In this document: positions 1 to 64,000 of the stretch, piece by piece
How the letters are laid out: the number at the start of each line of letters is the position of its first letter
Position numbering within the stretch: position 1 is the first letter of the stretch
IMG/VR virus record: IMGVR_UViG_3300042445_003239
Length of the DNA stretch: 64,000 nucleotides
Source of the DNA: an uncultured virus (IMG/VR IMGVR_UViG_3300042445_003239)
Lineage: Duplodnaviria; Heunggongvirae; Uroviricota; Caudoviricetes
Strand: one strand, 5' to 3'
Notes under the pieces: model-generated
Told to the model about the DNA's origin: nothing
Database searches by the model: none
The model's input: only the letters and a program-made list of their open reading frames with translations
Made by a program: the position numbers and the translations under genes

Positions 1-231
1 CATAATGCAGAGCAACGTTTACTTGCAATGCAGGATCCTTCGTATAAGCCAAAGTTTTTGAAAATCGAAGTGAAGGGTCGTCTTGGCAAGAATAATCCAA
101 ATGCTATGATTTATCGCAGCCGTGCACAAGCTCGCATGCCACGTGGTTGGAATTTTGGCGGTCATCCCTATCAAAATATTAATCTAAAGCATGCAGCAAC
201 TCTTGACGTTTATCAATACACTCGTTTTTAA
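1..231 (+). CDS. hypothetical protein, 5'-truncated by window edge
   Basis: Open frame from base 1 to TAA at 229-231 (track starts at an internal Met, 28). Confidence 0.55.
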   Translation, partial: HNAEQRLLAMQDPSYKPKFLKIEVKGRLGKNNPNAMIYRSRAQARMPRGWNFGGHPYQNINLKHAATLDVYQYTRF

Positions 232-235
232 TATT

Positions 236-649
236 ATGGAAAAAAATGTAATCATACTACGCGGCGTAAGCGGCAGCGGTAAATCCACCTTTGCGTCTAT
301 GCTTGCACGTCATAACAACGGCGCAGTGGTTGTAACCGCCGATGACTATTTCACTGACAGTTGGGGTCTTTATAAGTTTGATGCAAGCAAACTTGGTGCT
401 GCTCATGCACAGTGTTATAAGCGTTTTGAGACTGCTTTGTTTGATCCTGATGTAAACACAGTTATTGTTGCAAATACCAATACATCGCCGCGTGACTTTA
501 AGAATTATGTGGATGCTGCTGAAGCTTATGGCGCAACCGTAACATACTTAGTTCTTGAAAATCGTCATGGCAATAATGATGTGCATGATGTGCCGTCTGA
601 AGTCAAAGAGCGTCAACGTCACAATCTCAAAAGCTCTATTAAACTATGA
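236..649 (+). CDS. P-loop kinase (AAA_33 / polynucleotide-kinase-like)
   Basis: Walker A GVSGSGKST, then ADDYF and ANTNT motifs; likely start ATG 236. Confidence 0.75.
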   Translation: MEKNVIILRGVSGSGKSTFASMLARHNNGAVVVTADDYFTDSWGLYKFDASKLGAAHAQCYKRFETALFDPDVNTVIVANTNTSPRDFKNYVDAAEAYGATVTYLVLENRHGNNDVHDVPSEVKERQRHNLKSSIKL

Positions 650-1089
650 AACTTATCACGGACAAATTACATCAAAACATTACGAATCCACGAAAAAAGA
701 CGCAGTGTGATGCCTATAAAATTCGTGTAAGGGATATGTTTGATAAGAGTCATTATCTTGTAACGAGCAGCGGCAAACAAATTTGGAATAGTTTGGCCGC
801 GGCAAAAAGTGCACTTCGACTCATGTTTGAGCGGGAGCATGATTGCTATATGTATGGGTTTGAAGATATTGAATCATGGCGCTCGACTTCTTATGCAGAT
901 TATCCTGTTCAAGATCACGCTGAAAAAGATCGTCGAAGTGCAGAGTTTATTCAAAAACTATATGATAGTGTTGACTTTGTGCAATTGACTGATGCAACAT
1001 ATCTTGAAAGTCGTGTCGCATATCTTACAGGTGAAGTGATCAAACAAGCATTTAAAATATTAGAATTGGAAGATGAATCACGAGAATAA
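646..1089 (+). CDS. hypothetical protein
   Basis: 147-aa ORF overlapping the upstream stop by 4 nt. Confidence 0.6.
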   Translation: MKLITDKLHQNITNPRKKTQCDAYKIRVRDMFDKSHYLVTSSGKQIWNSLAAAKSALRLMFEREHDCYMYGFEDIESWRSTSYADYPVQDHAEKDRRSAEFIQKLYDSVDFVQLTDATYLESRVAYLTGEVIKQAFKILELEDESRE

Positions 1090-1537
1090 TCATATAACCG
1101 TTGAGGGTGAATCTGAGCTGCAATGTTGTGACGCTGTCTTTGGCATCACATTTGCGAATAGAGAGCAAGCACTTGATGCACTAATCTCAAAAGTATTTGG
1201 TGCACGTGTAACATATACACATCAAGATGGTTGCTGTAATGATCCTGACCATGATAGCATATGCGCAGAGCGTCAGGAGAGTCGTGGCTTAAGACGTGAA
1301 TGGAATCGCCTTGACGGATTGCGTATTGAAAATCAAAAACTCATTGAGAGTCTCACTGCGGAAAATGAGATTCTTAGACGTCATCGTGATCGCTATAATC
1401 TTTTGGCCGGTGAACTGCTCGCGCTGATTCGCGTTAATGTACAACGCGGTACATTTAATAATATATCGAGCGAAGAGCTTGATGCTTTTTTGCAGCCATG
1501 GATCGAACGGCGCTCAGAAATTTCGCAAGATAGATAA
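1073..1537 (+). CDS. hypothetical protein with coiled-coil segment
   Basis: 154-aa ORF packed in operon. Confidence 0.55.
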   Translation: MNHENNHITVEGESELQCCDAVFGITFANREQALDALISKVFGARVTYTHQDGCCNDPDHDSICAERQESRGLRREWNRLDGLRIENQKLIESLTAENEILRRHRDRYNLLAGELLALIRVNVQRGTFNNISSEELDAFLQPWIERRSEISQDR

Positions 1538-1538
1538 T

Positions 1539-1694
1539 ATGAATTTTGAAACAATAGTTGTTGGCGTTGTAGCGATTCTTTATGCGTCGGTTGGAACAAG
1601 CTATGCATTAAAAGGCAATGCTCCATGGGCAATAGTTTGGTTTAGCTATTCAAGCGCAAACTTTGGATTAATTTACTTAGCACTTAAAAAATGA
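1539..1694 (+). CDS. small membrane protein
   Basis: Two hydrophobic segments (IVVGVVAILYASVG; WAIVWFSY...FGLIYLAL). Confidence 0.55.
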   Translation: MNFETIVVGVVAILYASVGTSYALKGNAPWAIVWFSYSSANFGLIYLALKK

Positions 1695-2386
1695 AAAACA
1701 CAATAGAACTACTTGGATATTATGGTAACGATGAAGTCATTGCATGCAGCGCATGGACGAGTACATCACGGGATCTCTCAGATGAAAAGAGAGCGCGTAT
1801 ACCAAAGCTAATTAATATGTTATGGAATGACGGTCACGAGAGTCCATTTGAAAAGGGCATGGTCCACTTTCTCGTTGACACCGACATTGCAAGTCATATT
1901 CATTTGCTTAAGCATCGTATGAGCAGCATGAATGCTGAGAGCGCTCGCTATAAAGAGCTAAAGGAGGATAAGTATTACATTCCTAAAGATTGGTGTCAGA
2001 CACTTGCATTGAATGCTAAGAAGCTAAATTACTTCGATAAAGAAATTGACATTCATCACAAGAACTGGCAAGATATTCTTGAAGAATATACACGCTTAGG
2101 CAATGATTTGTATCATCGCGCAATCGAGGATCTTAGCGCAACACTTGGCCGCAAACGCGCTAAGGAGAGTGCTCGTTTCTTTAAGACTTACAACAGTCAA
2201 ATCCAAGGAGATGTTAGTTTCAACATGCGTAGCTTTGCAAACTTCGTCAAGCTACGCAACAGCGAGCATGCGCAAGTTGAAATACGAGAAGTTGCTGCAG
2301 AAATGCTAAGTCTCGTAGAATCTATCCCAGACTCTCCGTTTCAGCATACACTCGCAGCATGGAGAGCAAACGGTACGGTATTATAG
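1691..2386 (+). CDS. thyX: flavin-dependent thymidylate synthase ThyX
   Basis: GHESPFE, ThyX motif variant KHRMSSMNAESARY, NMRSFANF..LR..EHAQVEIR. Confidence 0.92.
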   Translation: MKNTIELLGYYGNDEVIACSAWTSTSRDLSDEKRARIPKLINMLWNDGHESPFEKGMVHFLVDTDIASHIHLLKHRMSSMNAESARYKELKEDKYYIPKDWCQTLALNAKKLNYFDKEIDIHHKNWQDILEEYTRLGNDLYHRAIEDLSATLGRKRAKESARFFKTYNSQIQGDVSFNMRSFANFVKLRNSEHAQVEIREVAAEMLSLVESIPDSPFQHTLAAWRANGTVL

Positions 2387-2409
2387 CCGAAAACCGAGAA
2401 AAATAGCCG

Positions 2410-2485
2410 AAAATGAAGAAAAATGCGAAAAAAATGCATTTTTCTTCATTTTTTTATTTACAAGCGGCATTTTTTAGTGTATAAT
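2410..2485 (+). promoter_or_regulatory. early sigma70-type promoter with upstream inverted repeat (PeSL-like)
   Basis: AAAATGAAGAAAAATGC/GCATTTTTCTTCATTTT stem 2410-2452; TTTACA 2457-62, 17-nt spacer, TATAAT 2480-85. Confidence 0.85.
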
Positions 2486-2513
2486 AATTCTGTAAGGAAA
2501 CCACAGCAATAAT

Positions 2514-2804
2514 ATGACACTAGCCGACCACATCGCCGCCCTCAACGCCAAAGCTCAAGCTTGGATCGACGAAGATCCTACCAACCGCTGGATGTGCCAG
2601 TATATCAGCGACATCGGCTACTGGAACAGCATCGGCATCCACACAGTGGAAGACTTCGAGCGTCAAGAGCTCGAGAACACCATCTGGGACGTCTACAAGG
2701 AAGTCCATGGCGTTCGCCCACGCGGTCTTGGTCTCAAGGACATGAGTATCGACGAACTCAAGGAGCTGCTCAACGGTCTCTACGAATACGGCTACGCACA
2801 CTAA
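2514..2804 (+). CDS. hypothetical early protein
   Basis: 96-aa ORF directly after promoter; WDVYKEVHGVRPR motif. Confidence 0.7.
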   Translation: MTLADHIAALNAKAQAWIDEDPTNRWMCQYISDIGYWNSIGIHTVEDFERQELENTIWDVYKEVHGVRPRGLGLKDMSIDELKELLNGLYEYGYAH

Positions 2805-2834
2805 ACTCAACCACACACACAACCACACACCATT

Positions 2835-3065
2835 ATGAGTAATTATCCAAACATGAGCTATTGCATGTATCAAAACACTAGACTTGCACTTCAGCAAATT
2901 CTAGGCGATCTTGAAGAAGCGCACGAGAAAGGTGTTACATACGAAGAGTACGTTGACGACTTTTCGTCCTCTGACGAGCGTCGTGCTATGAATGAACTCG
3001 TAGATCTCTTCGAAGAAGTACAATATATGATAAACGAATTGCGCGATACTCCAGCTCACAGCTAA
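2835..3065 (+). CDS. hypothetical protein
   Basis: 76-aa ORF beginning NMSYCMYQNT. Confidence 0.65.
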   Translation: MSNYPNMSYCMYQNTRLALQQILGDLEEAHEKGVTYEEYVDDFSSSDERRAMNELVDLFEEVQYMINELRDTPAHS

Positions 3066-3085
3066 ATTTTAACATCTAAAAAATT

Positions 3086-3274
3086 ATGAAACAATCTGAT
3101 CCTATCAAATCACACATCACTGCATTGATTGAAAAGTATGAGAAGCGTATTGAGTCAATCAAGAACACCTTTTATATTTACACCTGCGAAGCAGATCGAG
3201 GCGATGGCGCCTTGAGCGAATTGGAAGAAGTCATCGAGGACTTGAAGTGTGTTCGTGACGCAGTGGATGTATAA
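3086..3274 (+). CDS. hypothetical protein
   Basis: 62-aa ORF in operon. Confidence 0.55.
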   Translation: MKQSDPIKSHITALIEKYEKRIESIKNTFYIYTCEADRGDGALSELEEVIEDLKCVRDAVDV

Positions 3275-3294
3275 ATCAAAATAATAATAACAAT

Positions 3295-3666
3295 ATGAAC
3301 TCAACATTATTAACCACAGAAGGCGTAACATTATTCATTGCAACTCCATTGGTCCTACTAGCAATAGGATTATGGTATATGTATAAGCATAGCATTACTA
3401 CTCACATTACATGTTTTATCGCTGCGGGAATGCTGTTCCTGCTTGGATTTACAACTGGAGGTGAACACACCGCTTATCGTTATCCTGCTCAAAAAATTAG
3501 CGATCAGAACTTTTCACTATTCTATAGCAATGACTTACACTATAAGGTTATCTCAGACAACAAGCGATGGGATAATGTGGAAGGCGACATTCTCGTCACC
3601 AAAAGACGAAACACATGGGGAGCAGAGATTAGAGAAACTGCAACTGTTGTACCAACTATCAAATAA
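3295..3666 (+). CDS. membrane protein
   Basis: Two N-terminal hydrophobic helices. Confidence 0.6.
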   Translation: MNSTLLTTEGVTLFIATPLVLLAIGLWYMYKHSITTHITCFIAAGMLFLLGFTTGGEHTAYRYPAQKISDQNFSLFYSNDLHYKVISDNKRWDNVEGDILVTKRRNTWGAEIRETATVVPTIK

Positions 3667-3670
3667 TAAT

Positions 3671-3958
3671 ATGAATGCAAAATATGAACTATTGAGACAC
3701 ATCGCTGATCGCGAAGTAAAGTATGTTCAAATCAACCACGAACTCGGCTTGGGAGATAGTAACATAAAGATCGAAGGAACTCTTGAAGAGGTATTGCCTC
3801 GTCTCGACTTTGACTATGATAGCGGCTATGGGAGTCAAGAACTCTTTGGCACAATTTGGTATAACGATGGCTCATGGAGTGACCGTGGCGAATATGATGG
3901 CAGTGAATGGTGGCAGTATCAAAAATGTCCACCATTGCCAGAAGGAGCATCTCAATAA
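3671..3958 (+). CDS. conserved phage hypothetical protein
   Basis: YDSGYGSQELFGTIW...RGEYDGSEWW motif; start ATG 3671. Confidence 0.65.
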   Translation: MNAKYELLRHIADREVKYVQINHELGLGDSNIKIEGTLEEVLPRLDFDYDSGYGSQELFGTIWYNDGSWSDRGEYDGSEWWQYQKCPPLPEGASQ

Positions 3959-4311
3959 TTAAAATATGAGCGGAGACGAACTTATAACAATTACAATCGA
4001 AGATCCTCATAGCGGAAAAAGATTGTCAACTCGCTATAGCATACTACAAGCTGACGCTTGGGAACTTGCAAAAGGCGAGTATCATACTATAATGCTTGAC
4101 GCTTTAATTGAACGATTTAACACAGAAAAAAGAAAATGAAATACAGAATAAAAGAAACGATTAATAATAACAGTATCAGTACATTTACAGTTCAAACAAA
4201 ATTTCTTTGGCGGTGGGAAGATAGTTCCATTGGATGGTCGAGCAAAGAACGGGCGGAAAAACAAATCAGAAGCTGGCAAACAAAAGAAGTAAAATATCAT
4301 ACCGTGGAACA

Positions 4312-4776
4312 ATGAATAGAGAACTTAAATTTCGCGTATGGAACAAATCAACCAAAAGCTGGTTGAACGATGATGCAGGAACACACTGTTGGGGCGAATA
4401 TTGTCTTAACATCTTTACTGGAGAGGTTGTGGAAATTGTTACAACTGACAACAAATTTTTCAGTAGAGACAGTGAGCCAAACTTTTATTTTGATAAAAAT
4501 ACACATGTAAAAGAATCTCCTTATGTTGTTCAACAATACACTGGTTGCTATGATAAGAATCGCACACCAATCTACGAAGGCGATATTCTCGCTGCTGATC
4601 ATGATGGCGGAGAAGATGAAGCTAATATTGGTGTCGTCTACTTCGCAGCGGGTACATACATGATTGATGGTGATGGTCCGTTTTTTGATCATGTCTATGG
4701 TCATTCACCTGACATTTTAGACAATCATACTGTAATTGGAAATAAGTTTGAAAACCCTGAACTATTAAAACGATAA
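4312..4776 (+). CDS. YopX-family protein
   Basis: RELKFRVW N-terminus, QYTGCYDKN..IYEGDI, VIGNKFENPELL C-terminus. Confidence 0.88.
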   Translation: MNRELKFRVWNKSTKSWLNDDAGTHCWGEYCLNIFTGEVVEIVTTDNKFFSRDSEPNFYFDKNTHVKESPYVVQQYTGCYDKNRTPIYEGDILAADHDGGEDEANIGVVYFAAGTYMIDGDGPFFDHVYGHSPDILDNHTVIGNKFENPELLKR

Positions 4777-4793
4777 AGAATATAAATTAAATT

Positions 4794-5285
4794 ATGAGCG
4801 AAACATTTAAAAACGTAGGAGAGATGTTGGATTATTTTACAAAAGAAGAAATGATTCAAGAAAGGTTTTCAGAACGTCTGATGGCAGCATATCCACAACT
4901 CTTTCCAAAGGATGATGAGGGTAAACCAAAACAACCTGATTGTGGAGCATGGTGTCCAGTTGGATGGCAACCTATGGTGGAAGAGCTATGCTCTAAGCTC
5001 GCCAAGATTGTTGATGAAAATAATCTAACTTTCGAGATTGGTCAAATCAAAGAAAAGTTCGGAGGATTGCGATTTTATTACTCTTATGAAGGCGATCGCG
5101 TTGAAGAAATTAAAAGTCTGATTAGTGATGCCGAAGATCGTAGCTTTAAGATTTGTGAAGTCACGGGTGAAGCTGGTAGCCTTTGCACTAAGGGCAAAGG
5201 CTATGGTTGGATAAAGACACTATCTTCTGGTGAAGCGGGGCGACAGGGTTATAAACTCTTAAAAGAAGAAATTGAAATAGAATGA
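4794..5285 (+). CDS. conserved phage hypothetical protein
   Basis: GW...QIKEKFGGLRFY...ICEVTG...GWIKTL motif pattern. Confidence 0.7.
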   Translation: MSETFKNVGEMLDYFTKEEMIQERFSERLMAAYPQLFPKDDEGKPKQPDCGAWCPVGWQPMVEELCSKLAKIVDENNLTFEIGQIKEKFGGLRFYYSYEGDRVEEIKSLISDAEDRSFKICEVTGEAGSLCTKGKGYGWIKTLSSGEAGRQGYKLLKEEIEIE

Positions 5286-5474
5286 TTATTAATGGAATAA
5301 CAGTAATGTCATGGGCAGTATCTATTATGATGACAATCCTTATTGGAGCGTGTATGTAATGATTGATAAGTGTTATGAGCAGCCTAGCGTCAAGCATGGT
5401 CGCTTTTGGCTGTGCCAATTCATCGCTGCATTTGTGGCACTCTGCATTTATCTAACGCGGATTGGAGTTATTGT

Positions 5475-5897
5475 ATGGCAGTAAAGACTAAACAAGTCAT
5501 CGTGGTACGCCGCGATCTAAAAATGAAACACGGTAAGATGGCGGCTCAAGTTGCGCATGCAGCAATGAGCTTTCTTACTCGTGAAGGTCGGGTTGGTTGG
5601 CAAGCTGATATGCTTAATGATGTCTTTATGAATGACGACGACTCTATTGACATGCACAATGGCGCAATACGTGATTGGCTAGAGAACAGCTTCACAAAGG
5701 TTGTTCTTGGTGTTGACAGCGAAGAGGAGTTGCATGAGCTTGAAGCGAAAGCAACAGAAGCTGGAGTCATGGCACATCTCGTGGTTGATAATGGCCGCAC
5801 GGTCTTTAATGGTGTGAGCACAGCCACTTGCATTGCATTGGGTCCTGATTGGAATGAACGATTAGATGAACTCACAAGTCACCTGAAGCTCTATTAA
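5475..5897 (+). CDS. pth2: peptidyl-tRNA hydrolase, Pth2 family
   Basis: KQVIVVRRDLKM..GKMAAQVAHA, KVVL, DNGRT, T.IALGP, LDELTSHLKLY. Confidence 0.9.
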   Translation: MAVKTKQVIVVRRDLKMKHGKMAAQVAHAAMSFLTREGRVGWQADMLNDVFMNDDDSIDMHNGAIRDWLENSFTKVVLGVDSEEELHELEAKATEAGVMAHLVVDNGRTVFNGVSTATCIALGPDWNERLDELTSHLKLY

Positions 5898-5922
5898 GAG
5901 CAGAAAAACTGCGGTTTTGGCT

Positions 5923-5999
5923 AAAAATGAAGAAAAATGTGAAAAAAATGCATTTTTCTTCATTTTTTGTTTTACAAGCTGGGTGGTTTAGTGTATAAT
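5923..5999 (+). promoter_or_regulatory. early promoter with upstream inverted repeat (PeSL-like)
   Basis: Near copy of the 2410 element; TTTACA 5971-76, TATAAT 5994-99. Confidence 0.85.
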
Positions 6000-6021
6000 A
6001 AATCTGTAACCACTAAATGTT

Positions 6022-6357
6022 ATGAAACTAATAAAAAAAGCAACTGCTCCCGCGCTCGCTGAAAACTTCAAAGCCGGTCAAGTCATTGAAGTGACTACCA
6101 GCCATCATGATGGCCGAGGCTGCACCGAATGTGTGACACGTGAATATACGATTGCCAAAGTCAATAAAGTTACGATTGACATTGTTGACGCCAAAGGTGA
6201 TACCTATCGCCTTGATCCCACCACAGTTCAACATGTTGCAATTGTGAAAAGGACTCGCAAAAACACTAACGAAAAAGCAGGTGCTTTTCTCGAATATGCT
6301 AAAGCTAAAGAAGCTCGTGGCGGCTATGAAGAAAATCGCTATGGCATTCGCCACTAA
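6022..6357 (+). CDS. hypothetical early protein
   Basis: 111-aa ORF after promoter. Confidence 0.65.
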   Translation: MKLIKKATAPALAENFKAGQVIEVTTSHHDGRGCTECVTREYTIAKVNKVTIDIVDAKGDTYRLDPTTVQHVAIVKRTRKNTNEKAGAFLEYAKAKEARGGYEENRYGIRH

Positions 6358-6380
6358 TCAAACTCTAACACAATCATAAT

Positions 6381-6581
6381 ATGAAAGCAAAACAATATAT
6401 GTATTTTGGACCGATTGGAATTTTTGGCCCTGAAATCAAAACCTTTGATTCGTTTGAAGATATTCCAGCTCGCATCAAAAAGCAAATGATGAATCACAAG
6501 ACAGGTGATTGGAAACTACTAAAAGCCGTAGGCGATAAGATCTTTCTATGCGACCGAGCAGGTCGTATCAAAACTAAATAA
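6381..6581 (+). CDS. hypothetical protein
   Basis: 66-aa ORF preceded by the repeat motif. Confidence 0.6.
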   Translation: MKAKQYMYFGPIGIFGPEIKTFDSFEDIPARIKKQMMNHKTGDWKLLKAVGDKIFLCDRAGRIKTK

Positions 6582-6603
6582 ACTCTGATACAATATTACT
6601 ACA

Positions 6604-6816
6604 ATGAACGTTTACGTTATCTATGATCGAGATGGTTGGGAAATTCAAGGAATTGAAAAGATCTTCTCAACTAAAGAATCTGCGATGAAATATCTCGATA
6701 CTGAAACTGCAAGACGATACTATGAGTCAAGCGTGGTCAAGCGAGCAGGCTGGGTTGGCAAAACTTATGAAAGCTGGTTGAACAGTATGATTGAAGAACA
6801 TACTGTTCTCCAATAA
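6604..6816 (+). CDS. hypothetical protein
   Basis: 70-aa ORF, MNVYVI...IEKIFSTKESA. Confidence 0.6.
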   Translation: MNVYVIYDRDGWEIQGIEKIFSTKESAMKYLDTETARRYYESSVVKRAGWVGKTYESWLNSMIEEHTVLQ

Positions 6817-6845
6817 AACAAAAACGAACTCTAACACAATTAGAT

Positions 6846-7034
6846 ATGAACGAAATTATTTACAATACACGCGATGAAGCAGCAGCTGCATGCAAAGCTT
6901 ATATTGATGCAATGCGAGACCTTCAAGAGCGTTTGGGAATCTTTGAAGACTGTGATGATAGCTGCGTTCAGAATTATGTGAATGCTAAGTATCGTCACGA
7001 GGACGGAACGATTCTCACCTACACTTATTGGTAA
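6846..7034 (+). CDS. hypothetical protein
   Basis: 62-aa ORF preceded by the repeat motif. Confidence 0.55.
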   Translation: MNEIIYNTRDEAAAACKAYIDAMRDLQERLGIFEDCDDSCVQNYVNAKYRHEDGTILTYTYW

Positions 7035-7219
7035 CGAACTCTGATATAATATCATTATGACTAAAGAAGAAATCAAAGAACGAATCATCGCCATTATCGA
7101 CAACTATACCACTGAAATGGAAGGCTATAGCTATTGTCGCTCAAACCCAGGTGTTCGCGTAGATGACTATGAAGATATTGCAGAAGATATCTTAAAAGAA
7201 TTTGAAGTAATTGGATAAT

Positions 7220-7420
7220 ATGAAAACAGCAAAAGATTTTTTTGGTAATGATATCTCTGTAGGTGATATTGTTGCATTTATGCAAACAGGCTATCGCGTA
7301 TTTTTAACTGGAACTGTCATAAGCATAACAGAAAAAACTGTCTTAATTGCTCATGAAAAAACAAACGTTGGAATAACTGAGACACGACAGTTTCATGGTC
7401 AAGTTTTTGTAGAGAAATAA
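7220..7420 (+). CDS. hypothetical protein (SH3/KOW-like)
   Basis: KDFFGNDISVGDIVAF...GTVISITEKTV. Confidence 0.6.
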   Translation: MKTAKDFFGNDISVGDIVAFMQTGYRVFLTGTVISITEKTVLIAHEKTNVGITETRQFHGQVFVEK

Positions 7421-7478
7421 TATGGCAAAAAATTATCCAACACCTGAAGAAGCCGAAGCAGCTGCAATCGCATATTCA

Positions 7479-7486
7479 TATAAATA
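7479..7486 (+). promoter_or_regulatory. T4-type late promoter TATAAATA
   Basis: Exact consensus 7 nt upstream of ATG 7493. Confidence 0.7.
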
Positions 7487-7492
7487 TACATA

Positions 7493-8107
7493 ATGAAATC
7501 ATTTAAAACATATATTTCTGAAGGATTCACAAATTTAATTCTTTCAAAAGATGATGCTGATCGTGAAAAGTACGCTCCTGCAGTGTGGGATTTAATACAA
7601 CAGTCTTATGCAAAAATTGGAGGAATTAAAGGTAAAGGATTTTCTTCGCCTGATGATATGATTATGTCTATCCCTTTTTGGAAACTCTTCTTTGATGGCG
7701 ACACGCTTAAGATGGTAATGCTCTATAAAGATCGTGGTGGTCGTAAGGCAATTGCGCTAGGAACAGACGGATCGCCAAAAGCATTAAAGGTTTTATCTGA
7801 CACTCTGAAAGAAACATTTAAGGTCTCTTTTGGTGAATATTCTAAAGGTATACTTGCATTCATTATGAAAACAATACCACGTGAATTAATCAAAGCATAC
7901 GCGATTCCACATCAAAAAGTCGTGGAAATCTTTGATGATGAAATTATCATTCCTACACAAGAGTATGTTAATGCTAATCTGGACCGTGCTGATCAAGCAA
8001 TATACAAGCGGTTTAAAGATTGGCATCAGTATTTTTATGTAAGGGAAATTGGTGATGCGCAATTTCTTAAAATGGCAATTGGGACACCTGGAAAACCGAT
8101 CTTATGA
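7493..8107 (+). CDS. putative internal head protein with capsid-targeting-like N-terminus
   Basis: MKSFKTYISE start resembles the T4 internal-protein targeting sequence; late promoter upstream. Confidence 0.6.
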   Translation: MKSFKTYISEGFTNLILSKDDADREKYAPAVWDLIQQSYAKIGGIKGKGFSSPDDMIMSIPFWKLFFDGDTLKMVMLYKDRGGRKAIALGTDGSPKALKVLSDTLKETFKVSFGEYSKGILAFIMKTIPRELIKAYAIPHQKVVEIFDDEIIIPTQEYVNANLDRADQAIYKRFKDWHQYFYVREIGDAQFLKMAIGTPGKPIL

Positions 8108-8697
8108 TTGTATACTTACATGGCTTTAACGGCGGATATGATCCGCGTAATGCCAAGTTCGCGGCTTTACATAAACTCGATAAAGATGTCATTGGCTTTT
8201 CATATGATACCTTTGCACCACGCGAGGATGTCATTGGTTATATCCTCGATCGTATAAGTGAATATGCAGATGACTTGCTTATTGTTGGAACCAGCTTAGG
8301 TGCATATTATGCGGACGCATGTGCTAAAGTTTTAGGAGTTCCTTGCGTATTAATTAACCCGTGCATAGACCCATACAAAACTTTTTCAGGTAAATCATTT
8401 GAAACTGAATATGTGAATTATGTAGACGGCACAGTTTCTCGTTTAACGGCTAAGACCGTAGAGTCATTCAACTGTCAATCTATAACAGAGACCGCTATGC
8501 ATTCATACGTTCCTCTTGTCTTATTGGCCGATGGCGATGAACTGTTTGACTCATCTGCAACAGCTGAAGCATTAAAGAAATATGAAGTCATTCGCTTTAA
8601 TGGTGGTACTCATAGATTTGAACAAATTGGGGAAGCATTAAAGGCAATTGAAATCTACTGGAATATGTGCAAGATTGCTACAAATCTCAATACTTAA
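8104..8697 (+). CDS. alpha/beta hydrolase (YqiA/YcfP, UPF0227-like esterase)
   Basis: YLHGFN, nucleophile elbow GTSLG, LINP, GDE, GGTHRF. Confidence 0.85.
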   Translation: MIVYLHGFNGGYDPRNAKFAALHKLDKDVIGFSYDTFAPREDVIGYILDRISEYADDLLIVGTSLGAYYADACAKVLGVPCVLINPCIDPYKTFSGKSFETEYVNYVDGTVSRLTAKTVESFNCQSITETAMHSYVPLVLLADGDELFDSSATAEALKKYEVIRFNGGTHRFEQIGEALKAIEIYWNMCKIATNLNT

Positions 8698-8706
8698 TCT
8701 TTTTTA

Positions 8707-8735
8707 TTTACAAGAGCACACTAATAGTGTATAAT
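8707..8735 (+). promoter_or_regulatory. early promoter
   Basis: TTTACA-17-TATAAT. Confidence 0.8.
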
Positions 8736-8763
8736 AAATCTGTAGACAAACTACAATATCATT

Positions 8764-9162
8764 ATGGCAAAAAAGAACCGACAAAAATGGCTCACTGATC
8801 GTATATCAGGCGATTGGAGAGACAAAGACACCATCATTGAAACTGTCTTAGTGCAGTGCTTGTTCGATTATGTCGAGCAAGAAATGAAAGGTGAATTGCC
8901 TGACCGTGGTTATTATGATGAAGATCTAAAAGCAGGACATGTTAGTGAAGGCTATGCAGAGCAAAGCTATGCTTGGAATGATGCTATTCGCAAAGTGTAT
9001 GCATATTTCAAAACAGAACGCGCAGTACTTGAAAAAGAAATTGATGAGGCATTTGCCGCGAACGAAATACAACGTGCGATCAAAGCAGAGAGCGATCTTT
9101 ATGAACGTGACACTGAAATGTTAAGCACGATTGTGAAGTACCGAGGCTACTTGTGGACATAA
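8764..9162 (+). CDS. hypothetical protein
   Basis: 132-aa ORF, WRDKD...RGYLWT. Confidence 0.65.
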   Translation: MAKKNRQKWLTDRISGDWRDKDTIIETVLVQCLFDYVEQEMKGELPDRGYYDEDLKAGHVSEGYAEQSYAWNDAIRKVYAYFKTERAVLEKEIDEAFAANEIQRAIKAESDLYERDTEMLSTIVKYRGYLWT

Positions 9163-9222
9163 GGAACATCGTTATAATTTAGAAGAGAGCAAAACAAAGA
9201 ATAACTAACAAAAAATAAAATT

Positions 9223-9609
9223 ATGGGACTTGACATGTACTTAACTTCACGATCAGAACTTAATCGTGCTAAAGCAAATGATTATGCCGATTGGGCAGAA
9301 CTCGCCTATTGGCGCAAATTCAATGCATTGCATGCTTGGTTTGTTCGCAATGTACAAGACGATGTTGATGACTGCGGCGCTTATGTCGTGTCACGAACTA
9401 AACTAAGCGAGCTTGTAGAAGTTCTCAAGAAGCTGCAGCAGACAAAAGATACAAGCTTGCTGCCAACACAAAGTGGCTTCTTTTTTGGTAGCACCGTGTA
9501 TGATGAATGGTATTGGAATAGAGTCAACTCCACCATTGATATTCTATCAGAAATTCTAGCAACCTTTGACTTTGAAAATGAAGAACTTCTTTATACTTCA
9601 AGCTGGTAA
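9223..9609 (+). CDS. conserved phage hypothetical protein
   Basis: MGLDMY...YWRKFNALHAWF...LLPTQSGFFFGST.YDEWY...YTSSW. Confidence 0.75.
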   Translation: MGLDMYLTSRSELNRAKANDYADWAELAYWRKFNALHAWFVRNVQDDVDDCGAYVVSRTKLSELVEVLKKLQQTKDTSLLPTQSGFFFGSTVYDEWYWNRVNSTIDILSEILATFDFENEELLYTSSW

Positions 9610-9616
9610 CCCTACT

Positions 9617-9937
9617 ATGACAAAAAATATGACTAAAAGAACAAAAAAATTTGAATTAGACAACAGCAACGTTGCTTATGGTGAGTCAATTGAAGAGTTG
9701 ATTAAAACGCTTGAGAGCCTTAACCAAAAAGCAAAAGAACTAGGCGCAATTAGCACGTCTATTGAATTTTTTCGAGGCGACTGTGGGTATGTTGAAATTC
9801 TTGGCACCCGATATATGACAGCTGAAGAGTCTGCACAAGCTGAAGCAAATGAAGCAATCAGAGATCACAAACGACTTGACTACGAGCGCTCTCAATATGA
9901 AGCATTGCGCTCAAAATTCGAAGAGCAATCAATATAA
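9617..9937 (+). CDS. hypothetical protein
   Basis: ORF in operon; exact start uncertain. Confidence 0.5.
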   Translation: MTKNMTKRTKKFELDNSNVAYGESIEELIKTLESLNQKAKELGAISTSIEFFRGDCGYVEILGTRYMTAEESAQAEANEAIRDHKRLDYERSQYEALRSKFEEQSI

Positions 9938-9950
9938 TTAAATAACATAT

Positions 9951-10235
9951 ATGAGTGGAGGACATTTTGAATATCAGCAAGATCGCATTGAAGACATTGC
10001 AAAAAGTATTGAAGAACTTATCAAGAGCAATGACGATGAGTCATTGGATGAATGGGGCTATCGGCGTGGCGGAGGCTATAGTGCTGAAACAATTGAAAAG
10101 TTCAAAACTGCCGTTGATACGCTAAGAAAAGCTGCTATAATGGCTCAGCGAGTCGATTGGCTCGTTAGCGGTGATGACGGAGAAGATAGCTTTCATCGTC
10201 GTTGGGATGAAGAATTGAAAGAAATAAAAACATGA
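9951..10235 (+). CDS. conserved phage hypothetical protein
   Basis: MSGGHFEY...RVDWLVSGDDGEDSF. Confidence 0.7.
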   Translation: MSGGHFEYQQDRIEDIAKSIEELIKSNDDESLDEWGYRRGGGYSAETIEKFKTAVDTLRKAAIMAQRVDWLVSGDDGEDSFHRRWDEELKEIKT

Positions 10236-10738
10236 GCGTATATTTTATAGGCGACCCGCATCTGGGTCATAAAGCAATTGGAAAGTATCGTCCATGGGTT
10301 AGAGATAGTGCAGCAAACACTGCTCATATTCATAAGCTATGGCGTGATACGGTTAAAAAGACTGACATCGTATATGTCATGGGCGATGCTGCCTTTACGG
10401 ACGATGAGCTCATCGCAATGGGCAATCTATGTGGTCGTAAGATTCTCATCAAAGGTAACCACGATGATATGACGAGCACCGCGCTACAGACTAGTGTCTT
10501 TGAAGAAATTCATGGCATCATCAAGTATAAAGCTATGTGGCTGAGTCACTCACCTATCCATCCTGCCGAACTCCGCGGCAAAAAGAACGTGCACGGCCAT
10601 GTTCATCAACATAGTGTGCGCACTTGGTATGGCACTCTTGACAAGCGTTACTATAATACTTGTGTTGATGTGGTTTATCCAAAGACGGGTAATGTGTTTG
10701 TAACTCTTGAAACGATTAAAGGTTATTTTGGATTATGA
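10232..10738 (+). CDS. calcineurin-like metallophosphoesterase
   Basis: GDPHLGH, MGD, GNHD, HSP, HGHVH motifs. Confidence 0.9.
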   Translation: MSVYFIGDPHLGHKAIGKYRPWVRDSAANTAHIHKLWRDTVKKTDIVYVMGDAAFTDDELIAMGNLCGRKILIKGNHDDMTSTALQTSVFEEIHGIIKYKAMWLSHSPIHPAELRGKKNVHGHVHQHSVRTWYGTLDKRYYNTCVDVVYPKTGNVFVTLETIKGYFGL

Positions 10739-10920
10739 ATAAAGCAAAACTATTAGGAGGCATTCTCGTATCATTGCCATTTACAATATATCTTTGTCTT
10801 ATGGTAAAGGAATATGGTTTACATGATGTGCTTATTGCTGCTGGTTATGTATTAGGATTTCTGTTAATGTGGTTTTCACTTATGTTAGGAATATCATTAT
10901 TAACCAATGGACAAGATTGA
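10735..10920 (+). CDS. small membrane protein
   Basis: Two hydrophobic segments. Confidence 0.55.
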   Translation: MNKAKLLGGILVSLPFTIYLCLMVKEYGLHDVLIAAGYVLGFLLMWFSLMLGISLLTNGQD

Positions 10921-10922
10921 AT

Positions 10923-11129
10923 ATGAATATTGAAGATAAAATAAATCGCTCAGTTTGGAACTCAGTTTGGAACTCAGTTTATGACTCAGTTTGGGACACT
11001 GTTAATAACTCAGTCTATGACTCAGTTGATAACTCGGTTGATGACTCAGTTCGTGGCTCGGTTGTTGACTCAGTTCGTGTCTCAGTTCATGACTCACTTA
11101 ACGTTGCAATAAAAGAATATGAATATTAA
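10923..11129 (+). CDS. SVxx tetrapeptide-repeat mini-protein
   Basis: MNIEDKI-(SVWN/SVYD/SVDN..)n-IKEYEY; 12-nt repeat CTCAGTTNNNNN. Confidence 0.7.
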   Translation: MNIEDKINRSVWNSVWNSVYDSVWDTVNNSVYDSVDNSVDDSVRGSVVDSVRVSVHDSLNVAIKEYEY

Positions 11130-11319
11130 TATTGAAGATGAAATTAAAAGTGCAGTCTATCAACCAGTTTGGTATTCAGTTCATAAAGCAGTTCGTGATA
11201 TAGTTTGGAGTTCAGTTAATAATAGAATTTGCGGTTCATTTTTACAATGCGGTCAATTGATATCTAATGACTCTGAATTTAGTTCAGTCCGTGTTACAAT
11301 AAAAGAATACAAATATTAA
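11119..11319 (+). CDS. degenerate SVxx-family mini-protein
   Basis: MNINIEDEI...IKEYKY; 11-nt overlap with upstream ORF. Confidence 0.6.
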   Translation: MNINIEDEIKSAVYQPVWYSVHKAVRDIVWSSVNNRICGSFLQCGQLISNDSEFSSVRVTIKEYKY

Positions 11320-11323
11320 TCGT

Positions 11324-11533
11324 ATGATCAATTTCGAAAATAATGGTGTTGAAGATACCGTATGCTTTCAAACAGGCTATCGTACAAGAACTGCGCTCAT
11401 CAATGAGCTTGGTTGTGCCGTATGGAAAATTGATTTTGGGCAGCTTGGTCAAATAAGTGAAGGTGTCACATCAAGAGGTCTTAAGATTCATAGTGTATTA
11501 AATGATTATTTTGAAAATAATGAAGATAAATAA
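11324..11533 (+). CDS. hypothetical protein
   Basis: 69-aa ORF. Confidence 0.45.
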   Translation: MINFENNGVEDTVCFQTGYRTRTALINELGCAVWKIDFGQLGQISEGVTSRGLKIHSVLNDYFENNEDK

Positions 11534-11691
11534 AAATATGAAAAAATTCAAATATCCAGTTCACGACTATTCGAAAAATGAAAAACGTGGTTGTTGGCCA
11601 GTTGTCTTAGGCTCAATATTATTTTGGATTGTGACAATCTATTTGCTCTGTGATTGGTTAGCTAATTAATTATTATCATTACATATTAACA

Positions 11692-12792
11692 ATGAATAAA
11701 AAAGCACTCATAACTGGTATTACTGGACAGGATGGTTCATATCTTGCCGAATTGCTTCTTGAAAAGGGCTATGAAGTTCATGGCATTAAACGCAGATCTT
11801 CATCCTTTAATACATCACGCATTGATCATCTTTATAAAGATCCGCATGAAGATAATAACATGTTTCATCTGCATTATGGCGATCTTTCAGATAGTTCAAA
11901 TCTAATAAGACTTGTCAAAGAAATTGAGCCTGATGAAATTTATAACTTAGGTGCACAATCTCATGTTGCTGTCTCATTTGATTTGCCAGAATATACTGCT
12001 GATGTTGATGCATTAGGATCATTGCGATTGCTTGAAGCAATTCGTTTTCTTGGATTAGAAAAAAAGACCCGTTATTATCAGGCATCAACATCTGAATTAT
12101 ATGGCAATGTACAAAACGAGATTCAAACCGAAAAAACTCCATTTTATCCTCGTTCCCCTTATGGAGTCGCTAAGCTATATGCATATTGGATAACAGTAAA
12201 CTATAGAGAAGCATATGGCATATATGCTTGTAATGGCATTCTTTTTAATCATGAATCACCTCGCCGAGGAGAAACCTTTGTAACGCGAAAAATAACGCGA
12301 GGCATAGCGAATATTGCTCTTGCTCTAGAAAAAACTTTATTTCTTGGTAATCTTAATGCATTAAGAGATTGGGGTCATGCTAAAGATTATGTTAGAATGC
12401 AATGGATGATGCTGCAACAAGATTCTCCTGATGATTTTGTTATTGCCAGTGGTAAACAAATTTCCGTAAGAGAATTTGTAAGAATGTCCGCAAAATATGC
12501 AGGCATTGAAATTGATTTTAAAGGCGAAGGCCTCGATGAAATTGGCATTGTTTCTGCCATTAGTGATTCATCAAAGGCAAGCGGTGTTAAAGTTGGTGAT
12601 ATTATTATACGAATCGATCCACAATATTTTCGACCAGCCGAAGTTGAAACATTGCTAGGCGATCCATCAAAAGCAATGGAAAAACTTGGTTGGAAACCCG
12701 AGATTAGTGTTGAACAAATGTGTGAAGAAATGATAATTCACGATTTAAGGGAAGCTAATCGCATGACTCTGCTTAAAGAAAATGGCTATTAA
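11692..12792 (+). CDS. gmd: GDP-mannose 4,6-dehydratase
   Basis: [64 protein letters not shown]. Confidence 0.97.
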
Positions 12793-13732
12793 TATGAAGA
12801 AATTATATATTGCCGGACACAACGGAATGGTAGGCTCTGCTTTAGTACGAGCTGTAGAAAAAAGTGACAAATATGAATTGATTGTTGCATCACGAGATCA
12901 GCTTGATCTGTTGGATCAAAGAGCAGTATTTGACTTTCTTAATGAAAAGAAACCAGATGTTGTTATTATTGCTGCCGCGAAGGTTGGAGGAATTCATGCA
13001 AATTCTCAATATCCAGCAGAATTTATATATGAGAATCTTACAATAGCTTCAAATATTATAGAGGGCAGTCGTCGCGCTAATGTACAACGGCTCTTAAACT
13101 TAGGAAGTTCTTGTATCTATCCTAAGCAATCACCTCAACCAATTAAAGAAAGTTATTTGCTTGAATCACAATTGGAAGTTACTAATGAAGCATATGCGGT
13201 TGCAAAAATTGCTGCACTAAAAATGTGCCAACACTATCGCAATCAATATGATCTTCTTTATCATTCTGCTATGCCTACAAATTTATATGGAACAGGTGAT
13301 AATTATCATCCTGAAAATAGTCACGTTGTTCCTGGACTTATTCGTCGCATTCATCAGGCTAAAATTGACCAATCACCAAGTGTAACTATTTGGGGTACAG
13401 GCAATCCTCGAAGAGAATTTTTGCATGTTGATGATCTTGCTGTTGCATGCATGACTCTTATTGAGCAAGCAAATCCACCTGATTGGATCAATATCGGCAC
13501 AGGCTATGATATTAGCATAAAAGAATTAGCTGAACTAATTATCGATATTGTTGGATTTAAAGGCACAATTGAAAATGATTATAGCAAAGCCGATGGCACT
13601 CCACAAAAACTTCTTGATGTAAGTCTATGTGAGCAGATGGGTTGGCGCGCCACAATATCTTTACGGGATGGTTTGGAGAGAGCCTATAGATCATTTCTTG
13701 AAGAAATTGAGTCAAAAACGCTAAGAATGTGA
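12782..13732 (+). CDS. fcl: GDP-L-fucose synthase
   Basis: [58 protein letters not shown]. Confidence 0.95.
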
Positions 13733-13743
13733 TCATTTTTCTA

Positions 13744-13772
13744 TTTACAATTGTCAGTAAATAGTGTATAAT
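13744..13772 (+). promoter_or_regulatory. early promoter
   Basis: TTTACA-17-TATAAT. Confidence 0.75.
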
Positions 13773-13790
13773 ATTGATGCAACCAATATT

Positions 13791-14027
13791 ATGAAAGCAT
13801 ACTTGACAGACATCCAAATGGACAGCCTCATTAATCGCGCTAAGGAAATGCGCAAAGGCAAAAAGCTACTACACGAGCAACGCAAAGCATATACAGTGAT
13901 TGCTGATGGCCATTTTGAATTTGCAACTCCAAAGACGCTGCGCAAGTTTTTGAGCGCATGCCGTTTTCCATCCGACTATCGCGTCTTTGTAAATTTTGAC
14001 AAAGGCATTACAATTGATCTTTCCTAA
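13791..14027 (+). CDS. hypothetical protein
   Basis: ORF after promoter, start ATG 13791. Confidence 0.5.
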   Translation: MKAYLTDIQMDSLINRAKEMRKGKKLLHEQRKAYTVIADGHFEFATPKTLRKFLSACRFPSDYRVFVNFDKGITIDLS

Positions 14028-14040
14028 CACAACACTACTT

Positions 14041-14586
14041 ATGAAAATATTCTGGGACATTGATGAAACATTGATTCATAGCCGCACTTATGAATCAAAA
14101 CTATATAAACATAACATACACTTTCGTTTAGACGGCGGCGAGGAGTATTTTACTTGTGTGCGTCCATGCTCGAAGGCGCTAATCCAATATAGTCGCACAC
14201 TTGTTGGTGAAGAAAATGTTCACATCTTGACCGCTGCTAGTTTTGACTATGCTAGGGAAATTTCACGCTTGGCGGAATGGGGCTTCTCAGATGAAGACAT
14301 CTTTTCGCGTGAGACGATGCAAAAGTATAGCATTCGCTTACAGAGTTTGTATGGCGTTGACAAAATTGTGAATCCGCATCCTTATGCAAATAAGAATAAT
14401 GTACTCATTGACAATTTGCTGCCAATGTGGAATGATGAAAAGACTACACTCATGGGCATTAATCCGCGGACTCACTATCTTAAAGTTGAAGACTATATGG
14501 GTGACAATAGCGATGAAGATATTTTTGCCGATATTGTAAAACACTTTTTGAACGAAAGACATAAAGAAGCAGGAGGAGCACAATGA
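14041..14586 (+). CDS. HAD-superfamily (NIF/FCP1-like) phosphatase
   Basis: WDIDETLIHS (DxDxT), VRP, LTAA, LIDN. Confidence 0.8.
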   Translation: MKIFWDIDETLIHSRTYESKLYKHNIHFRLDGGEEYFTCVRPCSKALIQYSRTLVGEENVHILTAASFDYAREISRLAEWGFSDEDIFSRETMQKYSIRLQSLYGVDKIVNPHPYANKNNVLIDNLLPMWNDEKTTLMGINPRTHYLKVEDYMGDNSDEDIFADIVKHFLNERHKEAGGAQ

Positions 14587-14996
14587 TTACATTTGATGAT
14601 AAAACAACAGAGGCTCTTGGGTATGTTCGCGAGGCAGAGAAAATCATGGCAGAACTTGGTCATACAAAATATTCGTTGAGTGGCATGTGTAGCGCAGCAA
14701 TGCGACACGATCTTGAGAAAGAAGTAGGCAAATTGTTGGGCAAACTCGTTGAGGCTCGAAAAGAAATAGAAAATCTTAACGGGATAATTACTGCCGCACT
14801 AAATAGTGCAAATGTAAGCCAACTTAGGGCGATTGAATATCAAAGTCAACGCGATATATTGGTTGAGGCTTTGGAGCGGTTTGATGTTGACTGGACTCTT
14901 GAAGAAGGAGAGGAAACAACCACGTATTTCACATATGAAGATCAACAAATACTAAGAGATGCCCTAGTCACAGCGGAAGGAGGGAGCCATGAGTGA
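14583..14996 (+). CDS. hypothetical coiled-coil protein
   Basis: 137-aa ORF with GGAGG SD; KLVEARKE...QRDILVEAL. Confidence 0.6.
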   Translation: MITFDDKTTEALGYVREAEKIMAELGHTKYSLSGMCSAAMRHDLEKEVGKLLGKLVEARKEIENLNGIITAALNSANVSQLRAIEYQSQRDILVEALERFDVDWTLEEGEETTTYFTYEDQQILRDALVTAEGGSHE

Positions 14997-15399
14997 GACA
15001 CCGATAACAGATGCACGAATGCCAGACCAAGTGTATAAGCGCACCATGTATGACCACATCCAAGTGATAGAACACGAACTTACCGAAGCGCGGAATATCC
15101 TAAAGCAGTGCCTATCAATCATGCCAGTCGGGTATGTCCCAACGCACACGGTGGAGAATCTACCTGAGATGATTGGCGACTTAACGAAAGCACTCGCTGA
15201 GGAAACAACGGAGCGCGAGAAGCTCGAACGCGAGCTTGCAGAGGCGCGGGAATGCGCTGAGATATTGCGCGACCAGTTGCAGGTTGTCGGAGAAATGTAT
15301 GCAGGTGGGAGAGTCCCTCCACTGCCTGAATTGCCATGGTCGCAACCTGATTTGTCGAGAGAGGCACTTATTGCCGCCGTGAAAGGAGGTGAATCATGA
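14989..15399 (+). CDS. hypothetical coiled-coil protein
   Basis: MSETPITDA...ELTEARN...ERELAEARE...AAVKGGES. Confidence 0.6.
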   Translation: MSETPITDARMPDQVYKRTMYDHIQVIEHELTEARNILKQCLSIMPVGYVPTHTVENLPEMIGDLTKALAEETTEREKLERELAEARECAEILRDQLQVVGEMYAGGRVPPLPELPWSQPDLSREALIAAVKGGES

Positions 15400-15692
15400 A
15401 TGGAAAAACAACGATATGCCCGATACATAATCCAAACAGTGCTGAGATGGATCGAAGAACATACGGATGTTCGTGGATCAATGTTTGCTTTTGGGGCAAG
15501 AGATTGATCCGCTTCACAGTAGGAAGATTAACCATGGACATCCATCGCGGAACTCTTAGTACATTTACTTGCATGGGTGGTGGCGCTAATGGCTCTGCTC
15601 GATACTGGCAACTTTGGTGGCCTTTGGGATCAGCAATGTGGATTGTGCGCAAACCTATTAAATCCCGCCGTGAAAGGAGGATATATGAGTGA
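15396..15692 (+). CDS. hypothetical protein
   Basis: SD GGAGG; flanked by 16-bp direct repeat CCGCCGTGAAAGGAGG. Confidence 0.45.
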   Translation: MNGKTTICPIHNPNSAEMDRRTYGCSWINVCFWGKRLIRFTVGRLTMDIHRGTLSTFTCMGGGANGSARYWQLWWPLGSAMWIVRKPIKSRRERRIYE

Positions 15693-16320
15693 ACGATTAG
15701 ATGGTAAAAAACAACTAGAAGAAATGCTAAATCGACCAATCAAGGATTGGTCAAAAGATCCACTCCAAGATGAGTATGATCATGTTGATAGTGAGTTTGG
15801 ACCGTTTGCATCGGACACTTCCTCAATTGATTTTGCGACATATTTACAAATGCAGAGTATGCAACATCAGATCGATGAGCTGACACAAAAATTAGCCGAA
15901 GCAAACAATGAAATTCTAAATCTCAGACATGAGTATAATGGAGCACGTGCTGCCTTTGAAGGCATATGTGGCACAGTTAAACAAAATAGCTTGAGCAGCT
16001 TGACTCATACTATTTCAGAGCGAGTGAAGACACCAATGACATTGCAACAATTGGCAGATTATGTCTATTCAAATGAATATAGCGCAGAGCTTGCTTTACA
16101 ACACGCATTGTTATTACTCAAAAAACAAAGTGAAGATATCACTGAAGCGCGACGTGAAGCAATTCGTTGGCAAGATGCATGGGTTGAAAACTCCCCGCTT
16201 GAGGAGATAAAAACAACACTTTTCCCTTGGAACAAATATTGGAACAAGGGAGAGCTTAACCTTTCCAATTGTTTGCACTGCGGAGAGTTTAGAGGACATG
16301 GACATCAATGTAAAATTTAA
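15685..16320 (+). CDS. hypothetical protein with coiled coil and C-terminal CxxC-H motif
   Basis: SD GGAGG then ATG 15685; C-terminal CLHCGEFRGHGHQC. Confidence 0.55.
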   Translation: MSERLDGKKQLEEMLNRPIKDWSKDPLQDEYDHVDSEFGPFASDTSSIDFATYLQMQSMQHQIDELTQKLAEANNEILNLRHEYNGARAAFEGICGTVKQNSLSSLTHTISERVKTPMTLQQLADYVYSNEYSAELALQHALLLLKKQSEDITEARREAIRWQDAWVENSPLEEIKTTLFPWNKYWNKGELNLSNCLHCGEFRGHGHQCKI

Positions 16321-16323
16321 ATT

Positions 16324-16587
16324 ATGAAGAAATACCTAATATATACACTATTGGCGTGCGCATCCTTTTCGTGCACGGAAAATCAAAGAGCAAAATCATA
16401 TGGCGGAAGCATGACAGTTGACTTGCCGGCAAATACAAAACTCATGAATGTCACATGGAAGAATGAACAGCTATGGTATTTGACTCGTCCTCTGCGTGAA
16501 AATGAAAATCCCGAAACATCAACATTTAGCGAAAAGTCGGACTTAGGTTTGGTTGAAGGACAAGTCATCTTTAAAGAAAGCAAATAA
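16324..16587 (+). CDS. putative lipoprotein
   Basis: MKK + hydrophobic stretch + lipobox-like FSC; TENQRAKSYGG. Confidence 0.7.
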   Translation: MKKYLIYTLLACASFSCTENQRAKSYGGSMTVDLPANTKLMNVTWKNEQLWYLTRPLRENENPETSTFSEKSDLGLVEGQVIFKESK

Positions 16588-16591
16588 ACTT

Positions 16592-16759
16592 ATGAACAAA
16601 AATACAAGACAAGCACGAGCAGCTGGCTATGCTAGCAAGAAGGACCAGAATAATGGTGGAACTAAAGTATTTGCAGGATCCAACTGCGATACAAGCTGGG
16701 ACAATCCTAACAGCAAAAAACGCCGTCGTAAGACATATGGCGGAAACGGCAAAAACTAA
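16592..16759 (+). CDS. small basic hypothetical protein
   Basis: MNKNTRQARAAG ORF. Confidence 0.45.
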   Translation: MNKNTRQARAAGYASKKDQNNGGTKVFAGSNCDTSWDNPNSKKRRRKTYGGNGKN

Positions 16760-16765
16760 AATATT

Positions 16766-17251
16766 ATGACAGATAACGTTATACTCTCCGCTGGTGATGC
16801 ATGCAACTGTGAAGCTGGTGTACCCACACTGCTCGCGCATGTTGTGAATAATCGCGGACTCTGGGGAGCTGGCTTTGTGCTTGCGATATCACGTCGTTGG
16901 CCAGAGATAGAACGTTATTATTTAAAACGCTGCAAGGCATACGAAGATCGACCTGAAGAATTATTAGGATCAATACAATGTGTTGATGCTGCTCAGGACA
17001 TCACGGTGGTGAACATGTTTGCAATGGCAGGAGTCTATCATTCAAGATATAATCCAACGCCATTGCAAACAGATTCTCTTTTTCGCTGTCTGCAGGCGCT
17101 ACGTCGTAAAGCAGAGACTGACGGCTATAGAGTAATACAAATGCCAAAGATTGGAGCAGGTCTTGCTCGCGGAGATTGGTCAACAATCTTTAAGATCATC
17201 AAAACAATTTTTGCCGGCAGCAGAGTCATTGTAAAAATCAAAACGCTATAA
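16766..17251 (+). CDS. macrodomain protein (ADP-ribose hydrolase, TARG1/DarG-like)
   Basis: GDA, AHVVNNRGLWGAGFVLAI, MPKIGAGLARGDW. Confidence 0.88.
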   Translation: MTDNVILSAGDACNCEAGVPTLLAHVVNNRGLWGAGFVLAISRRWPEIERYYLKRCKAYEDRPEELLGSIQCVDAAQDITVVNMFAMAGVYHSRYNPTPLQTDSLFRCLQALRRKAETDGYRVIQMPKIGAGLARGDWSTIFKIIKTIFAGSRVIVKIKTL

Positions 17252-17260
17252 ATAAAAACC

Positions 17261-17455
17261 ATGAGTACATATTATCTCGTTGACACAAACGATTGGCGCA
17301 TAGTTCAAATCAATAGCGCTATGGATAAGAGTGACATCAATGCAAAGAATCAAGGATATATGCATTCACAATCACCGTTACGTTGGTATGAAGCTGAAGA
17401 CATTAAACACCTTCCGTTAGATTGGACAACAACTCCAGAATCACTCGGAGACTAA
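17261..17455 (+). CDS. hypothetical late protein
   Basis: TATAAATA at 17247-54 immediately upstream. Confidence 0.55.
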   Translation: MSTYYLVDTNDWRIVQINSAMDKSDINAKNQGYMHSQSPLRWYEAEDIKHLPLDWTTTPESLGD

Positions 17456-17484
17456 AAAACATAGAAAAACGGCAGTTTTTGGAG

Positions 17485-17550
17485 AAAAATGCATTTTTTT
17501 GCATTTTTCTTCATTTTTTGTTTTACAAGCAGCACGGTTTGGTGTATAAT
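17485..17550 (+). promoter_or_regulatory. early promoter (PeSL-like family)
   Basis: GCATTTTTCTTCATTTTTT shared with other copies; TTTACA 17522-27, TATAAT 17545-50. Confidence 0.8.
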
Positions 17551-17565
17551 AAATCTGTAACCAAT

Positions 17566-17847
17566 ATGATCCAATACAAATTCACCACCACTCGTCCCGC
17601 ACTCGAAGAAGTCAAAATCTCTGACTGCAAAGTAGGCCAAGTCTTAAGTCTTGAACAAGGCTTATATAGAATATGCGTTTTTGTTTATAACGGAAAAAAT
17701 CACAACGGAAAAGATCAATACATTCTTGGAAAAGAATGGATCGACAAGGATGGAATTTGCCGCTCATCTGGAGTGTGCTTCTGCGATGGTGATGAACTCG
17801 CCATGCGCGTAAGCGATGAGTGTTACAAAGCAACACTAGCCGCCTAA
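17566..17847 (+). CDS. hypothetical early protein
   Basis: ATG after promoter; the track's upstream extension runs through the promoter. Confidence 0.6.
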   Translation: MIQYKFTTTRPALEEVKISDCKVGQVLSLEQGLYRICVFVYNGKNHNGKDQYILGKEWIDKDGICRSSGVCFCDGDELAMRVSDECYKATLAA

Positions 17848-18154
17848 TTACCTTTATATGAAAAAGATCAAAACCAAAACATTTGACTATAGCCCAATCG
17901 CATTGCGCAAATTGGCACGTCATCTTTTTGCTCCGCCTGTGGTCTCTTACACTGACAAAAAGAAAAAAGAAAAACGAACACTCTGCCGTAAAAATTATGA
18001 ACACTGATATACTTCGTAGAAAAGCTCTAGGCCTTAATCTTAAAGGCAATCGCAATCGTCGCTATGCTGACGTCCTTCGCACAGAATATATTAAAGCATG
18101 TGCTTTATCTCTAACCCTAGTCTCCGCAATCATCACTCTAATCTCCTACATACT

Positions 18155-19264
18155 ATGATCAACTCTGAAGAATTTAATATCAAGCCAGTCAAGATTGGTG
18201 CACTAAAAGAAGACTTTTTTCTCGTGACTCCAAATGATATGGGTACCACATGGAATGACGGCAATGCACGCTATCGTAGTGCAATTGTCCGTGTATCTGA
18301 TGGTGCTGTTGTCTCTCAAGGCTTTGGCAAGTTTGTGAACTATGGCGAAAAGCCAGACTTTCAACCTTGGGATTCTTCATGGCCAATACAAGCACGTCAC
18401 AAGATGGATGGTAGCTTGCTTATTGTTTCGCGCTATAAGGATGAGCTTATTGTTCGCACTCGTGGTACTGTTGACGCACGCCAATTGCCAAACGGACACG
18501 AGATTGAAGTCCTAATGAGTAAATATCCACGAGTCTTTGACAAGATTAATCCATACTTGAAAGAATGGAGCTTGCTCTTTGAATGGACTACTCCTTCAAA
18601 TATCATTGTCTTGCGGGAGCATGACGAGCCGACTCTCACTATGCTTGGCGCTGTGGCAAACGATACTGCAGAATATATGACTCAAGCTAATGTTGATGTC
18701 GTCTCATTTTTGCTCGATGTACCACGACCAACTCCATATTATTATAGCAGCATTGAAGAATGTATCCGTGATGTTGAAGCATGGACTGGCAAAGAAGGTG
18801 TAGTGATCTATTCACCTGACTTTCAGACAATGAAAAAGATTAAGGCCGAAGCCTATCTAATGTTGCATCGTGTTGCAACTGGTGTGAAGGGTGTTAAGAA
18901 TGTACTTGACTTATGGCTTGCAGCGCCTGAACGATATGCTAGTGTTGAAGCCTTTTATAAGTATGTTGAGTCTACTCTTGACTACGAGATTGCAGAAAAG
19001 ATTAGCGATGAAATGCATGCTATAGTATCGGCATATCACGAGTTTGAAGCTGCGCATCGTGAACTGCTCCGCTTCATCTCTGTATATCATTCAACCCATG
19101 ACTCCACTGCAGCAGACTATCGTAAGAACTTTGCGCTGCTTGTGCAAGCGAATTATCCTGATTGGCGCAGTGGATTGGCATTCACTCTCTTCGTTGGCAA
19201 GACCATTGAAGAGCGTCAACTTAAAAATGCAATGCTTACTCTATTAGAAAATTATGGCAACTAA
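18155..19264 (+). CDS. RNA ligase, T4 Rnl1-like
   Basis: KFVNYGE, motif I KMDGSL, RTRG, LLFE, EGVV, KKIK. Confidence 0.85.
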   Translation: MINSEEFNIKPVKIGALKEDFFLVTPNDMGTTWNDGNARYRSAIVRVSDGAVVSQGFGKFVNYGEKPDFQPWDSSWPIQARHKMDGSLLIVSRYKDELIVRTRGTVDARQLPNGHEIEVLMSKYPRVFDKINPYLKEWSLLFEWTTPSNIIVLREHDEPTLTMLGAVANDTAEYMTQANVDVVSFLLDVPRPTPYYYSSIEECIRDVEAWTGKEGVVIYSPDFQTMKKIKAEAYLMLHRVATGVKGVKNVLDLWLAAPERYASVEAFYKYVESTLDYEIAEKISDEMHAIVSAYHEFEAAHRELLRFISVYHSTHDSTAADYRKNFALLVQANYPDWRSGLAFTLFVGKTIEERQLKNAMLTLLENYGN

Positions 19265-19523
19265 AAATGATATTACTGGAGATAGCATCGCATCTCGTGT
19301 GGCGACTCAAAGCTATCGCGATGGCTGGGATGCTATCTTCGCAAAGAAGACTGCAGAGCAATGGTTGAAAGATTCTGAGTTTGAGCATGTCTCTGCAATC
19401 ATAGATCCTGACGGATGGCGCATGGATGATACACCACTTGAAGCTCCATTGACACGCGCTGAATTTAGTCGGCGCTTAAACCATTGTACAATCCTAATGA
19501 AAAATAATCATGATTCGAATTAA
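19254..19523 (+). CDS. hypothetical protein
   Basis: MATKNDITGDSI...YRDGWDAIF; DPDGW. Confidence 0.65.
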   Translation: MATKNDITGDSIASRVATQSYRDGWDAIFAKKTAEQWLKDSEFEHVSAIIDPDGWRMDDTPLEAPLTRAEFSRRLNHCTILMKNNHDSN

Positions 19524-20166
19524 GAAAAATCGTAAAGACTATCACAACATCAAGTTTTGCAGTGACCTGCATTTTGGCCATGATAAAGATTTTGTCTATG
19601 CCAAACGCGGATTCAACAGCGCACGTGAGCATGCACTATGGCTCATTGACCAATTGGAGACACTGCACAGCGATGACCTGCTTGTGGTATTGGGCGATGT
19701 TGGTTTGAGTATCGGACCAGACTCTATTGCTGAACTTGTTCGTAGCCTTAAATGCGAAACACTTATGGTCTGGGGTAATCATAACAGCGGTGTTAAACAG
19801 CTTTATGATGCAGCACTGCCTGATGAATATAAGAGCTGTGAAATTTATCCGCTGCGGATTACTCACAATGTGACAATGCTTGGAGACTCTGCGATGCTGC
19901 ATGTTGACTCACGTCGTTACTATCTTACACATATGTGTCCGCTTGTATGGCCTGAGCTAGGCCGCGGTGCAGTTACACTCTGTGGACATAGCCATGGCTC
20001 GCTCAAAGGTATTAATGCACATCACAGTGTACATGACATTTACGGGCCGATCCTTGATTGTGGAATTGAAAACACTCTCTCATATAACAAGAGTGCATTT
20101 TTCACGGTTGAAGAGGTGGACACCATTCTCTCAGGCCGAAAAAAAGCTGCAATTGATCATCATTAA
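19510..20166 (+). CDS. calcineurin-like metallophosphoesterase
   Basis: SDLHFGH, LGD, GNH, GHSH motifs. Confidence 0.88.
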   Translation: MIRIKKNRKDYHNIKFCSDLHFGHDKDFVYAKRGFNSAREHALWLIDQLETLHSDDLLVVLGDVGLSIGPDSIAELVRSLKCETLMVWGNHNSGVKQLYDAALPDEYKSCEIYPLRITHNVTMLGDSAMLHVDSRRYYLTHMCPLVWPELGRGAVTLCGHSHGSLKGINAHHSVHDIYGPILDCGIENTLSYNKSAFFTVEEVDTILSGRKKAAIDHH

Positions 20167-20189
20167 GCCGTTTTAGGCGGTTTTTACAG

Positions 20190-20280
20190 AGTGAAAAACC
20201 TATACGTATCTATAGGTTTTTCACTTTTTTCACATTTTCATCATTTTTTGTTTTACAAGTATGTGTTTTTATGGTAGAAT
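20190..20280 (+). promoter_or_regulatory. stem-loop plus early promoter
   Basis: AGTGAAAAACCTATA-N6-TATAGGTTTTTCACT 20190-20225; TTTACA 20252-57, TAGAAT 20275-80. Confidence 0.8.
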
Positions 20281-20302
20281 AATCATGTAACCAAACCACA
20301 TT

Positions 20303-20683
20303 ATGAATCTATCAGAAATTAAGCAAGCAGTTCGTGAAGGCAAAACCGTTCATTGGGGCACCACGGCATATGTCGTAACTCTTTTCGAGAAAGGCGGAGA
20401 GGAATATTGGAACATCAAATGTCCTTGGAATAATTACTGCTTTGGCTTGACTGGTGCAAATGATACACTCGAATGCAAGGAAGAAGACTTCTTCATCGTG
20501 GCGTATTGCTCTCTCCCTTCACACGAAGAAATCTCGGAACAAATTTTAAAATTTGTAGATCTTTGCCTAAACACACCTGAGATGCATAACAGAGAATCAC
20601 TGGATATGCTTATTGCCGATCTGCAGCAATACCGAAACACTATTCCCACATGTGAGGAATATATGGAACAAAATCTGCTCTAA
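20303..20683 (+). CDS. hypothetical early protein
   Basis: MNLSEIKQAVREGKTVHW. Confidence 0.65.
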   Translation: MNLSEIKQAVREGKTVHWGTTAYVVTLFEKGGEEYWNIKCPWNNYCFGLTGANDTLECKEEDFFIVAYCSLPSHEEISEQILKFVDLCLNTPEMHNRESLDMLIADLQQYRNTIPTCEEYMEQNLL

Positions 20684-20878
20684 GAACTCGTAACTCAAAT
20701 AACACTATATATTATGATCAACGAAGAAATTGAATTTAATCTTATTGAAAAACGTATTCGCGAATTGAACAATATTGAGTGTCTCGACGAAGATCAACTA
20801 TTTGAATATACCGAATTGCTTCGTCAGCGTTGGGAACTTATGAAATCAATTCTTTGGGGTTAACATTAAACTTATATT

Positions 20879-21184
20879 ATGATCAGCGAAGAACGAGTTG
20901 AAACACTAAAGAGCGTCAAATCTCGCCAAGCCATTTGGACCGAATGGATGCGCCGCCTTGTTCGCTGGGGCTGGTTTGCATGTTTTCTTGGGAACCATGA
21001 GTGGTATCGTCGCCTCTACGGAGGTCTTTGGGCGCATGTCCACGTCGAGGAACCTTGCTACTCCTGCATGTGGCTCAACTGCCCCGTGGGTGCTGATGAA
21101 ACCTACCGCGAATGGAACTGGCGCGGCACTCCAGAGTTCCGCAATTACGATTCAGCGAACGCCTCTGTGGAGGCACGCCAATAA
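20879..21184 (+). CDS. hypothetical protein; AT-rich N-terminus fused to first cassette
   Basis: RRLVR at 20951-65 is encoded by an attC 3' arm; stop lies in the loop of the next attC. Confidence 0.6.
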   Translation: MISEERVETLKSVKSRQAIWTEWMRRLVRWGWFACFLGNHEWYRRLYGGLWAHVHVEEPCYSCMWLNCPVGADETYREWNWRGTPEFRNYDSANASVEARQ

Positions 21185-21239
21185 CGACTATGAATACACC
21201 AACAGACTCCGAGGCGTTGCCTCTCACGAATTGTTCGGC
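21154..21239 (-). repeat. attC-like site 1
   Basis: AGCGAAC...GTG-GAGGCA-CGCC / GGCG-t-TGCCTC-t-CAC...GTTCGGC. Confidence 0.85.
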
Positions 21240-21456
21240 TTCTTTGATTCCGCACTTAACCTTCAAAGATTACAATGGAGGAACAATGCGTGAGTGGCGA
21301 ATCTTCTGCCAAAGCGGGTGCGGTGGTGAGGGGTTTTACTGTAAGACCAAGGCTGAATGCGTGGAACAGGCGTGGTCTGCTGGGTGGCGTGTTTTTAGTG
21401 GAAAGCCCAAATGTAATAATTGTCTGCCGAACAGGCAAGATCAGGAGCGGCAATAG
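21190..21456 (+). CDS. cassette ORF, Cys-rich (CxxxC...CxxC)
   Basis: ATG in loop of attC1, stop TAG at the apex of attC2. Confidence 0.6.
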   Translation: MNTPTDSEALPLTNCSASLIPHLTFKDYNGGTMREWRIFCQSGCGGEGFYCKTKAECVEQAWSAGWRVFSGKPKCNNCLPNRQDQERQ

Positions 21457-21482
21457 CCGTGTTCTGTATCGACATGTTCAAT
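21426..21482 (-). repeat. attC-like site 2 (57 bp)
   Basis: GCCGAAC...GAT-CAGGA-GCGGC-aata-GCCGT-g-TTCTG-t-ATC...GTTCAAT. Confidence 0.75.
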
Positions 21483-21492
21483 TTACAACAAT

Positions 21493-21804
21493 ATGAAAAC
21501 AGAATCAGACTCAAATAACACGGCGGGCGCGGTTGCTCAGGAGCGACTTGTTCGGTGTGTTTGGAATAACCTAGCGGCTTCGCTAATCTGCACGCCCTTG
21601 CTCAGTGGAATCACTGTATTCACATACGGGCTAGGCGGTCATGCTGACTTAGTTGCATGGTGCGCTGCTGCCCTCGGACTGTCCGTTGGATGGATGGCGG
21701 GACTGTGTGGCGTGCTCGTTGTAATTTCTTCACCGAACGTCGATGTGATGGCATCGCTGCCGAACGCAAAGCACACGCACCCGCCCACTCAAAACCATGA
21801 ATAA
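21493..21804 (+). CDS. cassette ORF, membrane protein
   Basis: QERLVR from an attC 3' arm (GTTCGGT 21550-56); two hydrophobic helices. Confidence 0.6.
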   Translation: MKTESDSNNTAGAVAQERLVRCVWNNLAASLICTPLLSGITVFTYGLGGHADLVAWCAAALGLSVGWMAGLCGVLVVISSPNVDVMASLPNAKHTHPPTQNHE

Positions 21805-21846
21805 AGAACAGACTTCCAGCGGGTTGCGTGATGCGGCTTGTTGTGC
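21759..21846 (-). repeat. attC-like site 3
   Basis: GCCGAAC...GCA-CACGCA-CCCGC / GCGGG-t-TGCGTG-a-TGC...GTTGTGC. Confidence 0.88.
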
Positions 21847-22075
21847 CGTTGATTTTGACGGGTGGCCTTTTGTGGTCACTATCGACCGCAACAGGATGGA
21901 ACGCAGATATGTCCTGAGAACGGTTGATACCACAGACGGATTGATGGCTGCAAGAAACGATCCGATGACGGGGGAAGAGTTCAGGGAACACTACGGATTC
22001 AGCGAGGAGTTCCCGCACGAATTTATTCAGCACAACGCCCAAGGTGACTTACAGAGTCCCGACAAAAAATCATGA
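21797..22075 (+). CDS. cassette ORF, hypothetical
   Basis: Start in attC3 loop, stop in attC4 loop. Confidence 0.6.
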   Translation: MNKEQTSSGLRDAACCAVDFDGWPFVVTIDRNRMERRYVLRTVDTTDGLMAARNDPMTGEEFREHYGFSEEFPHEFIQHNAQGDLQSPDKKS

Positions 22076-22127
22076 ATACACCAAAAGACCCAACGGGAGG
22101 CTGTTGTCCTCCACCGCCTTGTTCGCC
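22030..22127 (-). repeat. attC-like site 4 (imperfect stem)
   Basis: GCACAAC...GGTG..ACAG..TCCCG / CGGGA..CTGT..CACC...GTTCGCC. Confidence 0.7.
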
Positions 22128-22740
22128 ATTTGTGGTTCACTGCAAACGGTCGAAGCATGACGTGTGTATCGGCAGGCCGTCGAAATGGGGAAACCCGTTT
22201 GAGATTGGGAAGGACGGCGACCGGGAAACCGTGATCCGAAAATACCGTGAATGGGTAGTAACTCAACCGCATCTCATGGCTGCGCTGCATGAACTGCGCG
22301 GAAAAGTGTTGGGGTGCTGGTGCGCTCCGCAAGCCTGCCACGGGGACGTTCTTGTTTCTTTGGCGAACGATCAAGGTGAGGCACGGGCGGAAAGCGCCAC
22401 TCCGATACCTCATAAACTCTCTAAGCACATGGAAACTTCGACACACACCGCCCCGCCCGTTGTCCTCGACCACCTTGTTAGCTCTTCTTGGGCGATTCGG
22501 TTCCTCAAGGAATGTCCCACGGGATACAAGGAGGCGATTCGACGAGCAGGGGAACCCGTGGAAATATACGAAACCGACGAGACGGGAGATGTCCAGTGGG
22601 CGATTACGTTGGAGGACGGATTCTGGATGGATGCGCTACCAACTAAGGAGGAGGCCGAGAGTCTTGTGGCTGATATGGGATGGCCGATTATTGGAGCTAA
22701 CGTCGAGGTAGCCCACGAATCGGGCGAGAAAAGATCATGA
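22072..22740 (+). CDS. DUF4326-like domain fused in frame through attC5 to a second cassette ORF
   Basis: VVHCK...IGRPSKWGNPF...LRGKVLGCWCAPQACHGDVL; in-frame ATG at 22429 in attC5 loop. Confidence 0.75.
   Translation: MNTPKDPTGGCCPPPPCSPFVVHCKRSKHDVCIGRPSKWGNPFEIGKDGDRETVIRKYREWVVTQPHLMAALHELRGKVLGCWCAPQACHGDVLVSLANDQGEARAESATPIPHKLSKHMETSTHTAPPVVLDHLVSSSWAIRFLKECPTGYKEAIRRAGEPVEIYETDETGDVQWAITLEDGFWMDALPTKEEAESLVADMGWPIIGANVEVAHESGEKRS
22362..22483 (-). repeat. attC-like site 5
   Basis: GGCGAAC...GGT-GAGGCA-CGGGCGG / CCGCCCG-t-TGTCCTC-g-ACC...GTTAGCT. Confidence 0.82.
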
Positions 22741-22792
22741 ATACAAAACCAACTCCACCGCCCGATTCGTTGGGCTCACCGTCTTGTGGTGC
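22695..22792 (-). repeat. attC-like site 6
   Basis: AGCTAAC...GGT-AGCCCA-CGAATCGGGCG / CGCCCGATTCG-t-TGGGCT-c-ACC...GTGGTGC (GTT core changed to GTG). Confidence 0.88.
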
Positions 22793-23096
22793 TTCTTCCG
22801 AACCCGAGTGGAAGCCCGACTACACAAAGACCCCTCGCCGCGTGGTATGCGCTGCTAATCGGCACCGTGTGAACAAGCTGCTAATCATCTGCGGTGCTCG
22901 GCACTGGGACAAGCTCATGAGGGTGCAAGCCAATGCTATGGGTCACGACTTCAAAGCATGGGATCAAGGATTCGTGGATCAGTTCGGGGACTGGATGACC
23001 CGTGAAGAAGCGTGGATCGTCGCCGTCGATCAGAACCAAGTCCGTCGACGCTGCGGGGGCGATGGCGAGCGGCTGTTCAGCGAGAACCTTTATTAG
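22737..23096 (+). CDS. cassette ORF, conserved phage-type hypothetical protein
   Basis: VVCAANR...GARH.D...QGFVDQFG..MTREEA...LFSENLY. Confidence 0.75.
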   Translation: MNTKPTPPPDSLGSPSCGASSEPEWKPDYTKTPRRVVCAANRHRVNKLLIICGARHWDKLMRVQANAMGHDFKAWDQGFVDQFGDWMTREEAWIVAVDQNQVRRRCGGDGERLFSENLY

Positions 23097-23149
23097 CACA
23101 ACAGCCAAGCACAGGCACGCCCAGCGTTGCTTGATGCGGAATGTTCGGA
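23096..23149 (-). repeat. attC-like site 7 (54 bp)
   Basis: GCACAAC...GCA-CAGGCA-CGC-cca-GCG-t-TGCTTG-a-TGC...GTTCGGA. Confidence 0.85.
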
Positions 23150-23164
23150 ACAACAAACAATAAA

Positions 23165-23362
23165 ATGAACCAACACCTCAAGAAAACAATCACAAAGATA
23201 CGTCGTCAGCGAAGAAACGGAAGGTCTAACAAGAAAAGCATTCAAAAAGGACACGTCCACAAATGGAATCTCGGATGCACAATCATTATCGGGAAAAGAA
23301 CCCCCATGAGGTATCATTGGTGCTATTGCGGAGACCATAGAACAACTGAAATAAACTCATGA
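23165..23362 (+). CDS. cassette ORF, small basic protein
   Basis: MNQHLKK...HVHKW...HWCYCG. Confidence 0.45.
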   Translation: MNQHLKKTITKIRRQRRNGRSNKKSIQKGHVHKWNLGCTIIIGKRTPMRYHWCYCGDHRTTEINS

Positions 23363-23425
23363 CTGGTCTCGAAGAAATGACAGACAAAAACAGAGAAGAG
23401 AAAATAGCAAGGCTGCGAGTTCTCT

Positions 23426-23517
23426 GCCGAACGACAAAGATCTGGCGCGGCGGGCGCTGGACTCCGAATAAACCAAACAGGCAACTTCCCGCCGTTGCCA
23501 GCATTCACTTGTTAGCC
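23426..23517 (-). repeat. attC-like site 8
   Basis: GCCGAAC...GAT-CTGGCG-CGGCGGG / CCCGCCG-t-TGCCAG-c-ATT...GTTAGCC. Confidence 0.85.
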
Positions 23518-23528
23518 TCTTACGAATT

Positions 23529-23726
23529 ATGAAGAAACTCCGCAAACTAAAAACAGGTAGCCGCCAATGGCTTGCACAACTCATGGAAACCGTAATCGGG
23601 GAATGCCCCGAACTGGTCGAATGCGACCATTGCGGGCGAGTAATCCGAAACGGGTATGTCTGCTGCCACTGCGGAAGCGATGACCCTGGTGAAAACATCA
23701 TCCGCCCCGAGGAATTTCTTGGCTAA
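23529..23726 (+). CDS. cassette ORF, zinc-ribbon protein
   Basis: CDHC...CCHC; stop TAA inside the GGCTAAC core of attC9. Confidence 0.6.
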   Translation: MKKLRKLKTGSRQWLAQLMETVIGECPELVECDHCGRVIRNGYVCCHCGSDDPGENIIRPEEFLG

Positions 23727-23852
23727 CGCCACAGCGCAGACACCGCCGATCTACAACCAAACAAACGACCAAAACACCAATGAACTCTGAATTGCCAAAC
23801 GATACCCAAAACACCAGCAACAAGGCGGTTGATCTGCCGCGACTTGTTCGGC
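23721..23852 (-). repeat. attC-like site 9
   Basis: GGCTAAC...GCG-CAGACA-CCGCC / GGCGG-t-TGATCTG-c-CGC...GTTCGGC; the minus strand reads GCCGAACAAGTCGCGGCAG...GGCGTTAGCC. Confidence 0.85.
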
Positions 23853-24124
23853 TTCTTGCGGTGGCTCAACCAGTGATGGAAGCATGGGCAAAATACCACG
23901 AACTGGACGAGTGGCATTGTCGCTGCGAAGACATGATCGGCACGGCATACCCGCGCAATCTCTGCCCCGTGTGCTGTGTGGAGTCCTCGATCAACTGGCG
24001 GGACGGTAAGCCGTATTACTACTGCCCCGATCACGGCGAACTGGATGACCTTTATTCTGAGCCGAACGCACAAGGTGAGGCACGCGGCGAGAGCGCCACT
24101 CCGACCACGCCCAAACCTCAGTAA
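23780..24124 (+). CDS. cassette ORF, Cys/His zinc-finger-like
   Basis: Start in attC9 loop; CPVC...CPDHG; ends within the partial site at 24061. Confidence 0.6.
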   Translation: MNSELPNDTQNTSNKAVDLPRLVRLLAVAQPVMEAWAKYHELDEWHCRCEDMIGTAYPRNLCPVCCVESSINWRDGKPYYYCPDHGELDDLYSEPNAQGEARGESATPTTPKPQ

Positions 24125-24256
24125 CTACCATGGAAAATCAAATTGGTGATGACGAATGTGGATATTGGGAAAGATACGAATATGATGATGAAGGCAACGA
24201 GATACTACACGAAAGCTTGATCCAATCATCTGTTAGACTTGAAGACGACGAAAATT

Positions 24257-24484
24257 ATGAAACATTTACAAGACATCCCTTGCTTTGATTGCGACGGCAC
24301 TCTGCGTGTCGAATATCAGAAGTTCGACAAAACGGTCGAAGGACAAAACTATGTTGTGGAGAATGTGCCTGTTCATAAGTGTGACTCTTGCGGAGATGAA
24401 GTCTTAAGCTCTGCGGCATGTCGCTACATTGAAGAACAGCTACCGCCTCGTCCACTGCGTGGCCCACGGCGCATCAAGGACTAA
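24257..24484 (+). CDS. YgiT/MqsA-type zinc-finger protein
   Basis: CFDCDG...VVENVPVHKCDSCGDEVLS. Confidence 0.8.
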   Translation: MKHLQDIPCFDCDGTLRVEYQKFDKTVEGQNYVVENVPVHKCDSCGDEVLSSAACRYIEEQLPPRPLRGPRRIKD

Positions 24485-24514
24485 AAAAGTCTCCCCAAGG
24501 AGTATTTTTGTGAA

Positions 24515-24570
24515 AAAAATGCATTTTTTCGCATTTTTTTATTTACAAGTGTGCATTTTTGTGGTAGAAT
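24515..24570 (+). promoter_or_regulatory. early promoter (PeSL-like family)
   Basis: AAAAAATGCATTTTTT palindrome; TTTACA 24542-47, TAGAAT 24565-70. Confidence 0.8.
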
Positions 24571-24592
24571 AATCTTGTAACCAAATCACATC

Positions 24593-24745
24593 ATGACCGA
24601 TAATAAAGAATACTACGAAATGTTCGCCGCCGTTCAAAGAGGCGAGATCACTCAAGAGGCTTGGGTTGACTACTGCATGAAGCTGCTCGCTGATATCATG
24701 GAAGACAACAAAGATGTCTTCATCCGTTTGAAGTACCGCGGCTAA
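24593..24745 (+). CDS. small hypothetical early protein
   Basis: MTDNKEYYEMF...VFIRLKYRG, 50 aa, after promoter. Confidence 0.6.
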   Translation: MTDNKEYYEMFAAVQRGEITQEAWVDYCMKLLADIMEDNKDVFIRLKYRG

Positions 24746-24768
24746 ACGAACTCTGATACAATATCATT

Positions 24769-25002
24769 ATGACCAAAGTAACTCCTGAAGAAATCGCGAT
24801 CCTTAAACGTATCGCTGCAATTGAGAGCATCTCCCACACAGTCGAACGGATGTGTAATGTTGAGGATTATGATTGTTTTTACTCACGTGTCCACGGTAAG
24901 TCTTTTGAATGGTGTGCGCGCTATGATAGCTTTGAAGACTTCATTCGCGATTACGCTAAATTCAAATATGAATGCGGCTACCAAACTGCAGCAAGTTGGT
25001 AA
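24769..25002 (+). CDS. hypothetical protein
   Basis: ORF starts at the repeat ATG. Confidence 0.6.
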   Translation: MTKVTPEEIAILKRIAAIESISHTVERMCNVEDYDCFYSRVHGKSFEWCARYDSFEDFIRDYAKFKYECGYQTAASW

Positions 25003-25024
25003 CTAACTCCGATACAATATCATT

Positions 25025-25273
25025 ATGAAAGAACACATTTTCTACGGCCAGCTCAACCAAGCCAATCGTCTCTTCATTCAAGAGAAGGCTAAGACTAAAA
25101 AGGATGGAGTGTATCAAGCTCGCTGGATTGGCTTCCGTGTCCGCAATGGTCAGGTAACTCACTATGTTAAGCATGCTGAGATACTTGCCAACTATGGAGC
25201 ATTCGTCACTCCAGTTGGAACATTCAGCAACAACGATGCAGCACTCAAAGCACTCAAAGCACTCAAAGATTAA
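25025..25273 (+). CDS. hypothetical protein
   Basis: ORF starts at the repeat ATG. Confidence 0.6.
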   Translation: MKEHIFYGQLNQANRLFIQEKAKTKKDGVYQARWIGFRVRNGQVTHYVKHAEILANYGAFVTPVGTFSNNDAALKALKALKD

Positions 25274-25296
25274 ACGAACTCTGATACAATATCATT

Positions 25297-25587
25297 ATGA
25301 CACCACACTACACATTCTGGCAACACATCTCTCCGATTCGCATAATGCAACGTCACGTCGAGCACACTGTTAAGGTTACTCACCTTGGTGGAGGAGTCTA
25401 TGGTTGCCGAGTATTCCTGAATGGAGCGCTCAATGCTGAGAATCGCTGCCGAGGCAAGGCGCATATTGGAGCTGCTTGCCGCGACTTGTTGCGCTGGGAG
25501 AGTAAGCTTGCCAACTGGTCTGACTATGCTCAATGCTCTCGCTCTCGCGGTGGTCGCAAACAAGCAGCTCGAACAAACAAACACTAA
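25297..25587 (+). CDS. hypothetical protein
   Basis: ORF starts at the repeat ATG. Confidence 0.6.
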   Translation: MTPHYTFWQHISPIRIMQRHVEHTVKVTHLGGGVYGCRVFLNGALNAENRCRGKAHIGAACRDLLRWESKLANWSDYAQCSRSRGGRKQAARTNKH

Positions 25588-25599
25588 TATCATATAATT

Positions 25600-25911
25600 A
25601 TGAACACGTCTGAAGCAATACAAATCATTAAGCGTAACAAGTGGAAAGTAGTCAAGCTCGACTCCGGTAACTTCAATGTTCTCCATTTTAGCTGGAGTGA
25701 TTACAAAGAATATACGCCTCGTAAGCTTATTGAATTGGCACGTTGCTATACGCATGACAATAAGCGTGCAACTAATATTAATCAAAGCACAAAGGACGAG
25801 CATAACAGTAAGAATCGTGCAGCAACTCGCGATGCATTGAATGTCGCCGACTATGACGCTATTCCGCTTGACGCTCCAACAAAAAGTGGTAACCGCTGGA
25901 ACTGGGATTGA
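25600..25911 (+). CDS. hypothetical protein
   Basis: 103-aa ORF ending RWNWD. Confidence 0.6.
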   Translation: MNTSEAIQIIKRNKWKVVKLDSGNFNVLHFSWSDYKEYTPRKLIELARCYTHDNKRATNINQSTKDEHNSKNRAATRDALNVADYDAIPLDAPTKSGNRWNWD

Positions 25912-25913
25912 AT

Positions 25914-26922
25914 ATGAATATTAACGATAAAATAAATCTCTCAGTTAATGTCTCTGTTTGGGGCTCAGTTTATGGCTCAGTTAGTGACTCAGTACATGGC
26001 TCAGTCTATGACTCTGTTAGGGACTCTGTTAATGCTCAAATGTTAGAATATAATTATGACTACTGAAGAAAAAATATTGAAATCTGTTTGGGTCTCTGTT
26101 GGGGTCTCTGTTGGGGTCTCTGTTGGGAACTCTGTTTGGAACTCTGTTTGGGACTCTGTTGGGGTCTCTGTTTGGAACTCTGTTTGGAACTCTGTTAGGG
26201 TCTCTGTTAGGGACTCTGTTAATGCGCAGATGCTAGAATATAATTATGACTACTGAAGAAAAAATATTGAAATCTGTTTGGGTCTCTGTTTGGAACTCTG
26301 TTGGGGTCTCTGTTGGGGTCTCTGTTTGGGACTCTGTTTGGGACTCTGTTTGGGACTCAGTACATAGCTTAGTACATGTCTCAGTACATGTCTCTGTTCG
26401 TAGCTCAGTTAGAGACTCGGTTAGTAACTCAGTTTGGAGCTCAGTACATGGCTCAGTTTGGAACTTAGTTGAGAGCTCAGTTGAGAACTCTGTTAACGCT
26501 ACAATGAAAGAATATGGATATTAAACGGGAAATAGATCTCTCAGTCGAAAAATCAGTTAGCGGCTCAGTTTGGGACTCAGTTAATAACTCAGTTTATGAC
26601 TCAGTTGATATCTCAGTTTGGAACTCAATACATCGCTCTGTTTGGAACTCAGTTATGAACTCAGTTATGAACACAGTTAACGCTACAATAGTAGAATATG
26701 AATATAGGATACGCAATAAATGAAGCTCTGTATGAGCATGTGTGGAAGTGTGTACAGAGTGAATGTAGACAAACAGCAGCAGATCAAACCACACCATACA
26801 TAAGCACTAGCGTATATGATTCGATAGGATTCAAAATTGACAATATACTTTGTGGGGATATAGCTCTTGAAGTAAGAAGAATTATAACGAAGGAAAAATA
26901 TGAATATCCAAGAACATCTTAG
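25914..26922 (+). repeat. tandem array of five SVxx-family mini-ORFs (25914-26066, 26056-26256, 26246-26524, 26514-26723, degenerate 26698-26922)
   Basis: 12-nt unit CTC(A/T)GTTNNNNN; EY(N/G/E)Y ends overlap the next ATG. Confidence 0.8.
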
Positions 26923-27658
26923 TTTTATCAAATATGACTCTAGTCTATTGTGCAGTCTTGTAGGTGGTAGCAATCTTTATGGATTGGCGACAGCTGACTC
27001 TGATGTTGACTATCGCGGTCTCTTTGTTGCACGCGCTCCCCTGCATAAGAGTGGGTTACATACAATCACAAATATTGTTACAAACTCACCACACGACGCA
27101 ACATATTATGAGATTGGCCATTATATGTCATTGCTGCGCAAGAGCAATACTCAAGTCATGGAAATATTGTTTGCTCCATTGGAGTCATTCACTTATCGTT
27201 CTAAGTTTATGATTGAATTATATCATCTTCGCTATAGCTTAATCAACACTGAAGTTTTGAAAAATAGCTTGCGCGGTTATGTCTATAGCGAATTAAAACT
27301 TGCAACGGGTGAGCGCAGTGGTCGTCTTGGCGGCAAGCGCAAAGATGCGGTGCAACACTATGGCTTTTCTCCAAAGAACTTTGTTCAAATCTTACGGCTA
27401 TGTGAAGTGGGTAAACGCTTTTTTGAATCTGGAGAGTATGTGGTAAATGTTGCGGATTTTGGAACAGAGTTTCATATGCTGCTGCTTGACATCAAAACAA
27501 ATCCATCATCATACACCTGTGAGACTCTTGAGAAGCTGGTATCTGATAGCTTTGCGGAGCTAAATCTTGTCATGGACGGCAGCAAATTGCGCTATGATTT
27601 TAACGAAAATCTTGCGGCAGAGCTCATTTTGGAGGCTAGGGAGCTATGCGGCAATTAA
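26900..27658 (+). CDS. nucleotidyltransferase (Pol-beta superfamily)
   Basis: GGSNLYGLAT.DSDVDYRG (GS...DxD), N...MEILF. Confidence 0.85.
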   Translation: MNIQEHLSFIKYDSSLLCSLVGGSNLYGLATADSDVDYRGLFVARAPLHKSGLHTITNIVTNSPHDATYYEIGHYMSLLRKSNTQVMEILFAPLESFTYRSKFMIELYHLRYSLINTEVLKNSLRGYVYSELKLATGERSGRLGGKRKDAVQHYGFSPKNFVQILRLCEVGKRFFESGEYVVNVADFGTEFHMLLLDIKTNPSSYTCETLEKLVSDSFAELNLVMDGSKLRYDFNENLAAELILEARELCGN

Positions 27659-27711
27659 TCTTTGCATTCACATTCCACTAATCATTTGGAACATTCGACA
27701 ATATAAGAAAT

Positions 27712-28092
27712 ATGGAACTTCGCAGCTTTAATGAATGGTCGCAACGCGGTTATAAAATTCTCAAAGGCGAGAAGGCAATAGCTCGAATGAATGATGGCAC
27801 TCCATTGTTTAGTGAAGATCAGGTTGAGAAACCATTGTCTCCTCGCGCTCGTAGATTTATTGAACAATCACAAAAAGAGTATGATGCTTATTATAAAGCC
27901 CATTATGATAGTCGACCTAAAGATCATGGCTCACCTGTTTGTGATGCCACTGGAGCAGAAATAGGCACCCGTATCTACCACAAATATGGTGATGTATGGG
28001 AAGCTCATACTGTTTATCCGAATGGTGCAGGAGTGTGGCACGGTGGTGGACCGTGCGGGGATTTATATTACGACGAATTTGGAAATACTTAA
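27712..28092 (+). CDS. hypothetical protein
   Basis: SFNEWSQRGYKILKGEKA...LFSEDQV (ArdC-like fragment). Confidence 0.6.
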   Translation: MELRSFNEWSQRGYKILKGEKAIARMNDGTPLFSEDQVEKPLSPRARRFIEQSQKEYDAYYKAHYDSRPKDHGSPVCDATGAEIGTRIYHKYGDVWEAHTVYPNGAGVWHGGGPCGDLYYDEFGNT

Positions 28093-28098
28093 ACAACT

Positions 28099-28329
28099 AT
28101 GAAACATAAATTTTATTATTACGAATATTCTGATGATGGTGGAGTAACATGGACGAGGGGTGATTATCGTCGTTATCTCATGCCGATTGTAGAATTGGCA
28201 AATGCGCAGCCTTATCGTTTTCGTGTTTGTGATCAAGATGATGTCGTGATAGATTCTGTAGAAATACAAGAAGCAACTGACCAAATACGTTTAATGAATT
28301 TAGTCTTTGGTAAAGAAGGTCAATTATGA
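28099..28329 (+). CDS. hypothetical protein
   Basis: 76-aa ORF. Confidence 0.55.
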   Translation: MKHKFYYYEYSDDGGVTWTRGDYRRYLMPIVELANAQPYRFRVCDQDDVVIDSVEIQEATDQIRLMNLVFGKEGQL

Positions 28330-28538
28330 AACTAATCAAAGCGGGTAATAAACACAAAAGAATCTGGCGTGGAACATGTCGACATTGCGACTCAGAGTTT
28401 GAAGATACAGATGAAACCGTAAGACTCGGAGTTGTTGAAAGTTGTCCTCGCGAACATTATGAATTTGCGCATTGTGATTGTCCAGAGTGTGGAAGTAAAG
28501 CTGGATGGGCAGTCATTCTTTATCCCGTTGAATTTTAA
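28326..28538 (+). CDS. zinc-ribbon protein
   Basis: CRHC...CPEC. Confidence 0.65.
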   Translation: MKLIKAGNKHKRIWRGTCRHCDSEFEDTDETVRLGVVESCPREHYEFAHCDCPECGSKAGWAVILYPVEF

Positions 28539-28544
28539 TAAAAT

Positions 28545-28862
28545 ATGAAAAATAAACCAGAAGATTTTAAAGTATATCATCATGCAGTGCCTCAAAAGGA
28601 GGACATCTATTCATACACAAATGTTTGTGTTTTGCCTGAACTCTATGGCAAAGTATGGAATGACATTGCACTCGCTTATGTCCTATCATTAGAGCCAACA
28701 GCAATTCGTGTCTCAACAGGCATGGTGACTCTTGACAGCTACACTGGACGTATCACGGTTATTGTTGATGAGGCTGATGTTATTCAGAGTATTGATAAGG
28801 AGGTGAGAATCCCATTACCAGAGGGCGTTAAAAATGCTTATGATTTAAAGTGTAAACTATGA
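28545..28862 (+). CDS. hypothetical protein (peptidase-inhibitor I78-like C-terminus)
   Basis: IRV..GMVTLD...RITVIVD...I. Confidence 0.5.
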   Translation: MKNKPEDFKVYHHAVPQKEDIYSYTNVCVLPELYGKVWNDIALAYVLSLEPTAIRVSTGMVTLDSYTGRITVIVDEADVIQSIDKEVRIPLPEGVKNAYDLKCKL

Positions 28863-29059
28863 TGAACATCAAATATGAAATAGCAGGATCATCCATCTTA
28901 AACGACTTGCTATATGCATTTAGCGGTGTTTGCATTGACGGATTGTCTGCTAGTAATCTTCCTAGCTCCTTACACACCGATGTTTGGTATCCTGTTGACT
29001 TTCAAGTACGAGCTTCAATCATCAGCGAAATAAGAGAATATGAACACTGTAAAAATTAA
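28859..29059 (+). CDS. degenerate SVxx-family mini-protein
   Basis: MNIKYEI...IREYEH termini match the family. Confidence 0.5.
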   Translation: MMNIKYEIAGSSILNDLLYAFSGVCIDGLSASNLPSSLHTDVWYPVDFQVRASIISEIREYEHCKN

Positions 29060-29255
29060 CAAACGTGACATGATTCGGCTGCCATCCGAATGTTTTCAAA
29101 TTGCCGAGGCTGTGCGCATGAGCTCCTCATATGAGCTGCTCAACAATATAACCGAAAGATTTAATCTTGACGATAATGGCCTCTTTTGGATTGTTGAGGC
29201 TGCCTCCTTTCATAACACACAAATAAAAATACACAATGGAAAAAATAACATTTGA
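29040..29255 (+). CDS. hypothetical protein
   Basis: 71-aa ORF coupled via GAATATGA. Confidence 0.45.
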   Translation: MNTVKINKRDMIRLPSECFQIAEAVRMSSSYELLNNITERFNLDDNGLFWIVEAASFHNTQIKIHNGKNNI

Positions 29256-29571
29256 AGAACTGCGAAACTATATCATCTCACAAGATGATGAACGCGCAGT
29301 GAATATGGCGCACAATCATTATAGAGATAGTTGTGGTTGTGTAATGATGCACTATGCATTTGACTTTTTGGATGTTGAAAATCCATGCGCAGGCTATGCT
29401 TCTATCTTTGATGAAAATGAAAACGAGGTTGCTCAATTATCGTTTAATATAAATGATCTCATCCACAATGCATTCACCAGTGAAGCTCGCACCTATGGTG
29501 AACTAAAGAACGAATTGCAGAAAAGTCCGCGGCATGATGCTCTTGGAGACGCCTCAAACGATTTTTTGTGA
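29236..29571 (+). CDS. hypothetical protein
   Basis: 111-aa ORF. Confidence 0.55.
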   Translation: MEKITFEELRNYIISQDDERAVNMAHNHYRDSCGCVMMHYAFDFLDVENPCAGYASIFDENENEVAQLSFNINDLIHNAFTSEARTYGELKNELQKSPRHDALGDASNDFL

Positions 29572-29628
29572 AAAAAATGCATTTTTCTTCATTTTTTTAT
29601 TTACAAGCAGCGTTTTTTAGTGTATAAT
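29572..29628 (+). promoter_or_regulatory. early promoter (PeSL-like family)
   Basis: TTTACA 29600-05, TATAAT 29623-28. Confidence 0.8.
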
Positions 29629-29655
29629 AATCTTGTAGCCAGTACCACACAGTTT

Positions 29656-29880
29656 ATGAATATCCACACCGTTACTCTTAACTTAAACAAGATATCGAGA
29701 GGATATTACACAAACACCTATGGCTCGATGACAATCACCGTTTCAAATTCGGCAGCTGTCATTGGCGGAAAGCCTCAATGGCAAATCACCATCATAGATG
29801 GCAATGAAATTGAGCTTAGCGCCTTTGCAAATACAAAAGCTGAATGCTACATGATTGGAGTAAAACACCTAACAAAATAA
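29656..29880 (+). CDS. hypothetical early protein
   Basis: ATG after promoter. Confidence 0.55.
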   Translation: MNIHTVTLNLNKISRGYYTNTYGSMTITVSNSAAVIGGKPQWQITIIDGNEIELSAFANTKAECYMIGVKHLTK

Positions 29881-30148
29881 CAACGCGCATAATATGATCC
29901 GACGAATCCTGCAAAAAATTAAGCTAACATTCAAACGCAAACAACCAAAGTATGGAGCAAACATTTTCAAATCACAGTCATGGATCGAGCGGCAAATTGC
30001 TGATGAACTCTACAAGCGGAATATGCTACTTGGAACTGGGTTCAGCAGCGCATCCTTTCCTAAACGAAAATAATTATGAAAGTTATCTTCAAGGATTGCG
30101 TGAATGTGCTTCTCTTGGAGAAAATAAAATTTCAGGTGTGGTTACCTC

Positions 30149-30184
30149 GTCCCGGGAGATCACACGCGTGTGATCTCCCGGGAC
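30149..30184. repeat. perfect 36-bp palindrome
   Basis: GTCCCGGGAGATCACACG|CGTGTGATCTCCCGGGAC. Confidence 0.95.
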
Positions 30185-30217
30185 AAAATTTCCTAAGATA
30201 AAAGATTCATTTTTTAT

Positions 30218-30246
30218 TTTACAAACTCACACTAACCGTATATAAT
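30218..30246 (+). promoter_or_regulatory. early promoter
   Basis: TTTACA-17-TATAAT. Confidence 0.8.
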
Positions 30247-30267
30247 AAATCTGTAACAAATATCACT

Positions 30268-30459
30268 ATGAACACAAACACACAAACACAAGTCGTTAAA
30301 AGCAATTGGTCAGTCCGTTTTGGAGCTGTGAAAAGCGTTGATGTATCTGATGTACAATTCAAGCCAAAAGCAAAGGCTAATCAATACATTCGTAACAAAA
30401 CATATCTCAAGCGTCCAAGTATTAATCTTAAAAGCATGAGCAACTCTGAAGCATACTAA
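30268..30459 (+). CDS. hypothetical protein
   Basis: 63-aa ORF after promoter. Confidence 0.55.
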   Translation: MNTNTQTQVVKSNWSVRFGAVKSVDVSDVQFKPKAKANQYIRNKTYLKRPSINLKSMSNSEAY

Positions 30460-30537
30460 CTATGATTGCAATCATACTAATTTTCGTATTAATCTTCATT
30501 CTTCGCGATGCAGAAAACTCTCACAAATAAACATACT

Positions 30538-31518
30538 ATGTCAGAAAAACAAAAAATTGATAAGCTCACTCCTGAGCAAGAAGCTAAGATGCCCGAATAT
30601 GTCGCAAAATGGATTGCGGTTGGTACTGATACTGCTCGTCTTGATCCTACTCGAACCAAGAAGACAGTTGATCAGTATCGCGCGCTCATTAACCGTCCTG
30701 TAGATGTGCCGCTGATTATTCTTGACAATCCATTGGAGGCTTGGGCTGCGTGTCACCTCTTGAGCAACTTTAATGTAAGCTTTGAAAATTTGAATGCTGA
30801 GCTTGATAGTGTCTTCAATGGCAATACTAAGAAGTATGATATTCCCGCTGCACAACTCCCATGGCAGAGTGGCTCATTCTTCGCTGCAACCTTCTCCTTC
30901 TATGACTTTATGTTTGAAGAAGTTGGGGTGGAGGTAGACGCTGAGCTCTACGCTAAGTATAAGACATGGGAAGCAACGGCGCAACTTGGCTGTATCTACC
31001 CTATGGAAGAATATACCATTGTGTGCGAGAAGCCTACTGAAATCTTCCTCAATGAAGAGAATCGCTTGCATCGTGATGGCGGAGCTGCGCTAACTTATGC
31101 TGGTCGTGGTGACCTTAAGGTCTATTCCCTCAACGGTGTTCGTGTGCCAGAGTATATTGCCGTGACTCCTGAAGAGAAGTTGGATCTTGAGTACTACAAG
31201 ACTATTCAAAACGCTGACGTGAAAGCTGAGTTTGTGCGCAAGGCTGGTATCGAACGCTTCAAGAGCTTAGGCAAATTGCTTGATACCTATCAGAACTATA
31301 CTGGTGCTGAATATGAGTGGTGGGTCAAGAGTCAATACGAGCTCTGGGATATGGAAGCAATCTTTGATGGCTTGTCTAGTGCGCCATATCTCAGCATGGT
31401 CAATCAGACTACTAGTATCTTCCACTTTGAAGGTGTATCGCCAGACTGTAAAGATCTAGTGAGTGCAATCAAACAACGTCTAGGTGGACGTGATATGATC
31501 ATCTCTACAATCGCATAA
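30538..31518 (+). CDS. DUF6745-like protein
   Basis: IDKLTPEQEAKMPEY..KW N-terminus; CEKP.....NEENRLHRDGGAAL.Y...YSLNGVRVP; C-terminal Y..MV...T...HFEGV. Confidence 0.7.
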   Translation: MSEKQKIDKLTPEQEAKMPEYVAKWIAVGTDTARLDPTRTKKTVDQYRALINRPVDVPLIILDNPLEAWAACHLLSNFNVSFENLNAELDSVFNGNTKKYDIPAAQLPWQSGSFFAATFSFYDFMFEEVGVEVDAELYAKYKTWEATAQLGCIYPMEEYTIVCEKPTEIFLNEENRLHRDGGAALTYAGRGDLKVYSLNGVRVPEYIAVTPEEKLDLEYYKTIQNADVKAEFVRKAGIERFKSLGKLLDTYQNYTGAEYEWWVKSQYELWDMEAIFDGLSSAPYLSMVNQTTSIFHFEGVSPDCKDLVSAIKQRLGGRDMIISTIA

Positions 31519-31559
31519 ATAATCCTAGCAATTAACAAACAGTAAACTATAATATAGAT

Positions 31560-31892
31560 ATGAAACCAAACGTAATCCTCCATGGCGAAGCCATGTTGTT
31601 CCCCGCAGAACTGCCAGCAGATGCAGTTGAAATTAAGCCTACTAACAACGATCTGCATATTATTGCAGACAGTGAGACGACTGGCAATCACCATGTCGTT
31701 GATATGGTAGCAGGCACTAAAGTGTTTCGCTCTGGCGATCGTACATTCATTCGCAACTCTAAACCTACTCAGGTGCGTTGCGTGCATGCTAATCGTCACG
31801 ATGCTATCGCTATGCCTCCTGGTGTATGGGAAGTTGGCATTCAACAAGAGTATGATCACTTTGCACAAAACATGCGAGCAGTTCGCGACTAA
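31560..31892 (+). CDS. conserved partner of DUF6745-like proteins (His-rich beta protein)
   Basis: HGE, SETTGNHH, H...H, PPGVWEVGIQQEYD...RAVRD. Confidence 0.7.
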   Translation: MKPNVILHGEAMLFPAELPADAVEIKPTNNDLHIIADSETTGNHHVVDMVAGTKVFRSGDRTFIRNSKPTQVRCVHANRHDAIAMPPGVWEVGIQQEYDHFAQNMRAVRD

Positions 31893-31912
31893 GCTTTAAC
31901 ACAAATAGATAT

Positions 31913-31951
31913 AGCGAGGAGTTTGTATTATAATAAGCTCCTCGCTTTTTT
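31913..31951 (+). terminator. rho-independent terminator
   Basis: AGCGAGGAG...CTCCTCGCT followed by a T tract. Confidence 0.75.
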
Positions 31952-31956
31952 GTTGT

Positions 31957-33879
31957 ATGAATATTGAAAAGGTAATATATACCTCAGTTTATGACTCAGT
32001 TAATAACTCAGTCGAAAAATCAGTTAGCGGCTCAGTTTGGGACTCAGTTAATAACTCAGTTTATGACTCAGTTGATATCTCAGTTTATGGCTCAGTTGAG
32101 AGCTCTGTTGAGAGCTCTGTTAACGCTGCAGTAAAAGAATATGAATATTGAAAAGGAAGTATATAGTGCAGTTTATGACTCAGTTCGTAGCTCAGTTCGT
32201 AGCTCAGTTTGGAACTTAGTTAGCGGCTCAGTTCGTAACTCAGTTTGGAACACTGTTGACATTACAATAAAAGAATATGAATACGAATATTAAAAAGGAA
32301 ATAGATGGCTCAGTTAATAACTCAGTTAATAGATCAGTTAGTAGCTCAGTTTTTGATACAGTATATAATTCTGTTCATATATTACCTATCACCACGATTG
32401 GTAGCAAGGTCACTCAGCCTGTTGCTGGTTCAGTTGGCATTTCTGTTGGTATTAATATAAAGAGTGAAATAAAAGAATATGGATATTAAACAAGATTTGC
32501 GGCAAGAGCTATGGTCTGCAACATGGGAGTATGTTTTGGATAATGGTGATAGAATAACAGGTACCCTACCAACAATATCGCTTTATAATAGTGTTCGTAA
32601 CTCGTTTCAGGATTCTATAGGAGATGCTGGGCGGTACAATAATTTAGCAGCACACATAGCAGAGTATGGATATTAAAAAGGAAATATATTATTCAGTCGA
32701 TGACTCAGTTAATCGCTCAGTTGATGTCTCACTTCGTAAGATAGTTTATGACTCAGTCTATGACTCAGTCTATGACTCAGTTAGTGACTCAGTACATGGC
32801 TCAGTTTGGGACTCAGTTAGGAACTCAGTACATGACTCAGTTAATGTCTCAGCTTATGTCTCAGTTTATGGCTCAGTTGAGAGCTCTGTTAATATTACAC
32901 TAAGGGAGTATGAATATTGAAAAGGAAATATATAGTGCAGTTTATGACTCAGTTCGTAGCTCAGTTCGTAGCTCAGTTCGTAACTTAGTTTATAACTCAG
33001 TTTATAACTCAGTTTATAACTCAGTTTATGACTCAGTTTTTGTCTCAGTTTGGGACTCAGTTGATGACAATTTGCGGAGTGAAATAGAAGAGTATGAATA
33101 TTGAAAAGGAAATAGATGACTCAGTTAATAACTCAGTCCGTGACTCAGTACATGGCTCAGTTTATGGCTCAGTTTGGGTCTCAGTTTGGGGCTCAGTTCA
33201 TGACTCAGTTAGGAACTCAGTTAGGAACTCAGCTGGTATCTCAGTTAGTGACTCAGTTAGGAACTCTGTTAATATTACACTAAGGGAGTATGAATATTGA
33301 AAAGGAAATATATAGTGCAGTTTATGACTCAGTTAATATCTCAGTTATTAACTCAGTTTGGAACTCAGTTTGGGGCTCAGTTCGTAACTCAGTTAGGAAC
33401 ACTGTTGACATTGCAATACAAGAATATGAATATTGAAAAGGAAGTATATAGCTCAGTTTGTAACTCAGTTAGCGGCTCAGTTTGGGACTCAGTTAATAAC
33501 TCAGTCCGTGACTCAGTACATGGCTCAGTTTATGTCTCAGTTTGGGGCTCAGTTTATGACTCAGTTAGAGACTCAGTTTATGGCTCAGTTTATGACTCAG
33601 TTAGCATTGCGATAAAGGATTATGAATATGACAAAGCAATCAATTGAAGTTTGTGTTTGGAACACGGTGTGGCGTGATGTTGATTTTTTGCGTGTTGCTT
33701 TAAAAAAGAATGTTGCAGATCACGTCGATGATGACCCTTTGCATAAAGCATTGAGTAATGTTCCACGCAATATTATAAACACAATTGGTGGTAATGTTCC
33801 ATTCGTCGGCGGTTTTGAATTAAAGTCAATTCTCAACAATACGCTCTTAGAGCACCAATATATAAACTATGAAATTTGA
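31957..33879 (+). repeat. tandem array of ten SVxx-family mini-ORFs (31957-32151, 32141-32293, 32277-32489, 32479-32676, 32666-32920, 32910-33104, 33094-33300, 33290-33436, 33426-33647, 33622-33879)
   Basis: M(N/D)I(E/K)KE(I/V)-(SVxx)n-(K/R/E/Q)EY(E/G)Y; junction GARTATGAATATTGA gives 11-nt start/stop overlaps. Confidence 0.85.
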
Positions 33880-34033
33880 TTTTACAGTCTCTGAAGGTTG
33901 GATGTGGGTCATGTGCGCCATTCTGCTAATCAAGCTGGTTGACGTAATTTGGCGATCAATAAATGGTGACTATTAAGCTGTGCTTTTGTATAAATATGTT
34001 TGAGAAATCATTCTCAAATAACCACAAAAACAT

Positions 34034-34231
34034 ATGATTGAACAACTCGTAACTCTAATCCAAAATTACCCATGGTTTGCTGTAGTGACTGCTGCGGTAT
34101 CATTAGCTAGTGCAATTGCAAGCATTACACCAACACCAGCCCCTGGGACTAAACTTGCAAAGGTTTATGCTGTAATTGATTTTATTGCTCTTAATATCGG
34201 CAAGGCAAAAGATACAGGTGTAAAAAAGTAA
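34034..34231 (+). CDS. putative holin
   Basis: Late promoter TATAAATA 33989-96; small TM protein with ITPTP and IALNIGKAK. Confidence 0.55.
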   Translation: MIEQLVTLIQNYPWFAVVTAAVSLASAIASITPTPAPGTKLAKVYAVIDFIALNIGKAKDTGVKK

Positions 34232-34232
34232 G

Positions 34233-34466
34233 ATGAACGTCTTTACTGCACTATTGCTTGCCATAACAGCGCTTGCAAATCAATATGCTGAATACCTTAA
34301 AAATAAACGTGAAAACGAAATTGATGAACTTGAAGATGAAATTGATCGTTTGGCCGCTGATGGTTCTCCTGCCAGTAAGTTGCGCTTGGAGAGATTATCA
34401 AAAAGAATCAAACGAAAGACTCAACTCCTCACAGCTATATACACCCGAGACGATAACACTAAGTGA
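34233..34466 (+). CDS. putative inner-membrane spanin
   Basis: N-terminal TM helix followed by coiled coil. Confidence 0.45.
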   Translation: MNVFTALLLAITALANQYAEYLKNKRENEIDELEDEIDRLAADGSPASKLRLERLSKRIKRKTQLLTAIYTRDDNTK

Positions 34467-34572
34467 CGGTGTAACATATCAGTTTAAAGAGGGAATACTC
34501 ACTGGTCGTGGTGAAAAGTATCACAGCGACTATAGCTATCGGAGAGCAATCATTATTGGAAACGGCAATTAA
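34336..34572 (+). CDS. putative outer-membrane lipoprotein spanin (overlapping)
   Basis: MKLIVWPLMVLLPVSC lipobox; starts inside the upstream ORF in another frame. Confidence 0.45.
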   Translation: MKLIVWPLMVLLPVSCAWRDYQKESNERLNSSQLYTPETITLSDGVTYQFKEGILTGRGEKYHSDYSYRRAIIIGNGN

Positions 34573-34648
34573 CAATAGTGCACTGGAAAACAACAAATTT
34601 AACGAGAGCCAAGGTATATTACATACCTTGGCTTTTTTCTTTATGTAT

Positions 34649-35398
34649 ATGAAAGCAAAAACTACAACCACACGCAAACCAAGGAAGCCAGCAGTCAATC
34701 AACACGATGAAAGCATTGAAAAATCATTGGCTGAAAACTTTAATTATAACATACGCATTAAAAAGCCATTTCATTTTAATGAAAAGCATCGCGCATTTTA
34801 TGAATGTTGTAAAGATGAGAGCTCAAATATCGTATTTGTTGACGGCAGCGCCGGCACAGCAAAGAGTTACATTGCAGTATTAGCAGCGCTCGAAACATTT
34901 AAAGAAAAGCGCACAAAACAAATCATTTATATACGCAGTGTGGTGGAAAGCGCCAGCCGCAGTATTGGGTTACTCCCAGGTGAAATTGATGACAAGTTTG
35001 GGCCTTATGCAATGCCACTCATTGAAAAGGTTCGAGAGATAACAGATGAATCTACTGCGCAATACCTCAAAGCAAATGGTGTGCTGCAAGCTATACCAGT
35101 AAACTTTGCACGCGGCTTAACATTCAACGATTCCTTTGTAATTATTGATGAAATTCAAAACATGACCAAATCTGAAATTGTTACAATCCTAACACGATTT
35201 GGTAAGAATACTCGTTATGTTATATGCGGTGACCTAAAGCAAACTGACATTGGTAAACTATCAGGTTATGCTGAAGTATATAACAAATTTGATACCGCTG
35301 AGTGCCGTGAAAATGGTATACACACGTTTAAGTTTAGCTATTCCGAAATTGTACGTTCGAAAATACTTAAATTCATTGTGAATATTCTCGAGGCATAA
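34649..35398 (+). CDS. phoH: PhoH-family ATPase
   Basis: GSAGTAKS, RSVVE, GLLPG, RGLTF, IDEIQN, LTRFG, GD..Q.D, IVRS. Confidence 0.92.
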   Translation: MKAKTTTTRKPRKPAVNQHDESIEKSLAENFNYNIRIKKPFHFNEKHRAFYECCKDESSNIVFVDGSAGTAKSYIAVLAALETFKEKRTKQIIYIRSVVESASRSIGLLPGEIDDKFGPYAMPLIEKVREITDESTAQYLKANGVLQAIPVNFARGLTFNDSFVIIDEIQNMTKSEIVTILTRFGKNTRYVICGDLKQTDIGKLSGYAEVYNKFDTAECRENGIHTFKFSYSEIVRSKILKFIVNILEA

Positions 35399-35421
35399 GC
35401 GCTAACTATAGCACCACTTTT

Positions 35422-35456
35422 AAGAGAGCAGGGAGTCATCTTTGCTCTCTTTTTTT
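35422..35456 (+). terminator. rho-independent terminator
   Basis: AAGAGAGCA...TGCTCTCTT plus T tract. Confidence 0.7.
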
Positions 35457-35503
35457 CTAAAAAAGTTATTTACATTTTCGATTTTTTTGATATAATAATC
35501 TAT

Positions 35504-35878
35504 ATGGAAAGTACAATACAAACCGATACATTAATGGGTAGACTATCAGCAATGGTATCTGCAAAAAAGAAAAAAGAATATGGCGAAAATCTGTTACAGG
35601 AACAGATGTTTTCTAGAGTTGTTTCATTGGTTGAAGATAAAAGTTTCCTTGAAGAAACCGTTTGCGATTCCACCGAAGGTGGTCACAATGTACATGATGC
35701 AGTATCTGATGTCTATACATATATTAAATTTGACCGTCCAAAGTTGCTTGACAAGATTATCATATCCGATCTTGAAGATAGCCTTGATGAATACACATCG
35801 TATTCAGTTGAATTACATGAACAAGACGGTTTTCACCTTAAACAACTAATTGATATTCGTAACATTATTTTCGCATGA
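35504..35878 (+). CDS. hypothetical protein
   Basis: After TTTACA(35469)/TATAAT(35491) promoter. Confidence 0.6.
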   Translation: MESTIQTDTLMGRLSAMVSAKKKKEYGENLLQEQMFSRVVSLVEDKSFLEETVCDSTEGGHNVHDAVSDVYTYIKFDRPKLLDKIIISDLEDSLDEYTSYSVELHEQDGFHLKQLIDIRNIIFA

Positions 35879-36537
35879 ATGTAGCAAACCTTAGAGATTA
35901 TTTTATACAAGCATATAAAGACCGTGACTTTGTGCTTGATAAGAATGGCGGTAGCACAATTGAACTTGTTGGTGCTAGCTTTATGGCTGATGAACCCGCA
36001 ATCTTTGGCGAACCTAATGATGACTATATCCAACGTGAATTGGAATGGTACCTATCACAAAGCTTGAGAGTAGCAGACATCCCAGGTGTCACTCCAAAGA
36101 TTTGGGAAAGCGTAGCATCGCGTGAAGGACTTATTAATAGTAACTATGGTTACCTTGTCTATAGTGCAGAAAACAAAAGTCAATATGATTCAGCACTTGC
36201 AGAGCTAAGAAATAATCCGTTTTCACGTCGTGCAATTATGATTTACACACGCCCTAGTATACAAACAGAATATTGCGCCGACGGCATGAGTGACTTTATT
36301 TGTACTAATGCAGTACAATACTTGCAGCGTAATGGCGCGCTCCATGCTGTTGTGCAGATGCGGAGCAATGATGTGGTCTTCGGATATCGCAATGACTATG
36401 CATGGCAGCTGTATGTCTTGCAGCAACTGGCAGCTGACCTAGGTGTCCCAGCTGGGAATATCACATGGCAAGTGGGCAGCTTGCACGTATATGAGCGGCA
36501 TTACAGCATGATTGAAAAATATATCGCACATGCATAA
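35875..36537 (+). CDS. dCMP hydroxymethylase (T4 gp42-like, thymidylate synthase fold)
   Basis: RELEWY, NSNYG, DFICTNAVQY, MRSNDVVFGYRNDYAWQ, GSLHVY - close to the T4 gp42 motifs. Confidence 0.88.
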   Translation: MNVANLRDYFIQAYKDRDFVLDKNGGSTIELVGASFMADEPAIFGEPNDDYIQRELEWYLSQSLRVADIPGVTPKIWESVASREGLINSNYGYLVYSAENKSQYDSALAELRNNPFSRRAIMIYTRPSIQTEYCADGMSDFICTNAVQYLQRNGALHAVVQMRSNDVVFGYRNDYAWQLYVLQQLAADLGVPAGNITWQVGSLHVYERHYSMIEKYIAHA

Positions 36538-36580
36538 CTTTTCCATTTACAATTCATCACAAACCGTATAATATAACAAC

Positions 36581-36913
36581 ATGAAGAAACAATCAATTAT
36601 AGTTCTTGAAGAGTGCGCTGAATTGCAGCTTAAGAAAAGTAATGACTATCAAAACCCACATAGCCGCATTCGTCAGGCTGACTATTATCCTCGCGGTGCC
36701 GCAAGTATCCTTGATATTATTCAAGCGAAAGTCTTGCGTATGTATAGCGTAATTGAAGCAATGGAAAGCGATCCTGATTATGTACCCAACTTTGAGAGCA
36801 TTGAAGATAGCGGTAAAGACTTGATTAATTATTCAAGCTTTCTCGTAGCATGGTGCCGTGGCGGTATTGATGGACAAGACACTAATCGTGACTTCTTAAA
36901 CAGAAGCAAATAA
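36581..36913 (+). CDS. nucleotide-modification-associated alpha-helical protein (DUF1599/Nmad1-like)
   Basis: LEECAELQLKKSNDY...ESIEDS..DLINY. Confidence 0.7.
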   Translation: MKKQSIIVLEECAELQLKKSNDYQNPHSRIRQADYYPRGAASILDIIQAKVLRMYSVIEAMESDPDYVPNFESIEDSGKDLINYSSFLVAWCRGGIDGQDTNRDFLNRSK

Positions 36914-36934
36914 TAATGCTATAGATACACTCAT

Positions 36935-37978
36935 ATGAGTTCGCATACTACTACACTTGTTGTGGATTATGATGATACGATTGCAATAACATTCAATCGT
37001 GACTGGGAGCATGCTAAACCCAACACATCATTAATCTCTAAACTAAATGAATTATATCATTGCGGTTGGACAATTCATATTGTCACTGCACGTGGGCAGC
37101 TATCTTGCAATGGAGATTGCGATGCAGCCGATCTTAAGTATCGGAATCAAATTGAGAGTTGGTTGGTTGCGCACGATGTTTGTTATCATACGCTTTCGTT
37201 TCAAAAGAAACTTGCGGCATATTACATTGATGATAAGGGTATTACACCAGAACAATTTGTAGAAAAGTTTGATCGTATTGACTTGAATGCAGGCTGGAGC
37301 GGAGCAAGCGTCTATTATGATCGTGTAACAGATTGCGTCTATAAGACTGCAGGCAACAGTCATAGTGCAATAGGATGGTATGAACATGCAAAAGACTTAG
37401 GATATAATACGCCATACATTCACAACATTATTGGTGATACTATTCGCATGGATATGTTGCCAGAATATAATGGAAGTGTCTATAGTGTTGTAAATGTTAT
37501 ACGCTCATTTTCTAACCATCCTGCACTACAAGGAGACTCTGATCCTGCACGTTATGTAGAGCGTTGCACTGCACGTGCTATGAAATATTTGCAACCGCTA
37601 CAAGTTGAAAAGATTAAGAACATATTGCAGCATGCAATGAAAAGCACGCCATACACATTTGGCCATGGAGATTGCTCTGTCAGTAATATCATGGGCAAAA
37701 ATTCGTGTGAGAGCGATGTTCCTGCATTTATTGATCCTATTAATGACTCAACGCTATACAGCAGTTGGGTACTCGACATATCTAAATATTATGCAAGCAT
37801 AGGTATGTTTGGATATGAGCGTGTCTCAACATCTGAAGTTGTAGCTCATTCGGGATTGGACGCTGCTCTAATACGCGCACACGCTCTTGGTCAATATTGT
37901 CGTGCATTACCATATGCGCCTGAATCTTCTCGTACAAATATACTTAACCTTATAACAGCAGAATTAAATGTTCTTTGA
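36935..37978 (+). CDS. HAD phosphatase domain fused to APH/choline-kinase-like domain
   Basis: VDYDDTI, TARG, YYIDDK; then GWSGA, HGDCSVSNI, FIDP. Confidence 0.75.
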   Translation: MSSHTTTLVVDYDDTIAITFNRDWEHAKPNTSLISKLNELYHCGWTIHIVTARGQLSCNGDCDAADLKYRNQIESWLVAHDVCYHTLSFQKKLAAYYIDDKGITPEQFVEKFDRIDLNAGWSGASVYYDRVTDCVYKTAGNSHSAIGWYEHAKDLGYNTPYIHNIIGDTIRMDMLPEYNGSVYSVVNVIRSFSNHPALQGDSDPARYVERCTARAMKYLQPLQVEKIKNILQHAMKSTPYTFGHGDCSVSNIMGKNSCESDVPAFIDPINDSTLYSSWVLDISKYYASIGMFGYERVSTSEVVAHSGLDAALIRAHALGQYCRALPYAPESSRTNILNLITAELNVL

Positions 37979-38426
37979 TAGAAAATCAGTTGCCGAACGT
38001 ATTGGCAAGGAGCCACATGAAGTAAAGATTGGATTCACTTGCTCAACATTTGACTTGTTTCATGCAGGTCATAATGTTATGCTTATGGAGTCAAAACAGT
38101 TATGCGACTATCTTATTGTTGGATTACTAGTTGATCCAACGAGTGATCGTCCAGATACAAAAAATAAACCAATACAAAGCGCCTTTGAGCGATACACACA
38201 GCTTGCTAGCTGTAAGTATGTTGACGAAATCATTCCATTTGAAACTGAAAAAGATCTTGTGGATATGATTATGACAATCAATCCTGACATACGTATTGTT
38301 GGTGAAGAATATAAAGGCACGGATCATACTGGCGTTGGGCTGTGTCCAATACATTATAACAAACGACGCCATTCATTTAGCACAACAGAACTAAGAACAC
38401 GTGTAAGCAACACAAGCAATATATAA
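37968..38426 (+). CDS. cytidylyltransferase (TagD/glycerol-3-phosphate CT-like)
   Basis: FDLFHAGH (HxGH), CDYLIVGL, KPIQS..ER, YVDEI, FSTTELR. Confidence 0.9.
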   Translation: MFFDRKSVAERIGKEPHEVKIGFTCSTFDLFHAGHNVMLMESKQLCDYLIVGLLVDPTSDRPDTKNKPIQSAFERYTQLASCKYVDEIIPFETEKDLVDMIMTINPDIRIVGEEYKGTDHTGVGLCPIHYNKRRHSFSTTELRTRVSNTSNI

Positions 38427-38432
38427 CTCAAT

Positions 38433-39452
38433 ATGAAAGTACTAATTACAGGAGGTGCCGGTTTTGTCGGTACAAATTTAATCCCAAGCTTATTGGATGA
38501 AGGGCATGATGTATATGTTTATGATAACCTTGCACAAGGATCATACATTCCAGCCGTTCATGATCGTGTGAATTTTTGCAAAGGAGATATCACATCACGT
38601 GAAACACTTTTTGACTATGTGGGCCGCGTCAAGCCAGCTGTTACATTCCACTTTGCAGGACTTGTTAGCATTTATGACTGTCATCGTGACTCCGCAAGCG
38701 CGCTGTTAAATAATGTCTATGGTTCATTGAATGTATTTGATGCACTCCTAGAGCATGGCTGCCCAAGAATTATCTTTTCAGAAACAAGTGCAGTATATGA
38801 AAATTGTGCATTACCACAGCACGGATTTTGTGAAGATCAAAGCGATCCCACAACATTCTATAGTACATCCAAATCATGTGTTGCTCTTATGGCAGAGAGT
38901 TATGCGCGCACCAAAGGATTAGAATATACAGCATTGCGTTACTTTAATGTAGCAGGTCCTATTCAAGACTATCGTCGCACAGTGCCGCCACTCTTTGCAG
39001 GATTTGCAATACGACTTATGGCAGGCAATCACCCAATCATATTTGGAGATGGCGCACGTCGTCGTGACTTTATTCACGTGAATGATATTAATAGTTTCCA
39101 TTTACTTGCAATGAAAGACTCTCGTACCATTGGAGAAACATATAATCTTGGGCGTGGCGAAAGTTATAGCCTACTTGAAATTGGTTCTATTGTAGGCGAT
39201 GTATTGCGCAAGCGTGGTTATGATATACCACAAGAAATCACCTATACATATATGCCAGAGATTAACGGAGAAGCATTTGATATTTATGCTGATATCACTA
39301 AAGCGAAGGGGTTGGGCTGGGAGCCAACACACAGCATTGCTGTTGCACTGGATGATACCGTATGTTACCTTGAAGCTGAAATAGCGCGCGGCGCAATTGT
39401 GCCGTCTACATATATGAGCAACATAAACATTGAAAACGTAAAGATTGGATAA
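38433..39452 (+). CDS. NAD-dependent epimerase/dehydratase (extended SDR)
   Basis: TGGAGFVG, YSTSK (YxxxK), LRYFNVAGP, IFGDG..RRDFIHVND. Confidence 0.9.
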   Translation: MKVLITGGAGFVGTNLIPSLLDEGHDVYVYDNLAQGSYIPAVHDRVNFCKGDITSRETLFDYVGRVKPAVTFHFAGLVSIYDCHRDSASALLNNVYGSLNVFDALLEHGCPRIIFSETSAVYENCALPQHGFCEDQSDPTTFYSTSKSCVALMAESYARTKGLEYTALRYFNVAGPIQDYRRTVPPLFAGFAIRLMAGNHPIIFGDGARRRDFIHVNDINSFHLLAMKDSRTIGETYNLGRGESYSLLEIGSIVGDVLRKRGYDIPQEITYTYMPEINGEAFDIYADITKAKGLGWEPTHSIAVALDDTVCYLEAEIARGAIVPSTYMSNINIENVKIG

Positions 39453-39453
39453 T

Positions 39454-40713
39454 ATGAATATATTTGTTGGAAAGTTAGGAAAGAGCATCTTGTTTAATCG
39501 CAAGTCATGGGGCTCTATTGGCGGAGATAATGAAGCTCCTACATATTACGAAAACCTTTTTTATCATAATCCTGAGGTAAACTTTTACCTGCTAGGCAGT
39601 AATGACTATAGCCGTTTGGATGAGCGTGAGCGCAATCGTATTAATCGTCACGGTAATGTACACGATATCTGGGGCGAAGGTTGGAAAAACTTTAAGAAGA
39701 ACCACACTGTTACAAAACTAGGTGGTCGTGTTGCATACGTAGATCACTGGGCTGCAGAATCAAAACGTGCGGGATTAGAGATGGATGGTGGAATCATTAT
39801 TGCAGGACCAAATGCAACAACGAATATTCCATACCGTTGCACTCAAATGAAAAATCCAACACAGGAGTCAACCCCTATTGAAATGATTGGATGTTACACT
39901 GGTCCGCTAGCATCATACCTAAATGAATATCGTGTGCCATACATTTTAATTGTAAATGATCCGCGGTATTTTCCATTTATGGCTAAAGATATTATGCATG
40001 CGCCTGGTGCAGTCCTATCACAATATAACGAGACCATACAATACAAGCATCGTATTGCATATAAAGATAACACGGTAAATAGTTTTCCACTTGAATGTTT
40101 GTATGCATCAATGGAAACAATCTATTTGATTGATCCACCGCCGGCAGCGCCAGATGAGTGCACACTTGATAGTTTCTTTAATGACGAGCCTACAGTTGAG
40201 TCCCCGCCAGTTGAAAAGGATGTATCATTTCTTGTAGTATTAAACGAAGGACGTCCTTCACGCTATGATATGCTAAAGAATAGTATTCTTGATGGTGTAC
40301 AAGATGTTGAGATTTATGGAAAGTGGGATCCTGAAACAATTGGGGATGACTCTCGCTTTAAAGGTAGTTTACCCTATGAGGAGTTACAACGTCTATTACC
40401 ACGTGTTAAATATTCATATTGTATTCCCATTAAGAAGGGATGGACTACAATGAAGTTTTGGGAACTGATAAATCATGGCGTCATACCATTCTTACATCCA
40501 ACATATGATGAACAAAATAACTTGAAGGCTCCTGAGTTTTTGAGAGTGCCAGATAGTAAGGAGTTGTTTAAGCGCATTAGTTTTCTTGAAGAAAACCCTG
40601 ACGCATATCAAACACTCTTAACCAACCTAAAGAATATGATCACAACAGAACATCGCGATGGCACATTACTAAATCGCACTACAATGAATAGCCTTAAAGC
40701 AATTATAAATTAA
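39454..40713 (+). CDS. putative glycosyltransferase (GT-B, beta-glucosyltransferase-like)
   Basis: IVNDPR, VEIYGKW, FKG.LPYEEL, TMKFWE...GVIPF; location in the modification cluster. Confidence 0.6.
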   Translation: MNIFVGKLGKSILFNRKSWGSIGGDNEAPTYYENLFYHNPEVNFYLLGSNDYSRLDERERNRINRHGNVHDIWGEGWKNFKKNHTVTKLGGRVAYVDHWAAESKRAGLEMDGGIIIAGPNATTNIPYRCTQMKNPTQESTPIEMIGCYTGPLASYLNEYRVPYILIVNDPRYFPFMAKDIMHAPGAVLSQYNETIQYKHRIAYKDNTVNSFPLECLYASMETIYLIDPPPAAPDECTLDSFFNDEPTVESPPVEKDVSFLVVLNEGRPSRYDMLKNSILDGVQDVEIYGKWDPETIGDDSRFKGSLPYEELQRLLPRVKYSYCIPIKKGWTTMKFWELINHGVIPFLHPTYDEQNNLKAPEFLRVPDSKELFKRISFLEENPDAYQTLLTNLKNMITTEHRDGTLLNRTTMNSLKAIIN

Positions 40714-40716
40714 TAT

Positions 40717-41949
40717 ATGAAGTATGCATCAATAATCCCGCTTATTGGCGGAGAGAGTTTAGGAATCATGGAAGCGACAAATGGACAGCTCCCAGAATAT
40801 GTCTTGAGTTATAGTCCGTTTAAAAATAATGATAGTCATTATATACAATACATTCGCGAAAAGCGTGGATGGACTGGTGACTATGTATTTCTCGATGAAG
40901 ATAAAACATATAAGCCATCAACTGTTGATGTTGTAAATAGTGTGTGCCCATGCGCAGGTCTTAGCAGCTTGAGCGTAAGCAGCAGCGCAAATAGTGCAGT
41001 GAATGATTGGTTATATACCACAGCAGAATATGTATTGAGTGAGATTGGACCTAAAGTATTTTGGGGAGAGAATGCGCCGCGTCTATATACGAGTGCAGGC
41101 GCACCTGTAGCGGATCGCCTATATGAAATTGGGCAGCGTTATGGTTATAGTCTTAACTTGTATTATACAGAAAGCCGCTTGCATGGTCTTGCACAAAAGC
41201 GTCCGCGTACATTCTACTTCTTTACGCGCAGTGAGCGCGCTCCAATATTCCCATGGCACCGTCGTGAATTTGAGCCGGTTGAACGTATCTTTGAACGTGC
41301 CATTGATCCAAATGATCCAATGAATATACGCGGAAATAACGATGATCCGATGGATAACCCATGGCTCCGCTATTGCATGCACAAGACAGGATCGGAAACA
41401 ATCATGGACTACTTTAACAAAATCAATAAGTCAACAAATTGTATTGTAGAATCTGATCGTGGATTTGATGGCACACTATATGATGTTGCTGATTGGATGC
41501 GTAATAAAGGATATGATCGTTTTGCTGACCGTGCAGTTGCAATGCAAAAGAAACTTGAAGATGGGAAAGGTTACTGGGCGCATGGTATTACAATGGGCAA
41601 AGGTGAAATTCCTTCACTCATTGGCGCGCAGCCACACTATTTGATTAATGCATATACTGGACGATTTGTTACCGTTCGTGAATGTATGCGCATTATGAAA
41701 ATGCCTGATGACTTTAACCTAGCTGGTGATAATCCACGCTCTAAGATTAATCATATATGTCAAAACGTACCTGTGAGTACCGCTGCGGATATGATGCGTG
41801 GGATCATGGCTTACCTAGCTGGTCAAACTGACTTTGGACCAAGTTCATATGTCAAACAAAATAACAAGTCACAGGTATACAGCAGCGCTCTAACCGTTAA
41901 AGAAGAGTCAAATACTGAGCCACTCGATGCATTTTTCCATTTACATTGA
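40717..41949 (+). CDS. C5 cytosine methyltransferase-like protein
   Basis: VCPCAGLS (PC), GENAP (ENV-like), Q.RPRTF, R.VTVRECMRIM..PDDF; atypical motif I IPLIGG. Confidence 0.7.
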   Translation: MKYASIIPLIGGESLGIMEATNGQLPEYVLSYSPFKNNDSHYIQYIREKRGWTGDYVFLDEDKTYKPSTVDVVNSVCPCAGLSSLSVSSSANSAVNDWLYTTAEYVLSEIGPKVFWGENAPRLYTSAGAPVADRLYEIGQRYGYSLNLYYTESRLHGLAQKRPRTFYFFTRSERAPIFPWHRREFEPVERIFERAIDPNDPMNIRGNNDDPMDNPWLRYCMHKTGSETIMDYFNKINKSTNCIVESDRGFDGTLYDVADWMRNKGYDRFADRAVAMQKKLEDGKGYWAHGITMGKGEIPSLIGAQPHYLINAYTGRFVTVRECMRIMKMPDDFNLAGDNPRSKINHICQNVPVSTAADMMRGIMAYLAGQTDFGPSSYVKQNNKSQVYSSALTVKEESNTEPLDAFFHLH

Positions 41950-41968
41950 AGAAAAAACCGTATATAAT
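41940..41968 (+). promoter_or_regulatory. sigma70-type promoter
   Basis: TTTACA-17-TATAAT before uvsX. Confidence 0.75.
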
Positions 41969-41991
41969 AACTATACAAAATAAATTAAATT

Positions 41992-43062
41992 ATGTCAAAT
42001 ATACTAGAGAAACTAAAAAAGAATTGCCGCATTAAAGAAGCGGATGTCCTATCAGATAGTGAATTTTATGCTGAGAAAGATATTACTACAACAAGCGTAC
42101 CAATGATTAATGTTGCACTTGGAGGTAGCATTGATGCTGGATTAACAAGTGGACTAACAGTACTTGCAGGTCCAAGTAAACACTTTAAGACCAGCTTTGC
42201 ACTACTTATGGCAAGTGCATATCTTAAGAAACATAGCGATGCATGTCTTATGTTTTATGATAGTGAATTTGGCAGTCCTCAGAGTTACTTTGAGAGCTTT
42301 GGTATTGACACAAAGCGTGTCTTGCATATTCCTATTAAAAACATTGAAGAACTTAAGTTTGATATTGTGAATCAGCTTGAGCAGATGGAGCGCAAAGATA
42401 AGGTAATTATTGTTATTGATAGTGTTGGTAACCTTGCAAGTAAGAAAGAACTTGAAGATGCAATGAATGAAAAGAGCGTGGCCGATATGACACGTGCTAA
42501 AGCGCTTAAAGGATTGTTCCGTATGGTTACGCCATACCTTACAATGAAAAACATTTGCTTGCTTGCAATCAACCATACCTATCAAGAAATTGGCTTGTTC
42601 CCAAAAGCTATTGTTAGCGGTGGAACTGGCATCATGTATAGTGCGGACAATGTTTGGATTATTGGTCGCCAACAAGATAAAGATGGTACCGAAATTCAAG
42701 GCTATCACTTTGTAATCAATGTAGAGAAGAGCCGCTTTGTTAAAGAAAAGAGCAAGATTCCAATTAGTGTAAGTTGGAAAGGCGGTATTGAAAAATGGAG
42801 TGGATTACTTGCTGTTGCGGTTGATGCTGGATATGTAGTGAAGCCAAAGAACGGATGGTATGTTGCGCATAACCCTGCAACCAAAACCGATCTTAGCGGT
42901 TCATTGCGTGAAGCTGCAACCATGACCAAAGAGTTCTGGGAAAACGTATTTAAGAATACTGATTTTGCAGATTACATTAAGAACAAGTATACCATTGGCT
43001 TACGCGACATGATTACGGATAGCGAAGACGCGATGGTTGACTTACACGAAGACGAAGCATAA
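41992..43062 (+). CDS. uvsX: RecA-like recombinase UvsX
   Basis: AGPSKHFKT, FYDSEFG, IDSVGNLASKKE, DMTRAK, VSGGTG. Confidence 0.95.
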   Translation: MSNILEKLKKNCRIKEADVLSDSEFYAEKDITTTSVPMINVALGGSIDAGLTSGLTVLAGPSKHFKTSFALLMASAYLKKHSDACLMFYDSEFGSPQSYFESFGIDTKRVLHIPIKNIEELKFDIVNQLEQMERKDKVIIVIDSVGNLASKKELEDAMNEKSVADMTRAKALKGLFRMVTPYLTMKNICLLAINHTYQEIGLFPKAIVSGGTGIMYSADNVWIIGRQQDKDGTEIQGYHFVINVEKSRFVKEKSKIPISVSWKGGIEKWSGLLAVAVDAGYVVKPKNGWYVAHNPATKTDLSGSLREAATMTKEFWENVFKNTDFADYIKNKYTIGLRDMITDSEDAMVDLHEDEA

Positions 43063-43067
43063 AGGAT

Positions 43068-43376
43068 ATGCCCAGTGAAATAAGCGACTATATTTTCATT
43101 GACGATCCCGCAAACCAAAATGTTTGTGGGATCCAATGCACAAACGCAAAGTACTATGGAATACGATATAAGTATGGTACCATAAGCGTAGATGAAGATG
43201 TGAAACATGATAAGTGTCAATTAAATTTTGACTATAAAATTATTTACAAACCAGCGTGTTTTGATATAATTGACTTAAACGCAGACACCGACTTTAAAAA
43301 CTTTGCTGGTGATGTCTTGTGCGATATCTTAACAAATCAGGAATACAAAATTGGAAAACATGGAGACAAATCTTGA
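43068..43376 (+). CDS. hypothetical protein (gp40-like position)
   Basis: Between uvsX and gp41 as in T4-like gene order. Confidence 0.55.
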   Translation: MPSEISDYIFIDDPANQNVCGIQCTNAKYYGIRYKYGTISVDEDVKHDKCQLNFDYKIIYKPACFDIIDLNADTDFKNFAGDVLCDILTNQEYKIGKHGDKS

Positions 43377-44001
43377 AACAACAATCATTAACAATCTTAT
43401 ACACAATGAAGTATTTTGTCGCAAAGCGCTGCCACACATAAAGCCTGAATATTTTGATGGTATTCATCGCACTATATATGAGGCTATCTTAAAGTTTATT
43501 ACCAAGTATAATAAGCTGCCAAACAGTACAGCATTAAGTATTGAATATAAGGCGTCTGACGCTAGTCGTAATGCCAATGCAGCCGAGGTTAACTATTACA
43601 TCAATGCATTATCAGAACACCTAACGGTTGACGAGCAATGGATTATTGATAGTACCGAAAAATGGTGTAAGGACCGTGCAGTATATCTTGCCATCATGGA
43701 GTCAATCTCTATCATTGATGGTAAAGATCTTGAAAAGAGTGAAGGCTCAATTCCTACTATATTAAGTAAAGCATTAAGCGTCACTTTTGATACAAATGTA
43801 GGACACGATTACCTTGAGAATGCTGAAAGCCGTTATGAATTTTATCATAAGACCGAAGATAAGATACCATTTGATCTTGATATGTTTAATGTTATTACAG
43901 GCGGAGGTATACCACGCAAGACGCTTAATATTATTCTTGCCGGCTGTGTTCACCCTGAGACTCCAATTCGAGTAAGGATTCATAAGAAAATTCTTTCTTA
44001 G
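43360..44001 (+). CDS. gp41 replicative helicase fragment 1 (N-extein, 195 aa) + 18-aa split-intein N fragment
   Basis: TEKWCKDRA, GHDY, TGGG..KTLNIILAG then CVHPET (intein block A) at 43945. Confidence 0.9.
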   Translation: METNLETTIINNLIHNEVFCRKALPHIKPEYFDGIHRTIYEAILKFITKYNKLPNSTALSIEYKASDASRNANAAEVNYYINALSEHLTVDEQWIIDSTEKWCKDRAVYLAIMESISIIDGKDLEKSEGSIPTILSKALSVTFDTNVGHDYLENAESRYEFYHKTEDKIPFDLDMFNVITGGGIPRKTLNIILAGCVHPETPIRVRIHKKILS

Positions 44002-44746
44002 ACCGCTTGCGATCTGGTTGGTAATTGCGTGCTTTTCCTAATTGCCAACCACGCAAAAGCAATTCAAATATCTTATTGGTTTCAATACGAAATGTTTTTT
44101 CTCCGTTATTCACATATTCTTTTCCACCATCTTTCATACCGTATTGCCATCCTTCATCAATTTTTTGTTGAATTTCATTATAAAGACATCGTGTTATAAC
44201 ATCGTTTTTATGAATCCATAATTTACCAATATGTGATTTTCCTCCCATATGTCCACGCTTCGAGCGGCCTTCCTTTGAGGCCCAATACGCCCATGGGTTA
44301 TTGGGCGAAATTATTGAAGCTTTTCCACCAAGTGATGCAAATTTTGAAAAGTTTTCTGGATTGTGAATGCCTAATTTATTTTTAATTTGTGTCTTAATTC
44401 CTTTACGTGAAATTTCAGCTCGATCTTCCTTACCAATTGAAAACATTCCTATCTTATTCTCATAACACCATTTGCCAACAATACGTCTTTGTTCATATGT
44501 TAAATTTGCTCCTAGCATATGCATTGATCGTAGGTCATTAACCATACCATGAATTTTCCACAATAAGAAATGTGCTGCTATATGCTGTCTAATACTAAGG
44601 TAAGTAAAATTACTTTCATCTTCTCCGCCGCCCGCATGTCGTGGAATGATATGATGTTTATGTATGTTTGATCCTTTACAATAATGAATTTTGTTATTTA
44701 CATTTTCATTACATATGTTATAATAGATTCGAGCGTAAAATTTCAT
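43931..44746 (-). CDS. free-standing HNH homing endonuclease
   Basis: HKHHIIPRHAGG.....N...L..RQH..AH.LL; C-terminal repeats W..G; only confidently called minus-strand gene; probable start ATG 44746. Confidence 0.85.
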   Translation of the reverse strand: MKFYARIYYNICNENVNNKIHYCKGSNIHKHHIIPRHAGGGEDESNFTYLSIRQHIAAHFLLWKIHGMVNDLRSMHMLGANLTYEQRRIVGKWCYENKIGMFSIGKEDRAEISRKGIKTQIKNKLGIHNPENFSKFASLGGKASIISPNNPWAYWASKEGRSKRGHMGGKSHIGKLWIHKNDVITRCLYNEIQQKIDEGWQYGMKDGGKEYVNNGEKTFRIETNKIFELLLRGWQLGKARNYQPDRKRSKKEFSYESLLELESQGEHSRQE

Positions 44747-44755
44747 AAGATTGAT

Positions 44756-44783
44756 TCCTGTTCCAGCTAACATTATATTTATA
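44756..44783 (-). promoter_or_regulatory. late promoter TATAAATA (44783-44776) overlapping a homing-site-like sequence
   Basis: Minus strand AAT ATA ATG TTA GCT GGA ACA GGA = NIMLAGTG. Confidence 0.6.
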
Positions 44784-44799
44784 CAAATCACACCTTTAT

Positions 44800-45978
44800 A
44801 TGACCGAAAAAATTATTAAAATTAAAGAAATTGAAGAGCTCCTGAATGCAGGATACACAATAGAAGTAGATTCACCCGATGGTTTTGTTCCCGTATCAGC
44901 ATTTGTTGATAAAGGAATGTGGGAAGAATACGTTTTATTGCTTAATAGCGGAAAAGTTATTCGAGTCAATGAAAATCACTTGTTTGAAACTATTGATGGT
45001 TGGCAATATGCAAAAGATCTAGTTCTTAAAAAACAGCAATATCTGACTGAAGACGGATACCAAATTGGTATTGTTACAAAAACAGGAAAGCAAATTCCAA
45101 TCGTTGATATTCAAGTTGAGCATGAAAATCACCGATACTATACTGATGGTGTTTCTTCACATAATACGGGTTGCGGAAAGAGCTTAGGTATGTGTCACAT
45201 GGCAAGCGCTGCATTGGCACAAGGTCGTAATGTACTATACATTACAATGGAAATGGCTGAAGAAAAGATTGCAGAACGTATTGATGCCAATCTTTTTGAT
45301 GTTCGTATTGACCAATTAAAAGACTTGACTAAAGCATCATTCAACACAAAGGTTAAAGGTATTAGCGATAAAACCAAAGGTAAACTTGTTGTCAAAGAAT
45401 ATCCAACCGCGAGCGCACACGTTGGTCACTTTCGCGCATTGTTACTTGAACTCAAATTGAAAAAGAAGTTTGAGCCAGACATCATTTATATTGATTATCT
45501 AAACATTTGCGCGAGTAGTCGCATGAAAGGATTGAGCGGTAGTGTCAATACTTATAGTCTTATCAAAAGTATTGCTGAAGAAATTCGTGGATTGGCTGTT
45601 GAATTTAATGTTCCTATCTGGAGCGCAACTCAAGTTACAAGAGCGGGATATTCCAGCAGTGATATCGAAATTACGGATACAAGTGAATGTATTGCTATTA
45701 CTGAATCCGTTACTATGCGTGATGGACAAGTTAAAACACTCGATGAAGTTAAACTAGGTGACCAAATTACTGCAAATGATGAATATAAAACAGTAATGTT
45801 TAAGCATCATAATAAGATGAAAGATTGTGTAAAGATTACAACCGAAAGCGGTAAATCAATAATTGTTTCGAAGGATCATGTATTTCCATGTAAAAACAAT
45901 GGGAATGTTAAACGTATTAGTGTTAATACCGGATTAAATGTTTCAGACATTCTATCTGTTGTACTCGGCAAAATGTAA
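44800..45978 (+). CDS. gp41 helicase fragment 2: intein-1 C fragment (122 aa) + middle extein (174 aa) + intein-2 N fragment (96 aa)
   Basis: ENHLF, VDIQV, SSHN|TGCGKS at 45165/66; YITMEM, IDYLNI, SATQVTR; DTSE|CIA at 45688; SKDHVF. Confidence 0.92.
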   Translation: MTEKIIKIKEIEELLNAGYTIEVDSPDGFVPVSAFVDKGMWEEYVLLLNSGKVIRVNENHLFETIDGWQYAKDLVLKKQQYLTEDGYQIGIVTKTGKQIPIVDIQVEHENHRYYTDGVSSHNTGCGKSLGMCHMASAALAQGRNVLYITMEMAEEKIAERIDANLFDVRIDQLKDLTKASFNTKVKGISDKTKGKLVVKEYPTASAHVGHFRALLLELKLKKKFEPDIIYIDYLNICASSRMKGLSGSVNTYSLIKSIAEEIRGLAVEFNVPIWSATQVTRAGYSSSDIEITDTSECIAITESVTMRDGQVKTLDEVKLGDQITANDEYKTVMFKHHNKMKDCVKITTESGKSIIVSKDHVFPCKNNGNVKRISVNTGLNVSDILSVVLGKM

Positions 45979-46009
45979 TTATTATAAATAATATCATACT
46001 ACAGATTTT

Positions 46010-47071
46010 ATGATAGCTATTACTGATCCATTAGAGAGAAAACCCATACGTGACATAATTAATAAATTGCCTGATGATAAAAAACAATATTTTATTCAAT
46101 TTATAGCTGAATATATTGGTCATAAAAAACTATCATCGTCCCTTAAGCGCAAATATGAATTGTTTAAAGACATACTTATGAATAATGAAAATTCATATAT
46201 TTCATTATTCACAGAATACAATTCATCTAATAATCAATATCGTAAAGCGGATATTAGACATGGCTTAGGCTCAGGTAAAAAGTTAAAAACCACATACGCG
46301 GCGCGGCCCAAAGCGGTAAATATTAATTCATGCTTTACGATTACTTATTGGATTGCTAAAGGCTTATCTGCCGAAGAAGCCAAAAAGCAGGTTTCTGAAT
46401 TGCAAAGTAAAAACTCAAAGAAGAAGCATCATAAATTTAAATTGAACAGCTTAAGTTATAAAGAATATTTACCCAATTGTATTGAATATTGGATTGCTAG
46501 AGGCTATGATTTAAACGAGTCGGAAATTCTCAGAAAACAAATTTCTATAAAATCTGAGTTATCATATGCAAATTATATTGAAAAATATGGGTTTGATATA
46601 GGTACGACTAAATTAAAAGCACAGCACGAAAAACGAAAGGCTACATTGATTGAACGGTTTGGCACAACTGCAGTGAATGGCAAATGCTCAAAGGAATCAC
46701 TTAAATTTTTCATCCCGCTTTATAAAAGTATTAGAAAACTAGGTGTTAATAAAAATGATATCTTTTGGGGCATTCGCGGAAGTAAAGAATTTGCGCATCA
46801 TTATAATGGCATGAACTTCTTTTATGATTTTACGATTCAATCATTAAAAATAACAATTGAATATAATGGTGCATTTTGGCACGCGCGTCCTGAAACTGAG
46901 TGGAAAGGCTTTGGATCTAAAGAAGAAAACCTTGCTTATAACCATATTAAAGAAAATACTATTAAACAGTACGGCCATGATTTATACATTGTATGGTCGG
47001 ACGAAGATCTTGAATTAAAAAGAAATACTATAACACAAAATATTAAAGAAAAATACTATGCAACCGCTTGA
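46010..47071 (+). CDS. free-standing endonuclease, Vsr/DUF559-like PD-(D/E)xK C-terminal domain
   Basis: FFYDF.....ITIEYNGAFWH, IVW; two YWIA(K/R)G repeats; TATAAATA at 45983-90. Confidence 0.8.
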   Translation: MIAITDPLERKPIRDIINKLPDDKKQYFIQFIAEYIGHKKLSSSLKRKYELFKDILMNNENSYISLFTEYNSSNNQYRKADIRHGLGSGKKLKTTYAARPKAVNINSCFTITYWIAKGLSAEEAKKQVSELQSKNSKKKHHKFKLNSLSYKEYLPNCIEYWIARGYDLNESEILRKQISIKSELSYANYIEKYGFDIGTTKLKAQHEKRKATLIERFGTTAVNGKCSKESLKFFIPLYKSIRKLGVNKNDIFWGIRGSKEFAHHYNGMNFFYDFTIQSLKITIEYNGAFWHARPETEWKGFGSKEENLAYNHIKENTIKQYGHDLYIVWSDEDLELKRNTITQNIKEKYYATA

Positions 47072-47606
47072 AGAATATTGTCTAATTAAAGCAAATGAGC
47101 TTATCACAAAGGGTATGGTGTCCGAACATACCGATGTTTTTGAATTAACTGATATGTTAATTGCGCTTGAAACTGAAAAAATTGATAAGAATACAAAAAG
47201 TGATCTTAACCTAAATTATAATGATCCTATTGTTTCTATTGAGGATGTTGGTGAGGTTGAAACTACAGACATTTCAACCTCAGGCGATAACCTATTTTAC
47301 TGCAACGGCATTTTAACAAAAAACAGTTTTGGACTACCTGCAACAGCCGATTTGATGCTTGCATTTATTCGCACCGAACAACTTGACAAGATGAATCAAA
47401 TTATGGTTAAGCAACTTAAGAATCGGTACAATGATCCAACAACCAACAAGCGATTTACTATTGGAATTGATTTACCAAAGATGAGACTGTATGATATTAG
47501 TGATCCTATGGCAAACATCTCAACAGAGCCTGATAACACGCCTGTGGCCAATACGCCGTTTAGTTCTGGACGAAAGTCTCGTGCAGTGAGTGGCTTAAAT
47601 GTGTAA
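47058..47606 (+). CDS. gp41 helicase fragment 3: intein-2 C fragment (89 aa) + C-extein (93 aa)
   Basis: IVSIEDVG...TDIST...LFYCNGILTKN|SFGLPATADLM; KQLKNRY, F.IGID..KMRLYD. Confidence 0.92.
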   Translation: MQPLEEYCLIKANELITKGMVSEHTDVFELTDMLIALETEKIDKNTKSDLNLNYNDPIVSIEDVGEVETTDISTSGDNLFYCNGILTKNSFGLPATADLMLAFIRTEQLDKMNQIMVKQLKNRYNDPTTNKRFTIGIDLPKMRLYDISDPMANISTEPDNTPVANTPFSSGRKSRAVSGLNV

Positions 47607-47636
47607 TTTTATAAATAATGCTATATAAATAGTTTT

Positions 47637-49166
47637 ATGTCAAGCCTAAATCATTATAAAGAATACCTATCCGAAGCGCTATCCACCTCTGGTGTTAATA
47701 AAGCTGCATTCATTATTTCACGTTATCTTAAAAAGAAGACTGGTAAAGTTTTCTTCCGCTACCCAGGCCTAGAGCAATATCAAAATTCCAACGGTGTTGG
47801 TTTTGGATTACGTTTCTATGCAGTGCGTAAAGGACTTAGCGTACGTTTTAACTGGAAACAAAGTGGAGCTGCAGGATTAAATAACCTTGAGAGTATTGAC
47901 TATTGGGATGGTATCTCATCTGCGCCATTTCACATTGAATTTGATCAAACTGTATCTCTTGTAAAAACACTTCCAGTGATTGCTGACATTATTAGCAGTG
48001 GCACACCATCACTAGGATCTATTAGCACTATTGCTGATGGTGTACCGCTATATGAAAACGTATTGCATGAGGCAGCTGAATACGACTTTGATACAATCTT
48101 TGACGAAATTGTCGATATGATTGTTGACCCTTCTTTTAGCAAAGGTAAAGTTTGGAATGCATTTAAAAGTTCAGGCGTAAAGATTTTTGATGCGCTTGAA
48201 ATGAAATACCCAGATCTTATTACCAAGCAAGGCACCAAGTATGTCTGGGCTGGCTCTAATAAAGATCTTAAAGCACTTAAGAGCGGCAAAGAAGAAATCT
48301 TGCAAAAGGTTGGTATTGTAACAGGTAAGATTACCAAAGGTAGTTCAATAGAGCGCTATAAAGGAGATGCTCAAATTGACGAGCTTGAAAATCAACGTAC
48401 ACGCCTATCCTTTGAAGCGCAATTGCAAGATCTTGAGCGCCTTGTTAAATTTACAGTAAACGGCGCATCCAATGCACTGTTTGTATCTGGTAAAGGCGGC
48501 GTAGGTAAAACACACACCACAGAAAAGATTCTTGCCGACCTTGGATTGAGAGATGGTAACGGTTACTTCAAGAATACAGGTAGCGCAAGTGCTGCTGGAC
48601 TATATAGCTTGTTGTTCCGTTATAAGAATGAAGTTGTATTCTTCGATGATAGTGACGATGCATTGGGCGACCAAGAAGCACGTAACCTTCTTAAAGCGGC
48701 AACCGATACTAAGAAGGTACGTAAGCTCGTATGGAACAAGATGGGCAAAAACGTAGTTGATCCTGAAGGAGATCTTACAGACGAAGAAATTCTCGATAAC
48801 GGTCAAATCCCACGTTACTTTGAATTTACTGGTAAGATTATCTTTATCTCCAACTTGAGCTTGGATAAATTGGATCCAGATGGTGCGCTGCGTACACGCG
48901 CACTTATTATTAACATCGATCCAACCGAAATGGAAATTTATGATTTCATGGAGAAGATTGTTGGCACCATTGAATTGGCTGACGGCATGAAACTGGACCA
49001 AAAATCAAGATTACATGTTGTTGAATTACTTCGCAAAGGTAAGAGCAAGCAAAGCGCAAACCTTCGTAAGTTATCACGTGGATTGAATATGTCAGCAGGC
49101 GCGCTTGCAGCTGGTATTGAAATTCCAGATAGCGAACTTGCGCGTATGATTGAAGATTACGCATAA
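47637..49166 (+). CDS. late protein with C-terminal P-loop ATPase (AAA-like)
   Basis: Two TATAAATA upstream; GKGGVGKT, FFDDSD, IIFISN; YKEYLSE N-terminus. Confidence 0.75.
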   Translation: MSSLNHYKEYLSEALSTSGVNKAAFIISRYLKKKTGKVFFRYPGLEQYQNSNGVGFGLRFYAVRKGLSVRFNWKQSGAAGLNNLESIDYWDGISSAPFHIEFDQTVSLVKTLPVIADIISSGTPSLGSISTIADGVPLYENVLHEAAEYDFDTIFDEIVDMIVDPSFSKGKVWNAFKSSGVKIFDALEMKYPDLITKQGTKYVWAGSNKDLKALKSGKEEILQKVGIVTGKITKGSSIERYKGDAQIDELENQRTRLSFEAQLQDLERLVKFTVNGASNALFVSGKGGVGKTHTTEKILADLGLRDGNGYFKNTGSASAAGLYSLLFRYKNEVVFFDDSDDALGDQEARNLLKAATDTKKVRKLVWNKMGKNVVDPEGDLTDEEILDNGQIPRYFEFTGKIIFISNLSLDKLDPDGALRTRALIINIDPTEMEIYDFMEKIVGTIELADGMKLDQKSRLHVVELLRKGKSKQSANLRKLSRGLNMSAGALAAGIEIPDSELARMIEDYA

Positions 49167-49188
49167 GAGATTTTAAAAACCCAACTCA

Positions 49189-49221
49189 TTTTGGCGCTAT
49201 CAGAAATGGTAGCGCCAAAAT
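49189..49221. terminator. intergenic hairpin, probable terminator
   Basis: TTTTGGCGCTA...TAGCGCCAAAA. Confidence 0.6.
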
Positions 49222-49240
49222 TGTTTATAATTAATATTGT

Positions 49241-49666
49241 ATGATAAGAGTACGTGTCTATGGATTAAAACACGATCCTGAATTGCGAACGACAGTAAAG
49301 AAAGCAATAACATTTGCTCTACAAGAATTGTTACCACGCAAGAGATGTCTATACCTTACCGTTAAGTGCGCAAACAACCTGTTAGAGAAGGAAGGCGCTT
49401 ATGGATTATGCTATAGTACTACTGATATACATACATATTATATTGACTTACATCTTGTGCAATGCGCAAAAGAGTTCTTACTTACGCTCTTTCATGAGTT
49501 GGTACACGTAAAACAATTTACTCTTAAAGAACTCGTCTATCATGGAGATTATGAACTATGGCATGGCGTACGTTATAAGAGTAAAGAATGCGAATATTCA
49601 CGCCCGTGGGAAAAAGAAGCGCGGCGTATGGAAGCCTTGCTATATAAGATGTTTATGAAATTATAA
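49241..49666 (+). CDS. zinc metallopeptidase-like protein
   Basis: TLFHELVHVKQ (HExxH), PWEKEA. Confidence 0.8.
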   Translation: MIRVRVYGLKHDPELRTTVKKAITFALQELLPRKRCLYLTVKCANNLLEKEGAYGLCYSTTDIHTYYIDLHLVQCAKEFLLTLFHELVHVKQFTLKELVYHGDYELWHGVRYKSKECEYSRPWEKEARRMEALLYKMFMKL

Positions 49667-49678
49667 ATATATATTACA

Positions 49679-50731
49679 ATGGGCAAATTGAATGAAGGCG
49701 ATGTTATTGAAGGCATTTTTACAATTGCTCTAAGTTTGTACTTGGCATATGGAAAAGTCGATAAACAAAAACTCAATCAAATTCGCACTAAGATTGATAC
49801 CTCTGTTTTTGCAAAAGGAAGATTTAAGTATGATGTAGTGACCAATAATAAACGTCAGGTTGGAAAAAATATGCCTGACTTTATTAACGTTTCATTTGAA
49901 ATGAGACTAAAACCAAAATCTATACAAGGTGCTTTTGGTAAAGATTATGATGTCTTGTATAGGTCATCAAAAGATATTGGAAACATTGATAGGAAGATAG
50001 ATCAGCTCATAAAGGCAGTTCAAAATTCTGCATTTGTCCGTCGTGCCGATGCTGCCATAAATACATTCTTAAAAAATAAAACTGCAGATATCATAAACAT
50101 TATTGTTATTGCTGATGGTATTGCTGGAGAATCCTCAGGCGGAAAAATCAAAGGAGATGTCACATTAACAATATATGCACAAACACGTAACGGAAATAAA
50201 AAGATAACATCTGGTGATATTCCGTTTTCGTTGAAGTCAGAATCGGTTACCGTATCAAGTCTTTCACCATACTTTGGTATGTTGGGCATTGCCGAAGCTC
50301 TTAATATAAAATGGGATGCAAAAGAAAAATATGTTAGACTCGCAAAGTCGTTTGTTGGTCCTGTTGAGCAAAAAGCTAAATTTGCACTTATTAGAAGTAT
50401 GTATGAAGACTTGAAAGACAAAATACTTCTTAATAGTAATAGCCCAAGTTTTACGCTCAATGCATTAAACTTTTTAGGCAAAAATATATTTGGTGATGAT
50501 TTGGCAGATGTAATTGATATACAACGCGGTGCTGTAAAAGAAATCACGCAAGACTATTTTAACAAACTCAAAAAATCGGTTAAACTAATAGCACAAGTAA
50601 AAGGATCAAATTTGATTTTTCTCGACAAGAACACAAAAGCAGCAATTTTTCAAATAAGAACAAAATTGCGTGAAGAAGCAAATGAAGCTAAATTTTATCT
50701 AGAGGTTGGTTCTGGAATATACGCAAAATAA
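49679..50731 (+). CDS. hypothetical late protein
   Basis: TATAAATA upstream; 350-aa ORF. Confidence 0.65.
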   Translation: MGKLNEGDVIEGIFTIALSLYLAYGKVDKQKLNQIRTKIDTSVFAKGRFKYDVVTNNKRQVGKNMPDFINVSFEMRLKPKSIQGAFGKDYDVLYRSSKDIGNIDRKIDQLIKAVQNSAFVRRADAAINTFLKNKTADIINIIVIADGIAGESSGGKIKGDVTLTIYAQTRNGNKKITSGDIPFSLKSESVTVSSLSPYFGMLGIAEALNIKWDAKEKYVRLAKSFVGPVEQKAKFALIRSMYEDLKDKILLNSNSPSFTLNALNFLGKNIFGDDLADVIDIQRGAVKEITQDYFNKLKKSVKLIAQVKGSNLIFLDKNTKAAIFQIRTKLREEANEAKFYLEVGSGIYAK

Positions 50732-50756
50732 ATATGATAGGATTTAAACAATACAT

Positions 50757-51224
50757 ATGAAAAGCTTTAAAAGATATTTAGATGAAGACTATTATACTGG
50801 TCTTGCAAAGAGCACACGCGCACGTCGGGCTGCACAATTTAATCGTCAAGCATCAAAGGACGATGACGATCCTTCGGCATACAAGCCTGCACCCGGTGAC
50901 GCCTCAGCTGAAACAGTTCCTTCCAAATATACCAAAGCGTATGCTGCAAAATATGGTAAAGAATCTGTAGATTTTGATCAATACCAAACGCTCGATGAAG
51001 AAGCGCAACTTGCTGGACTAAAGACTAAATCTGAAAAAAGTGGAATTGCATATGGGATACTTAAACAAGTATTTGATCGAGGAATGGCTGCTTGGAAAAC
51101 AGGGCATCGCCCGGGAGCAGGACAATTTCAATGGGCGTATGCACGCGTTAATAGTTTTATAGTTGGTGGTAAAACACGAACAACTGGTGATGCTGACTTA
51201 TGGGCAAACCATAAGAAAGGTTAA
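50757..51224 (+). CDS. conserved T4-like hypothetical (putative internal head protein)
   Basis: MKSFKRYLDE; YKPAPGD; RGMAAW..GHRPG...QWAYARVNSF. Confidence 0.7.
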   Translation: MKSFKRYLDEDYYTGLAKSTRARRAAQFNRQASKDDDDPSAYKPAPGDASAETVPSKYTKAYAAKYGKESVDFDQYQTLDEEAQLAGLKTKSEKSGIAYGILKQVFDRGMAAWKTGHRPGAGQFQWAYARVNSFIVGGKTRTTGDADLWANHKKG

Positions 51225-51246
51225 GTATATATAAATATACTATACG

Positions 51247-51735
51247 ATGAAAACACCACTAAGATTACGAGACCTAATGACTGTTGATCCAACAGACGGT
51301 TCATACGATTATGATCCGCTAGACCTAATGATTAATGCATATCGCAAACGTAAGAAAGGTCCGTTCATGGCTGATGAAGGTGCTGAAACTGATGAAAGCA
51401 CACCTGAACTTAAAGAAGTACTTACAGCTGCACAGCGTATGGCTAGACGCGCATCGTTTCGTCGCAACAAGTCTGCACTTAGGATTGGCCGTGCGCGCTC
51501 GTTGCGTCGCCGTGCAAGTAACGTAGTATTAAAAGCACGTGCATTGCGTGCAGCTCGCGCCGAAATTACAAAGCGTCTAACTGGTGGAAAAAATAAAGGA
51601 GATCTTTCCTTTGGCGCACGTGCTGGTGTTGAAAAACAACTTGCACGTAAAAAGACCATCATTAAGAGTTTGGCAGCTCGCCTATTGCCGCAAGTTCGCG
51701 CAAAAGATGCAGCTCGCTTTCAGCGTAAAAAATAA
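51247..51735 (+). CDS. basic hypothetical protein (putative DNA-binding core protein)
   Basis: Late promoter upstream; Arg/Lys-rich C-terminal half after LKE. Confidence 0.65.
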   Translation: MKTPLRLRDLMTVDPTDGSYDYDPLDLMINAYRKRKKGPFMADEGAETDESTPELKEVLTAAQRMARRASFRRNKSALRIGRARSLRRRASNVVLKARALRAARAEITKRLTGGKNKGDLSFGARAGVEKQLARKKTIIKSLAARLLPQVRAKDAARFQRKK

Positions 51736-51740
51736 TTATA

Positions 51741-52724
51741 ATGAAGAGCTTTAAAGGATACATTACTGAAAAGACGCGTGAACTTGTTGCGATATATGAT
51801 TCGTTTAATCCACCAACAATACACGATGAAGCACTACTTAATGCTGCAAGTGTACACTCTAAAAAGAGCGCAACGCTTCGTGTATATTCATTTCAAACTG
51901 AAGGGTATGAAGAACACCCGTTAAACTATGATGATAAAATACGGTATATGCGCAAGATGTTTCCACAATATGGCCGTAATATTATACGTGATTGTAATAT
52001 TAAAGATGCCGTAGATGTTGCGGTATCAGCTTATAATGAGGGTTACACAAAGCTAACAATGTTAGTACGGACTGAACATATAGTTGAATTTAAACAACAG
52101 CTGCATGCATATAATGGTATACGCGGTGTGCATGGTTATTATAAATTTTCTGATGGTATACGAATAGTGCCAGCACCATCAGCGCTACATGAAAGTGTAC
52201 AACGTAATGCGGCTGCTAATAATGACCTAAAGACATTTGCTGAAGGATGCCCTAAAACATTTGGGGAAGTTAAAGAGTTATTTAATGCAGTGCGCACTGG
52301 GATGGGCCTTAAGGAAAGCCATAGTTTTCGCAAGCATATACAATTCCAATCTTTAGGTGAAACACGTGAACGTTATATCTCTGGCGAGATATACAATATT
52401 GGCGAAAGAATCATTTCTAAAAAAGATGGGCTATCGTATACAATTAAAGAGCGTGGGCCTAACTATATAACATGCATTTCTGAAACTGGAGGTCATACTA
52501 AATTTTTTATACAGGATGTTATTTATGAAGAAAGCTGGGAAGATGGTTATGAGCGCCGTGTAGTGCGCACAACCGATCCTGAGCGTTTAAGTGCAGGTTA
52601 TGATTGGCGCATCAAAGGTAAAGATGACGATGCACGAACAATTAAATATTATAAAAAGAAACCAGACTTTGATGAATTTACTCGTCAAATGAAAAGAGTT
52701 GCAGGACATGAATTTGGAGCTTGA
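51741..52724 (+). CDS. degenerate cytidyltransferase-like protein of T4-like phages
   Basis: MKSFKGYITE; FNPPT, PL.YDDKIRYMRKMFP, RERY..GEIYNIG. Confidence 0.65.
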   Translation: MKSFKGYITEKTRELVAIYDSFNPPTIHDEALLNAASVHSKKSATLRVYSFQTEGYEEHPLNYDDKIRYMRKMFPQYGRNIIRDCNIKDAVDVAVSAYNEGYTKLTMLVRTEHIVEFKQQLHAYNGIRGVHGYYKFSDGIRIVPAPSALHESVQRNAAANNDLKTFAEGCPKTFGEVKELFNAVRTGMGLKESHSFRKHIQFQSLGETRERYISGEIYNIGERIISKKDGLSYTIKERGPNYITCISETGGHTKFFIQDVIYEESWEDGYERRVVRTTDPERLSAGYDWRIKGKDDDARTIKYYKKKPDFDEFTRQMKRVAGHEFGA

Positions 52725-53709
52725 TGAAGAATATGGCGCAGGCTTTGAAGGTACACCTAGCCTATTATATAAATACATAAAGGACACCCCAGGGCAACGC
52801 ATACAACAATTTAACACCGAGATGAAACAAAAAACATATCAAGAGTTTGAAGCTCAACACAAAAAGATGTATCCTTCACATACGACGGATCAAATAAAAG
52901 CTGCATACAAAAAATACAGCGAATATTTTGAAATGGAAGAAGCTTATGGTGAATCATGGGTTGTTTACAATAAGGACGCCAAAGCAAAAATCAAACCTTT
53001 CAAAACAAGAAAAGGTGCGTATGAATATGCTGCAAAAAATGGAGGAGTTGTATACAGTGGTGAATATTACCATGATCACCAAGATGACATTAATTCCGGT
53101 AAACTTGTAAAAGAAGAATCTTTACAAGAAGCTGTTCCAAAAATTGATGTTGAAGAACTGCTTGATGCAGCTGCTAAAATGCGAAAGGAAATGCCGGCAT
53201 TGCGTAAAGGACAATCTATAATGATTACCTTATATAATATGAATCCAAAACTATATTCAATGGCAGTGGACAAAGCAGATGCATTTACGGTTGACGCAAA
53301 AATCCCAGATTTGATCAACTTCTTGGATCCAAAATATTATGCTGAATCCGCAAATCTCGATGAAGCTACTGGTACTCATTCTATGGGTACTGTAACCATC
53401 ACAGCACCGGGAAATATATTGCATGGAAAAACAGCTAATATCTTTCACAAGTTTCCTGATGGGCGCATTAATGTTCAGCATAGAAAGAGCGACAAAAAAG
53501 GCGATGTTATTAATCTTACACTCAAAAAAGGAGAATATAAGTTAGATGAAGCCGTTGACTTAGAGACTGCACGTAAGATTAAAATTGTTGCACTTGCAAC
53601 AGGTTCTTGCGACCTAGAACATATTCATGAATTTGTATCGCTCAATCCAAACATGGAGTCAATCGTAACACTTAAAGAAACTTATAATAAATATATTCAA
53701 TCACTATGA
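52708..53709 (+). CDS. hypothetical late protein (multiple L.E sites)
   Basis: EYGAG..GT..L...Y..DTPGQ; start uncertain. Confidence 0.6.
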   Translation: MNLELDEEYGAGFEGTPSLLYKYIKDTPGQRIQQFNTEMKQKTYQEFEAQHKKMYPSHTTDQIKAAYKKYSEYFEMEEAYGESWVVYNKDAKAKIKPFKTRKGAYEYAAKNGGVVYSGEYYHDHQDDINSGKLVKEESLQEAVPKIDVEELLDAAAKMRKEMPALRKGQSIMITLYNMNPKLYSMAVDKADAFTVDAKIPDLINFLDPKYYAESANLDEATGTHSMGTVTITAPGNILHGKTANIFHKFPDGRINVQHRKSDKKGDVINLTLKKGEYKLDEAVDLETARKIKIVALATGSCDLEHIHEFVSLNPNMESIVTLKETYNKYIQSL

Positions 53710-54476
53710 AGAAACTAAATGATATCCTAAACGAATCGGCATCTGAAGTCGAAATTAAATTACTTAAGAGCGTATTAAAGACTCTTGGATTTAAAGCAGC
53801 TAAACCTGGGAATAACACCTACTATACAAATGTCGATAACATTATCGAATTGTATGGTCTTCCAATGAGAGCAGGCAAGTATGCTGACATCTTTGTTGCA
53901 GTTACCGATAATGCGTCCAAACCATATTCATTGGTTGACATTGAAGGTACATTAAAATATGCAAAAGTTAACGATATTGTAAAGGAGTTACAAAAGCGCA
54001 GCAACAGCATTAAAGAGGGCGCAGAGGAAACCGATCCTGTAGGTGAAGCATTGGCTTTACTTGATGAAATTACAGAAATGACTGAAGAGATTTATGATTG
54101 CATTTCAGATCAAGAAAATATTGATGACGATATTGTAAAGGCTATCTCAAACATCTATGCAACGGTTGACGAATTATATACTGCTGTTGACGAGAAATAC
54201 GATATTAATATTGATGATGGCGAATATGAATATGGCGATGTCAAGATGACCAATGAAAGTGTTGACTATACCAAGTTTAAACAGCTTGCAGCTGTTGGTC
54301 TGGTAGATGAAACAAACATTCAACCTTTGGTTCTTGCTGTTAAGAATCTTGAAGATGGCAAAACTTTAACACCATCTCAAAAGGATCTAATCATGAATAC
54401 ATTCCTGTCACTTGTTGGAATAATTACAGGTGATTCATCATTGATTAATACTTTAAAACGTAATATCAAATCTTAA
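53706..54476 (+). CDS. hypothetical acidic protein
   Basis: 256-aa ORF, MKKLNDILNE. Confidence 0.65.
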   Translation: MKKLNDILNESASEVEIKLLKSVLKTLGFKAAKPGNNTYYTNVDNIIELYGLPMRAGKYADIFVAVTDNASKPYSLVDIEGTLKYAKVNDIVKELQKRSNSIKEGAEETDPVGEALALLDEITEMTEEIYDCISDQENIDDDIVKAISNIYATVDELYTAVDEKYDINIDDGEYEYGDVKMTNESVDYTKFKQLAAVGLVDETNIQPLVLAVKNLEDGKTLTPSQKDLIMNTFLSLVGIITGDSSLINTLKRNIKS

Positions 54477-54554
54477 GGCGTATTTAAATTACGTTGTTGT
54501 ATTATATTGAATCTATATTATTATACCACATAATTTTAAAATGTAAATAAAAAA

Positions 54555-55826
54555 ATGCCTACACAATACATATCAAGTACTAACACTCTAACGCGGCAAG
54601 GTGCACGTTACGAGGTAAATATGCTATCAGACCAAATTACACCAGGTGGCGCTCTTGTAGATGCATTTGGACGTTTACGTGTGTCTGAACCATTCACGCT
54701 ATTTGAAAGCCAACATCGTTATACCGAAAATGATAAATGGAGTACTGTAACTGCGTCTGGCGGAAGCACCACTCATGTCTCTGCGGAGAGTGCAATCAAT
54801 ATGTCAGTTACAACAACAACTGGCAGCAAGGTCATTCGCGAGTCAAAGCGGGTAATGCCATATCAACCTGGGAAAAGTTTGCTCATTATGTCAACCTTTG
54901 TTATGGCAACTCCAGTCACTGGGCTACGCCAAAGAGTTGGTTATTTTGGTAATGACAATGGAATATATTTAGAAAATGATGGCACTGGAAACTTCCTTGT
55001 GCTTCGCAGTCAAAGCTTAGGTACAACAATTCGTGTACCTCAAAGCGAATGGATCGGCGATAAATTTAATGGATCTGGTTATTCAGACGTGACACTCGAC
55101 GTTACAAAGTCTAATATTTTTTGGATTGACATTGAATGGCTTGGTGTAGGCGACGTTCGTTGTGGATTTATTGTACACGGTAAACCTGTTGTCGCTCATG
55201 TATTTCATAATGATAATGTTCGCACCACGACATACATGACAACTGCATGTCTGCCAATACGATATGAAATTGAAAATTTAGGATCTGCTAGTGGAACACT
55301 TAAACAAATATGCAGCACTGCTATTTCAGAGGGTGGCTATAACCCAGAATCAATTACATATTGTCAGGCATCGTCGGCATCAGTATTTGTCACACGGCAA
55401 ACCAATGCGACAACTGCTGATCGAGGAAAATTCTTTAATGCTGTATCAATTCGCTTATCATCGTCTAAGTTAGATGGTATAATTATTCCTACTGGTGTTT
55501 CTATTGTTATTGAACAAAATAAAAAATATCAATGGGCTCTAATAAAAAATGCAACCTTTACAACATCTCCTACATGGACTGTTCACCCAGATTGCGTCAC
55601 TACCGAATTTGCAATAAGTGATTCAATTATGACTGGTGGAACCATAGTAAAATCCGGATTCCTTACAAATGCCAGCGAATCAGTAGAATTGGATAATTTG
55701 GGAAGTTTATTTTTACAATTAGGTCGAACTCAAGCAGGTGTTTCTGATGTATACACATTAGCAATAGCTGCGGATGCAACCAATTCTACATTTAATGCAC
55801 TGCTAAACTGGTATCAAATTATATGA
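54555..55826 (+). CDS. putative virion structural protein
   Basis: DAFGRLRVSEPFTLF, YQPGK, WIDIEWLGVG.VR.GF; Thr/Ser-rich beta composition. Confidence 0.65.
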   Translation: MPTQYISSTNTLTRQGARYEVNMLSDQITPGGALVDAFGRLRVSEPFTLFESQHRYTENDKWSTVTASGGSTTHVSAESAINMSVTTTTGSKVIRESKRVMPYQPGKSLLIMSTFVMATPVTGLRQRVGYFGNDNGIYLENDGTGNFLVLRSQSLGTTIRVPQSEWIGDKFNGSGYSDVTLDVTKSNIFWIDIEWLGVGDVRCGFIVHGKPVVAHVFHNDNVRTTTYMTTACLPIRYEIENLGSASGTLKQICSTAISEGGYNPESITYCQASSASVFVTRQTNATTADRGKFFNAVSIRLSSSKLDGIIIPTGVSIVIEQNKKYQWALIKNATFTTSPTWTVHPDCVTTEFAISDSIMTGGTIVKSGFLTNASESVELDNLGSLFLQLGRTQAGVSDVYTLAIAADATNSTFNALLNWYQII

Positions 55827-56137
55827 TGCGCTTTAAAGAATATATCTCCGAAGAGGCTGAATACGATGGGCGTAAGGTAACACTTAATGCGCCGTTTCGT
55901 AGCGACGACAATAAGCATAAATTTTATGTATATGTTCGCAATGATAAAGGCAATGTAATCAAGCTTGGATTTGGTGATCCTAATATGGAAATTAAACGTG
56001 ATGATCCTGCACGTCTTAAAAACTTCCGCGCACGTCATAGCTGCGATGATGCCCCAGGACCAAAATGGAAAGCACGCTATTGGAGCTGCAAGTTCTGGGA
56101 AAAAGGCAAATCGGTGACAGACCTACTGGCACAATAA
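55823..56137 (+). CDS. conserved T4-like hypothetical protein
   Basis: MRFKEYISE; GRKVTLN.P, FGDPNM, FRARH.C, ARYWSC..W. Confidence 0.75.
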   Translation: MMRFKEYISEEAEYDGRKVTLNAPFRSDDNKHKFYVYVRNDKGNVIKLGFGDPNMEIKRDDPARLKNFRARHSCDDAPGPKWKARYWSCKFWEKGKSVTDLLAQ

Positions 56138-56156
56138 GATTCATATAAATTATAAT

Positions 56157-56525
56157 ATGAATCTATTGACGGATTTGAATGATAAGAACTTTATGCTTTA
56201 TGCAGCTAAGCATTATAATAATCCAAAGTGTTTGGACTTTGACGAATTTAGTGCTGACCTCGCACATTTAAAGTATGCACGTAAGTTACTAAGGCGATAT
56301 ACTGAAAAAGACATACTACAAGAGCGGCTCATACTTAATCACCTTATCATATTTTATAATATGTTTTATCCTGAAGCTGCAACACGCATGTGCTTTTATC
56401 GTATTGATGAAGAATGTTGGCCTGCACTAAAAACATTCCTACTCTACCTAAATTACATTCCAAAAGGAGAATATATAAATATACCTATTGATCTATTGAT
56501 CGTAAAGAAATTACAAACACTCTAA
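56157..56525 (+). CDS. conserved T4-like hypothetical protein
   Basis: NF.LYA.KHYNNP.C...EF..DL; ERLILNHLI. Confidence 0.8.
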   Translation: MNLLTDLNDKNFMLYAAKHYNNPKCLDFDEFSADLAHLKYARKLLRRYTEKDILQERLILNHLIIFYNMFYPEAATRMCFYRIDEECWPALKTFLLYLNYIPKGEYINIPIDLLIVKKLQTL

Positions 56526-56529
56526 ACTT

Positions 56530-57114
56530 ATGGGACTATTCACACGCGCCGCCGATACATTTTATGCATTTCGATTTCTTCGTTTGCTTACTACACCATG
56601 GCAAAAAATGGGTGCATATAAGTTGGGATTGATAGATGCACAAGGTAATATATTACGCAAGGCTGAAACGAGTGAAGAGCGCAGTAAATATAATGTATTT
56701 CATAAGCTTGTATTTAATGTTAAGCGCTTACTAAATAAGCTACCTTTTGGCAAAACAACAATTGCATCATACCTAGCTGCATTATATCTTATTAAAGAAA
56801 AGACAGGATTATCGGATGAAGCGCTATCAAAGGCGCTTTTAGAAGTTACTGGATTTGATATCAATACTGCGCCGTTAAATGAATCACGTTGGTACCTGAC
56901 AGAAGATCAACATTTACGTGCAGGGCGCTATACATTACGTCATGACGTTGCGCTGCCACTTACAGGCGAAGTCCTAGCTCTTAAAAAGTCACTGGTAACA
57001 ATAAGTGAAAATGTTGCACCATGCGGAACTATTTTTGGCGTACCTGTATATACAGCAACACACAATAAAACACATCAACGGATCCTAATTACTCAACATG
57101 ATATTGTTCAATGA
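56530..57114 (+). CDS. conserved T4-like hypothetical protein
   Basis: RFLRLLTTPW...AYKLGLID..G; FHKLVFNVKRL; SYLAALYLIKE. Confidence 0.8.
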   Translation: MGLFTRAADTFYAFRFLRLLTTPWQKMGAYKLGLIDAQGNILRKAETSEERSKYNVFHKLVFNVKRLLNKLPFGKTTIASYLAALYLIKEKTGLSDEALSKALLEVTGFDINTAPLNESRWYLTEDQHLRAGRYTLRHDVALPLTGEVLALKKSLVTISENVAPCGTIFGVPVYTATHNKTHQRILITQHDIVQ

Positions 57115-57404
57115 AAACTGAAGACACGACAACCGCATCGGTAGCGATGCCACCATCAGATTACCCAAAGACAGGCGCTACATGGCGCTTGTTTAATGTA
57201 CCATCTGAAATATTCCGACGCTTCGAAACAGGTCGTAATAAGTTTGAGCGCTGGGGTAAATACCTAGACTTGGCTGATGACGAGCAACAGAGCTTGTATA
57301 ATTACGCAAAGAAAAATCCAAAACATACCGTCATTTTGAGAGATTCAAATAATGGCGCATTGCGTAGCATACGCCGTCGGGCTATGAATGAAAATCGTAA
57401 ATAA
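57111..57404 (+). CDS. hypothetical protein
   Basis: 97-aa ORF. Confidence 0.65.
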   Translation: MKTEDTTTASVAMPPSDYPKTGATWRLFNVPSEIFRRFETGRNKFERWGKYLDLADDEQQSLYNYAKKNPKHTVILRDSNNGALRSIRRRAMNENRK

Positions 57405-57461
57405 TCTTGTTTACATTTTACTTTATTAGTATATAATAATAGTATACACGCTTTACGATTT

Positions 57462-58466
57462 ATGAATAACGAGACAAAACAACACAGCATTTTTGAAGAA
57501 CAAATTTCACGAAAACCAAACCATTATCCATGGACTGAACAATTCATTGAGGCCATGCATAATGGTTTTTGGACAGATAAAGAATTTAACTTTAGTGCAG
57601 ATGTTCATCAATTCAAGACCGTATTAACAGATCAATATCGTGAGATTATTGTACGCACATTGAGTGCTGTTGGTCAAATTGAAGTTGCGGTAAAAACATT
57701 CTGGGCAAAACTTGGAGAAAACTTGCCGCATCCTGCACTACAAGACTTGGGTTATGTAATGGCCAACATTGAAGTTATTCATAACAGCGCATATGAGCGG
57801 TTGCTATCTGTTCTTGAACTTGAAGATATCTTTGAAGAGAACCTCAAGCTGGAATGGATTCAAGGACGAGTTAAGTATCTTAAGAAATATACACACCGTT
57901 TTTATAAGGATAGCAAAAAGCAATACCTATATGCTCTTATCTTGTTTACTCTATTTGTTGAAAACGTAAGTCTCTTTAGCCAATTTTATGTAATTAATTG
58001 GTTTGCTACATTTAAGAATGTGCTTAAAGATACTGACCAACAAGTTAAGTATACTCGCAATGAAGAAAATATTCATGCACTTGTTGGTATTAAGATTATT
58101 AATACCATACGTGAAGAGCATCCTGAACTCTTTGACGCTGAACTTGAAGAGCGCATTGCAAGTGAAGCAATCGAGGCATTTAAAGCTGAGAGCAAGATTG
58201 TTGATTGGATGGTTAACGGCGTAAACGAACACGGACTAAGTGCACCAATTCTTAAAGAGTTTATCAAGAGTCGTATAAATGAAAGCATGGTTGCAATTGG
58301 ATTTGCACAACCTTTCACATGCGATGAGACACTGCTAAAAGATACTCTTTGGTTTGACGAGCAGTTGCATGGTAATAACATGACCGACTTTTTCCATAGC
58401 CGCCCAACGGAATATAGCAAAAAAGGCCAAAGCTTTAGCGAAGACGATTTGTTTGATTTGTTTTAA
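57462..58466 (+). CDS. nrdB: ribonucleotide reductase class I beta subunit
   Basis: YPW, E.IH..AY, ENVSLFSQF, EENIH, DFF..RPTEY; promoter at 57410-37. Confidence 0.95.
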   Translation: MNNETKQHSIFEEQISRKPNHYPWTEQFIEAMHNGFWTDKEFNFSADVHQFKTVLTDQYREIIVRTLSAVGQIEVAVKTFWAKLGENLPHPALQDLGYVMANIEVIHNSAYERLLSVLELEDIFEENLKLEWIQGRVKYLKKYTHRFYKDSKKQYLYALILFTLFVENVSLFSQFYVINWFATFKNVLKDTDQQVKYTRNEENIHALVGIKIINTIREEHPELFDAELEERIASEAIEAFKAESKIVDWMVNGVNEHGLSAPILKEFIKSRINESMVAIGFAQPFTCDETLLKDTLWFDEQLHGNNMTDFFHSRPTEYSKKGQSFSEDDLFDLF

Positions 58467-58486
58467 GCGATATATAAATTTAGATT

Positions 58487-60139
58487 ATGAATGAACAAAT
58501 ACATTGGTTGAATGCCGATTCAAGAAAATTCCTTGAACGTGGCTATTTGGTAGAAGGCGAAACGCCTGAGGCGCGCATGGCTGATATTGCGGCGCATGCA
58601 GAGAAATTATTAAATCTTAAAGGCTTTGGCTCAAAATTTTTAGGTTACTTACATGCTGGTTATTATTCTTTAAGCAGCCCAATCTGGAGCAACTTTGGAC
58701 GTAAGCGCGGGTTACCTATTAGTTGCTTTGGCAGTTATATTAGCGATTCGCTTGAAGAAATTGCTGGCAGTAAATATGCTGAGATTGCAATGATGACAAA
58801 GCATGGCGGAGGAACAAGCGCATACTTTGGTGATGTACGTGGACGCGGCGCACCTATTAACAGCGGAGGAACAAGTACTGGTGCAGTCCATTTTATGGAG
58901 CTGTATGAAGGACTTATGGATGTTGTCTCGCAAGGCAATGTACGACGTGGCTCCTTTGCGGCATACCTACCAATTGATCATCCAGATATTGAAGAATTTT
59001 TAAAAATTCGAGGTGAAGGCCATAAGATACAAAATATGAGTATTGGCGTTACTGTTAGTGATGAATGGATGAATTTAATGAAGGCGGGCGATAAAGAAAA
59101 ACGTTCGGTATGGGGCAAGGTTATCAAGAAACGATTTGAGAGTGGATATCCATACATTTTCTTTAGTGATAACGCAAACAATGCTGCACCGCAGGTTTAT
59201 AAGGATAAAGGTAAAACTATTCATGCCAGTAACTTATGCAGTGAAATTTTCCTAAGCACAACGGCCGACGAAAGTTTTGTATGCAATCTTAGCAGCCTCA
59301 ACCTTGAGCTGTGGGACGAACTTGCGCAGACAGATGCCATACAAACACTCGTATATTTCTTGGATGCCGTTATGACGGAATTTATAGACAAGACCGAAGG
59401 TATGGCTCACATGAGCGCGCCACGTAATTTTGCAATACGCCAACGTGCATTGGGCGTAGGAGTACTAGGTTGGCATAATTACCTACAAAAGAATGATGTT
59501 GCATTTGAGAGTATTGAAGCACAAGCACGTAACATTCAAATTTGGAGTAAGATACGTGAAGACGCCGATGCAGCAACAACGGAACTTGCCACACTATATG
59601 GAGAGCCTGAGTTGCTTGTTGGTTATGGGCGCCGTAATACAACAACACTGGCGGTTGCACCTACAACAAGCAGCAGCTTTATCTTAGGACAAGTAAGTCC
59701 AAGTATTGAGCCGCTTAATAGTAATTACTTTGTTAAGGATCTTGCCAAAGGTAAATTCACATTTAAGAATCCTTATCTTAAAACATTGCTGCAGCGCAAA
59801 GGATTGGATAAATCTGATGTTTGGAAAGATATACTTGTTCATGGTGGCAGCGTGCAACACTTAACAACACTAACTCCTGAAGAGCGCGCTGTATTTAAAA
59901 CGTTTGGCGAAATTTCTCAGAAGGATATTATTATTCAAGCTGCACAACGCCAACCATACATTGACCAAGGGCAGAGTTTAAACATCATGATTTCATCTGA
60001 TGCAAAGCCAAAGCTTGTAAATGAACTTATGATCTTTGCCTGGGAGAACGGCATTAAGAGCTTGTATTATCAACGTGGTACAAATCCTTCACAAGAACTT
60101 GCACGTTCAATTACAACCTGCACTACATGTGAAGCATAA
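58487..60139 (+). CDS. nrdA: ribonucleotide reductase class I alpha subunit (no ATP cone)
   Basis: PISCF, GGGT, RRG..A.YL, SNLCSEI, CNLSSLN, APT, SLYY, C-terminal CTTC. Confidence 0.95.
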   Translation: MNEQIHWLNADSRKFLERGYLVEGETPEARMADIAAHAEKLLNLKGFGSKFLGYLHAGYYSLSSPIWSNFGRKRGLPISCFGSYISDSLEEIAGSKYAEIAMMTKHGGGTSAYFGDVRGRGAPINSGGTSTGAVHFMELYEGLMDVVSQGNVRRGSFAAYLPIDHPDIEEFLKIRGEGHKIQNMSIGVTVSDEWMNLMKAGDKEKRSVWGKVIKKRFESGYPYIFFSDNANNAAPQVYKDKGKTIHASNLCSEIFLSTTADESFVCNLSSLNLELWDELAQTDAIQTLVYFLDAVMTEFIDKTEGMAHMSAPRNFAIRQRALGVGVLGWHNYLQKNDVAFESIEAQARNIQIWSKIREDADAATTELATLYGEPELLVGYGRRNTTTLAVAPTTSSSFILGQVSPSIEPLNSNYFVKDLAKGKFTFKNPYLKTLLQRKGLDKSDVWKDILVHGGSVQHLTTLTPEERAVFKTFGEISQKDIIIQAAQRQPYIDQGQSLNIMISSDAKPKLVNELMIFAWENGIKSLYYQRGTNPSQELARSITTCTTCEA

Positions 60140-60144
60140 AGACA

Positions 60145-60342
60145 ATGAACGAAAATAATAGATGCCCAAAATGCAAGTATGTATATGAAGTTATTTGGGA
60201 CGATGATGACGACAAATACTATTGTGACGATGAAGACGATTTTGGCGACCTAGAACGCGATGAATTATATCCAGAGTTTTGCCCGTTTTGTGGTACACAC
60301 CATTTGTATGGCACCGAAGGCGACTCAGAAGACGATGAATAA
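60145..60342 (+). CDS. small acidic zinc-ribbon protein
   Basis: CPKC...CPFCG. Confidence 0.65.
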   Translation: MNENNRCPKCKYVYEVIWDDDDDKYYCDDEDDFGDLERDELYPEFCPFCGTHHLYGTEGDSEDDE

Positions 60343-60351
60343 ATAAATCGT

Positions 60352-60786
60352 ATGAGTCCATGGACGTATCAAAATAACACTTTTACTAAAGAAGATGCCG
60401 AACTAAAAATTGCAGAAGGCTGCATTGGATTCATCTATGAAATTACAGATGTATTAAACGGCAAAAAGTATATCGGCAAAAAGCTGTTAATTACAAAAAG
60501 AAAACGTCCACCGCTGAAAGGCCAAAAACGAAAGCGTATTGACATTATTCAAAGTGATTGGGCAAAGTACTATGGCAGCAGTGAAAAAGTTAAGCTTTTG
60601 GTTGATGAACGTCCAGCTGATTTTCGGCGTGAAATACTTGAGTTTTGTAAAGCAAAAGGTGAACTATCTTATATTGAAGCAAAGTGGCAATTCACTAAAG
60701 AAGTGCTATTGACAGATGATTATTACAATGAGTTTATCGGTGTGAAAATACACAGCGCTCATGTGAAAAATTTATGGAAAAAATGA
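60352..60786 (+). CDS. GIY-YIG-type endonuclease-like protein
   Basis: GFIYEIT...KKYIGKK, W.KYYGS, FRREIL, YYN. Confidence 0.75.
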   Translation: MSPWTYQNNTFTKEDAELKIAEGCIGFIYEITDVLNGKKYIGKKLLITKRKRPPLKGQKRKRIDIIQSDWAKYYGSSEKVKLLVDERPADFRREILEFCKAKGELSYIEAKWQFTKEVLLTDDYYNEFIGVKIHSAHVKNLWKK

Positions 60787-60822
60787 TTTACAAACTAGGC
60801 AAATTAGTATATAATAAACCGT

Positions 60823-61692
60823 ATGCAAATTGTAGACTATAGCGGAATTGCTATTGCGGGAATCTTCTCTCAATCAGCGCGGGGAAATATTACTGAAGAT
60901 TTTATGCGTCATATTATTCTCAATAGCTTGAGAATGTATAATGTCAAATACCGTGATAAGTATGGACGCATGATTCTCGCTGTTGACAGTGGAAGTTGGC
61001 GCAAAAAATATTATCCTGAATATAAGGCATCACGCAAAAAGAATAGAGACTCATCTCCATTAGATTGGGATATGATCTTTGGCATTATTAATACAGTACG
61101 TGATGAGATTATAGAGCATATGCCATATAGTGTTGTTGGTGCACCACACGCAGAAGCCGATGATGTTATTGCAACACTTGTTGAAAATACACAAGAGTTT
61201 GGTTCTTATGAACCAGTCATGATCATTAGCGCTGATAAAGATTTTATCCAGCTGCAAAAGTATGATAATGTAACTCAATTTAGTCCAATGACTAAAAAAC
61301 TAATTACAGACTCAAATCCACATCGTTACCTATGTGAACATATCTTCCGTGGGGACAGCGGAGATGGTGTACCAAATGTACTCTCTGAAGATCGCGTGTT
61401 TGTTGACGGTGGACGTCAAAAACCATTAAGCGCTAAGAAGATTGATGAATGGTATGCTGCACTGAAAAAAGGCAACCTTAGGGACGTTATGCCAGATGAC
61501 GTCTATCGTAACTATTCTCGCAATTCACGTGTCATTGACTTATCGTGTATACCTGATGAAGTGGTACAAAAAATCAATGAAGCTTATGCCGCGGCACCAG
61601 CAAAATCCAACAGTAAGGTATTAAATTATCTTATCTCCAAAAGATGTAATATGTTGGTAGATTGTGCCGAAGAATTTTTCACATATAAATAA
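60823..61692 (+). CDS. rnh: RNase H / 5'-3' exonuclease (T4 rnh-like)
   Basis: SWRK..YPEYKA.R, EADDVI, SADKDF.QL, GDSGDGVPN; promoter 60787-815. Confidence 0.92.
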   Translation: MQIVDYSGIAIAGIFSQSARGNITEDFMRHIILNSLRMYNVKYRDKYGRMILAVDSGSWRKKYYPEYKASRKKNRDSSPLDWDMIFGIINTVRDEIIEHMPYSVVGAPHAEADDVIATLVENTQEFGSYEPVMIISADKDFIQLQKYDNVTQFSPMTKKLITDSNPHRYLCEHIFRGDSGDGVPNVLSEDRVFVDGGRQKPLSAKKIDEWYAALKKGNLRDVMPDDVYRNYSRNSRVIDLSCIPDEVVQKINEAYAAAPAKSNSKVLNYLISKRCNMLVDCAEEFFTYK

Positions 61693-61703
61693 GAATGTAG
61701 ATT

Positions 61704-62147
61704 ATGAAAACAGCAAAAAATAATGTAAATAAATTACCGTTTGAGGTATTTGAAGCCGTGCAGACTGCTGATAAACAGGCAGATAGAATTGCGCTGCTAC
61801 AAGAGAATGAGAGTTATGAATTAAAAACAATCTTACAAGCAGCCTTTAGAGCTGATATTGTTTTTGACTTGCCGGCAGGCGCTCCTCCATATACGGTTAA
61901 TCCATCGCCAGCTGGTATGATGCACATGTCAATGAAAAAACATGTTAATATGCTGCCATTACTACTTGTAGGAAATCCACGTTGGCCTAAAATGAAAAAG
62001 GAGATGTCCTTTATTCGTCTGCTTGAAGAGGTATGTGAAAAGGATGCTGAGATTTTTATTGCTATGAAAGATAAAGCGTTGACTAAAAAATATTCGACGC
62101 TTACGCCTTCATTGGTTAAAAAGGCATTCACGGACCTAGGAATTTAA
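61704..62147 (+). CDS. conserved T4-like hypothetical protein
   Basis: LP.G.PPY; KKE..FI.LLE; K.K.L. Confidence 0.7.
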   Translation: MKTAKNNVNKLPFEVFEAVQTADKQADRIALLQENESYELKTILQAAFRADIVFDLPAGAPPYTVNPSPAGMMHMSMKKHVNMLPLLLVGNPRWPKMKKEMSFIRLLEEVCEKDAEIFIAMKDKALTKKYSTLTPSLVKKAFTDLGI

Positions 62148-62150
62148 AAT

Positions 62151-62408
62151 ATGACATATTCATATAACTGCAAGAGTTGTGCCGCCGTATGGGATCTAAG
62201 GCTACCTTTGGATTCTCGTGACGCGCCGTGCGCAGATTCTTGTCCACATTGCAAATGCGTCGATTGTGTAATGCGAACTATAGCCGCACCGGCGCTTTCA
62301 TATGCTGGTGGGTTGACTGTATTGCAACGCGCAGGGAGCGGATGGAATGATGTATTAAATAAGGTTAAGAAGAGTAGCGGAAGACAAAGTAAAATTGAAA
62401 CACGATAA
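62151..62408 (+). CDS. FmdB-like zinc-ribbon protein
   Basis: YSYNCKSC...CPHC...GWNDVL. Confidence 0.75.
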   Translation: MTYSYNCKSCAAVWDLRLPLDSRDAPCADSCPHCKCVDCVMRTIAAPALSYAGGLTVLQRAGSGWNDVLNKVKKSSGRQSKIETR

Positions 62409-62565
62409 AAGTACTTATGAAAAAAGGTAAAAAAAATCGAGATCGTAATAAACGTAATGTAGATGAAGGTGCGCGTAAATATAAGCAAAAGAATAGCCGC
62501 TTTGAAGATGCACGCAAAAACAAAGAAACACACCGTAATATCTTTACTGAATGGGACTATTTAAA

Positions 62566-63267
62566 ATGAAGATAGCTCGCAAATGTTTCAAGCACACTCC
62601 TGTTAAGCTAGATTATGACGATCTTGATGCAGTCACTGGAAAAACTGGACGCCAATATGTTACACCAGACGGACGTCGTTATCCTAGCATTACAACAGTA
62701 TTAAGTGTACTTAGCAAGGATGGTATACGTGAATGGCGCGCACGTGTAGGCGAAGAAGAAGCAAATCGTGTTATGCGGCATGCTGCAACACGTGGTACTG
62801 CAATGCATACCATTGCAGAGCGTTATCTTAATAATGAAGAGCACTATTTTGATCCTCAAGAAATGCCTCACGTGAAGGGTATGTTTGGCGCAATACAAAC
62901 TATCATTGACGCAAACATTGATGAAGTTGTGCTACAAGAATGTCCTCTTTATAGCAATCATCTTGGCGTTGCAGGTCGTGTGGATCTTGTTGCAAAATTT
63001 AATGGTAAACATAGTATTGTTGACTTTAAGACAAGCTCTCGTGTAAAGACACGTGATCATATACAGAGCTATTTCATGCAGGCTGCAGCATATGCAATCA
63101 TGTTTGAAGAACGCACTGGTATACCTGTGCCACAACTAGTAATACTTATGGCCGTTGAAAATTCAACAGAGCCTCTCGTTTTTGTTGAGAAGAGAGACAC
63201 CTGGGTTCCTGGGTTGATAGATACAATAAATGAATACAATAAAAGTAAACTATTCGGACATGCATAA
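62566..63267 (+). CDS. PD-(D/E)xK exonuclease
   Basis: YPSITTVLS, RGT.MH, AGRVD, VDFKTS, YFMQ..AYA. Confidence 0.88.
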   Translation: MKIARKCFKHTPVKLDYDDLDAVTGKTGRQYVTPDGRRYPSITTVLSVLSKDGIREWRARVGEEEANRVMRHAATRGTAMHTIAERYLNNEEHYFDPQEMPHVKGMFGAIQTIIDANIDEVVLQECPLYSNHLGVAGRVDLVAKFNGKHSIVDFKTSSRVKTRDHIQSYFMQAAAYAIMFEERTGIPVPQLVILMAVENSTEPLVFVEKRDTWVPGLIDTINEYNKSKLFGHA

Positions 63268-63913
63268 AAATAATAAAAATAAAAATAACGCCGAACTATT
63301 CGGCAAACTATTCAAACCTGACAATACGCATTCATATGCAAATGACTATGGAGCAGTAAAGGAATATTACCTTAGTGATACTATTGGTGACCCATCAGAA
63401 TATGTTGATTGGTTTCATGATATACGTAATAGCCGCCCAACTGATGTAATTAAACTTCACATTAATTGCCCAGGCGGTAACATCTTTACAACCATTCAAT
63501 TCTTACAAGCACTATCTGAAACGGAAGCGCATATCATTGCAAGTGTTGAAGGAGCATGCATGAGCGCAGCAACTCTTATCTTCCTTATGGCAGATGAATA
63601 TATGATTACTGATCATAGTGTATTCTTGTTTCACAACTATAGCTCACAAACAATGGGCAAAGGTGGCGAGATGTATAGCTGCTTAATTCACGAGCGTGGA
63701 TGGAGTGAACGTCTCTTTAAGGATATGTATACGGACTTCTTGAGTGAAGCTGAAATTAAAGATATGATTGAAGACCGTGACATTTGGATGACTGCAGCCG
63801 AAGTAATGACACGTCTTGAGGCACGCACTGCAGCACGTGAGGCTGCAGAAGCTGCCTCAGCGGCACCACAGCCTACTCCTAAGACTGCCAAAAAATCTAA
63901 GAAAGACTCATAA
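63260..63913 (+). CDS. ClpP-like serine protease
   Basis: INCPGG, CMSAATLI (Ser), LFH (His), DIWMTA. Confidence 0.85.
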   Translation: MHKNNKNKNNAELFGKLFKPDNTHSYANDYGAVKEYYLSDTIGDPSEYVDWFHDIRNSRPTDVIKLHINCPGGNIFTTIQFLQALSETEAHIIASVEGACMSAATLIFLMADEYMITDHSVFLFHNYSSQTMGKGGEMYSCLIHERGWSERLFKDMYTDFLSEAEIKDMIEDRDIWMTAAEVMTRLEARTAAREAAEAASAAPQPTPKTAKKSKKDS

Positions 63914-63931
63914 GGTCATCTCATATTTCAT

Positions 63932-63970
63932 AAAAACCGCATCTGGCCGCGTGCTTAGATGCGGTTTTTT
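63932..63970 (+). terminator. rho-independent terminator
   Basis: AAAAACCGCATCT...AGATGCGGTTTTTT. Confidence 0.8.
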
Positions 63971-64000
63971 GCGTCTTTTACACCATATACAATATAGGAA

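Follow-up and report, generated by a model that had tools for sequence, protein, structure and literature searches.

Clusters of attC sites, the recombination sites of integron gene cassettes, are already known from phages (published 2023). As set out in the excerpted text of Nivina 2016 (PMC5027507), the R' box of the attC bottom strand has AAC, which is cleaved between A and C; unpaired bases lie at positions 16 and 23/24 with a 6-bp stem between them, the spacer is 5-6 nt, and the length is 57-141. Throughout, we start the numbering of positions 16 and 23/24 at the 3' end, which is our interpretation of the wording in that excerpt. For the bottom strand, a passage of Larouche and Roy 2011 (PMC3053210) gives the motif T-N6-G.

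RESULTS

A GC-rich array of small genes and hairpins in a T4-like phage

The IMG/VR record studied here is a large T4-like lake phage (100.8 kb, 51% complete), of which we analyzed a stretch of 64 kb, referred to as the window. A preliminary description of this DNA had reported a GC-rich 3.2-kb block with nine complete hairpins, had read it as an array of about ten cassettes with phage-type cargo assembled by IntI-type recombination, and had proposed attC covariance models, folding of each site as ssDNA, a search for intI, and a comparison of cassette order in related contigs and reads. We confirmed the block as a GC island at 20945-24125 with 52-55% GC versus ~39% in the rest of the window (0.51-0.55 across 21001-24000 and ~0.39 elsewhere). 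It holds ~10 small genes with integron-type hairpins between them, and the hairpins comprise nine complete sites and two truncated ones (s0 and s10). R1, a covariance model built from 15 phage sites only, matched the nine complete sites and nothing else in the window, all on the + strand. For eight of the nine, these matches coincide exactly with the coordinates described previously, while the second hairpin spans 21426-21556 rather than 21426-21482. The features of the block are as follows.

20945..20966, + strand: site s0, remnant 3' arm, with the 3' box GTTCGCT at 20960-20966
20879..21184, + strand: ORF 1, 101 aa, fusion; stop in the s1 loop
21154..21239, + strand: attC-type site s1, AGCGAAC...GTTCGGC; R1 78.7 bits
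21190..21456, + strand: ORF 2, 88 aa, Cys-rich; start in the s1 loop
21426..21556, + strand: attC-type site s2, GCCGAAC...GTTCGGT, 131 nt, long loop; R1 51.6 bits
21493..21804, + strand: ORF 3, 103 aa, predicted membrane protein; start in the s2 loop
21732..21738, + strand: extra 5' box ACCGAAC, fully complementary to the s2 3' box, 27 nt before s3
21759..21846, + strand: attC-type site s3, GCCGAAC...GTTGTGC; R1 75.5 bits
21797..22075, + strand: ORF 4, 92 aa; start in the s3 loop
22030..22127, + strand: attC-type site s4, GCACAAC...GTTCGCC; R1 65.1 bits
22072..22740, + strand: ORF 5, 222 aa; DUF4326 domain (residues 22-95), then a second module
22362..22483, + strand: attC-type site s5, GGCGAAC...GTTAGCT; R1 60.3 bits
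22695..22792, + strand: attC-type site s6, AGCTAAC...GTGGTGC; R1 53.3 bits
22737..23096, + strand: ORF 6, 119 aa; phrog_839 family, E 8e-33
23096..23149, + strand: attC-type site s7, GCACAAC...GTTCGGA, short 54-nt type; R1 42 bits
23165..23362, + strand: ORF 7, 65 aa, basic, Cys/His-rich; start after s7
23426..23517, + strand: attC-type site s8, GCCGAAC...GTTAGCC; R1 66 bits
23529..23726, + strand: ORF 9, 65 aa, zinc-ribbon-like CxxC...CxxC; start 12 nt past s8
23721..23852, + strand: attC-type site s9, GGCTAAC...GTTCGGC; R1 68.3 bits
23780..24124, + strand: ORF 10, 114 aa, Cys-rich; ATG in the s9 loop, end in the truncated s10
24061..~24129, + strand: site s10, truncated; 5' arm with its 5' box GCCGAAC and some of the loop kept

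Within s0, 20948-20964 aligns with other 3' arms (repeat family D5), and the GTTG that every complete site has is missing 17-18 nt upstream. The 5' arm of s5 is a paralogue of that of s10 (repeat family D6), s6 carries a mutated triplet (GTG instead of GTT), and the extra 5' box is probably the leftover of a lost cassette. In ORF 1, GC-rich cassette sequence is fused behind an AT-rich phage leader and ~22 initial codons, and the leader occurs twice (20708-20728 and 20873-20893; repeat family D13). At the other end, the loop ATG of s10 (24130) now begins an AT-rich phage ORF, and the block stops just after this ATG. Several genes meet inside hairpins: the s1 loop contains the ORF 1 stop and the ORF 2 ATG, ATGA in the s4 loop is the overlapping stop and start of ORF 4 and ORF 5, and the TAA stop of ORF 9 falls within the s9 5' box, while ORF 6 has its own stop immediately before the s7 5' box. 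The ORF 5 frame crosses s5 without a stop, which indicates that two cassettes were fused. The phage-type cargo was borne out by the matches of ORF 5 to DUF4326 (Pfam PF14216, E 5e-28) and phrog_464 (E 1e-34) and by that of ORF 6 to phrog_839. ORF 9 gave a weak match to a Ribosomal_L32p-type zinc ribbon (E 0.005, below cut-off); ORF 3 had no family match in the Pfam and PHROG profiles, and ORF 7 no family match.

The hairpins have the geometry of attC bottom strands

On the coding strand, the sites combine a 5'-NNNNAAC box with a 3'-GTTNNNN box, which is the architecture of the attC bottom strand; the consensus RYYYAAC/GTTRRRY is obeyed only loosely, the commonest form being GCCGAAC. Covariation supported the stems, with 93.3% of cells paired and compensatory changes in 11 of 16 pairs (0/500 shuffles as high), and pairing fell to 28-57% when the partners were slid out of register. 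Reading unpaired bases from the alignment-based structure, we found that base 16 and a T at 23 or 24 were unpaired and that the 3'-arm spacer was 5 nt in 15/15 aligned sites; the 5'-arm spacer was 5-7 nt in 14 and 9 nt in one. All nine window sites have both the unpaired base at 16 and the unpaired T at 23 or 24 (16 and 23 in s1; 16, 21, and 24 in s4); two unpaired 3'-arm bases had previously been noticed in most sites. Position 16 is G in only two of the nine. The phage sites agree with attC geometry as far as it is given in the excerpts of PMC5027507 and PMC3053210. Folding as ssDNA gave a divided outcome: three sites were clearly stabler than shuffles (z of -2.2, -2.2, and -4.4, including s1 at -2.21 and s6, whose stem is the stablest among the nine, at -4.41), and the other six (z of -0.76 to +0.12) were no better than shuffled sequence. 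The assignment of the window sites as integron-type attC, made here from sequence, is supported by every structural feature testable.

Neighboring sites are linked by a relay, and the crossover maps to the 5' arm

The 7-mer closing one site had been described as the reverse complement of the 7-mer opening the next, and this holds as stated, with 8 of 10 steps perfect and two with one mismatch. When only the outer 4 nt were considered, 9 of 10 steps in the window were perfect (39/40 nt), and 0/100,000 permutations reached nine matches, i.e., the R-box complementarity is beyond chance. Within one hairpin, by comparison, the outer 4-mers of the 5' and 3' boxes matched in 0/9. Other viral arrays displayed a perfect relay in 33 of 44 neighbor pairs ≤600 nt apart. 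In a true integron in a bacterial metagenome-assembled genome (MAG), referred to as L104, the relay was present in 14 of 16 pairs, and it continues from the last site to GCCCAAC adjoining intI.

Comparison of cassettes between contigs located the exchanged unit. Cassette 2 (s1 and ORF 2) is common to the window and a second phage contig (L040) in which it has different neighbors; identity of ~85-88% starts at AAC of s1 and extends as far as GCCGAAC of s2, the sequences on either side are unrelated, and the 5' outer 4-mers are not the same (AGCG in the window versus GGCT). Near-identical hairpins in different loci formed 28 pairs; by eye and without a tally, the two members of a pair nearly always have different 5' outer 4-mers, whereas their 3' outer 4-mers are mostly the same. 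At least six other viral contigs contain s7 in near-identical copies, each preceded by a different 5' outer 4-mer. The body of ORF 4 is 94.5% identical in three contigs (L044, L047, and L055) with an s7-type site next in each, and a contig from run X14 has the joint 22031->23100, which likewise places the cassette 4 body before an s7-type site. Thus, the comparison of cassette order uncovered new neighborhoods in other phage contigs, with junctions at AAC. Within this phage, we found no array polymorphism: a second contig is identical, and a 1,422-nt contig from run X11 has the same order. Judging from the comparisons between contigs, the crossover is at the AAC of the 5' arm, and cassettes would be cleaved and rejoined at AA|C of a folded single strand.

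On the coding strand, a cassette consequently reads C of AAC, hairpin, ORF, and NNNNAA. It is the recombinogenic (bottom) strand that carries the ORFs, and their usual start is an ATG in the hairpin loop. In classical cassettes, the ORF has the opposite orientation relative to the sites, and the phage cassettes are thus inverted. The earlier identification of the sites as attC stands, while the polarity is amended to bottom strand with the crossover in the 5' arm. Among the window cassettes, three of eight are open on the site strand only and none on the opposite strand only; in other viral arrays (n = 50), 14 are open on the site strand only, 2 on the opposite strand only, 27 on both, and 7 on neither; and in L104, 11 of 16 are open on the opposite strand only. 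Since both strands are open in many GC-rich cassettes, these counts are soft. At 60 of 76 viral sites and 6 of 9 window sites, AAC shares the frame of the longest incoming ORF; it usually serves the upstream ORF as an in-frame Asn codon, and that ORF ends inside the next hairpin. With an ATG in the loop, an in-frame AAC, and a stop in the next hairpin, any cassette order yields complete, translationally coupled genes.

The phage-derived model recognizes attC sites of integrons

Used as an attC covariance model, R1 recognized both textbook sites and an IntI-linked array. It found the class 1 integron sites attC(aadA1) (39.5 bits, E 8e-10) and attC(dfrA1) (15.4 bits, E 0.015), both on the intI1-sense strand immediately 3' of their genes, and also matched sites in a Thiodictyon integron; two chance Lachnospiraceae loci gave no match. 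L104 contains 17 R1 sites, all on the intI-sense strand, adjoining an integron integrase (TIGR02249, 337.7 bits with a cut-off of 265; 42.7% identical to IntI1). R1-type arrays are present in >20 other viral contigs. Four MAGs have R1-type sites; IntI is over the cut-off in an unclassified one (G016) and in one of the Verrucomicrobiia (G019), and a Planctomycetaceae MAG (G017) has a split IntI. Nine IMG/VR contigs hold relatives of the L104 IntI; in four of them, two scoring above the IntI cut-off and two just under it, intI has the same site family next to it in canonical polarity. By sequence, the phage-adapted cassette pool matches the integrons of likely host bacteria.

The search for intI found neither an integron integrase nor any PF00589 protein in the 100.8-kb record (51% complete). 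Of 16 array-bearing viral records tested, this one included and three of them 96-100% complete, none has an integron integrase; 14 have no tyrosine recombinase, and two have Xer-like proteins only, far below the IntI cut-off. Because the record lacks a tyrosine recombinase, whereas MAGs with an IntI share its site family, a host-supplied integrase for the phage cassettes is plausible. The recombining enzyme would be an integron integrase from the bacterial host, given that this site family adjoins true intI genes in bacterial MAGs, including Verrucomicrobiia.

The array was probably imported whole

Both block ends are cut inside hairpins (s0 on the left and s10 on the right), and the block sits between two promoter-bearing repeats.

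20235..20306, + strand: left copy, 72-nt promoter-bearing direct repeat (repeat family D3)
24525..24596, + strand: right copy, 72-nt promoter-bearing repeat, 83% identical to the left copy

The left repeat contains TTTACA-17-TAGAAT with TG upstream at 20252-20280 (promoter-like, 10/12 matches), and the right repeat contains TTTACA-17-TAGAAT at 24542-24570. The left-repeat promoter is likely an early promoter transcribing into the array, and the array would be transcribed from the flanking early-promoter repeats. In four runs, there are contigs in which 20257 is joined to 24564, separated by 16 other letters (a weak joint; side 22). Since both ends are truncated inside hairpins and the block lies between the promoter repeats, we conclude that the array was probably built elsewhere and imported whole rather than by an integrase. 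Most likely, the 3.2-kb array would have been assembled in higher-GC phages and would have entered the AT-rich phage in one piece via non-site-specific recombination. The proposed IntI-type assembly of ~10 cassettes is supported, while assembly inside this phage probably did not occur, as the ends are cut in hairpins.

DISCUSSION

We interpret the block as a genuine cluster of attC cassettes without an own integrase (CALIN) in a T4-like phage and give this explanation as a whole a probability of about 0.75. A separate question, compatible with that explanation of the sites, is whether the array is active in this phage. It could be an inert fossil that arrived in a single import, through illegitimate or promoter-repeat recombination, was never recombined by an integrase here, and is retained only for its genes and their translational coupling. 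The truncated block ends, the GTG of s6, the read-through of s5 by ORF 5, the identity of the array in the second contig and in contigs from other runs, and the flanking repeats with the contigs that join across them all point that way. However, the nine sites retain full pairing, the unpaired bases, and a near-perfect relay, which decay is expected to erode, and homologues of the cassettes are ordered differently in other low-GC phage contigs as well as in run X14. We consider inertness a serious contender at slightly less than even odds. XerC/D-type enzymes have the folded attP of CTX-type phages as a substrate, and the hairpins could analogously be substrates of a host XerC/D-type recombinase or of an unrecognised phage enzyme, the attC-like geometry then reflecting shared ancestry or convergence. 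The absence of any integron integrase from the 16 array-bearing records, with 14 devoid of any tyrosine recombinase, and the departure of the boxes from RYYYAAC fit this idea. So does the finding that no gene family is common to all of a set of nine array-bearing contigs; any phage enzyme would then have to differ between contigs, or the enzyme would be host-derived. On the other hand, the same site family lies beside true intI in canonical polarity (L104 and the four IMG/VR contigs), the phage-derived model recognizes attC(aadA1), a proven IntI1 substrate, and the unpaired bases are at the positions that IntI reportedly reads, according to the excerpts of PMC5027507 and PMC3053210. An enzyme other than an integron integrase is therefore unlikely.

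Compared with the attC reading, two further explanations are much less probable. T4-type phages reportedly shuffle early genes via repeated promoter/stem-loop modules, and the promoter repeats flanking the region and the start codons in loops, suggestive of a translational role, would suit ordinary regulatory stem-loops, such as terminators or modules of this type, that spread by homologous recombination with the relay as a by-product. But homologous exchange would not give a relay limited to the outer 4 nt and absent within hairpins (0/9), R1 also finds real attC sites beside intI, and terminator-like matches number 6 against a shuffle mean of 5.6. This reading is contradicted by the relay, L104, and the class 1 integron matches, and we regard it as very improbable. 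Least credible is mis-assembly of bacterial DNA onto phage DNA. The GC content does change abruptly at each block end, yet the ORFs stay in frame through both junctions, the second IMG/VR contig is 100% identical across 8 kb, both junctions included, and Logan contigs from four additional runs (X11, X14, X19, and X21) span the left, the right, or both junctions with 0 differences. The identical second contig and the junction-bridging contigs contradict an assembly artefact as the origin of the block. As for promoters, 20000-25400 contains 12 promoter-like matches, and not one falls on a conserved hairpin part, which also argues against regulatory modules; the sole + strand match inside the block (23377-23405, 9/12) is located between s7 and s8.

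The GC-rich block is an array of relayed sites in a T4-like lake phage

The PHROG matches of the parent record of the window (100.8 kb; estimated 51% complete) fit a T4-like myovirus with a UvsX-like recombinase, a gp41-type helicase, an RnlA-type RNA ligase, NrdAB, PhoH, and thymidylate synthases. GC content rises from ~0.39 outside to 0.51-0.55 within ~20945-24125, and this GC-rich block consists of a run of short plus-strand ORFs interspersed with sites of the form NNNNAAC ... GTTNNNN. Among GenBank phages, we found no match to the block (distant mode) or to the surrounding 15 kb (near mode). Twenty-four metagenome runs, all of lakes or fresh water and from 24 studies, contain the stretch, and contigs bridging its junctions were recovered from 4 runs beyond the 6 that are possible sources of the window DNA. 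Gaps in the contig coverage of the block within single runs were disregarded. A second IMG/VR contig is 100% identical to the window and, therefore, uninformative.

The sites of the array are as follows, with boxes named by their plus-strand position (5' box, NNNNAAC; 3' box, GTTNNNN).

Sites of the GC-rich block (site; coordinates; strand; description)
s0 truncated; ends 20966; +; 3'-arm remnant
s1; 21154-21239; +; complete site
s2; 21426-21556; +; complete site
s3; 21759-21846; +; complete site
s4; 22030-22127; +; complete site
s5; 22362-22483; +; complete site
s6; 22695-22792; +; complete site
s7; 23096-23149; +; complete site
s8; 23426-23517; +; complete site
s9; 23721-23852; +; complete site
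s10 truncated; from 24061; +; 5' arm and part of the loop

The preliminary description had placed nine complete hairpins in the block. Eight of its nine coordinate pairs hold, and the second site ends at 21556 rather than at 21482. Its relay, in which the 7-mer closing one site is the reverse complement of the 7-mer opening the next, was reproduced exactly as described, with eight perfect steps and two with one mismatch. Considering the outer 4 nt of the boxes, 9 of 10 steps are reverse-complementary (39/40 nt), the two boxes of the same site match in 0 of 9 cases, and none of 100,000 permutations of the partners matched nine relay steps. In other viral arrays, 33 of 44 neighbor pairs spaced by ≤600 nt obey the relay, and the boxes within a site match in 13 of 86. 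This footprint of cassette boundaries was found at 9/10 steps in the window versus 14/16 in a true integron (L104, on a contig of an unclassified bacterial MAG).

The phage sites have the geometry of attC

In its accessible sections, Nivina 2016 (PMC5027507) describes attC sites of 57-141 bp with the box consensus 5'-RYYYAAC / GTTRRRY-3', in which the bottom strand has 5'-RYYYAAC in R' and is cut between A and C; a central spacer leaves five to six bases unpaired per arm, and extrahelical bases at positions 16 (usually G) and 23/24 (a conserved T) are separated by a 6-bp stem. The corresponding sections of Larouche and Roy 2011 (PMC3053210) give T-N6-G, 5' to 3' on the bottom strand, which is the same pattern. 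Counting positions 16 and 23/24 from the 3' end is our own reading of these two sources, as far as they were accessible.

We aligned 15 sites, namely, the 9 complete sites of the window and 6 from a second phage. AAC is invariant (15/15), and GTT is present in 14 of 15, with GTG in s6. The spacer comprises 5 nt on the 3' arm of all 15 sites and 5-7 nt on the 5' arm of 14, with 9 nt in s6. All 15 have an unpaired base at position 16, six paired positions, and an unpaired T at 23 or 24; in 6 of the 15, position 21 is unpaired as well. At position 16, G is found in 3 of 15 sites (2/9 in the window). The first base of the box is a purine in 9/9 window sites, and the inner box positions deviate from RYYYAAC (GCCGAAC, GGCGAAC, AGCTAAC, and GCACAAC), i.e., the consensus is loosely followed. 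Window sites are 54-132 nt long, with eight of nine inside the 57-141 nt range and s7 at 54 nt.

Covariation supports the fold. A 16-pair structure is kept in 93.3% of the cells of the 15-site alignment, and 11 pairs display compensatory changes; none of 500 shuffles scored as high, and sliding the partners reduced pairing to 28-57%. The individual folding of each site as ssDNA, which had been proposed as a check, gave z ≤ −2 relative to shuffles for three of the nine sites and not for the remaining six. Thermodynamic stability alone is unconvincing and is no useful discriminator for these sites.

A model built from phage sites recognizes proven attC sites and bacterial integrons

Searched at permissive thresholds, Rfam returned nothing within the block and has no attC family; we, therefore, used a reciprocal test, in which a covariance model built from the 15 phage sites only (R1) was run against known integrons. 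The E values of R1 are rough since its calibration was shortened. On the 64-kb window, R1 reported the nine sites only, all on the plus strand. On the class 1 integron plasmid CP057842.1 (intI1-dfrA1-aadA1-qacEdelta1), it matched 4333-4392, directly 3' of aadA1 (39.5 bits; E, 8e-10), and 5189-5283, directly 3' of dfrA1 (15.4 bits; E, 0.015). Both matches are on the bottom strand, i.e., in the sense of intI1, and in a Thiodictyon plasmid integron, the R1 sites are likewise on the intI-sense strand.

A scan of a genome collection with one 5'-arm pattern gave six loci, of which four, in Luteolibacter, Verrucomicrobiia, Planctomycetaceae, and unclassified MAGs, were matched by R1. Two Lachnospiraceae loci had no R1 match and were discarded as chance matches to the pattern. 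L104 turned out to be a complete chromosomal integron, with tpiA on the same contig. Its integron integrase (12039-13115) has 42.7% identity to IntI1 and a TIGR02249 score of 337.7 bits (cut-off, 265); its 17 R1 sites are all on the intI-sense strand; and the relay continues from the last of them to a GCCCAAC without a hairpin, ~470 nt ahead of intI, where attI would be expected. Pfam gave no match for 16 of the 17 ORFs of the L104 array and none for two ORFs past its far end; Pfam-negative ORFs are usual in integron cassettes.

The search for intI in candidate hosts suggested in the preliminary description was also productive in the Verrucomicrobiia MAG, which encodes an IntI above the cut-off. 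In the Planctomycetaceae MAG, IntI is split over two frames; these are adjacent (G017:C456:14531-15122, loci L108/L110) with scores of 124.5 and 145.9 bits and are probably a frameshifted pseudogene or a sequencing error. Among nine IMG/VR contigs with relatives of the L104 integrase, four carry sites of the R1 type immediately upstream and on the same strand as intI, and the integrases of these four score over the IntI cut-off in two cases and just below it in two.

Related arrays in other phages define the crossover and the cassette unit

A pattern scan of IMG/VR followed by R1 identified arrays of this site family in >20 other viral contigs of 25-178 kb and 42-62% GC. Within each array, all sites have the same orientation, and the 64.5-kb record G013 has separate arrays on both strands. 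One of the contigs, L040, is a 36-kb phage record (96% complete) with genes for Erf, exonuclease VIII, SSB, a Holliday-junction resolvase, and a Mom-like protein. L040 and the window have cassette 2 in common, with ~85-88% identity from the AAC of s1 via the hairpin and ORF 2 to the next GCCGAAC; the flanks are unrelated, and the 5' outer 4-mer is GGCT in L040 and AGCG in the window. In 28 pairs of near-identical hairpins at different loci, the outer 4-mer is nearly always different on the 5' side and mostly shared on the 3' side, as judged by reading and without a tally. From the break of homology in L040 and these hairpin pairs, it follows that a cassette consists of the C of AAC, the hairpin, the ORF, and NNNNAA. 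The crossover is, thus, at the AAC of the 5' arm in bottom-strand geometry.

The body of cassette 4 is present at 94.5% identity in three contigs of lower GC content (L044, L047, and L055), where the next site is of the s7 type and not s4. A contig from metagenome run X14 has the same join (22031->23100; shorter side, 61 letters). Because a different site follows cassette 4 in these four contigs, cassette order differs between phages, and cassettes are reassorted among phages.

Two of these arrays have additional features. On the minus strand of L040 (G001), at ~4115, 3825, 3222, and 1812, short arrays are followed by four ends that lack a hairpin and have the form NNNNAAC-ACCCCAGCACAGGA. Each obeys the relay with the preceding 3' box, and they often adjoin a promoter-like element of 50 nt that is itself repeated; in this 36-kb phage, they resemble attI-like or secondary-site ends. 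L029 (G006), a viral record of 46.6 kb and 59% GC, has an 8-kb array of ~20 cassettes, of which some appear by reading of the DNA to be DNA methyltransferase-like (DPPW motif) and some have an ORF seemingly on the opposite strand.

Phage cassettes have inverted polarity and a standardized reading frame

A classical cassette has a top-strand ORF whose 3' end is followed by attC, and expression is from Pc beside intI/attI. In the class 1 integron and L104, which served as controls, the ORFs are opposite to the strand matched by R1, and in 11 of 16 L104 cassettes, the strand opposite the sites is the only open one. In the phage arrays, by contrast, ORFs and sites are on the same strand, and we did not find the classical organization in the window, where the ORFs lie on the strand of the bottom-strand model.

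Cassettes by open strand (group; n; site strand only; opposite strand only; both; neither)
Window cassettes; 8; 3; 0; 4; 1
Other viral cassettes; 50; 14; 2; 27; 7

The polarity of phage cassettes is, thus, inverted. Starting from an ATG within the site, 6 of 8 window cassettes stay open as far as the next site, as do 30 of 50 cassettes of other viral arrays. At the downstream end, the longest ORF entering a site is in frame with AAC at 60 of 76 sites in viral arrays and at 6 of 9 in the window; among those 60 sites, the ORF stops within the site at 52, and there is an ATGA overlap at 35. Where the ORF stops inside the site, the upstream protein takes its last residues and its stop from the hairpin of the next cassette. 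This design would serve expression in phages.

An ORF can also run on: at 22072-22740 in the window, ORF 5 has no stop through s5, and its DUF4326 domain is joined to the product of the next cassette. The 5' arm of s10, which is paralogous to that of s5, does have a stop. In bacteria, L104 includes at 9718-10126 a cassette of the phage type (bottom-strand ORF, ATG in the attC loop, and a zinc-ribbon protein) amid cassettes of classical polarity.

Array-bearing viral records and tyrosine recombinases

The preliminary description had also proposed a search for intI in the rest of the contig. A PF00589 search of the 100.8-kb record (51% complete) was negative. The record has neither intI nor an attI-like end, and both ends of the array are truncated hairpins. 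More broadly, none of the 16 array-bearing viral records tested, including that of the window, encodes an integron integrase; 14 have no tyrosine recombinase at all, and 2 have Xer-like enzymes only. NCBIfam ruled out two tyrosine recombinases in array-bearing contigs as integron integrases. In L029, a 444-aa Xer-like tyrosine recombinase is encoded ~10 kb from the array. As for a shared phage recombinase, no gene family occurs in more than four of nine array-bearing viral contigs.

Relation to known systems and interpretation

The initial reading of the block as an integron-type attC array is supported by the site architecture, the relay, the crossover, the R1 matches to attC(aadA1) and attC(dfrA1), and the link to IntI in bacteria. 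The array shares its site architecture, crossover triplet, and relay with the class 1 integron of CP057842.1 and with L104. It differs from classical arrays in that attC is at the 5' end of the ORF and provides the start codon, and expression is presumably from a phage early promoter. The closest described category is the CALIN, which the accessible parts of Cury et al. 2016 (PMC4889954) define as clustered attC sites without an integron integrase, i.e., two or more attC sites that share a strand, are separated by <4 kb, and have no intI in their vicinity. The window conforms to this definition, with nine complete sites 125-400 nt apart on the plus strand within 2.7 kb. It departs from the bacterial case in that the array is in a virus rather than a bacterial replicon, has bottom-strand ORFs, and has ends cut inside hairpins.

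The accessible parts of Qi, Rajabal, Ghaly, Tetu and Gillings 2023 (PMC9892861) report attC clusters without an integrase in virulent phages, with 17 CALINs of at least two sites each in sequenced isolate phages; to that extent, the window array is not a new kind. In the same parts of that study, five of six tested phage attC sites recombined with attI1 under IntI1, which makes the use of a host integrase credible. The arrays here have 9 to ~20 sites and occur in >20 uncultivated viral contigs, and the inverted polarity, the start codons in the loop, and the fixed crossover frame are not described in the accessible parts of that study. Beyond that study, the full texts searched, few of them from subscription journals, yielded no description of inverted, frame-standardized cassettes or of this site family.

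A different origin for hairpins between small phage genes would be the promoter-early stem-loop modules of T4-type phages, which Arbiol et al. reportedly described in 2010. As in such modules, the small accessory early genes of a hyperplastic region are bordered by repeats, and the 72-nt repeats at 20235/24525 in the window fit this description. In contrast to them, the attC hairpins are without a promoter motif (no promoter-like match falls on their conserved parts, and the 72-nt repeats alone have one), have the signature of a site-specific crossover, and belong to an integron site family. The sites are presumably cut by a host IntI.

A more far-reaching interpretation, to which we tentatively assign a probability of about 45%, is that lake phages of widely differing lineages (from 36-kb to T4-like and 178-kb phages) draw on a common pool of phage-adapted cassettes that is standardized, shuffled by host IntI, and open to two-way traffic with bacteria, the last because a phage-type cassette lies inside the bacterial integron L104. 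Under this interpretation, the cassettes would follow a plug-and-play standard, with the gene on the recombinogenic strand and its start codon in the attC loop; the AA|C crossover would fall in an in-frame Asn codon, so that any upstream gene would end in the next hairpin, often at ATGA.

Integrons are regarded as a bacterial device, and phage attC clusters, first reported in 2023, were described as small and rare. The window led to a model that revealed an extensive array family among uncultivated phages of fresh waters, combining classical attC geometry with inverted polarity and a standardized frame. If host integrases shuffle these cassettes during infection, unrelated phage lineages would exchange early accessory genes site-specifically, besides homologous mosaicism, and phage genes would have access to bacterial integrons. 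The cargo includes DNA methyltransferase-like (L029; by reading), Mom-like, and DUF4326 genes; DNA methyltransferase-like and Mom-like genes are of a kind linked to evading host restriction. Because it places attC at the 5' end of the gene, the inverted design would then also bear on the old open question of the origin of cassettes.

History of the block and neighboring features

At its left end, the block begins with the remnant of a 3' arm, which is joined in frame to a phage leader; this leader is AT-rich and repeated at 20708 and 20873. Its right end is just past the ATG in the s10 loop, which now opens an AT-rich ORF. Because neither end is at a box, these joins were not made by an integrase. 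Direct repeats of 72 nt (20235-20306 and 24525-24596; 83% identical) flank a 4.3-kb segment that includes the block, and each has a TTTACA-17-TAGAAT promoter-like site with an upstream TG; the left repeat is likely the promoter of the array. Contigs in four lake runs have a joint 20257->24564 with 16 foreign letters between (shorter side, 22 letters), which weakly suggests that the content between the promoter repeats is different in relatives. The block would have reached this phage in one piece.

Three further features are outside the block. At 20085-20228, a sub-threshold Rfam match to tsr25 (28.2 bits versus a gathering score of 63; E, 0.0039) is probably due to chance. The gp41/DnaB-type helicase at 43351-47603 is encoded in three ORFs (43351-43998, 44800-45975, and 47058-47603) with ORFs at 43934-44791 (minus strand) and 46010-47068 between the pieces, and inserted homing elements, inteins, or introns are possible explanations for this split. 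Downstream of the block, a 31-nt repeat is present in three copies (24743-24773, 24999-25029, and 25271-25301; 84-100% identical), each of which ends in ATGA(C/A) and precedes one of successive small ORFs; these copies constitute a further leader or promoter repeat within the accessory region of the phage.

Follow-up and report, generated by a model that had tools for sequence, protein, structure and literature searches.

In canonical integrons, a cassette consists of a top-strand ORF followed by its own attC, and the junction lies between G and TT of the coding-strand 3' box. On the attC bottom strand, the arm opposite AAC has extrahelical bases, one (usually G) at position 16 and a conserved T at 23/24, and 6 bp separate the first from the last, as set out in the relevant passages of PMC5027507. 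In class 1 integrons, ORF-11 in attI1 and short attC ORFs relieve the stem-loop barrier by termination-reinitiation, according to the passages of PMC8876359 that treat them. Clusters of attC in phages are already published: CALINs were described in virulent phages, and 5/6 phage attC were recombined by IntI1 (Qi et al., 2023; PMC9892861, main text). The term 'start codon' does not occur in that main text, and inverted genes, loop starts and phase-locked junctions are undescribed in it; its supplementary tables may hold cases. PeSL promoter/stem-loop motifs flank variable genes in T4-type phages (PMC2839356 and PMC4122927). The inverted layout with loop starts analyzed here was not found in print.

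The window (the whole stretch of DNA analyzed, 64,000 nt) was taken from a source contig of 100.8 kb rated 51% complete. It contains a GC-rich island at 20879-24125 (51-55% GC vs ~38% in the rest of the AT-rich phage contig) that is absent from a related phage (L066). GC climbs from the first island ORF (20879) onward, and the whole island, genes included, is foreign in composition. Nine full attC-like hairpins, packed into 2.7 kb, and two to three half-hairpins lie at + strand gene junctions. We consider it likely that 20879-24125 is a run of about ten integron-type cassettes, a CALIN, within a single transcription unit of a lake phage whose genome is large and AT-rich. CALINs comprise at least two serial attC with no integrase nearby; the island has nine full sites, and no integrase was found in the contig. 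The intI, attI and Pc that stand beside the array of a complete integron are not present here. As in the CALINs of Qi et al. (PMC9892861, main text), attC clusters are found in lytic phages that lack an integrase. The sites are listed below; full-site coordinates begin 4 nt ahead of AAC and finish with the last base of the GTT box.

20252..20280, + strand: promoter-like site, TTTACA, 17 nt, TG-TAGAAT (10/12 matches).
~20945-20967, + strand: degenerate 3' half-site (3' arm), sequence read directly; inside the first island ORF, read as RRLVRW.
21154-21239, + strand: site A ('type A'); stop TAA 21182-21184 and ATG 21190 in a 33-nt loop.
21426-21482, + strand: site B, short 57-nt form; stop TAG 21454-21456 in loop, next ATG 21493, 11 nt downstream.
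21525-21556, + strand: 3'-arm remnant (half-site) inside ORF 21493..21804, downstream of site B.
21759-21846, + strand: site C; the loop contains ATG 21797 and stop TAA 21802-21804; A16 and T23 are extra bases.
22030-22127, + strand: site D; ATGA overlap 22072-22075 in loop.
22362-22483, + strand: site E; the loop contains ATG 22429; G16, T21 and T24 of the 3' arm are unpaired.
22695-22792, + strand: site F; ATGA overlap 22737-22740 in loop; most stable hairpin (z -4.4).
23096-23149, + strand: site G, short 54-nt form with a 3-nt loop; next ATG 23165 outside the hairpin.
23426-23517, + strand: site H; next ATG 23529, 12 nt downstream; overlaps a doubtful 57-aa ORF (23359-23532).
23721-23852, + strand: site I; the A/C-rich loop of 76 nt contains ATG 23780; C16, A21 and T24 are extra bases.
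24058-24124, + strand: right-end half-site, sequence read directly; 5' arm and partial loop of an E-type attC.

The hairpins carry attC bottom-strand geometry on the coding strand. On the + strand, the 5' arm contains AAC and the 3' arm GTT; the 3' arm also has an extra base at 16 and, separated from it by 6 bp, an extra T at 23/24. AAC is invariant in 9/9 sites and GTT is present in 8/9 (GTG in F); in an alignment of the nine sites, AAC, GTTG and TGT are invariant. When AAC:GTT pairing was imposed, 7/9 sites folded with an unpaired base at ~16, an unpaired T at 23/24 and 6 bp between (A, C, F, I and E, with H and D fitting more loosely). The T at 23/24 was unpaired in 7/7 correctly anchored folds (B and G were mis-anchored and left out), and a base at or around position 16 was unpaired in A, C, F, I, E and H. 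Site A has an extra T at 3'-arm positions 16 and 23 with a 6-bp stem between (folding z -2.2). A TT doublet was counted at 22-23 or 23-24 in 9/9 aligned sites. By folding energy alone, 3/9 hairpins stood out (z -2.2, -2.2 and -4.4), and six of nine folded no better than shuffled sequence (z -0.8 to +0.1).

As in class 1 and sedentary chromosomal integrons, the sites are imperfect hairpins, here 54-132 nt long, that have AAC/GTT as outer boxes, a spacer that tends to be poorly paired and a loop of variable size; one arm carries extra bases at 16 and 23/24, separated by 6 bp. For attC, lengths of 57-141 bp and a variable terminal structure are expected; loops here span 3 to 76 nt. An attC also has an unpaired central spacer of ~5-6 nt per arm. 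Here, A, C, F and I have 2-4 unpaired bases at positions 9-12, H has a spacer of 8 nt, and in D and E the spacer is shifted. The type A hairpin resembles aadA-type attC even in sequence (...ACGAATTGTT...), and the short site G, with its 3-nt loop, resembles mobile-integron attC. The sites differ from canonical ones in that position 16 is rarely G and in that the typical outer boxes, GCCGAAC and GTTCGGC, are each one position off RYYYAAC/GTTRRRY; GGCTAAC, AGCTAAC and GTTAGCC boxes were found too.

A strict geometric scan gave 5 matches on the + strand of the island and 0 on the - strand of all 64 kb. One further + strand match (63008) is probably false, 2 matches were obtained in 30 shuffles of the island, and sites B, D, F and G were missed. 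On plasmid R100, the geometry scanner placed the aadA1 attC on the opposite strand to the gene. Across 80 IntI1-type loci, the expected bottom strand gave 65 sites, compared with 5 for the opposite strand and 7 for reversed sequence. A narrow covariance model was built from 18 canonical 60-nt aadA-type attC bottom strands. Its three best matches in the 64-kb window were all on the + strand of the island (B, 18.9 bits, E 0.01; G, 16.3 bits, E 0.059, with the whole model matched; A, E 3.4); these E-values are marginal only, and 6/9 island sites were missed.

A family scan of 71 phage and metagenome loci yielded 63 unique sites vs 16 in reversed controls. In addition, 307 candidates were picked by sequence boxes alone, and arm pairing was then tested with the own or a swapped partner. 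At least 9/10 positions were paired in 18 of 307 candidates with their own partner arm vs 1/6112 swapped. The bulged base was T in 18/18 of these well-paired candidates, T not having been required in selection. Position 16 was C in 10, A in 4, G in 2 and T in 2 of them, and in canonical sites G in 44, C in 12 and T in 9. The sequence-only reading had placed hairpins at these junctions and taken the + strand as the attC bottom strand. Both points held: sites A-I were located, the nine-site alignment and the strict scan exceed chance, and the folds and the scan show bottom-strand geometry on the coding strand (definitions from the passages of PMC5027507 cited above). Since the coding strand has this geometry, the genes are inverted relative to canonical cassettes, as had been claimed; the R100, IntI1-locus and start-codon controls agree.

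The + strand ORFs of the island tile end to end, with stops overlapping starts, as follows.

20879..21184, + strand: first island ORF, 101 aa; stop in the loop of site A.
21190..21456, + strand: cassette ORF, 88 aa; leader MNTPTDSEALPLTNCSA from the loop and 3' arm of site A.
21493..21804, + strand: cassette ORF, 103 aa; 89% identity over 263 bp with a cassette of L099.
21797..22075, + strand: cassette ORF, 92 aa, from the ORF listing.
22072..22740, + strand: ORF of 222 aa, two cassettes fused in frame; DUF4326 (22072-22428) and an uncharacterised body from ATG 22429.
22737..23096, + strand: cassette ORF, 119 aa, phrog_839; stop TAG directly before the AAC box of site G.
23165..23362, + strand: cassette ORF, 65 aa, A-rich, from the ORF listing; no family match in domain and phrog searches.
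23529..23726, + strand: cassette ORF, 65 aa, CxxC pairs; stop TAA inside the AAC box of site I.
23780..24124, + strand: last cassette ORF, 114 aa; tail ...PNAQGEARGESATPTTPKPQ from the right-end half-site.

The 222-aa ORF spans site E, which has no in-frame stop between its two flanking cassettes, and matches DUF4326 (E 5e-28, residues 22-95) and phrog_464. Were the real genes on the - strand, in canonical orientation, the + ORFs would be accidental open frames. We give this almost no credence. GC-rich DNA does open long frames on both strands, and several - strand ORFs of 90-148 aa are present. Against it stand the + strand matches to DUF4326, phrog_464 and phrog_839, the tiling of the + ORFs, and the conservation of the + strand island proteins in 64 viral loci. 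For the DUF4326 and phrog_839 cassettes, - strand genes were rejected on these family matches. Family matches lie on the site strand in L125 as well (MT-A70 and two N6_N4 methylases), and DNA methyltransferase cargo is shared with the phage CALINs of Qi et al. (PMC9892861, main text). A crude open-frame test of gene direction across the family gave 31 vs 14 only.

Because the mobile unit is an attC followed by its gene, the gene is predicted usually to take its start ATG from the loop of its own attC, with its first 15-25 codons supplied by the 3' arm. An in-frame open ATG inside the hairpin was found in 44/54 family sites (10 and 9 in the other two phases) vs 3/65 canonical attC. The six loop ATGs named earlier (21190, 21797, 22072, 22429, 22737 and 23780) are all in loops and in frame with + ORFs, and the ATGA overlaps were recovered at 22072 and 22737. 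As a rule for every gene the earlier wording is too strong, because the start codon lies within the hairpin at 6/9 window sites and the next ATG lies 11-16 nt past the hairpin at B, G and H. The 3' arm is translated in two different frames, LVR or CS.

Gene bodies usually lack their own stop, cross the junction with AAC read as Asn, and end in the loop or 5' arm of the next attC. AAC was a codon of the upstream ORF, in one phase, in 53/58 family sites, and the upstream stop lay in the loop in 38/58 and in the 5' arm in 10/58, as the proposed entry of upstream ORFs into the left arm had it; some sites of relatives are fully intergenic. The PN/AN/HN tails are real, AAC being an Asn codon at A-F and at the right-end half-site (7/10 5' boxes). 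Canonical cassettes differ in start position, in this lack of body stops and in the phase of AAC. The systems of PMC8876359, in the passages concerned, likewise have a recombination site with a start codon and downstream cassette translation coupled to nearby termination. They differ in using short top-strand ORFs as helpers to a cassette whose own start is retained. The cassette protein here is predicted to begin in the site, with the arm translated into it.

Comparison with related phage and lake contigs indicates that the mobile unit is the hairpin plus the downstream gene. Its layout is C of AAC, 5' arm, loop, 3' arm, GTTCGGC, gene body and ...CCGAA, that is, attC then ORF on the bottom strand with the junction at AAC of the coding-strand 5' box, unlike the canonical order. 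As with integron cassettes, there is one gene per unit, units are in tandem, and the junction is at AAC. Homology between related contigs breaks exactly at AAC. L091, L097 and L098 have 305 bp in common (89-92% identity) with unrelated DNA on either side, a stretch that opens with the AAC of a type A hairpin and closes at the following ...GGCCGAAC. This one cassette carries three tails, ...GWPNH, ...GWPNAESIHPESKP or ...GWPNSPITGATASGASESSNRPAP, which bears out the proposal that reshuffling swaps C-terminal tails. Breaks at AAC were also found in L122/L138 (100% over 353 bp), L126/L142 (99.7% over 685 bp), L125/L136 and L105/L129; L105 holds a near-identical copy of site H. Block ends fell within 8 nt of a shared AAC in 16/37 cases on the right and 11/38 on the left. 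Lake contig X17 joins 22031 to 23100 (AAC boxes of D and G), three cassettes being absent, and in the lake contig comparison loose ends start exactly at 21160 and 23100.

The type A hairpin recurs in 16 other contexts. One hairpin type precedes at least nine unrelated gene bodies, homology stopping just after GTTC, and crossover at AAC alone does not account for this. The idea of attC as a portable start module gains from these nine bodies; it loses in that the loop ATG belongs to the cassette's own attC, because the unit is hairpin plus downstream gene, and is no start passed on to any cassette that happens to follow. The array ends, and several block ends in relatives, fall in loops beside ATG, away from AAC, so a second, non-site-specific process acts too. 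The right-end half-site (82% identity over 50 nt with the site E 5' arm and loop) breaks off 5 nt upstream of the start codon of the AT-rich phage gene that follows (24130), and the first island ORF is chimeric, its initial ~22 nt repeating the start of the phage gene at 20714. The island would have entered the phage by illegitimate recombination inside two loops, beside start codons, which would leave a half-site at each end.

The same loop ends and the recurrence of one hairpin type before many bodies would suit conserved linkers of a phage gene pool, shuffled by homology or microhomology in co-infection; the hairpin would then work chiefly at the mRNA level, by coupling stop to start or by influencing processing or stability. 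PeSLs, which are intergenic and combine promoter with terminator, are exchanged by homologous recombination. Like the sites here, they are conserved, structured motifs that flank small variable genes where the genomes of large lytic phages are plastic, and they are regarded as a means of exchanging genes as modules that needs no dedicated integrase. They are not known to have attC geometry, a crossover at AAC or a coding role. This precedent (PMC2839356 and PMC4122927), the lack of an integrase in 18/18 phage records and the joint presence of stop and start in the loop at most sites are also on the side of linkers. Blocks end exactly at AAC, however, and are followed by unrelated hairpin types that share ~6-8 nt, too little for homologous exchange. 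The unpaired bases stand at attC-defining positions on one strand only, by a rule that calls real attC 65 vs 5, and a role in RNA alone leaves the invariant AAC/GTT unexplained. We therefore regard linkers that are not integron sites as unlikely.

Rickettsia palindromic elements are inserted into genes and translated as parts of proteins. Hairpins of that kind (REP/RAYT-like elements or IS200/IS605 ends), placed between or into genes as miniature mobile elements, would be imperfect palindromes with a bulged T, present in many copies of one type and translated in part, as the LVR and CS frames are. We judge this very improbable, as the moving unit is hairpin plus gene and not the hairpin alone, the foreign composition extends to the genes, and no transposase was seen in searches confined to PF00589 and an IntI profile.

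Under the favored reading as integron-type cassettes, the recombination step is without a known enzyme here, since no tyrosine recombinase was found. PF00589 gave 0/1, 0/5 and 0/12 in phage records (18 total; six at least 90% complete), the IntI profile had 0 matches among 1585 ORFs of 73 loci, and neither matched in the whole 100.8-kb contig, which is 51% complete. A tyrosine recombinase of the IntI/Xer kind would act in trans, coming from the host or the unsampled half of the genome. Excision and joining of cassettes would take place at the A-C step of AAC, in + strand DNA that is single-stranded and folded; the ending of shared blocks at AAC is indirect evidence for this.

The promoter-like site at 20252..20280 heads the transcription unit that contains the island and has a 33-nt near-twin at 24542-24574 (0 expected by chance). 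The genes of this phage lack Shine-Dalgarno sites; Shine-Dalgarno-like words precede 5/60 long ORFs, the same as at random positions. The overall interpretation first offered from the sequence is supported in part. The array may be transcribed by read-through from the site at 20252, and translation would begin in the A/C-rich unpaired loop independently of a Shine-Dalgarno site, coupled to the ending of the upstream ORF only a few bases off.

The virus record comprises 100,774 bases (completeness rating 51%), of which the window is a part, and all convincing ORFs of the window were found on the + strand. GC content in 1-kb steps was 31–46% in the AT-rich window versus 51–55% at 21001–24000, within the GC-rich island (20879–24125). 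The island and its surroundings were annotated as follows.

Features of the island and its upstream region
18098–19264, + strand, T4-type RNA ligase gene, upstream of the island
19510–20166, + strand, metallophosphatase gene, upstream of the island
20252–20280 and 24542–24570, near-identical pair of promoter-like sites with the island between them
~20945–20967, half-site (3' arm)
21154–21239, + strand, attC-like hairpin, site A
21426–21482, + strand, attC-like hairpin, site B
21525–21556, half-site (3' arm)
21759–21846, + strand, attC-like hairpin, site C
22030–22127, + strand, attC-like hairpin, site D
22362–22483, + strand, attC-like hairpin, site E
22695–22792, + strand, attC-like hairpin, site F
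23096–23149, + strand, attC-like hairpin, site G
23426–23517, + strand, attC-like hairpin, site H
23721–23852, + strand, attC-like hairpin, site I
24058–24124, half-site (5' arm and loop)

In the related phage L066, the RNA ligase and metallophosphatase genes were 73–75% identical to those of the window and quite different AT-rich genes occupied the island position; the island is thus an insertion specific to this lineage. BLAST searches of the phage collection with island and left-flank sequence, in near and distant modes, returned zero matches, and the sole match in an Rfam search of 20000–25000 (tsr25) was sub-threshold and outside the island. T-rich hairpin-like stretches at 20190–20230 and 24490–24535, seen by eye and absent from the terminator scan, preceded both promoter-like copies, so that the island would occupy a unit bounded by terminator and promoter. 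A contig joint from 20257 to 24564 (three runs) was not counted because one side spanned 22 nt only, inside the repeated promoter motif. Degenerate tandem or dispersed repeats (65–91% self-similarity) were observed at 25906–26705, within + strand ORFs rich in GSVY/DSV motifs. A Shine-Dalgarno-like word stood ahead of 5 of 60 long window ORFs, the same as at random positions, i.e., no Shine-Dalgarno signal; from this absent signal, the host may be Bacteroidota-like.

Gene junctions in the island carried nine full imperfect hairpins (A–I) plus two to three half-sites. Alignment of the nine sites showed three invariant elements: AAC (5' arm), GTTG and TGT (both 3' arm). The six start codons that the sequence-only reading had placed in hairpin loops were present, as were its two ATGA overlaps; the loop-start layout held for those six and did not extend to sites B, G and H, where the next ATG lay 11–16 nt behind the hairpin. 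The observation of an inverted array with stop and start codons in attC-like hairpins is confirmed. At 7 of 10 boxes the reading phase of the 5' arm was CCG AAC (Pro-Asn), which gave PN/AN/HN...EAR tails; the 3' arm was translated in two different phases, one giving LVR and the other CS. What is conserved is therefore the DNA, not the peptide. Site E was without an in-frame stop, so that the DUF4326 cassette and one with an unknown body formed a single 222-aa ORF. The right-end copy at 24058–24124, related to site E by 82% over 50 nt, retained an in-frame TAA in its loop that site E has lost, and with this loss the DUF4326 cassette became fused to the next. A reading of site B as one 131-nt hairpin (21426–21556) was given up for a 57-nt site with a 3'-arm remnant behind it, on the strength of block-end comparison and a covariance-model match. 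Between the 21493 cassette and its relative in locus L099, homology set in within the loop, immediately past the GTT of short site B (21483), and the 3'-arm remnant (21525–21556) came after this junction. The arrangement suggests that the 5' half of a longer attC was displaced by a short one.

Gene capture and shuffling are classically ascribed to integrons, whose cassettes are held to consist of a promoterless gene followed by its attC site and have been studied almost only in bacteria. The limits of the mobile unit were read from shared blocks in related phage and metagenome loci. A 305-bp block (89–92% identity) was common to L091, L097 and L098; it opened with the AAC of a type A hairpin (the type of site A) and ended exactly past the next ...GGCCGAAC, with unrelated flanks on both sides and three following hairpins of three different types. 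As these loci were retrieved by the type A pattern, their common upstream hairpin is partly a product of selection; the break past the downstream AAC is not. One gene thus ended in three different C-terminal tails across the three loci, as expected if reshuffling swaps tails, which had been proposed from the window. Blocks also ended or started at AAC in L122/L138 (100% over 353 bp), L126/L142 (99.7% over 685 bp and 99.6% over 1717 bp), L125/L136 and L105/L129, and block ends fell within 8 nt of a shared AAC in 16/37 cases on the right and 11/38 on the left. In a lake metagenome contig (run X17; shorter side 61 nt), 22031 was joined to 23100 with three cassettes skipped; the AAC boxes at these positions (sites D and G) are identical. 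In other contigs from lake metagenomes with the phage, the match to the window broke off exactly at 21160 and 23100. Among sequencing runs, 24 were listed for lakes with the phage, and no RNA run was listed for this stretch. The block breaks and the contig joint at AAC identify the unit as a hairpin and the gene behind it, AAC-bounded on the coding strand. Judged from sequence, this unit is an integron cassette read on the bottom strand, and the extrahelical-base position agrees independently. The longest open frame behind R'' was larger on the opposite strand in 48 canonical controls and on the same strand in 8, versus 14 and 31 in the phage family; by this crude measure the phage genes lean towards the inverted arrangement proposed (gene behind its hairpin on the bottom strand; canonical controls on the other strand).

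According to the portions of Nivina et al. (2016; PMC5027507) that treat attC structure, the bottom strand carries AAC in the 5' arm (R'), with extrahelical bases opposite the AAC arm at position 16 (usually G) and at a conserved T 23/24, a 6-bp stem between them, a central spacer of 5–6 nt, a variable terminal loop and a total length of 57–141 bp. Island sites were folded with AAC:GTT pairing imposed; B and G were mis-anchored in that fold and re-read later. Unpaired bases were T16 and T23 in site A (six pairs between), A16 and T23 in site C, C16 and T23 in site F, C16, A21 and T24 in site I, and G16 (within 14–17), T21 and T24 in site E; T23 was retained in sites H and D. G was rare at position 16, the outer boxes were one position off the RYYYAAC/GTTRRRY consensus, and folding was no better than shuffles for 6 of the 9 hairpins. 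RNAalifold on a MAFFT alignment of the nine sites, with 5' arms misaligned, gave 0 pairs. A duplex-energy hairpin finder was dropped: few sites were recovered, and the optimal duplex favoured a shifted CAAG/CTTG pairing.

A strict scanner derived from attC rules gave 5 matches in the island on the + strand (2 in 30 island shuffles), missing sites B, D, F and G, and zero on the − strand of the whole 64-kb window; one extra match, at 63008, is probably false. On plasmid R100 it found the aadA1 attC on the strand opposite the gene. From 80 IntI1-type loci of bacterial genomes, 65 unique sites were recovered on the bottom strand, as expected, and 5 on its complement; reversed sequence gave 7. The scanner is considered valid on real integrons because of the R100 site and the 65 versus 5 strand count. 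That the bottom strand is the coding strand, as the sequence-only reading had it, is upheld by the extrahelical-base positions and by scanner hits in the island on the + strand only. A covariance model, narrow in being built from 18 canonical 60-nt attC bottom strands, placed its three best matches in the 64-kb window all on the + strand of the island, with marginal E-values (B, 18.9 bits, E 0.01; G, 16.3 bits, E 0.059; A, 10.3 bits, E 3.4); the remainder were weaker and scattered. The loose pattern GTTGN{11,14}TGTK was not enriched over control in five phage records, and the phage-type box pair (CSGAAC...TTGTTCG) was absent from 80 integron loci.

The 3' arm of site A recurred exactly in 10 viral loci; its inner part alone matched 18 viral loci, representing 16 distinct contexts, as well as 35 from metagenomes. 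As an exact 22-mer, the arm had 0 matches in bacterial and archaeal genomes (185,579 species, one genome each). The leader MNTPTNSEALPLTNCSA preceded at least nine unrelated gene bodies, homology stopping just past GTTC(GGC), and a DUF4326 body occurred behind three different leaders. Over 71 loci, the scanner returned 63 unique sites of many sequence types versus 16 in reversed controls. For a pairing-independent test, 307 candidates were picked by box sequence alone; at least 9 of 10 positions paired with the candidate's own partner arm in 18/307 and with swapped partners in 1/6112, and the bulged base was T in all 18 well-paired candidates. Family-wide IUPAC patterns captured just 2–15% of known sites at useful specificity. 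Some relatives were entirely intergenic, with the ATG behind the hairpin (L088). A recurrent hairpin type, translated as ...GATASGASQSSNRP(A)P tails, was noted in L088 (2640–2715 and 3950–4015) and L098; it has its own small inner hairpin (CACCGG...CCGGTG) and escaped the scanner. In L002 (3040–3085), a tandem heptamer (ACGAATA-like, ~6 copies) stood immediately 5' of the loop ATG, and the cassette there started without a 5' arm.

In 53 of 58 family sites the upstream ORF included AAC as a codon, and that ORF stopped in the loop (38), the 5' arm (10) or the 3' arm (2), or read through (5). An in-frame open ATG lay within the hairpin in 44 of 54 family sites with a downstream ORF of at least 40 codons (other two phases, 10 and 9), compared with 3/65 for canonical attC. 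Loops were A/C-rich (A 36%, C 29%, G 20%, T 15%). The unpaired A/C-rich loop would provide a putative Shine-Dalgarno-independent start, coupled to the adjacent stop. Class 1 integrons supply the nearest precedent for such stop/start coupling, in the helper ORFs that lie within their attI1 and attC (reviewed in PMC8876359).

Recombinase searches covered PF00589 and an own IntI profile. No tyrosine recombinase was found in this contig by either profile, none by PF00589 among 17 further phage records carrying sites of this kind, of which six were at least 90% complete, and no IntI profile match was found in 73 loci; without an integrase, the array is therefore a CALIN (cluster of attC sites lacking an integrase). 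The array ends fell in loops beside start codons. At the left end, ~22 nt including the start codon, TATATTATGATCA[A/G]CGAAGAA, were repeated at 20705–20727 and 20870–20892, one copy at the head of a phage gene (20714) and the other at that of the first island ORF (20879); the first island protein therefore begins with a copy of the phage gene's first codons, and the repeat looks like the scar of an insertion event. At the right end, an E-type site was truncated 5 nt ahead of a phage ATG. Other arrays, those of L002 and L083 among them, likewise started in a loop beside a start codon. From these loop-placed ends, entry into the phage backbone looks illegitimate; exchange within arrays looks site-specific.

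Recognisable cargo in the window was limited to DUF4326/phrog_464 and phrog_839. With at least 8 sites, the metagenome contig L125 had the longest related array; its cargo comprised an MT-A70 and two N6_N4 DNA methyltransferases, together with a DUF5662 protein and a Lar-like protein (sub-threshold match). The ORF directly behind this eight-site array (12452–15307) held a Hint/homing-endonuclease (intein) segment. Given the DNA methyltransferases in relatives' cargo, the cassette pool probably matters for phage counter-defence.

A full-text literature search, partly judged by title, returned no paper on inverted cassettes starting in the attC loop. Qi et al. (2023; PMC9892861) reported 17 CALINs in phages and recombination of 5/6 phage attC sites by IntI1; in the main text, the term 'start codon' was absent and orientation was described as typical or divergent only. 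The hairpins here have attC-type geometry; in contrast to canonical integrons, the cassettes reside in lytic phages in which no integrase was found, and the gene is turned round. Unlike in canonical cassettes, the recombination site itself holds the predicted start and the first codons of the protein, the stop comes from the neighbouring cassette, and the crossover triplet is in frame.

The structural part of this account (coding strand as bottom strand, inverted cassettes, swapped tails) is supported by the sequence comparisons; the functional part (translation start module, promoter, recombinase) is what we infer from them. As a tentative overall reading, which we consider possible rather than probable, lytic phages of Shine-Dalgarno-poor (probably Bacteroidota) hosts might share their own inverted attC-type cassette pool, in which the site would serve as a stop/start translation module. 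With AAC in one phase, any cassettes could be joined and neither protein broken, hairpin leaders and tails would be swapped between unrelated proteins, and the pool would be run by an Xer-like enzyme of host or phage, or by nothing that the phage encodes, instead of a classical integron integrase. If this pool exists, one hairpin type re-attached to many gene bodies just past GTTC would be a visible trace of cassette making. Recombination and translation would be linked in one element, which could explain the expression of promoterless, Shine-Dalgarno-less cassettes wherever they landed. Each reshuffling of cassettes rewrites protein ends, and the family offers natural material for the questions of how attC sites attach to genes, with one hairpin type on at least nine unrelated bodies, and of which enzyme moves cassettes where IntI is absent.

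Follow-up and report, generated by a model that had tools for sequence, protein, structure and literature searches.

The locus described here raises the question of why the leader of an HNH homing-endonuclease gene, lodged inside a split intein of the gp41 helicase gene, should resemble the uninterrupted gp41 sequence at the site that the intein occupies. By the window we mean the whole stretch of DNA that was analysed, 64,000 nucleotides from an uncultured virus (IMGVR_UViG_3300042445_003239). Its source is a T4-like virus record from lake-water metagenomes. The nearest named relatives are cyanophages, which match about 100 nt of gp41 only, and a megablast search against a phage collection returned only 6 records, each with 2% query cover. 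The features needed for the argument are the following.

41992-43062: UvsX-like gene, upstream of gp41.
43351-44001, plus strand: gp41 piece 1, consisting of the N-extein, 18 intein residues and a stop.
43351-43944, plus strand: gp41 N-extein, with the C-terminal end ...KTLNIILAG.
43945-44001, plus strand: IntN fragment of 18 residues (CVHPETPIRVRIHKKILS) plus stop, with a contiguous homologue in locus L080.
43931-44746, minus strand: free-standing HNH homing-endonuclease gene of 271 aa, with its ATG at 44746 and its stop at 43931-43933.
44697-44724, plus strand: sigma-70-like promoter candidate, TTTACA-16-TATAAT (11/12), antisense in HNH codons 8-17.
44756-44779, minus strand: look-alike of the intein-less gp41 Walker A site and proposed HNH operator, first in rank by weight matrix and kept in relatives.
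44783-44776, minus strand: TATAAATA, T4-type late-promoter motif for the HNH gene, by motif match.
44800-45978, plus strand: gp41 piece 2, with 122 intein residues and then TGCGKS.
44800-45165, plus strand: IntC fragment of 122 residues, ending ...VSSHN.
45166-45687, plus strand: gp41 middle extein, from TGCGKS (Walker A) to ...DTSE (DnaB_C, E 3.5e-13).

The gp41 helicase is split over three coding pieces. At the first junction, AAT ATT ATT CTT GCC GGC (43927-43944) is followed by TGT, the codon of the intein Cys1, and on the C-extein side ...CAT AAT is followed by ACG GGT at 45166-45171. The two sides, NIILAG|CVHP...stop and M...VSSHN|TGCGKS, are complementary halves with one insertion point, as in a fractured gene, and between the intein halves there is an endonuclease gene with its own regulatory signals. 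This HNH gene is inverted relative to gp41 and sits between pieces 1 and 2. Its 3' end and that of gp41 piece 1 overlap convergently by 71 nt (43931-44001), a stretch that comprises the last extein codons and IntN. Piece 2 is broken by a second split intein at DTSE|C (45688), with an ORF (46010-47071) between the halves of that intein and the last gp41 extein starting at 47325. The second inserted ORF matches phrog_559 'HNH endonuclease' (E 4e-5) and has TATAAATA upstream at 45983; its start, MIAIT(D), repeats the start of the second intein, CIAIT(E), with 11 of 12 nt identical over IAIT. Upstream of this ORF no look-alike of the DTSE|SFGL junction was found, the top matrix matches being the resident half-site and unrelated places.

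The assignment of the HNH gene rests on several searches. The Pfam HNH match (E 0.0058) is under the curated cut-off, the match to phrog_655 'homing endonuclease' has an E value of 9e-16, and the tblastn matches are annotated phage homing endonucleases, those of T4 among them. Residues H29, H31, H32, N46, H55 and H59, which are invariant or nearly so in 39 relatives, correspond to the HNH catalytic motif. The AF2 model has a pLDDT of 80, and its tail (residues 238-271) is below 50. The best Foldseek matches to the model are HNH domains of about 60 residues (E 0.35, probability 0.96); VIA-align gave Z 4.5 or less, so that these fold searches are without a clear match, and a PDB sequence search with the HNH profile returned nothing under E 0.2. 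A second HNH relative is encoded in the same virus record outside the window (G000:C1:32767-33000, L017), with 40% identity over residues 4-87.

On the minus strand, 44779-44756 reads AAT ATA ATG TTA GCT GGA ACA GGA, which translates as NIMLAGTG; this look-alike lies 9 nt upstream of the HNH ATG. The first-pass annotation had reported this sequence with its position and translation and had reconstructed the extein junction, all of which proved correct on recheck. It had also given an identity of 16/24 to that junction, with 7 of the 8 mismatches at third codon positions. The counts stand (the mismatches are at codon positions 3,3,1,3,3,3,3,3), but an identity of 16/24 is no evidence of anything beyond chance: at least 16/24 is reached at 8 of about 128,000 window positions, the N-extein itself being one of them, and we therefore rejected the raw identity as an argument.

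Comparison at the level of codons and of the gp41 family is more telling. Besides the N-extein, the look-alike is the only six-frame 8-mer in the window with at least 6 of the 8 residues of NIILAGTG, and it has 7. A weight matrix of 24 nt was made from 30 distinct intein-less gp41 alleles, all on other contigs, and in a scan of 127,954 window positions the look-alike ranked first with 17.0 bits, followed by the resident N-extein half-site (16.5) and a next position at 12.3. A 45-nt matrix fails to pick it out; the likeness ends after eight codons, of which the N-extein side contributes six and the C-extein side two, and the flanking target codons are unmatched. The look-alike shares 20/24 with the best of the 30 collected alleles and 18/24 (hand count) with the intein-less allele on a contig of run X19, and across lineages only 14-17/24 are shared with the junction of the own genome, which indicates that the look-alike follows the family consensus and not the resident copy. 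The likeness is far beyond chance, and it is the codon pattern and the conservation that carry the case, not the figure of 16/24.

As regards conservation, a first HNH protein search of viral contigs gave 15 loci. The look-alike is present at the same place upstream of the HNH gene in 14 of them, namely all those 79-100% identical, and the fractured arrangement is the same in all 14; L015, with 57% identity, is without it. It is present also in the L040-L045 group and in a metagenome locus with 72% identity (L181). When seven haplotypes were aligned, the stretch from TATAAATA through base 2 of codon 7 was invariant except at four places of the look-alike: position 9 (G/T/A, giving ATG, ATT or ATA), position 10 (T/C, TTA or CTA, with Leu kept), position 15 (T/C/A, GCT, GCC or GCA) and position 21 (A/G/C, ACA, ACG or ACC). 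The last codon varies among GGA, AGA, GTA and AGT, and is changed in L101 (AGA) and L105 (GTA). Outside the promoter motif, 13 of 20 look-alike positions are invariant, against 6 of 25 in both flanks (Fisher p 0.0076; 7 haplotypes). Within positions 9-21, three of the four variable sites are third positions, and with so few sites (hypergeometric about 0.12) the close clade alone cannot prove a wobble-restricted pattern.

More distant HNH genes were collected by a profile search (80 loci) and one metagenome scan (9 loci). The leader set holds one locus per distinct leader, that is, 44 loci and the window. Dropped for identical leaders were L098-L100, L102, L104, L106-L110, L113-L118, L125, L128, L135, L141, L142, L146, L154, L156, L158, L161-L163, L165, L167, L168, L178-L180 and L183; L149 was dropped for missing upstream DNA, and L169-L177 as weak partial matches. 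Among 49 loci scanned, 40 have an N-extein/IntN or IntC/Walker A signature, always on the strand opposite to the HNH gene. In the HNH protein tree (quick search, midpoint root) the genes with a look-alike fall in two separated groups, of which one is the large clade of the window and the other consists of L130/L152/L159, with L132 nearby; the tree requires 4-5 changes between leader types.

We call a leader short (type A) if the distance from the promoter motif to the ATG is below 55 nt. There are 18 such leaders. The 17 that are long enough for scoring reach a best matrix score of 9.76 on average when read in the sense direction and of -21.5 when read antisense; shuffled leaders (n=1000) gave a mean of -21.6, a standard deviation of 1.5 and a maximum of -15.9. 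The mean is 6.17 if the clade of the window is taken as one row, and since the loci in these statistics are related to one another, their independence is overstated. The 26 long (type B) leaders, of 60-100 nt, have a mean of -12.4 against -15.3 (sd 1.05) for shuffles, and are without a look-alike.

Strong independent look-alikes occur in four of the loci:

L129: AAC GTT ATA TTG GCA GGG ACC GGT (NVILAGTG).
L137: ...GCC GGT ACA GGG.
L159: ...GCC GGC ACT GGC.
L130: AAC ATC GTA ATG GCA AGA ACT CGC.

With 23.8 bits, that of L129 ranks highest among the 9,522 positions of the locus; it begins 6 nt after the promoter. Weak or degenerate look-alikes occur in L122, L127, L152, L182, L166 and L132, and L126, with a leader of 5 nt, has none. 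In L122, L127 and L152 the 3' part, ACAGGAG, is Shine-Dalgarno-like and the 5' part overlaps the AT-rich promoter, so that these three, doubling as other signals, add little. Across lineages the Ala-Gly-Thr-Gly part follows GCN GGN ACN GGN, and in the last three codons all four third bases are seen. Measured from where the promoter motif ends, the look-alike starts at -6 to +13 nt, and between its own end and the ATG there are 2 to 33 nt; the distance is thus tied to the promoter and not to the ATG, which fits a transcriptional operator and not a ribosome-binding element. In the L105 group a stretch coding for DIIIAGTV (L105:870-893, minus strand) scores 18.7 with the intein-less matrix; it is separated from the downstream HNH gene by about 1.6 kb and probably belongs to another gene.

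The first-pass annotation had named conservation upstream of homologous HNH genes as a check, with absence from close homologues as the sign of a chance match. Every close homologue keeps the look-alike between diverged flanks, and distant HNH lineages have versions of their own, the opposite of that outcome. The look-alike is a real, selected feature.

The 26 type B genes occupy the same gp41 site and have a structured leader instead of a look-alike, which means that an operator is dispensable for the HNH family. Directly after TATAAATA these leaders have a conserved two-hairpin element, as judged from 24 of the 26 that were folded (L138:2432-2503, L134:2432-2503, L151:161-233 and 21 more), in which the unpaired TC(G/A)CG, CTCTA and CAGC are invariant and 13 of 17 predicted pairs show compensatory changes. 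An Rfam search of three type B loci returned nothing relevant. Judged by these patterns, the element may serve this endonuclease family as another means of control, acting at the RNA level. A supposed degenerate look-alike in L015/L121 (GCGGAACGG) was rejected, as it is part of the structured type B leader. In the leader of the window no RNA hairpin was found (MFE -2 kcal/mol, z +1.72), and it folds worse than shuffles.

What the look-alike resembles can be seen in relatives. Locus L080 has a contiguous intein at the same site with no inserted gene (junction NIILAG|CVHPDTKIVVRITSLAVEKEIKIG...SSHN|TGVGKS); L080:2495-4264 is a contiguous mini-intein at the Walker A site, with the HNH gene absent. 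Six more contigs (L079, L081, L082, L084, L086, L087) share the IntN start of L080. In the window the first intein has an atypical split, its N fragment being no longer than 18 residues, and about 13 of these align to the contiguous homologue; from the mini-intein of L080 it follows that the HNH cassette broke such a mini-intein at a point some 13 residues in. IntN and IntC together account for the contiguous L080 intein without the look-alike. The top matrix matches in L080 and L084 include no target-like site at the HNH insertion point in the contiguous intein, and on this ground we rejected an invasion by way of an ectopic target-like site there.

A search with the N-extein gave 80 loci, which by hand count comprise 51 with an uninterrupted junction (LAGTG, LAGTA or MSGTG), 28 with an intein (7 with the L080-type IntN start) and 1 cut off at the contig end. 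As in collaborative homing, element-less gp41 alleles exist in relatives and the resident site is interrupted. One contig in the public run X19 carries such an allele, joining window position 43935 to 45166 by nine other letters (TTGGCAGGA); on its two sides, 49 + 135 nt are identical to the window. Its junction reads TTG GCA GGA ACG GGT, and the difference from the resident allele is confined to the three codons ahead of the junction, which are TTG GCA GGA there and CTT GCC GGC in the window. X19 is filed as a metatranscriptome, and the contig alone cannot prove RNA. The three-codon difference could be a co-conversion tract of homing. The locus shows the three allelic states that would be expected if a homing cycle were under way, namely intein-less, with a contiguous intein, and with a split intein plus HNH gene. 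From these alleles and the look-alike, the uninterrupted gp41 Walker A codons are a plausible homing target.

The surroundings of the look-alike contain promoter-like sequences on both strands. The window has 12 copies of TATAAATA, where 5.67 would be expected, and 11 of them are on the plus strand; on the minus strand it is found once, ahead of the HNH gene, which is on that strand too. Four plus-strand copies were checked (45983, 47610, 47624, 49662), and each lies just upstream of a plus-strand ORF; TATAAATA also precedes the HNH gene in relatives. By analogy with T4, TATAAATA would act as a late promoter. The T4 late-promoter motif is placed at about -13 to -6, and on that placement the look-alike would span roughly -9 to +15 of the predicted late promoter. 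The overlap of the look-alike with the predicted promoter of the HNH gene, 4 nt, is what an operator of the known type would have.

On the plus strand, the sigma-70-like candidate at 44697-44724 points across the look-alike to the IntC/helicase piece. In 26 of 45 loci this place holds a match of 10/12 or better, against 1/45 on the sense strand and 0/45 deeper in the HNH gene, and synonymous recoding yields 15.6 +/- 2.3 of 44; in L119 the match is a perfect TTGACA-17-TATAAT. From its sequence and position, the inverted HNH cassette may supply a promoter for the downstream half of the broken gp41. Contigs from public RNA runs lie on the gp41 pieces only and leave the HNH gene and its leader uncovered, and so they say nothing on transcription there. 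The X8 joint 43724/45229 was disregarded, its short side being 29 letters.

We regard it as probable that the look-alike is an autoregulatory operator of the I-TevI type, bound by the HNH protein, and that it points to the Walker A codons as the homing site. The comparison of the two assumes that the homing site is the intein insertion site. On this reading, the HNH protein would recognise the look-alike because it resembles the proposed homing site, N-I-I-L-A-G-T-G. Newly made HNH protein would bind it late in infection and block the late promoter, thereby shutting down its own gene. The bound look-alike would be poorly cut, and we propose that this is because only eight codons are copied, with no flanking target sequence. 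The real site in intein-less relatives would be cut by the same enzyme, and repair would copy in the entire cassette, that is, the split intein (IntN and IntC) with the HNH gene. The intein would then restore helicase function and at the same time disrupt, and so protect, the resident site, which amounts to collaborative homing. The freedom of third positions would be that of an enzyme adapted to a coding target that drifts synonymously. The operator reading already put forward in the first-pass annotation gains from the conservation and the codon pattern, and the binding and repression by the HNH protein, the weak cleavage and the identity of the homing site are what we infer. It is possible, though unlikely, that the look-alike is in addition a two-way switch in the 53-bp divergent region, lying both over the HNH late promoter and in the path of the antisense early-type promoter, through which the HNH protein would shut its own gene and the downstream helicase half. 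If so, the dose of the selfish element would be tied to the rebuilding of the host helicase, and the type A DNA operator and the type B two-hairpin RNA leader would be interchangeable cassettes that were swapped at least four times.

Other explanations should be weighed against the self-repression operator. The HNH protein might bind the look-alike in a main role other than self-repression, which we consider unlikely. As a roadblock, the protein bound late in infection would stop transcription of the IntC/helicase piece from the antisense promoter, and the look-alike does lie between that promoter, with its conservation in 26/45 loci against 1/45 and 0/45 in controls, and the IntC start at 44800; as a decoy the look-alike would titrate the HNH protein, and as a nicking site it would stimulate recombination. 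The comparative results in favour of binding suit all three equally. However, the position of the look-alike is tied to the HNH late promoter, as self-repression predicts, and cutting or nicking the own phage genome would be costly. The look-alike might also be a neutral relic, gp41 target DNA captured by illegitimate repair as the HNH cassette moved and then inherited; it is at the edge of the inserted cassette, and target-site relics beside invading endonuclease genes have been proposed for introns. This is quite improbable, because the look-alike is kept where both flanks have diverged, remains present in HNH lineages that share about 40-50% identity with the HNH of the window and in two clades far apart, and is a complete, uninterrupted site in inverted orientation and not a half-site, and because the contiguous intein has no target-like site at the insertion point. 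The captured target copy that the first-pass annotation had allowed as an option loses ground accordingly, the look-alike being kept across HNH proteins about 40% identical and not coming from the intein coding sequence.

Constraints of the leader itself offer a further explanation, a coincidence produced by an AT-rich late promoter next to a purine-rich ribosome-binding region, or by a plus-strand promoter. Indeed, AATATAAT lies next to TATAAATA or overlaps it, ACAGGA(G) resembles a Shine-Dalgarno sequence and is found in type B leaders too, and a plus-strand TTGATT-17-TATATT takes the look-alike as its spacer. Yet we find this very improbable: the look-alikes of L129, L137, L159 and L130 lie 7-33 nt from the ATG and end in GGGACCGGT, GGTACAGGG, GGCACTGGC or AGAACTCGC, which are not Shine-Dalgarno-like, L105 is without any such sequence, and composition-matched shuffles never come near the observed scores. 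The plus-strand promoter candidate was rejected, as its -35 is not conserved (CTATAT in L105) whereas its 'spacer' is. A ribosome-binding region would explain the look-alike only partly: ACAGGA(G) may act as one in some lineages, but the look-alikes of L129, L137, L159 and L130 lie far from the ATG or are poor in purines. Finally, translation might account for the look-alike, which would then encode additional N-terminal residues of the HNH protein, with GTG 44791 or ATG 44774 as the start, or belong to a small upstream ORF, and would be kept for its protein sequence. The HNH reading frame of the window stays open upstream across the look-alike as far as GTG 44791, and the variation is mostly synonymous, but in the L105/L111 group a stop codon lies a short way upstream and none of ATG, GTG and TTG occurs ahead of the HNH ATG, and the ATG inside the look-alike is ATT or ATA in other haplotypes. 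Moreover, the distance from the look-alike to the ATG is not a multiple of three in 6 of 10 lineages, the clade of the window being counted as one (2, 4, 7, 8, 10 and 26 nt). We give translation hardly any credence.

The self-repression reading has several implications. For an uncharacterised HNH endonuclease family it predicts, from sequence, that the target is formed by the uninterrupted Walker A codons of gp41, and the variation of the look-alike would be a natural read-out of the positions that the HNH protein may tolerate. It would also extend self-limitation in the style of I-TevI from intron-encoded enzymes to a free-standing enzyme that broke an intein. Split inteins with a short N fragment are valued for protein semisynthesis. 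The first gp41 intein, with its N fragment of 18 residues and its predicted splicing, is a possible tool of this kind.

We propose, by analogy, that the look-alike is a further homing-endonuclease operator, of a class already known, in a setting that is new. The literature search, mostly of journals outside subscription, gave no operator or homing-site look-alike for an intein-associated or fractured-gene endonuclease. The best-described member of the class is the operator of I-TevI, encoded in the td intron of T4, which shares 15/20 nt with the homing site and overlaps a late promoter (Edgell et al. 2004, as summarised in PMC2988022). According to the same summary, I-TevI binds this operator and the homing site with equal tightness, cleavage of the operator is about 100-fold lower, and expression is reduced by it (PMC2988022). 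As far as that summary goes, the arrangement is alike, with resemblance to the homing site over a T4-type late promoter just upstream of the endonuclease ORF, and the likeness there (15/20 nt) can be set beside that found here, which is 16/24 for the resident junction and 18-20/24 for intein-less alleles. Binding, repression and poor cleavage are reported there for I-TevI, whereas here they are proposed from sequence. I-TevI is a GIY-YIG enzyme in a group I intron, and ours is an inverted free-standing HNH gene inside a split intein; unlike the operator of I-TevI, the look-alike imitates a coding junction that, in this genome, comes about only through protein splicing. I-TevIII belongs to the HNH family. 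In the case of I-TevII and I-TevIII, putative operators that resemble the homing sites and lie over middle or late promoters have been proposed from sequence (PMC2988022). Both enzymes are intron-encoded, and the relevant part of that source describes their operators without comparative conservation, whereas here conservation extends across relatives.

The locus can also be compared with fractured genes, in which split inteins have an intervening free-standing endonuclease gene, gp41 being one of the cases (Dassa et al. 2009, PMC2677866). As in the genes described there, an essential gene is broken, an endonuclease lies between the halves and TATAAATA precedes the endonuclease. The endonucleases treated in the corresponding part of that paper are GIY-YIG and Vsr-like, with none HNH, whereas here the enzyme is HNH and inverted; the cyanophage-like gp41 break described there is at 356 of P-SSM2 gp41, and here it is at the Walker A site. 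For the leaders, the passages concerned report RNA hairpins and leave a homing-site look-alike unmentioned (PMC2677866). Relative to the fractured genes in that account, the split here, with an IntN of 18 residues, is atypical. Short N fragments are described for other atypically split inteins, with 16 aa in VidaL, 15 aa in PolB16 and 25 aa in AceL TerL (PMC13014065), and the IntN found here is like those listed there in being very short. With respect to collaborative homing, the closest parallel is F-CphI beside the psbA intron of cyanophage S-PM2 (PMC6083498). As outlined there, a free-standing endonuclease with specificity for the element-less allele is combined with a splicing element that interrupts and thereby protects the resident gene, which is also the arrangement here, with the specificity of the HNH protein being that predicted above. 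The partner of F-CphI in that account is a group I intron and the endonuclease lies beside the gene, whereas the partner here is an intein and the endonuclease lies inside the very intein that it splits.
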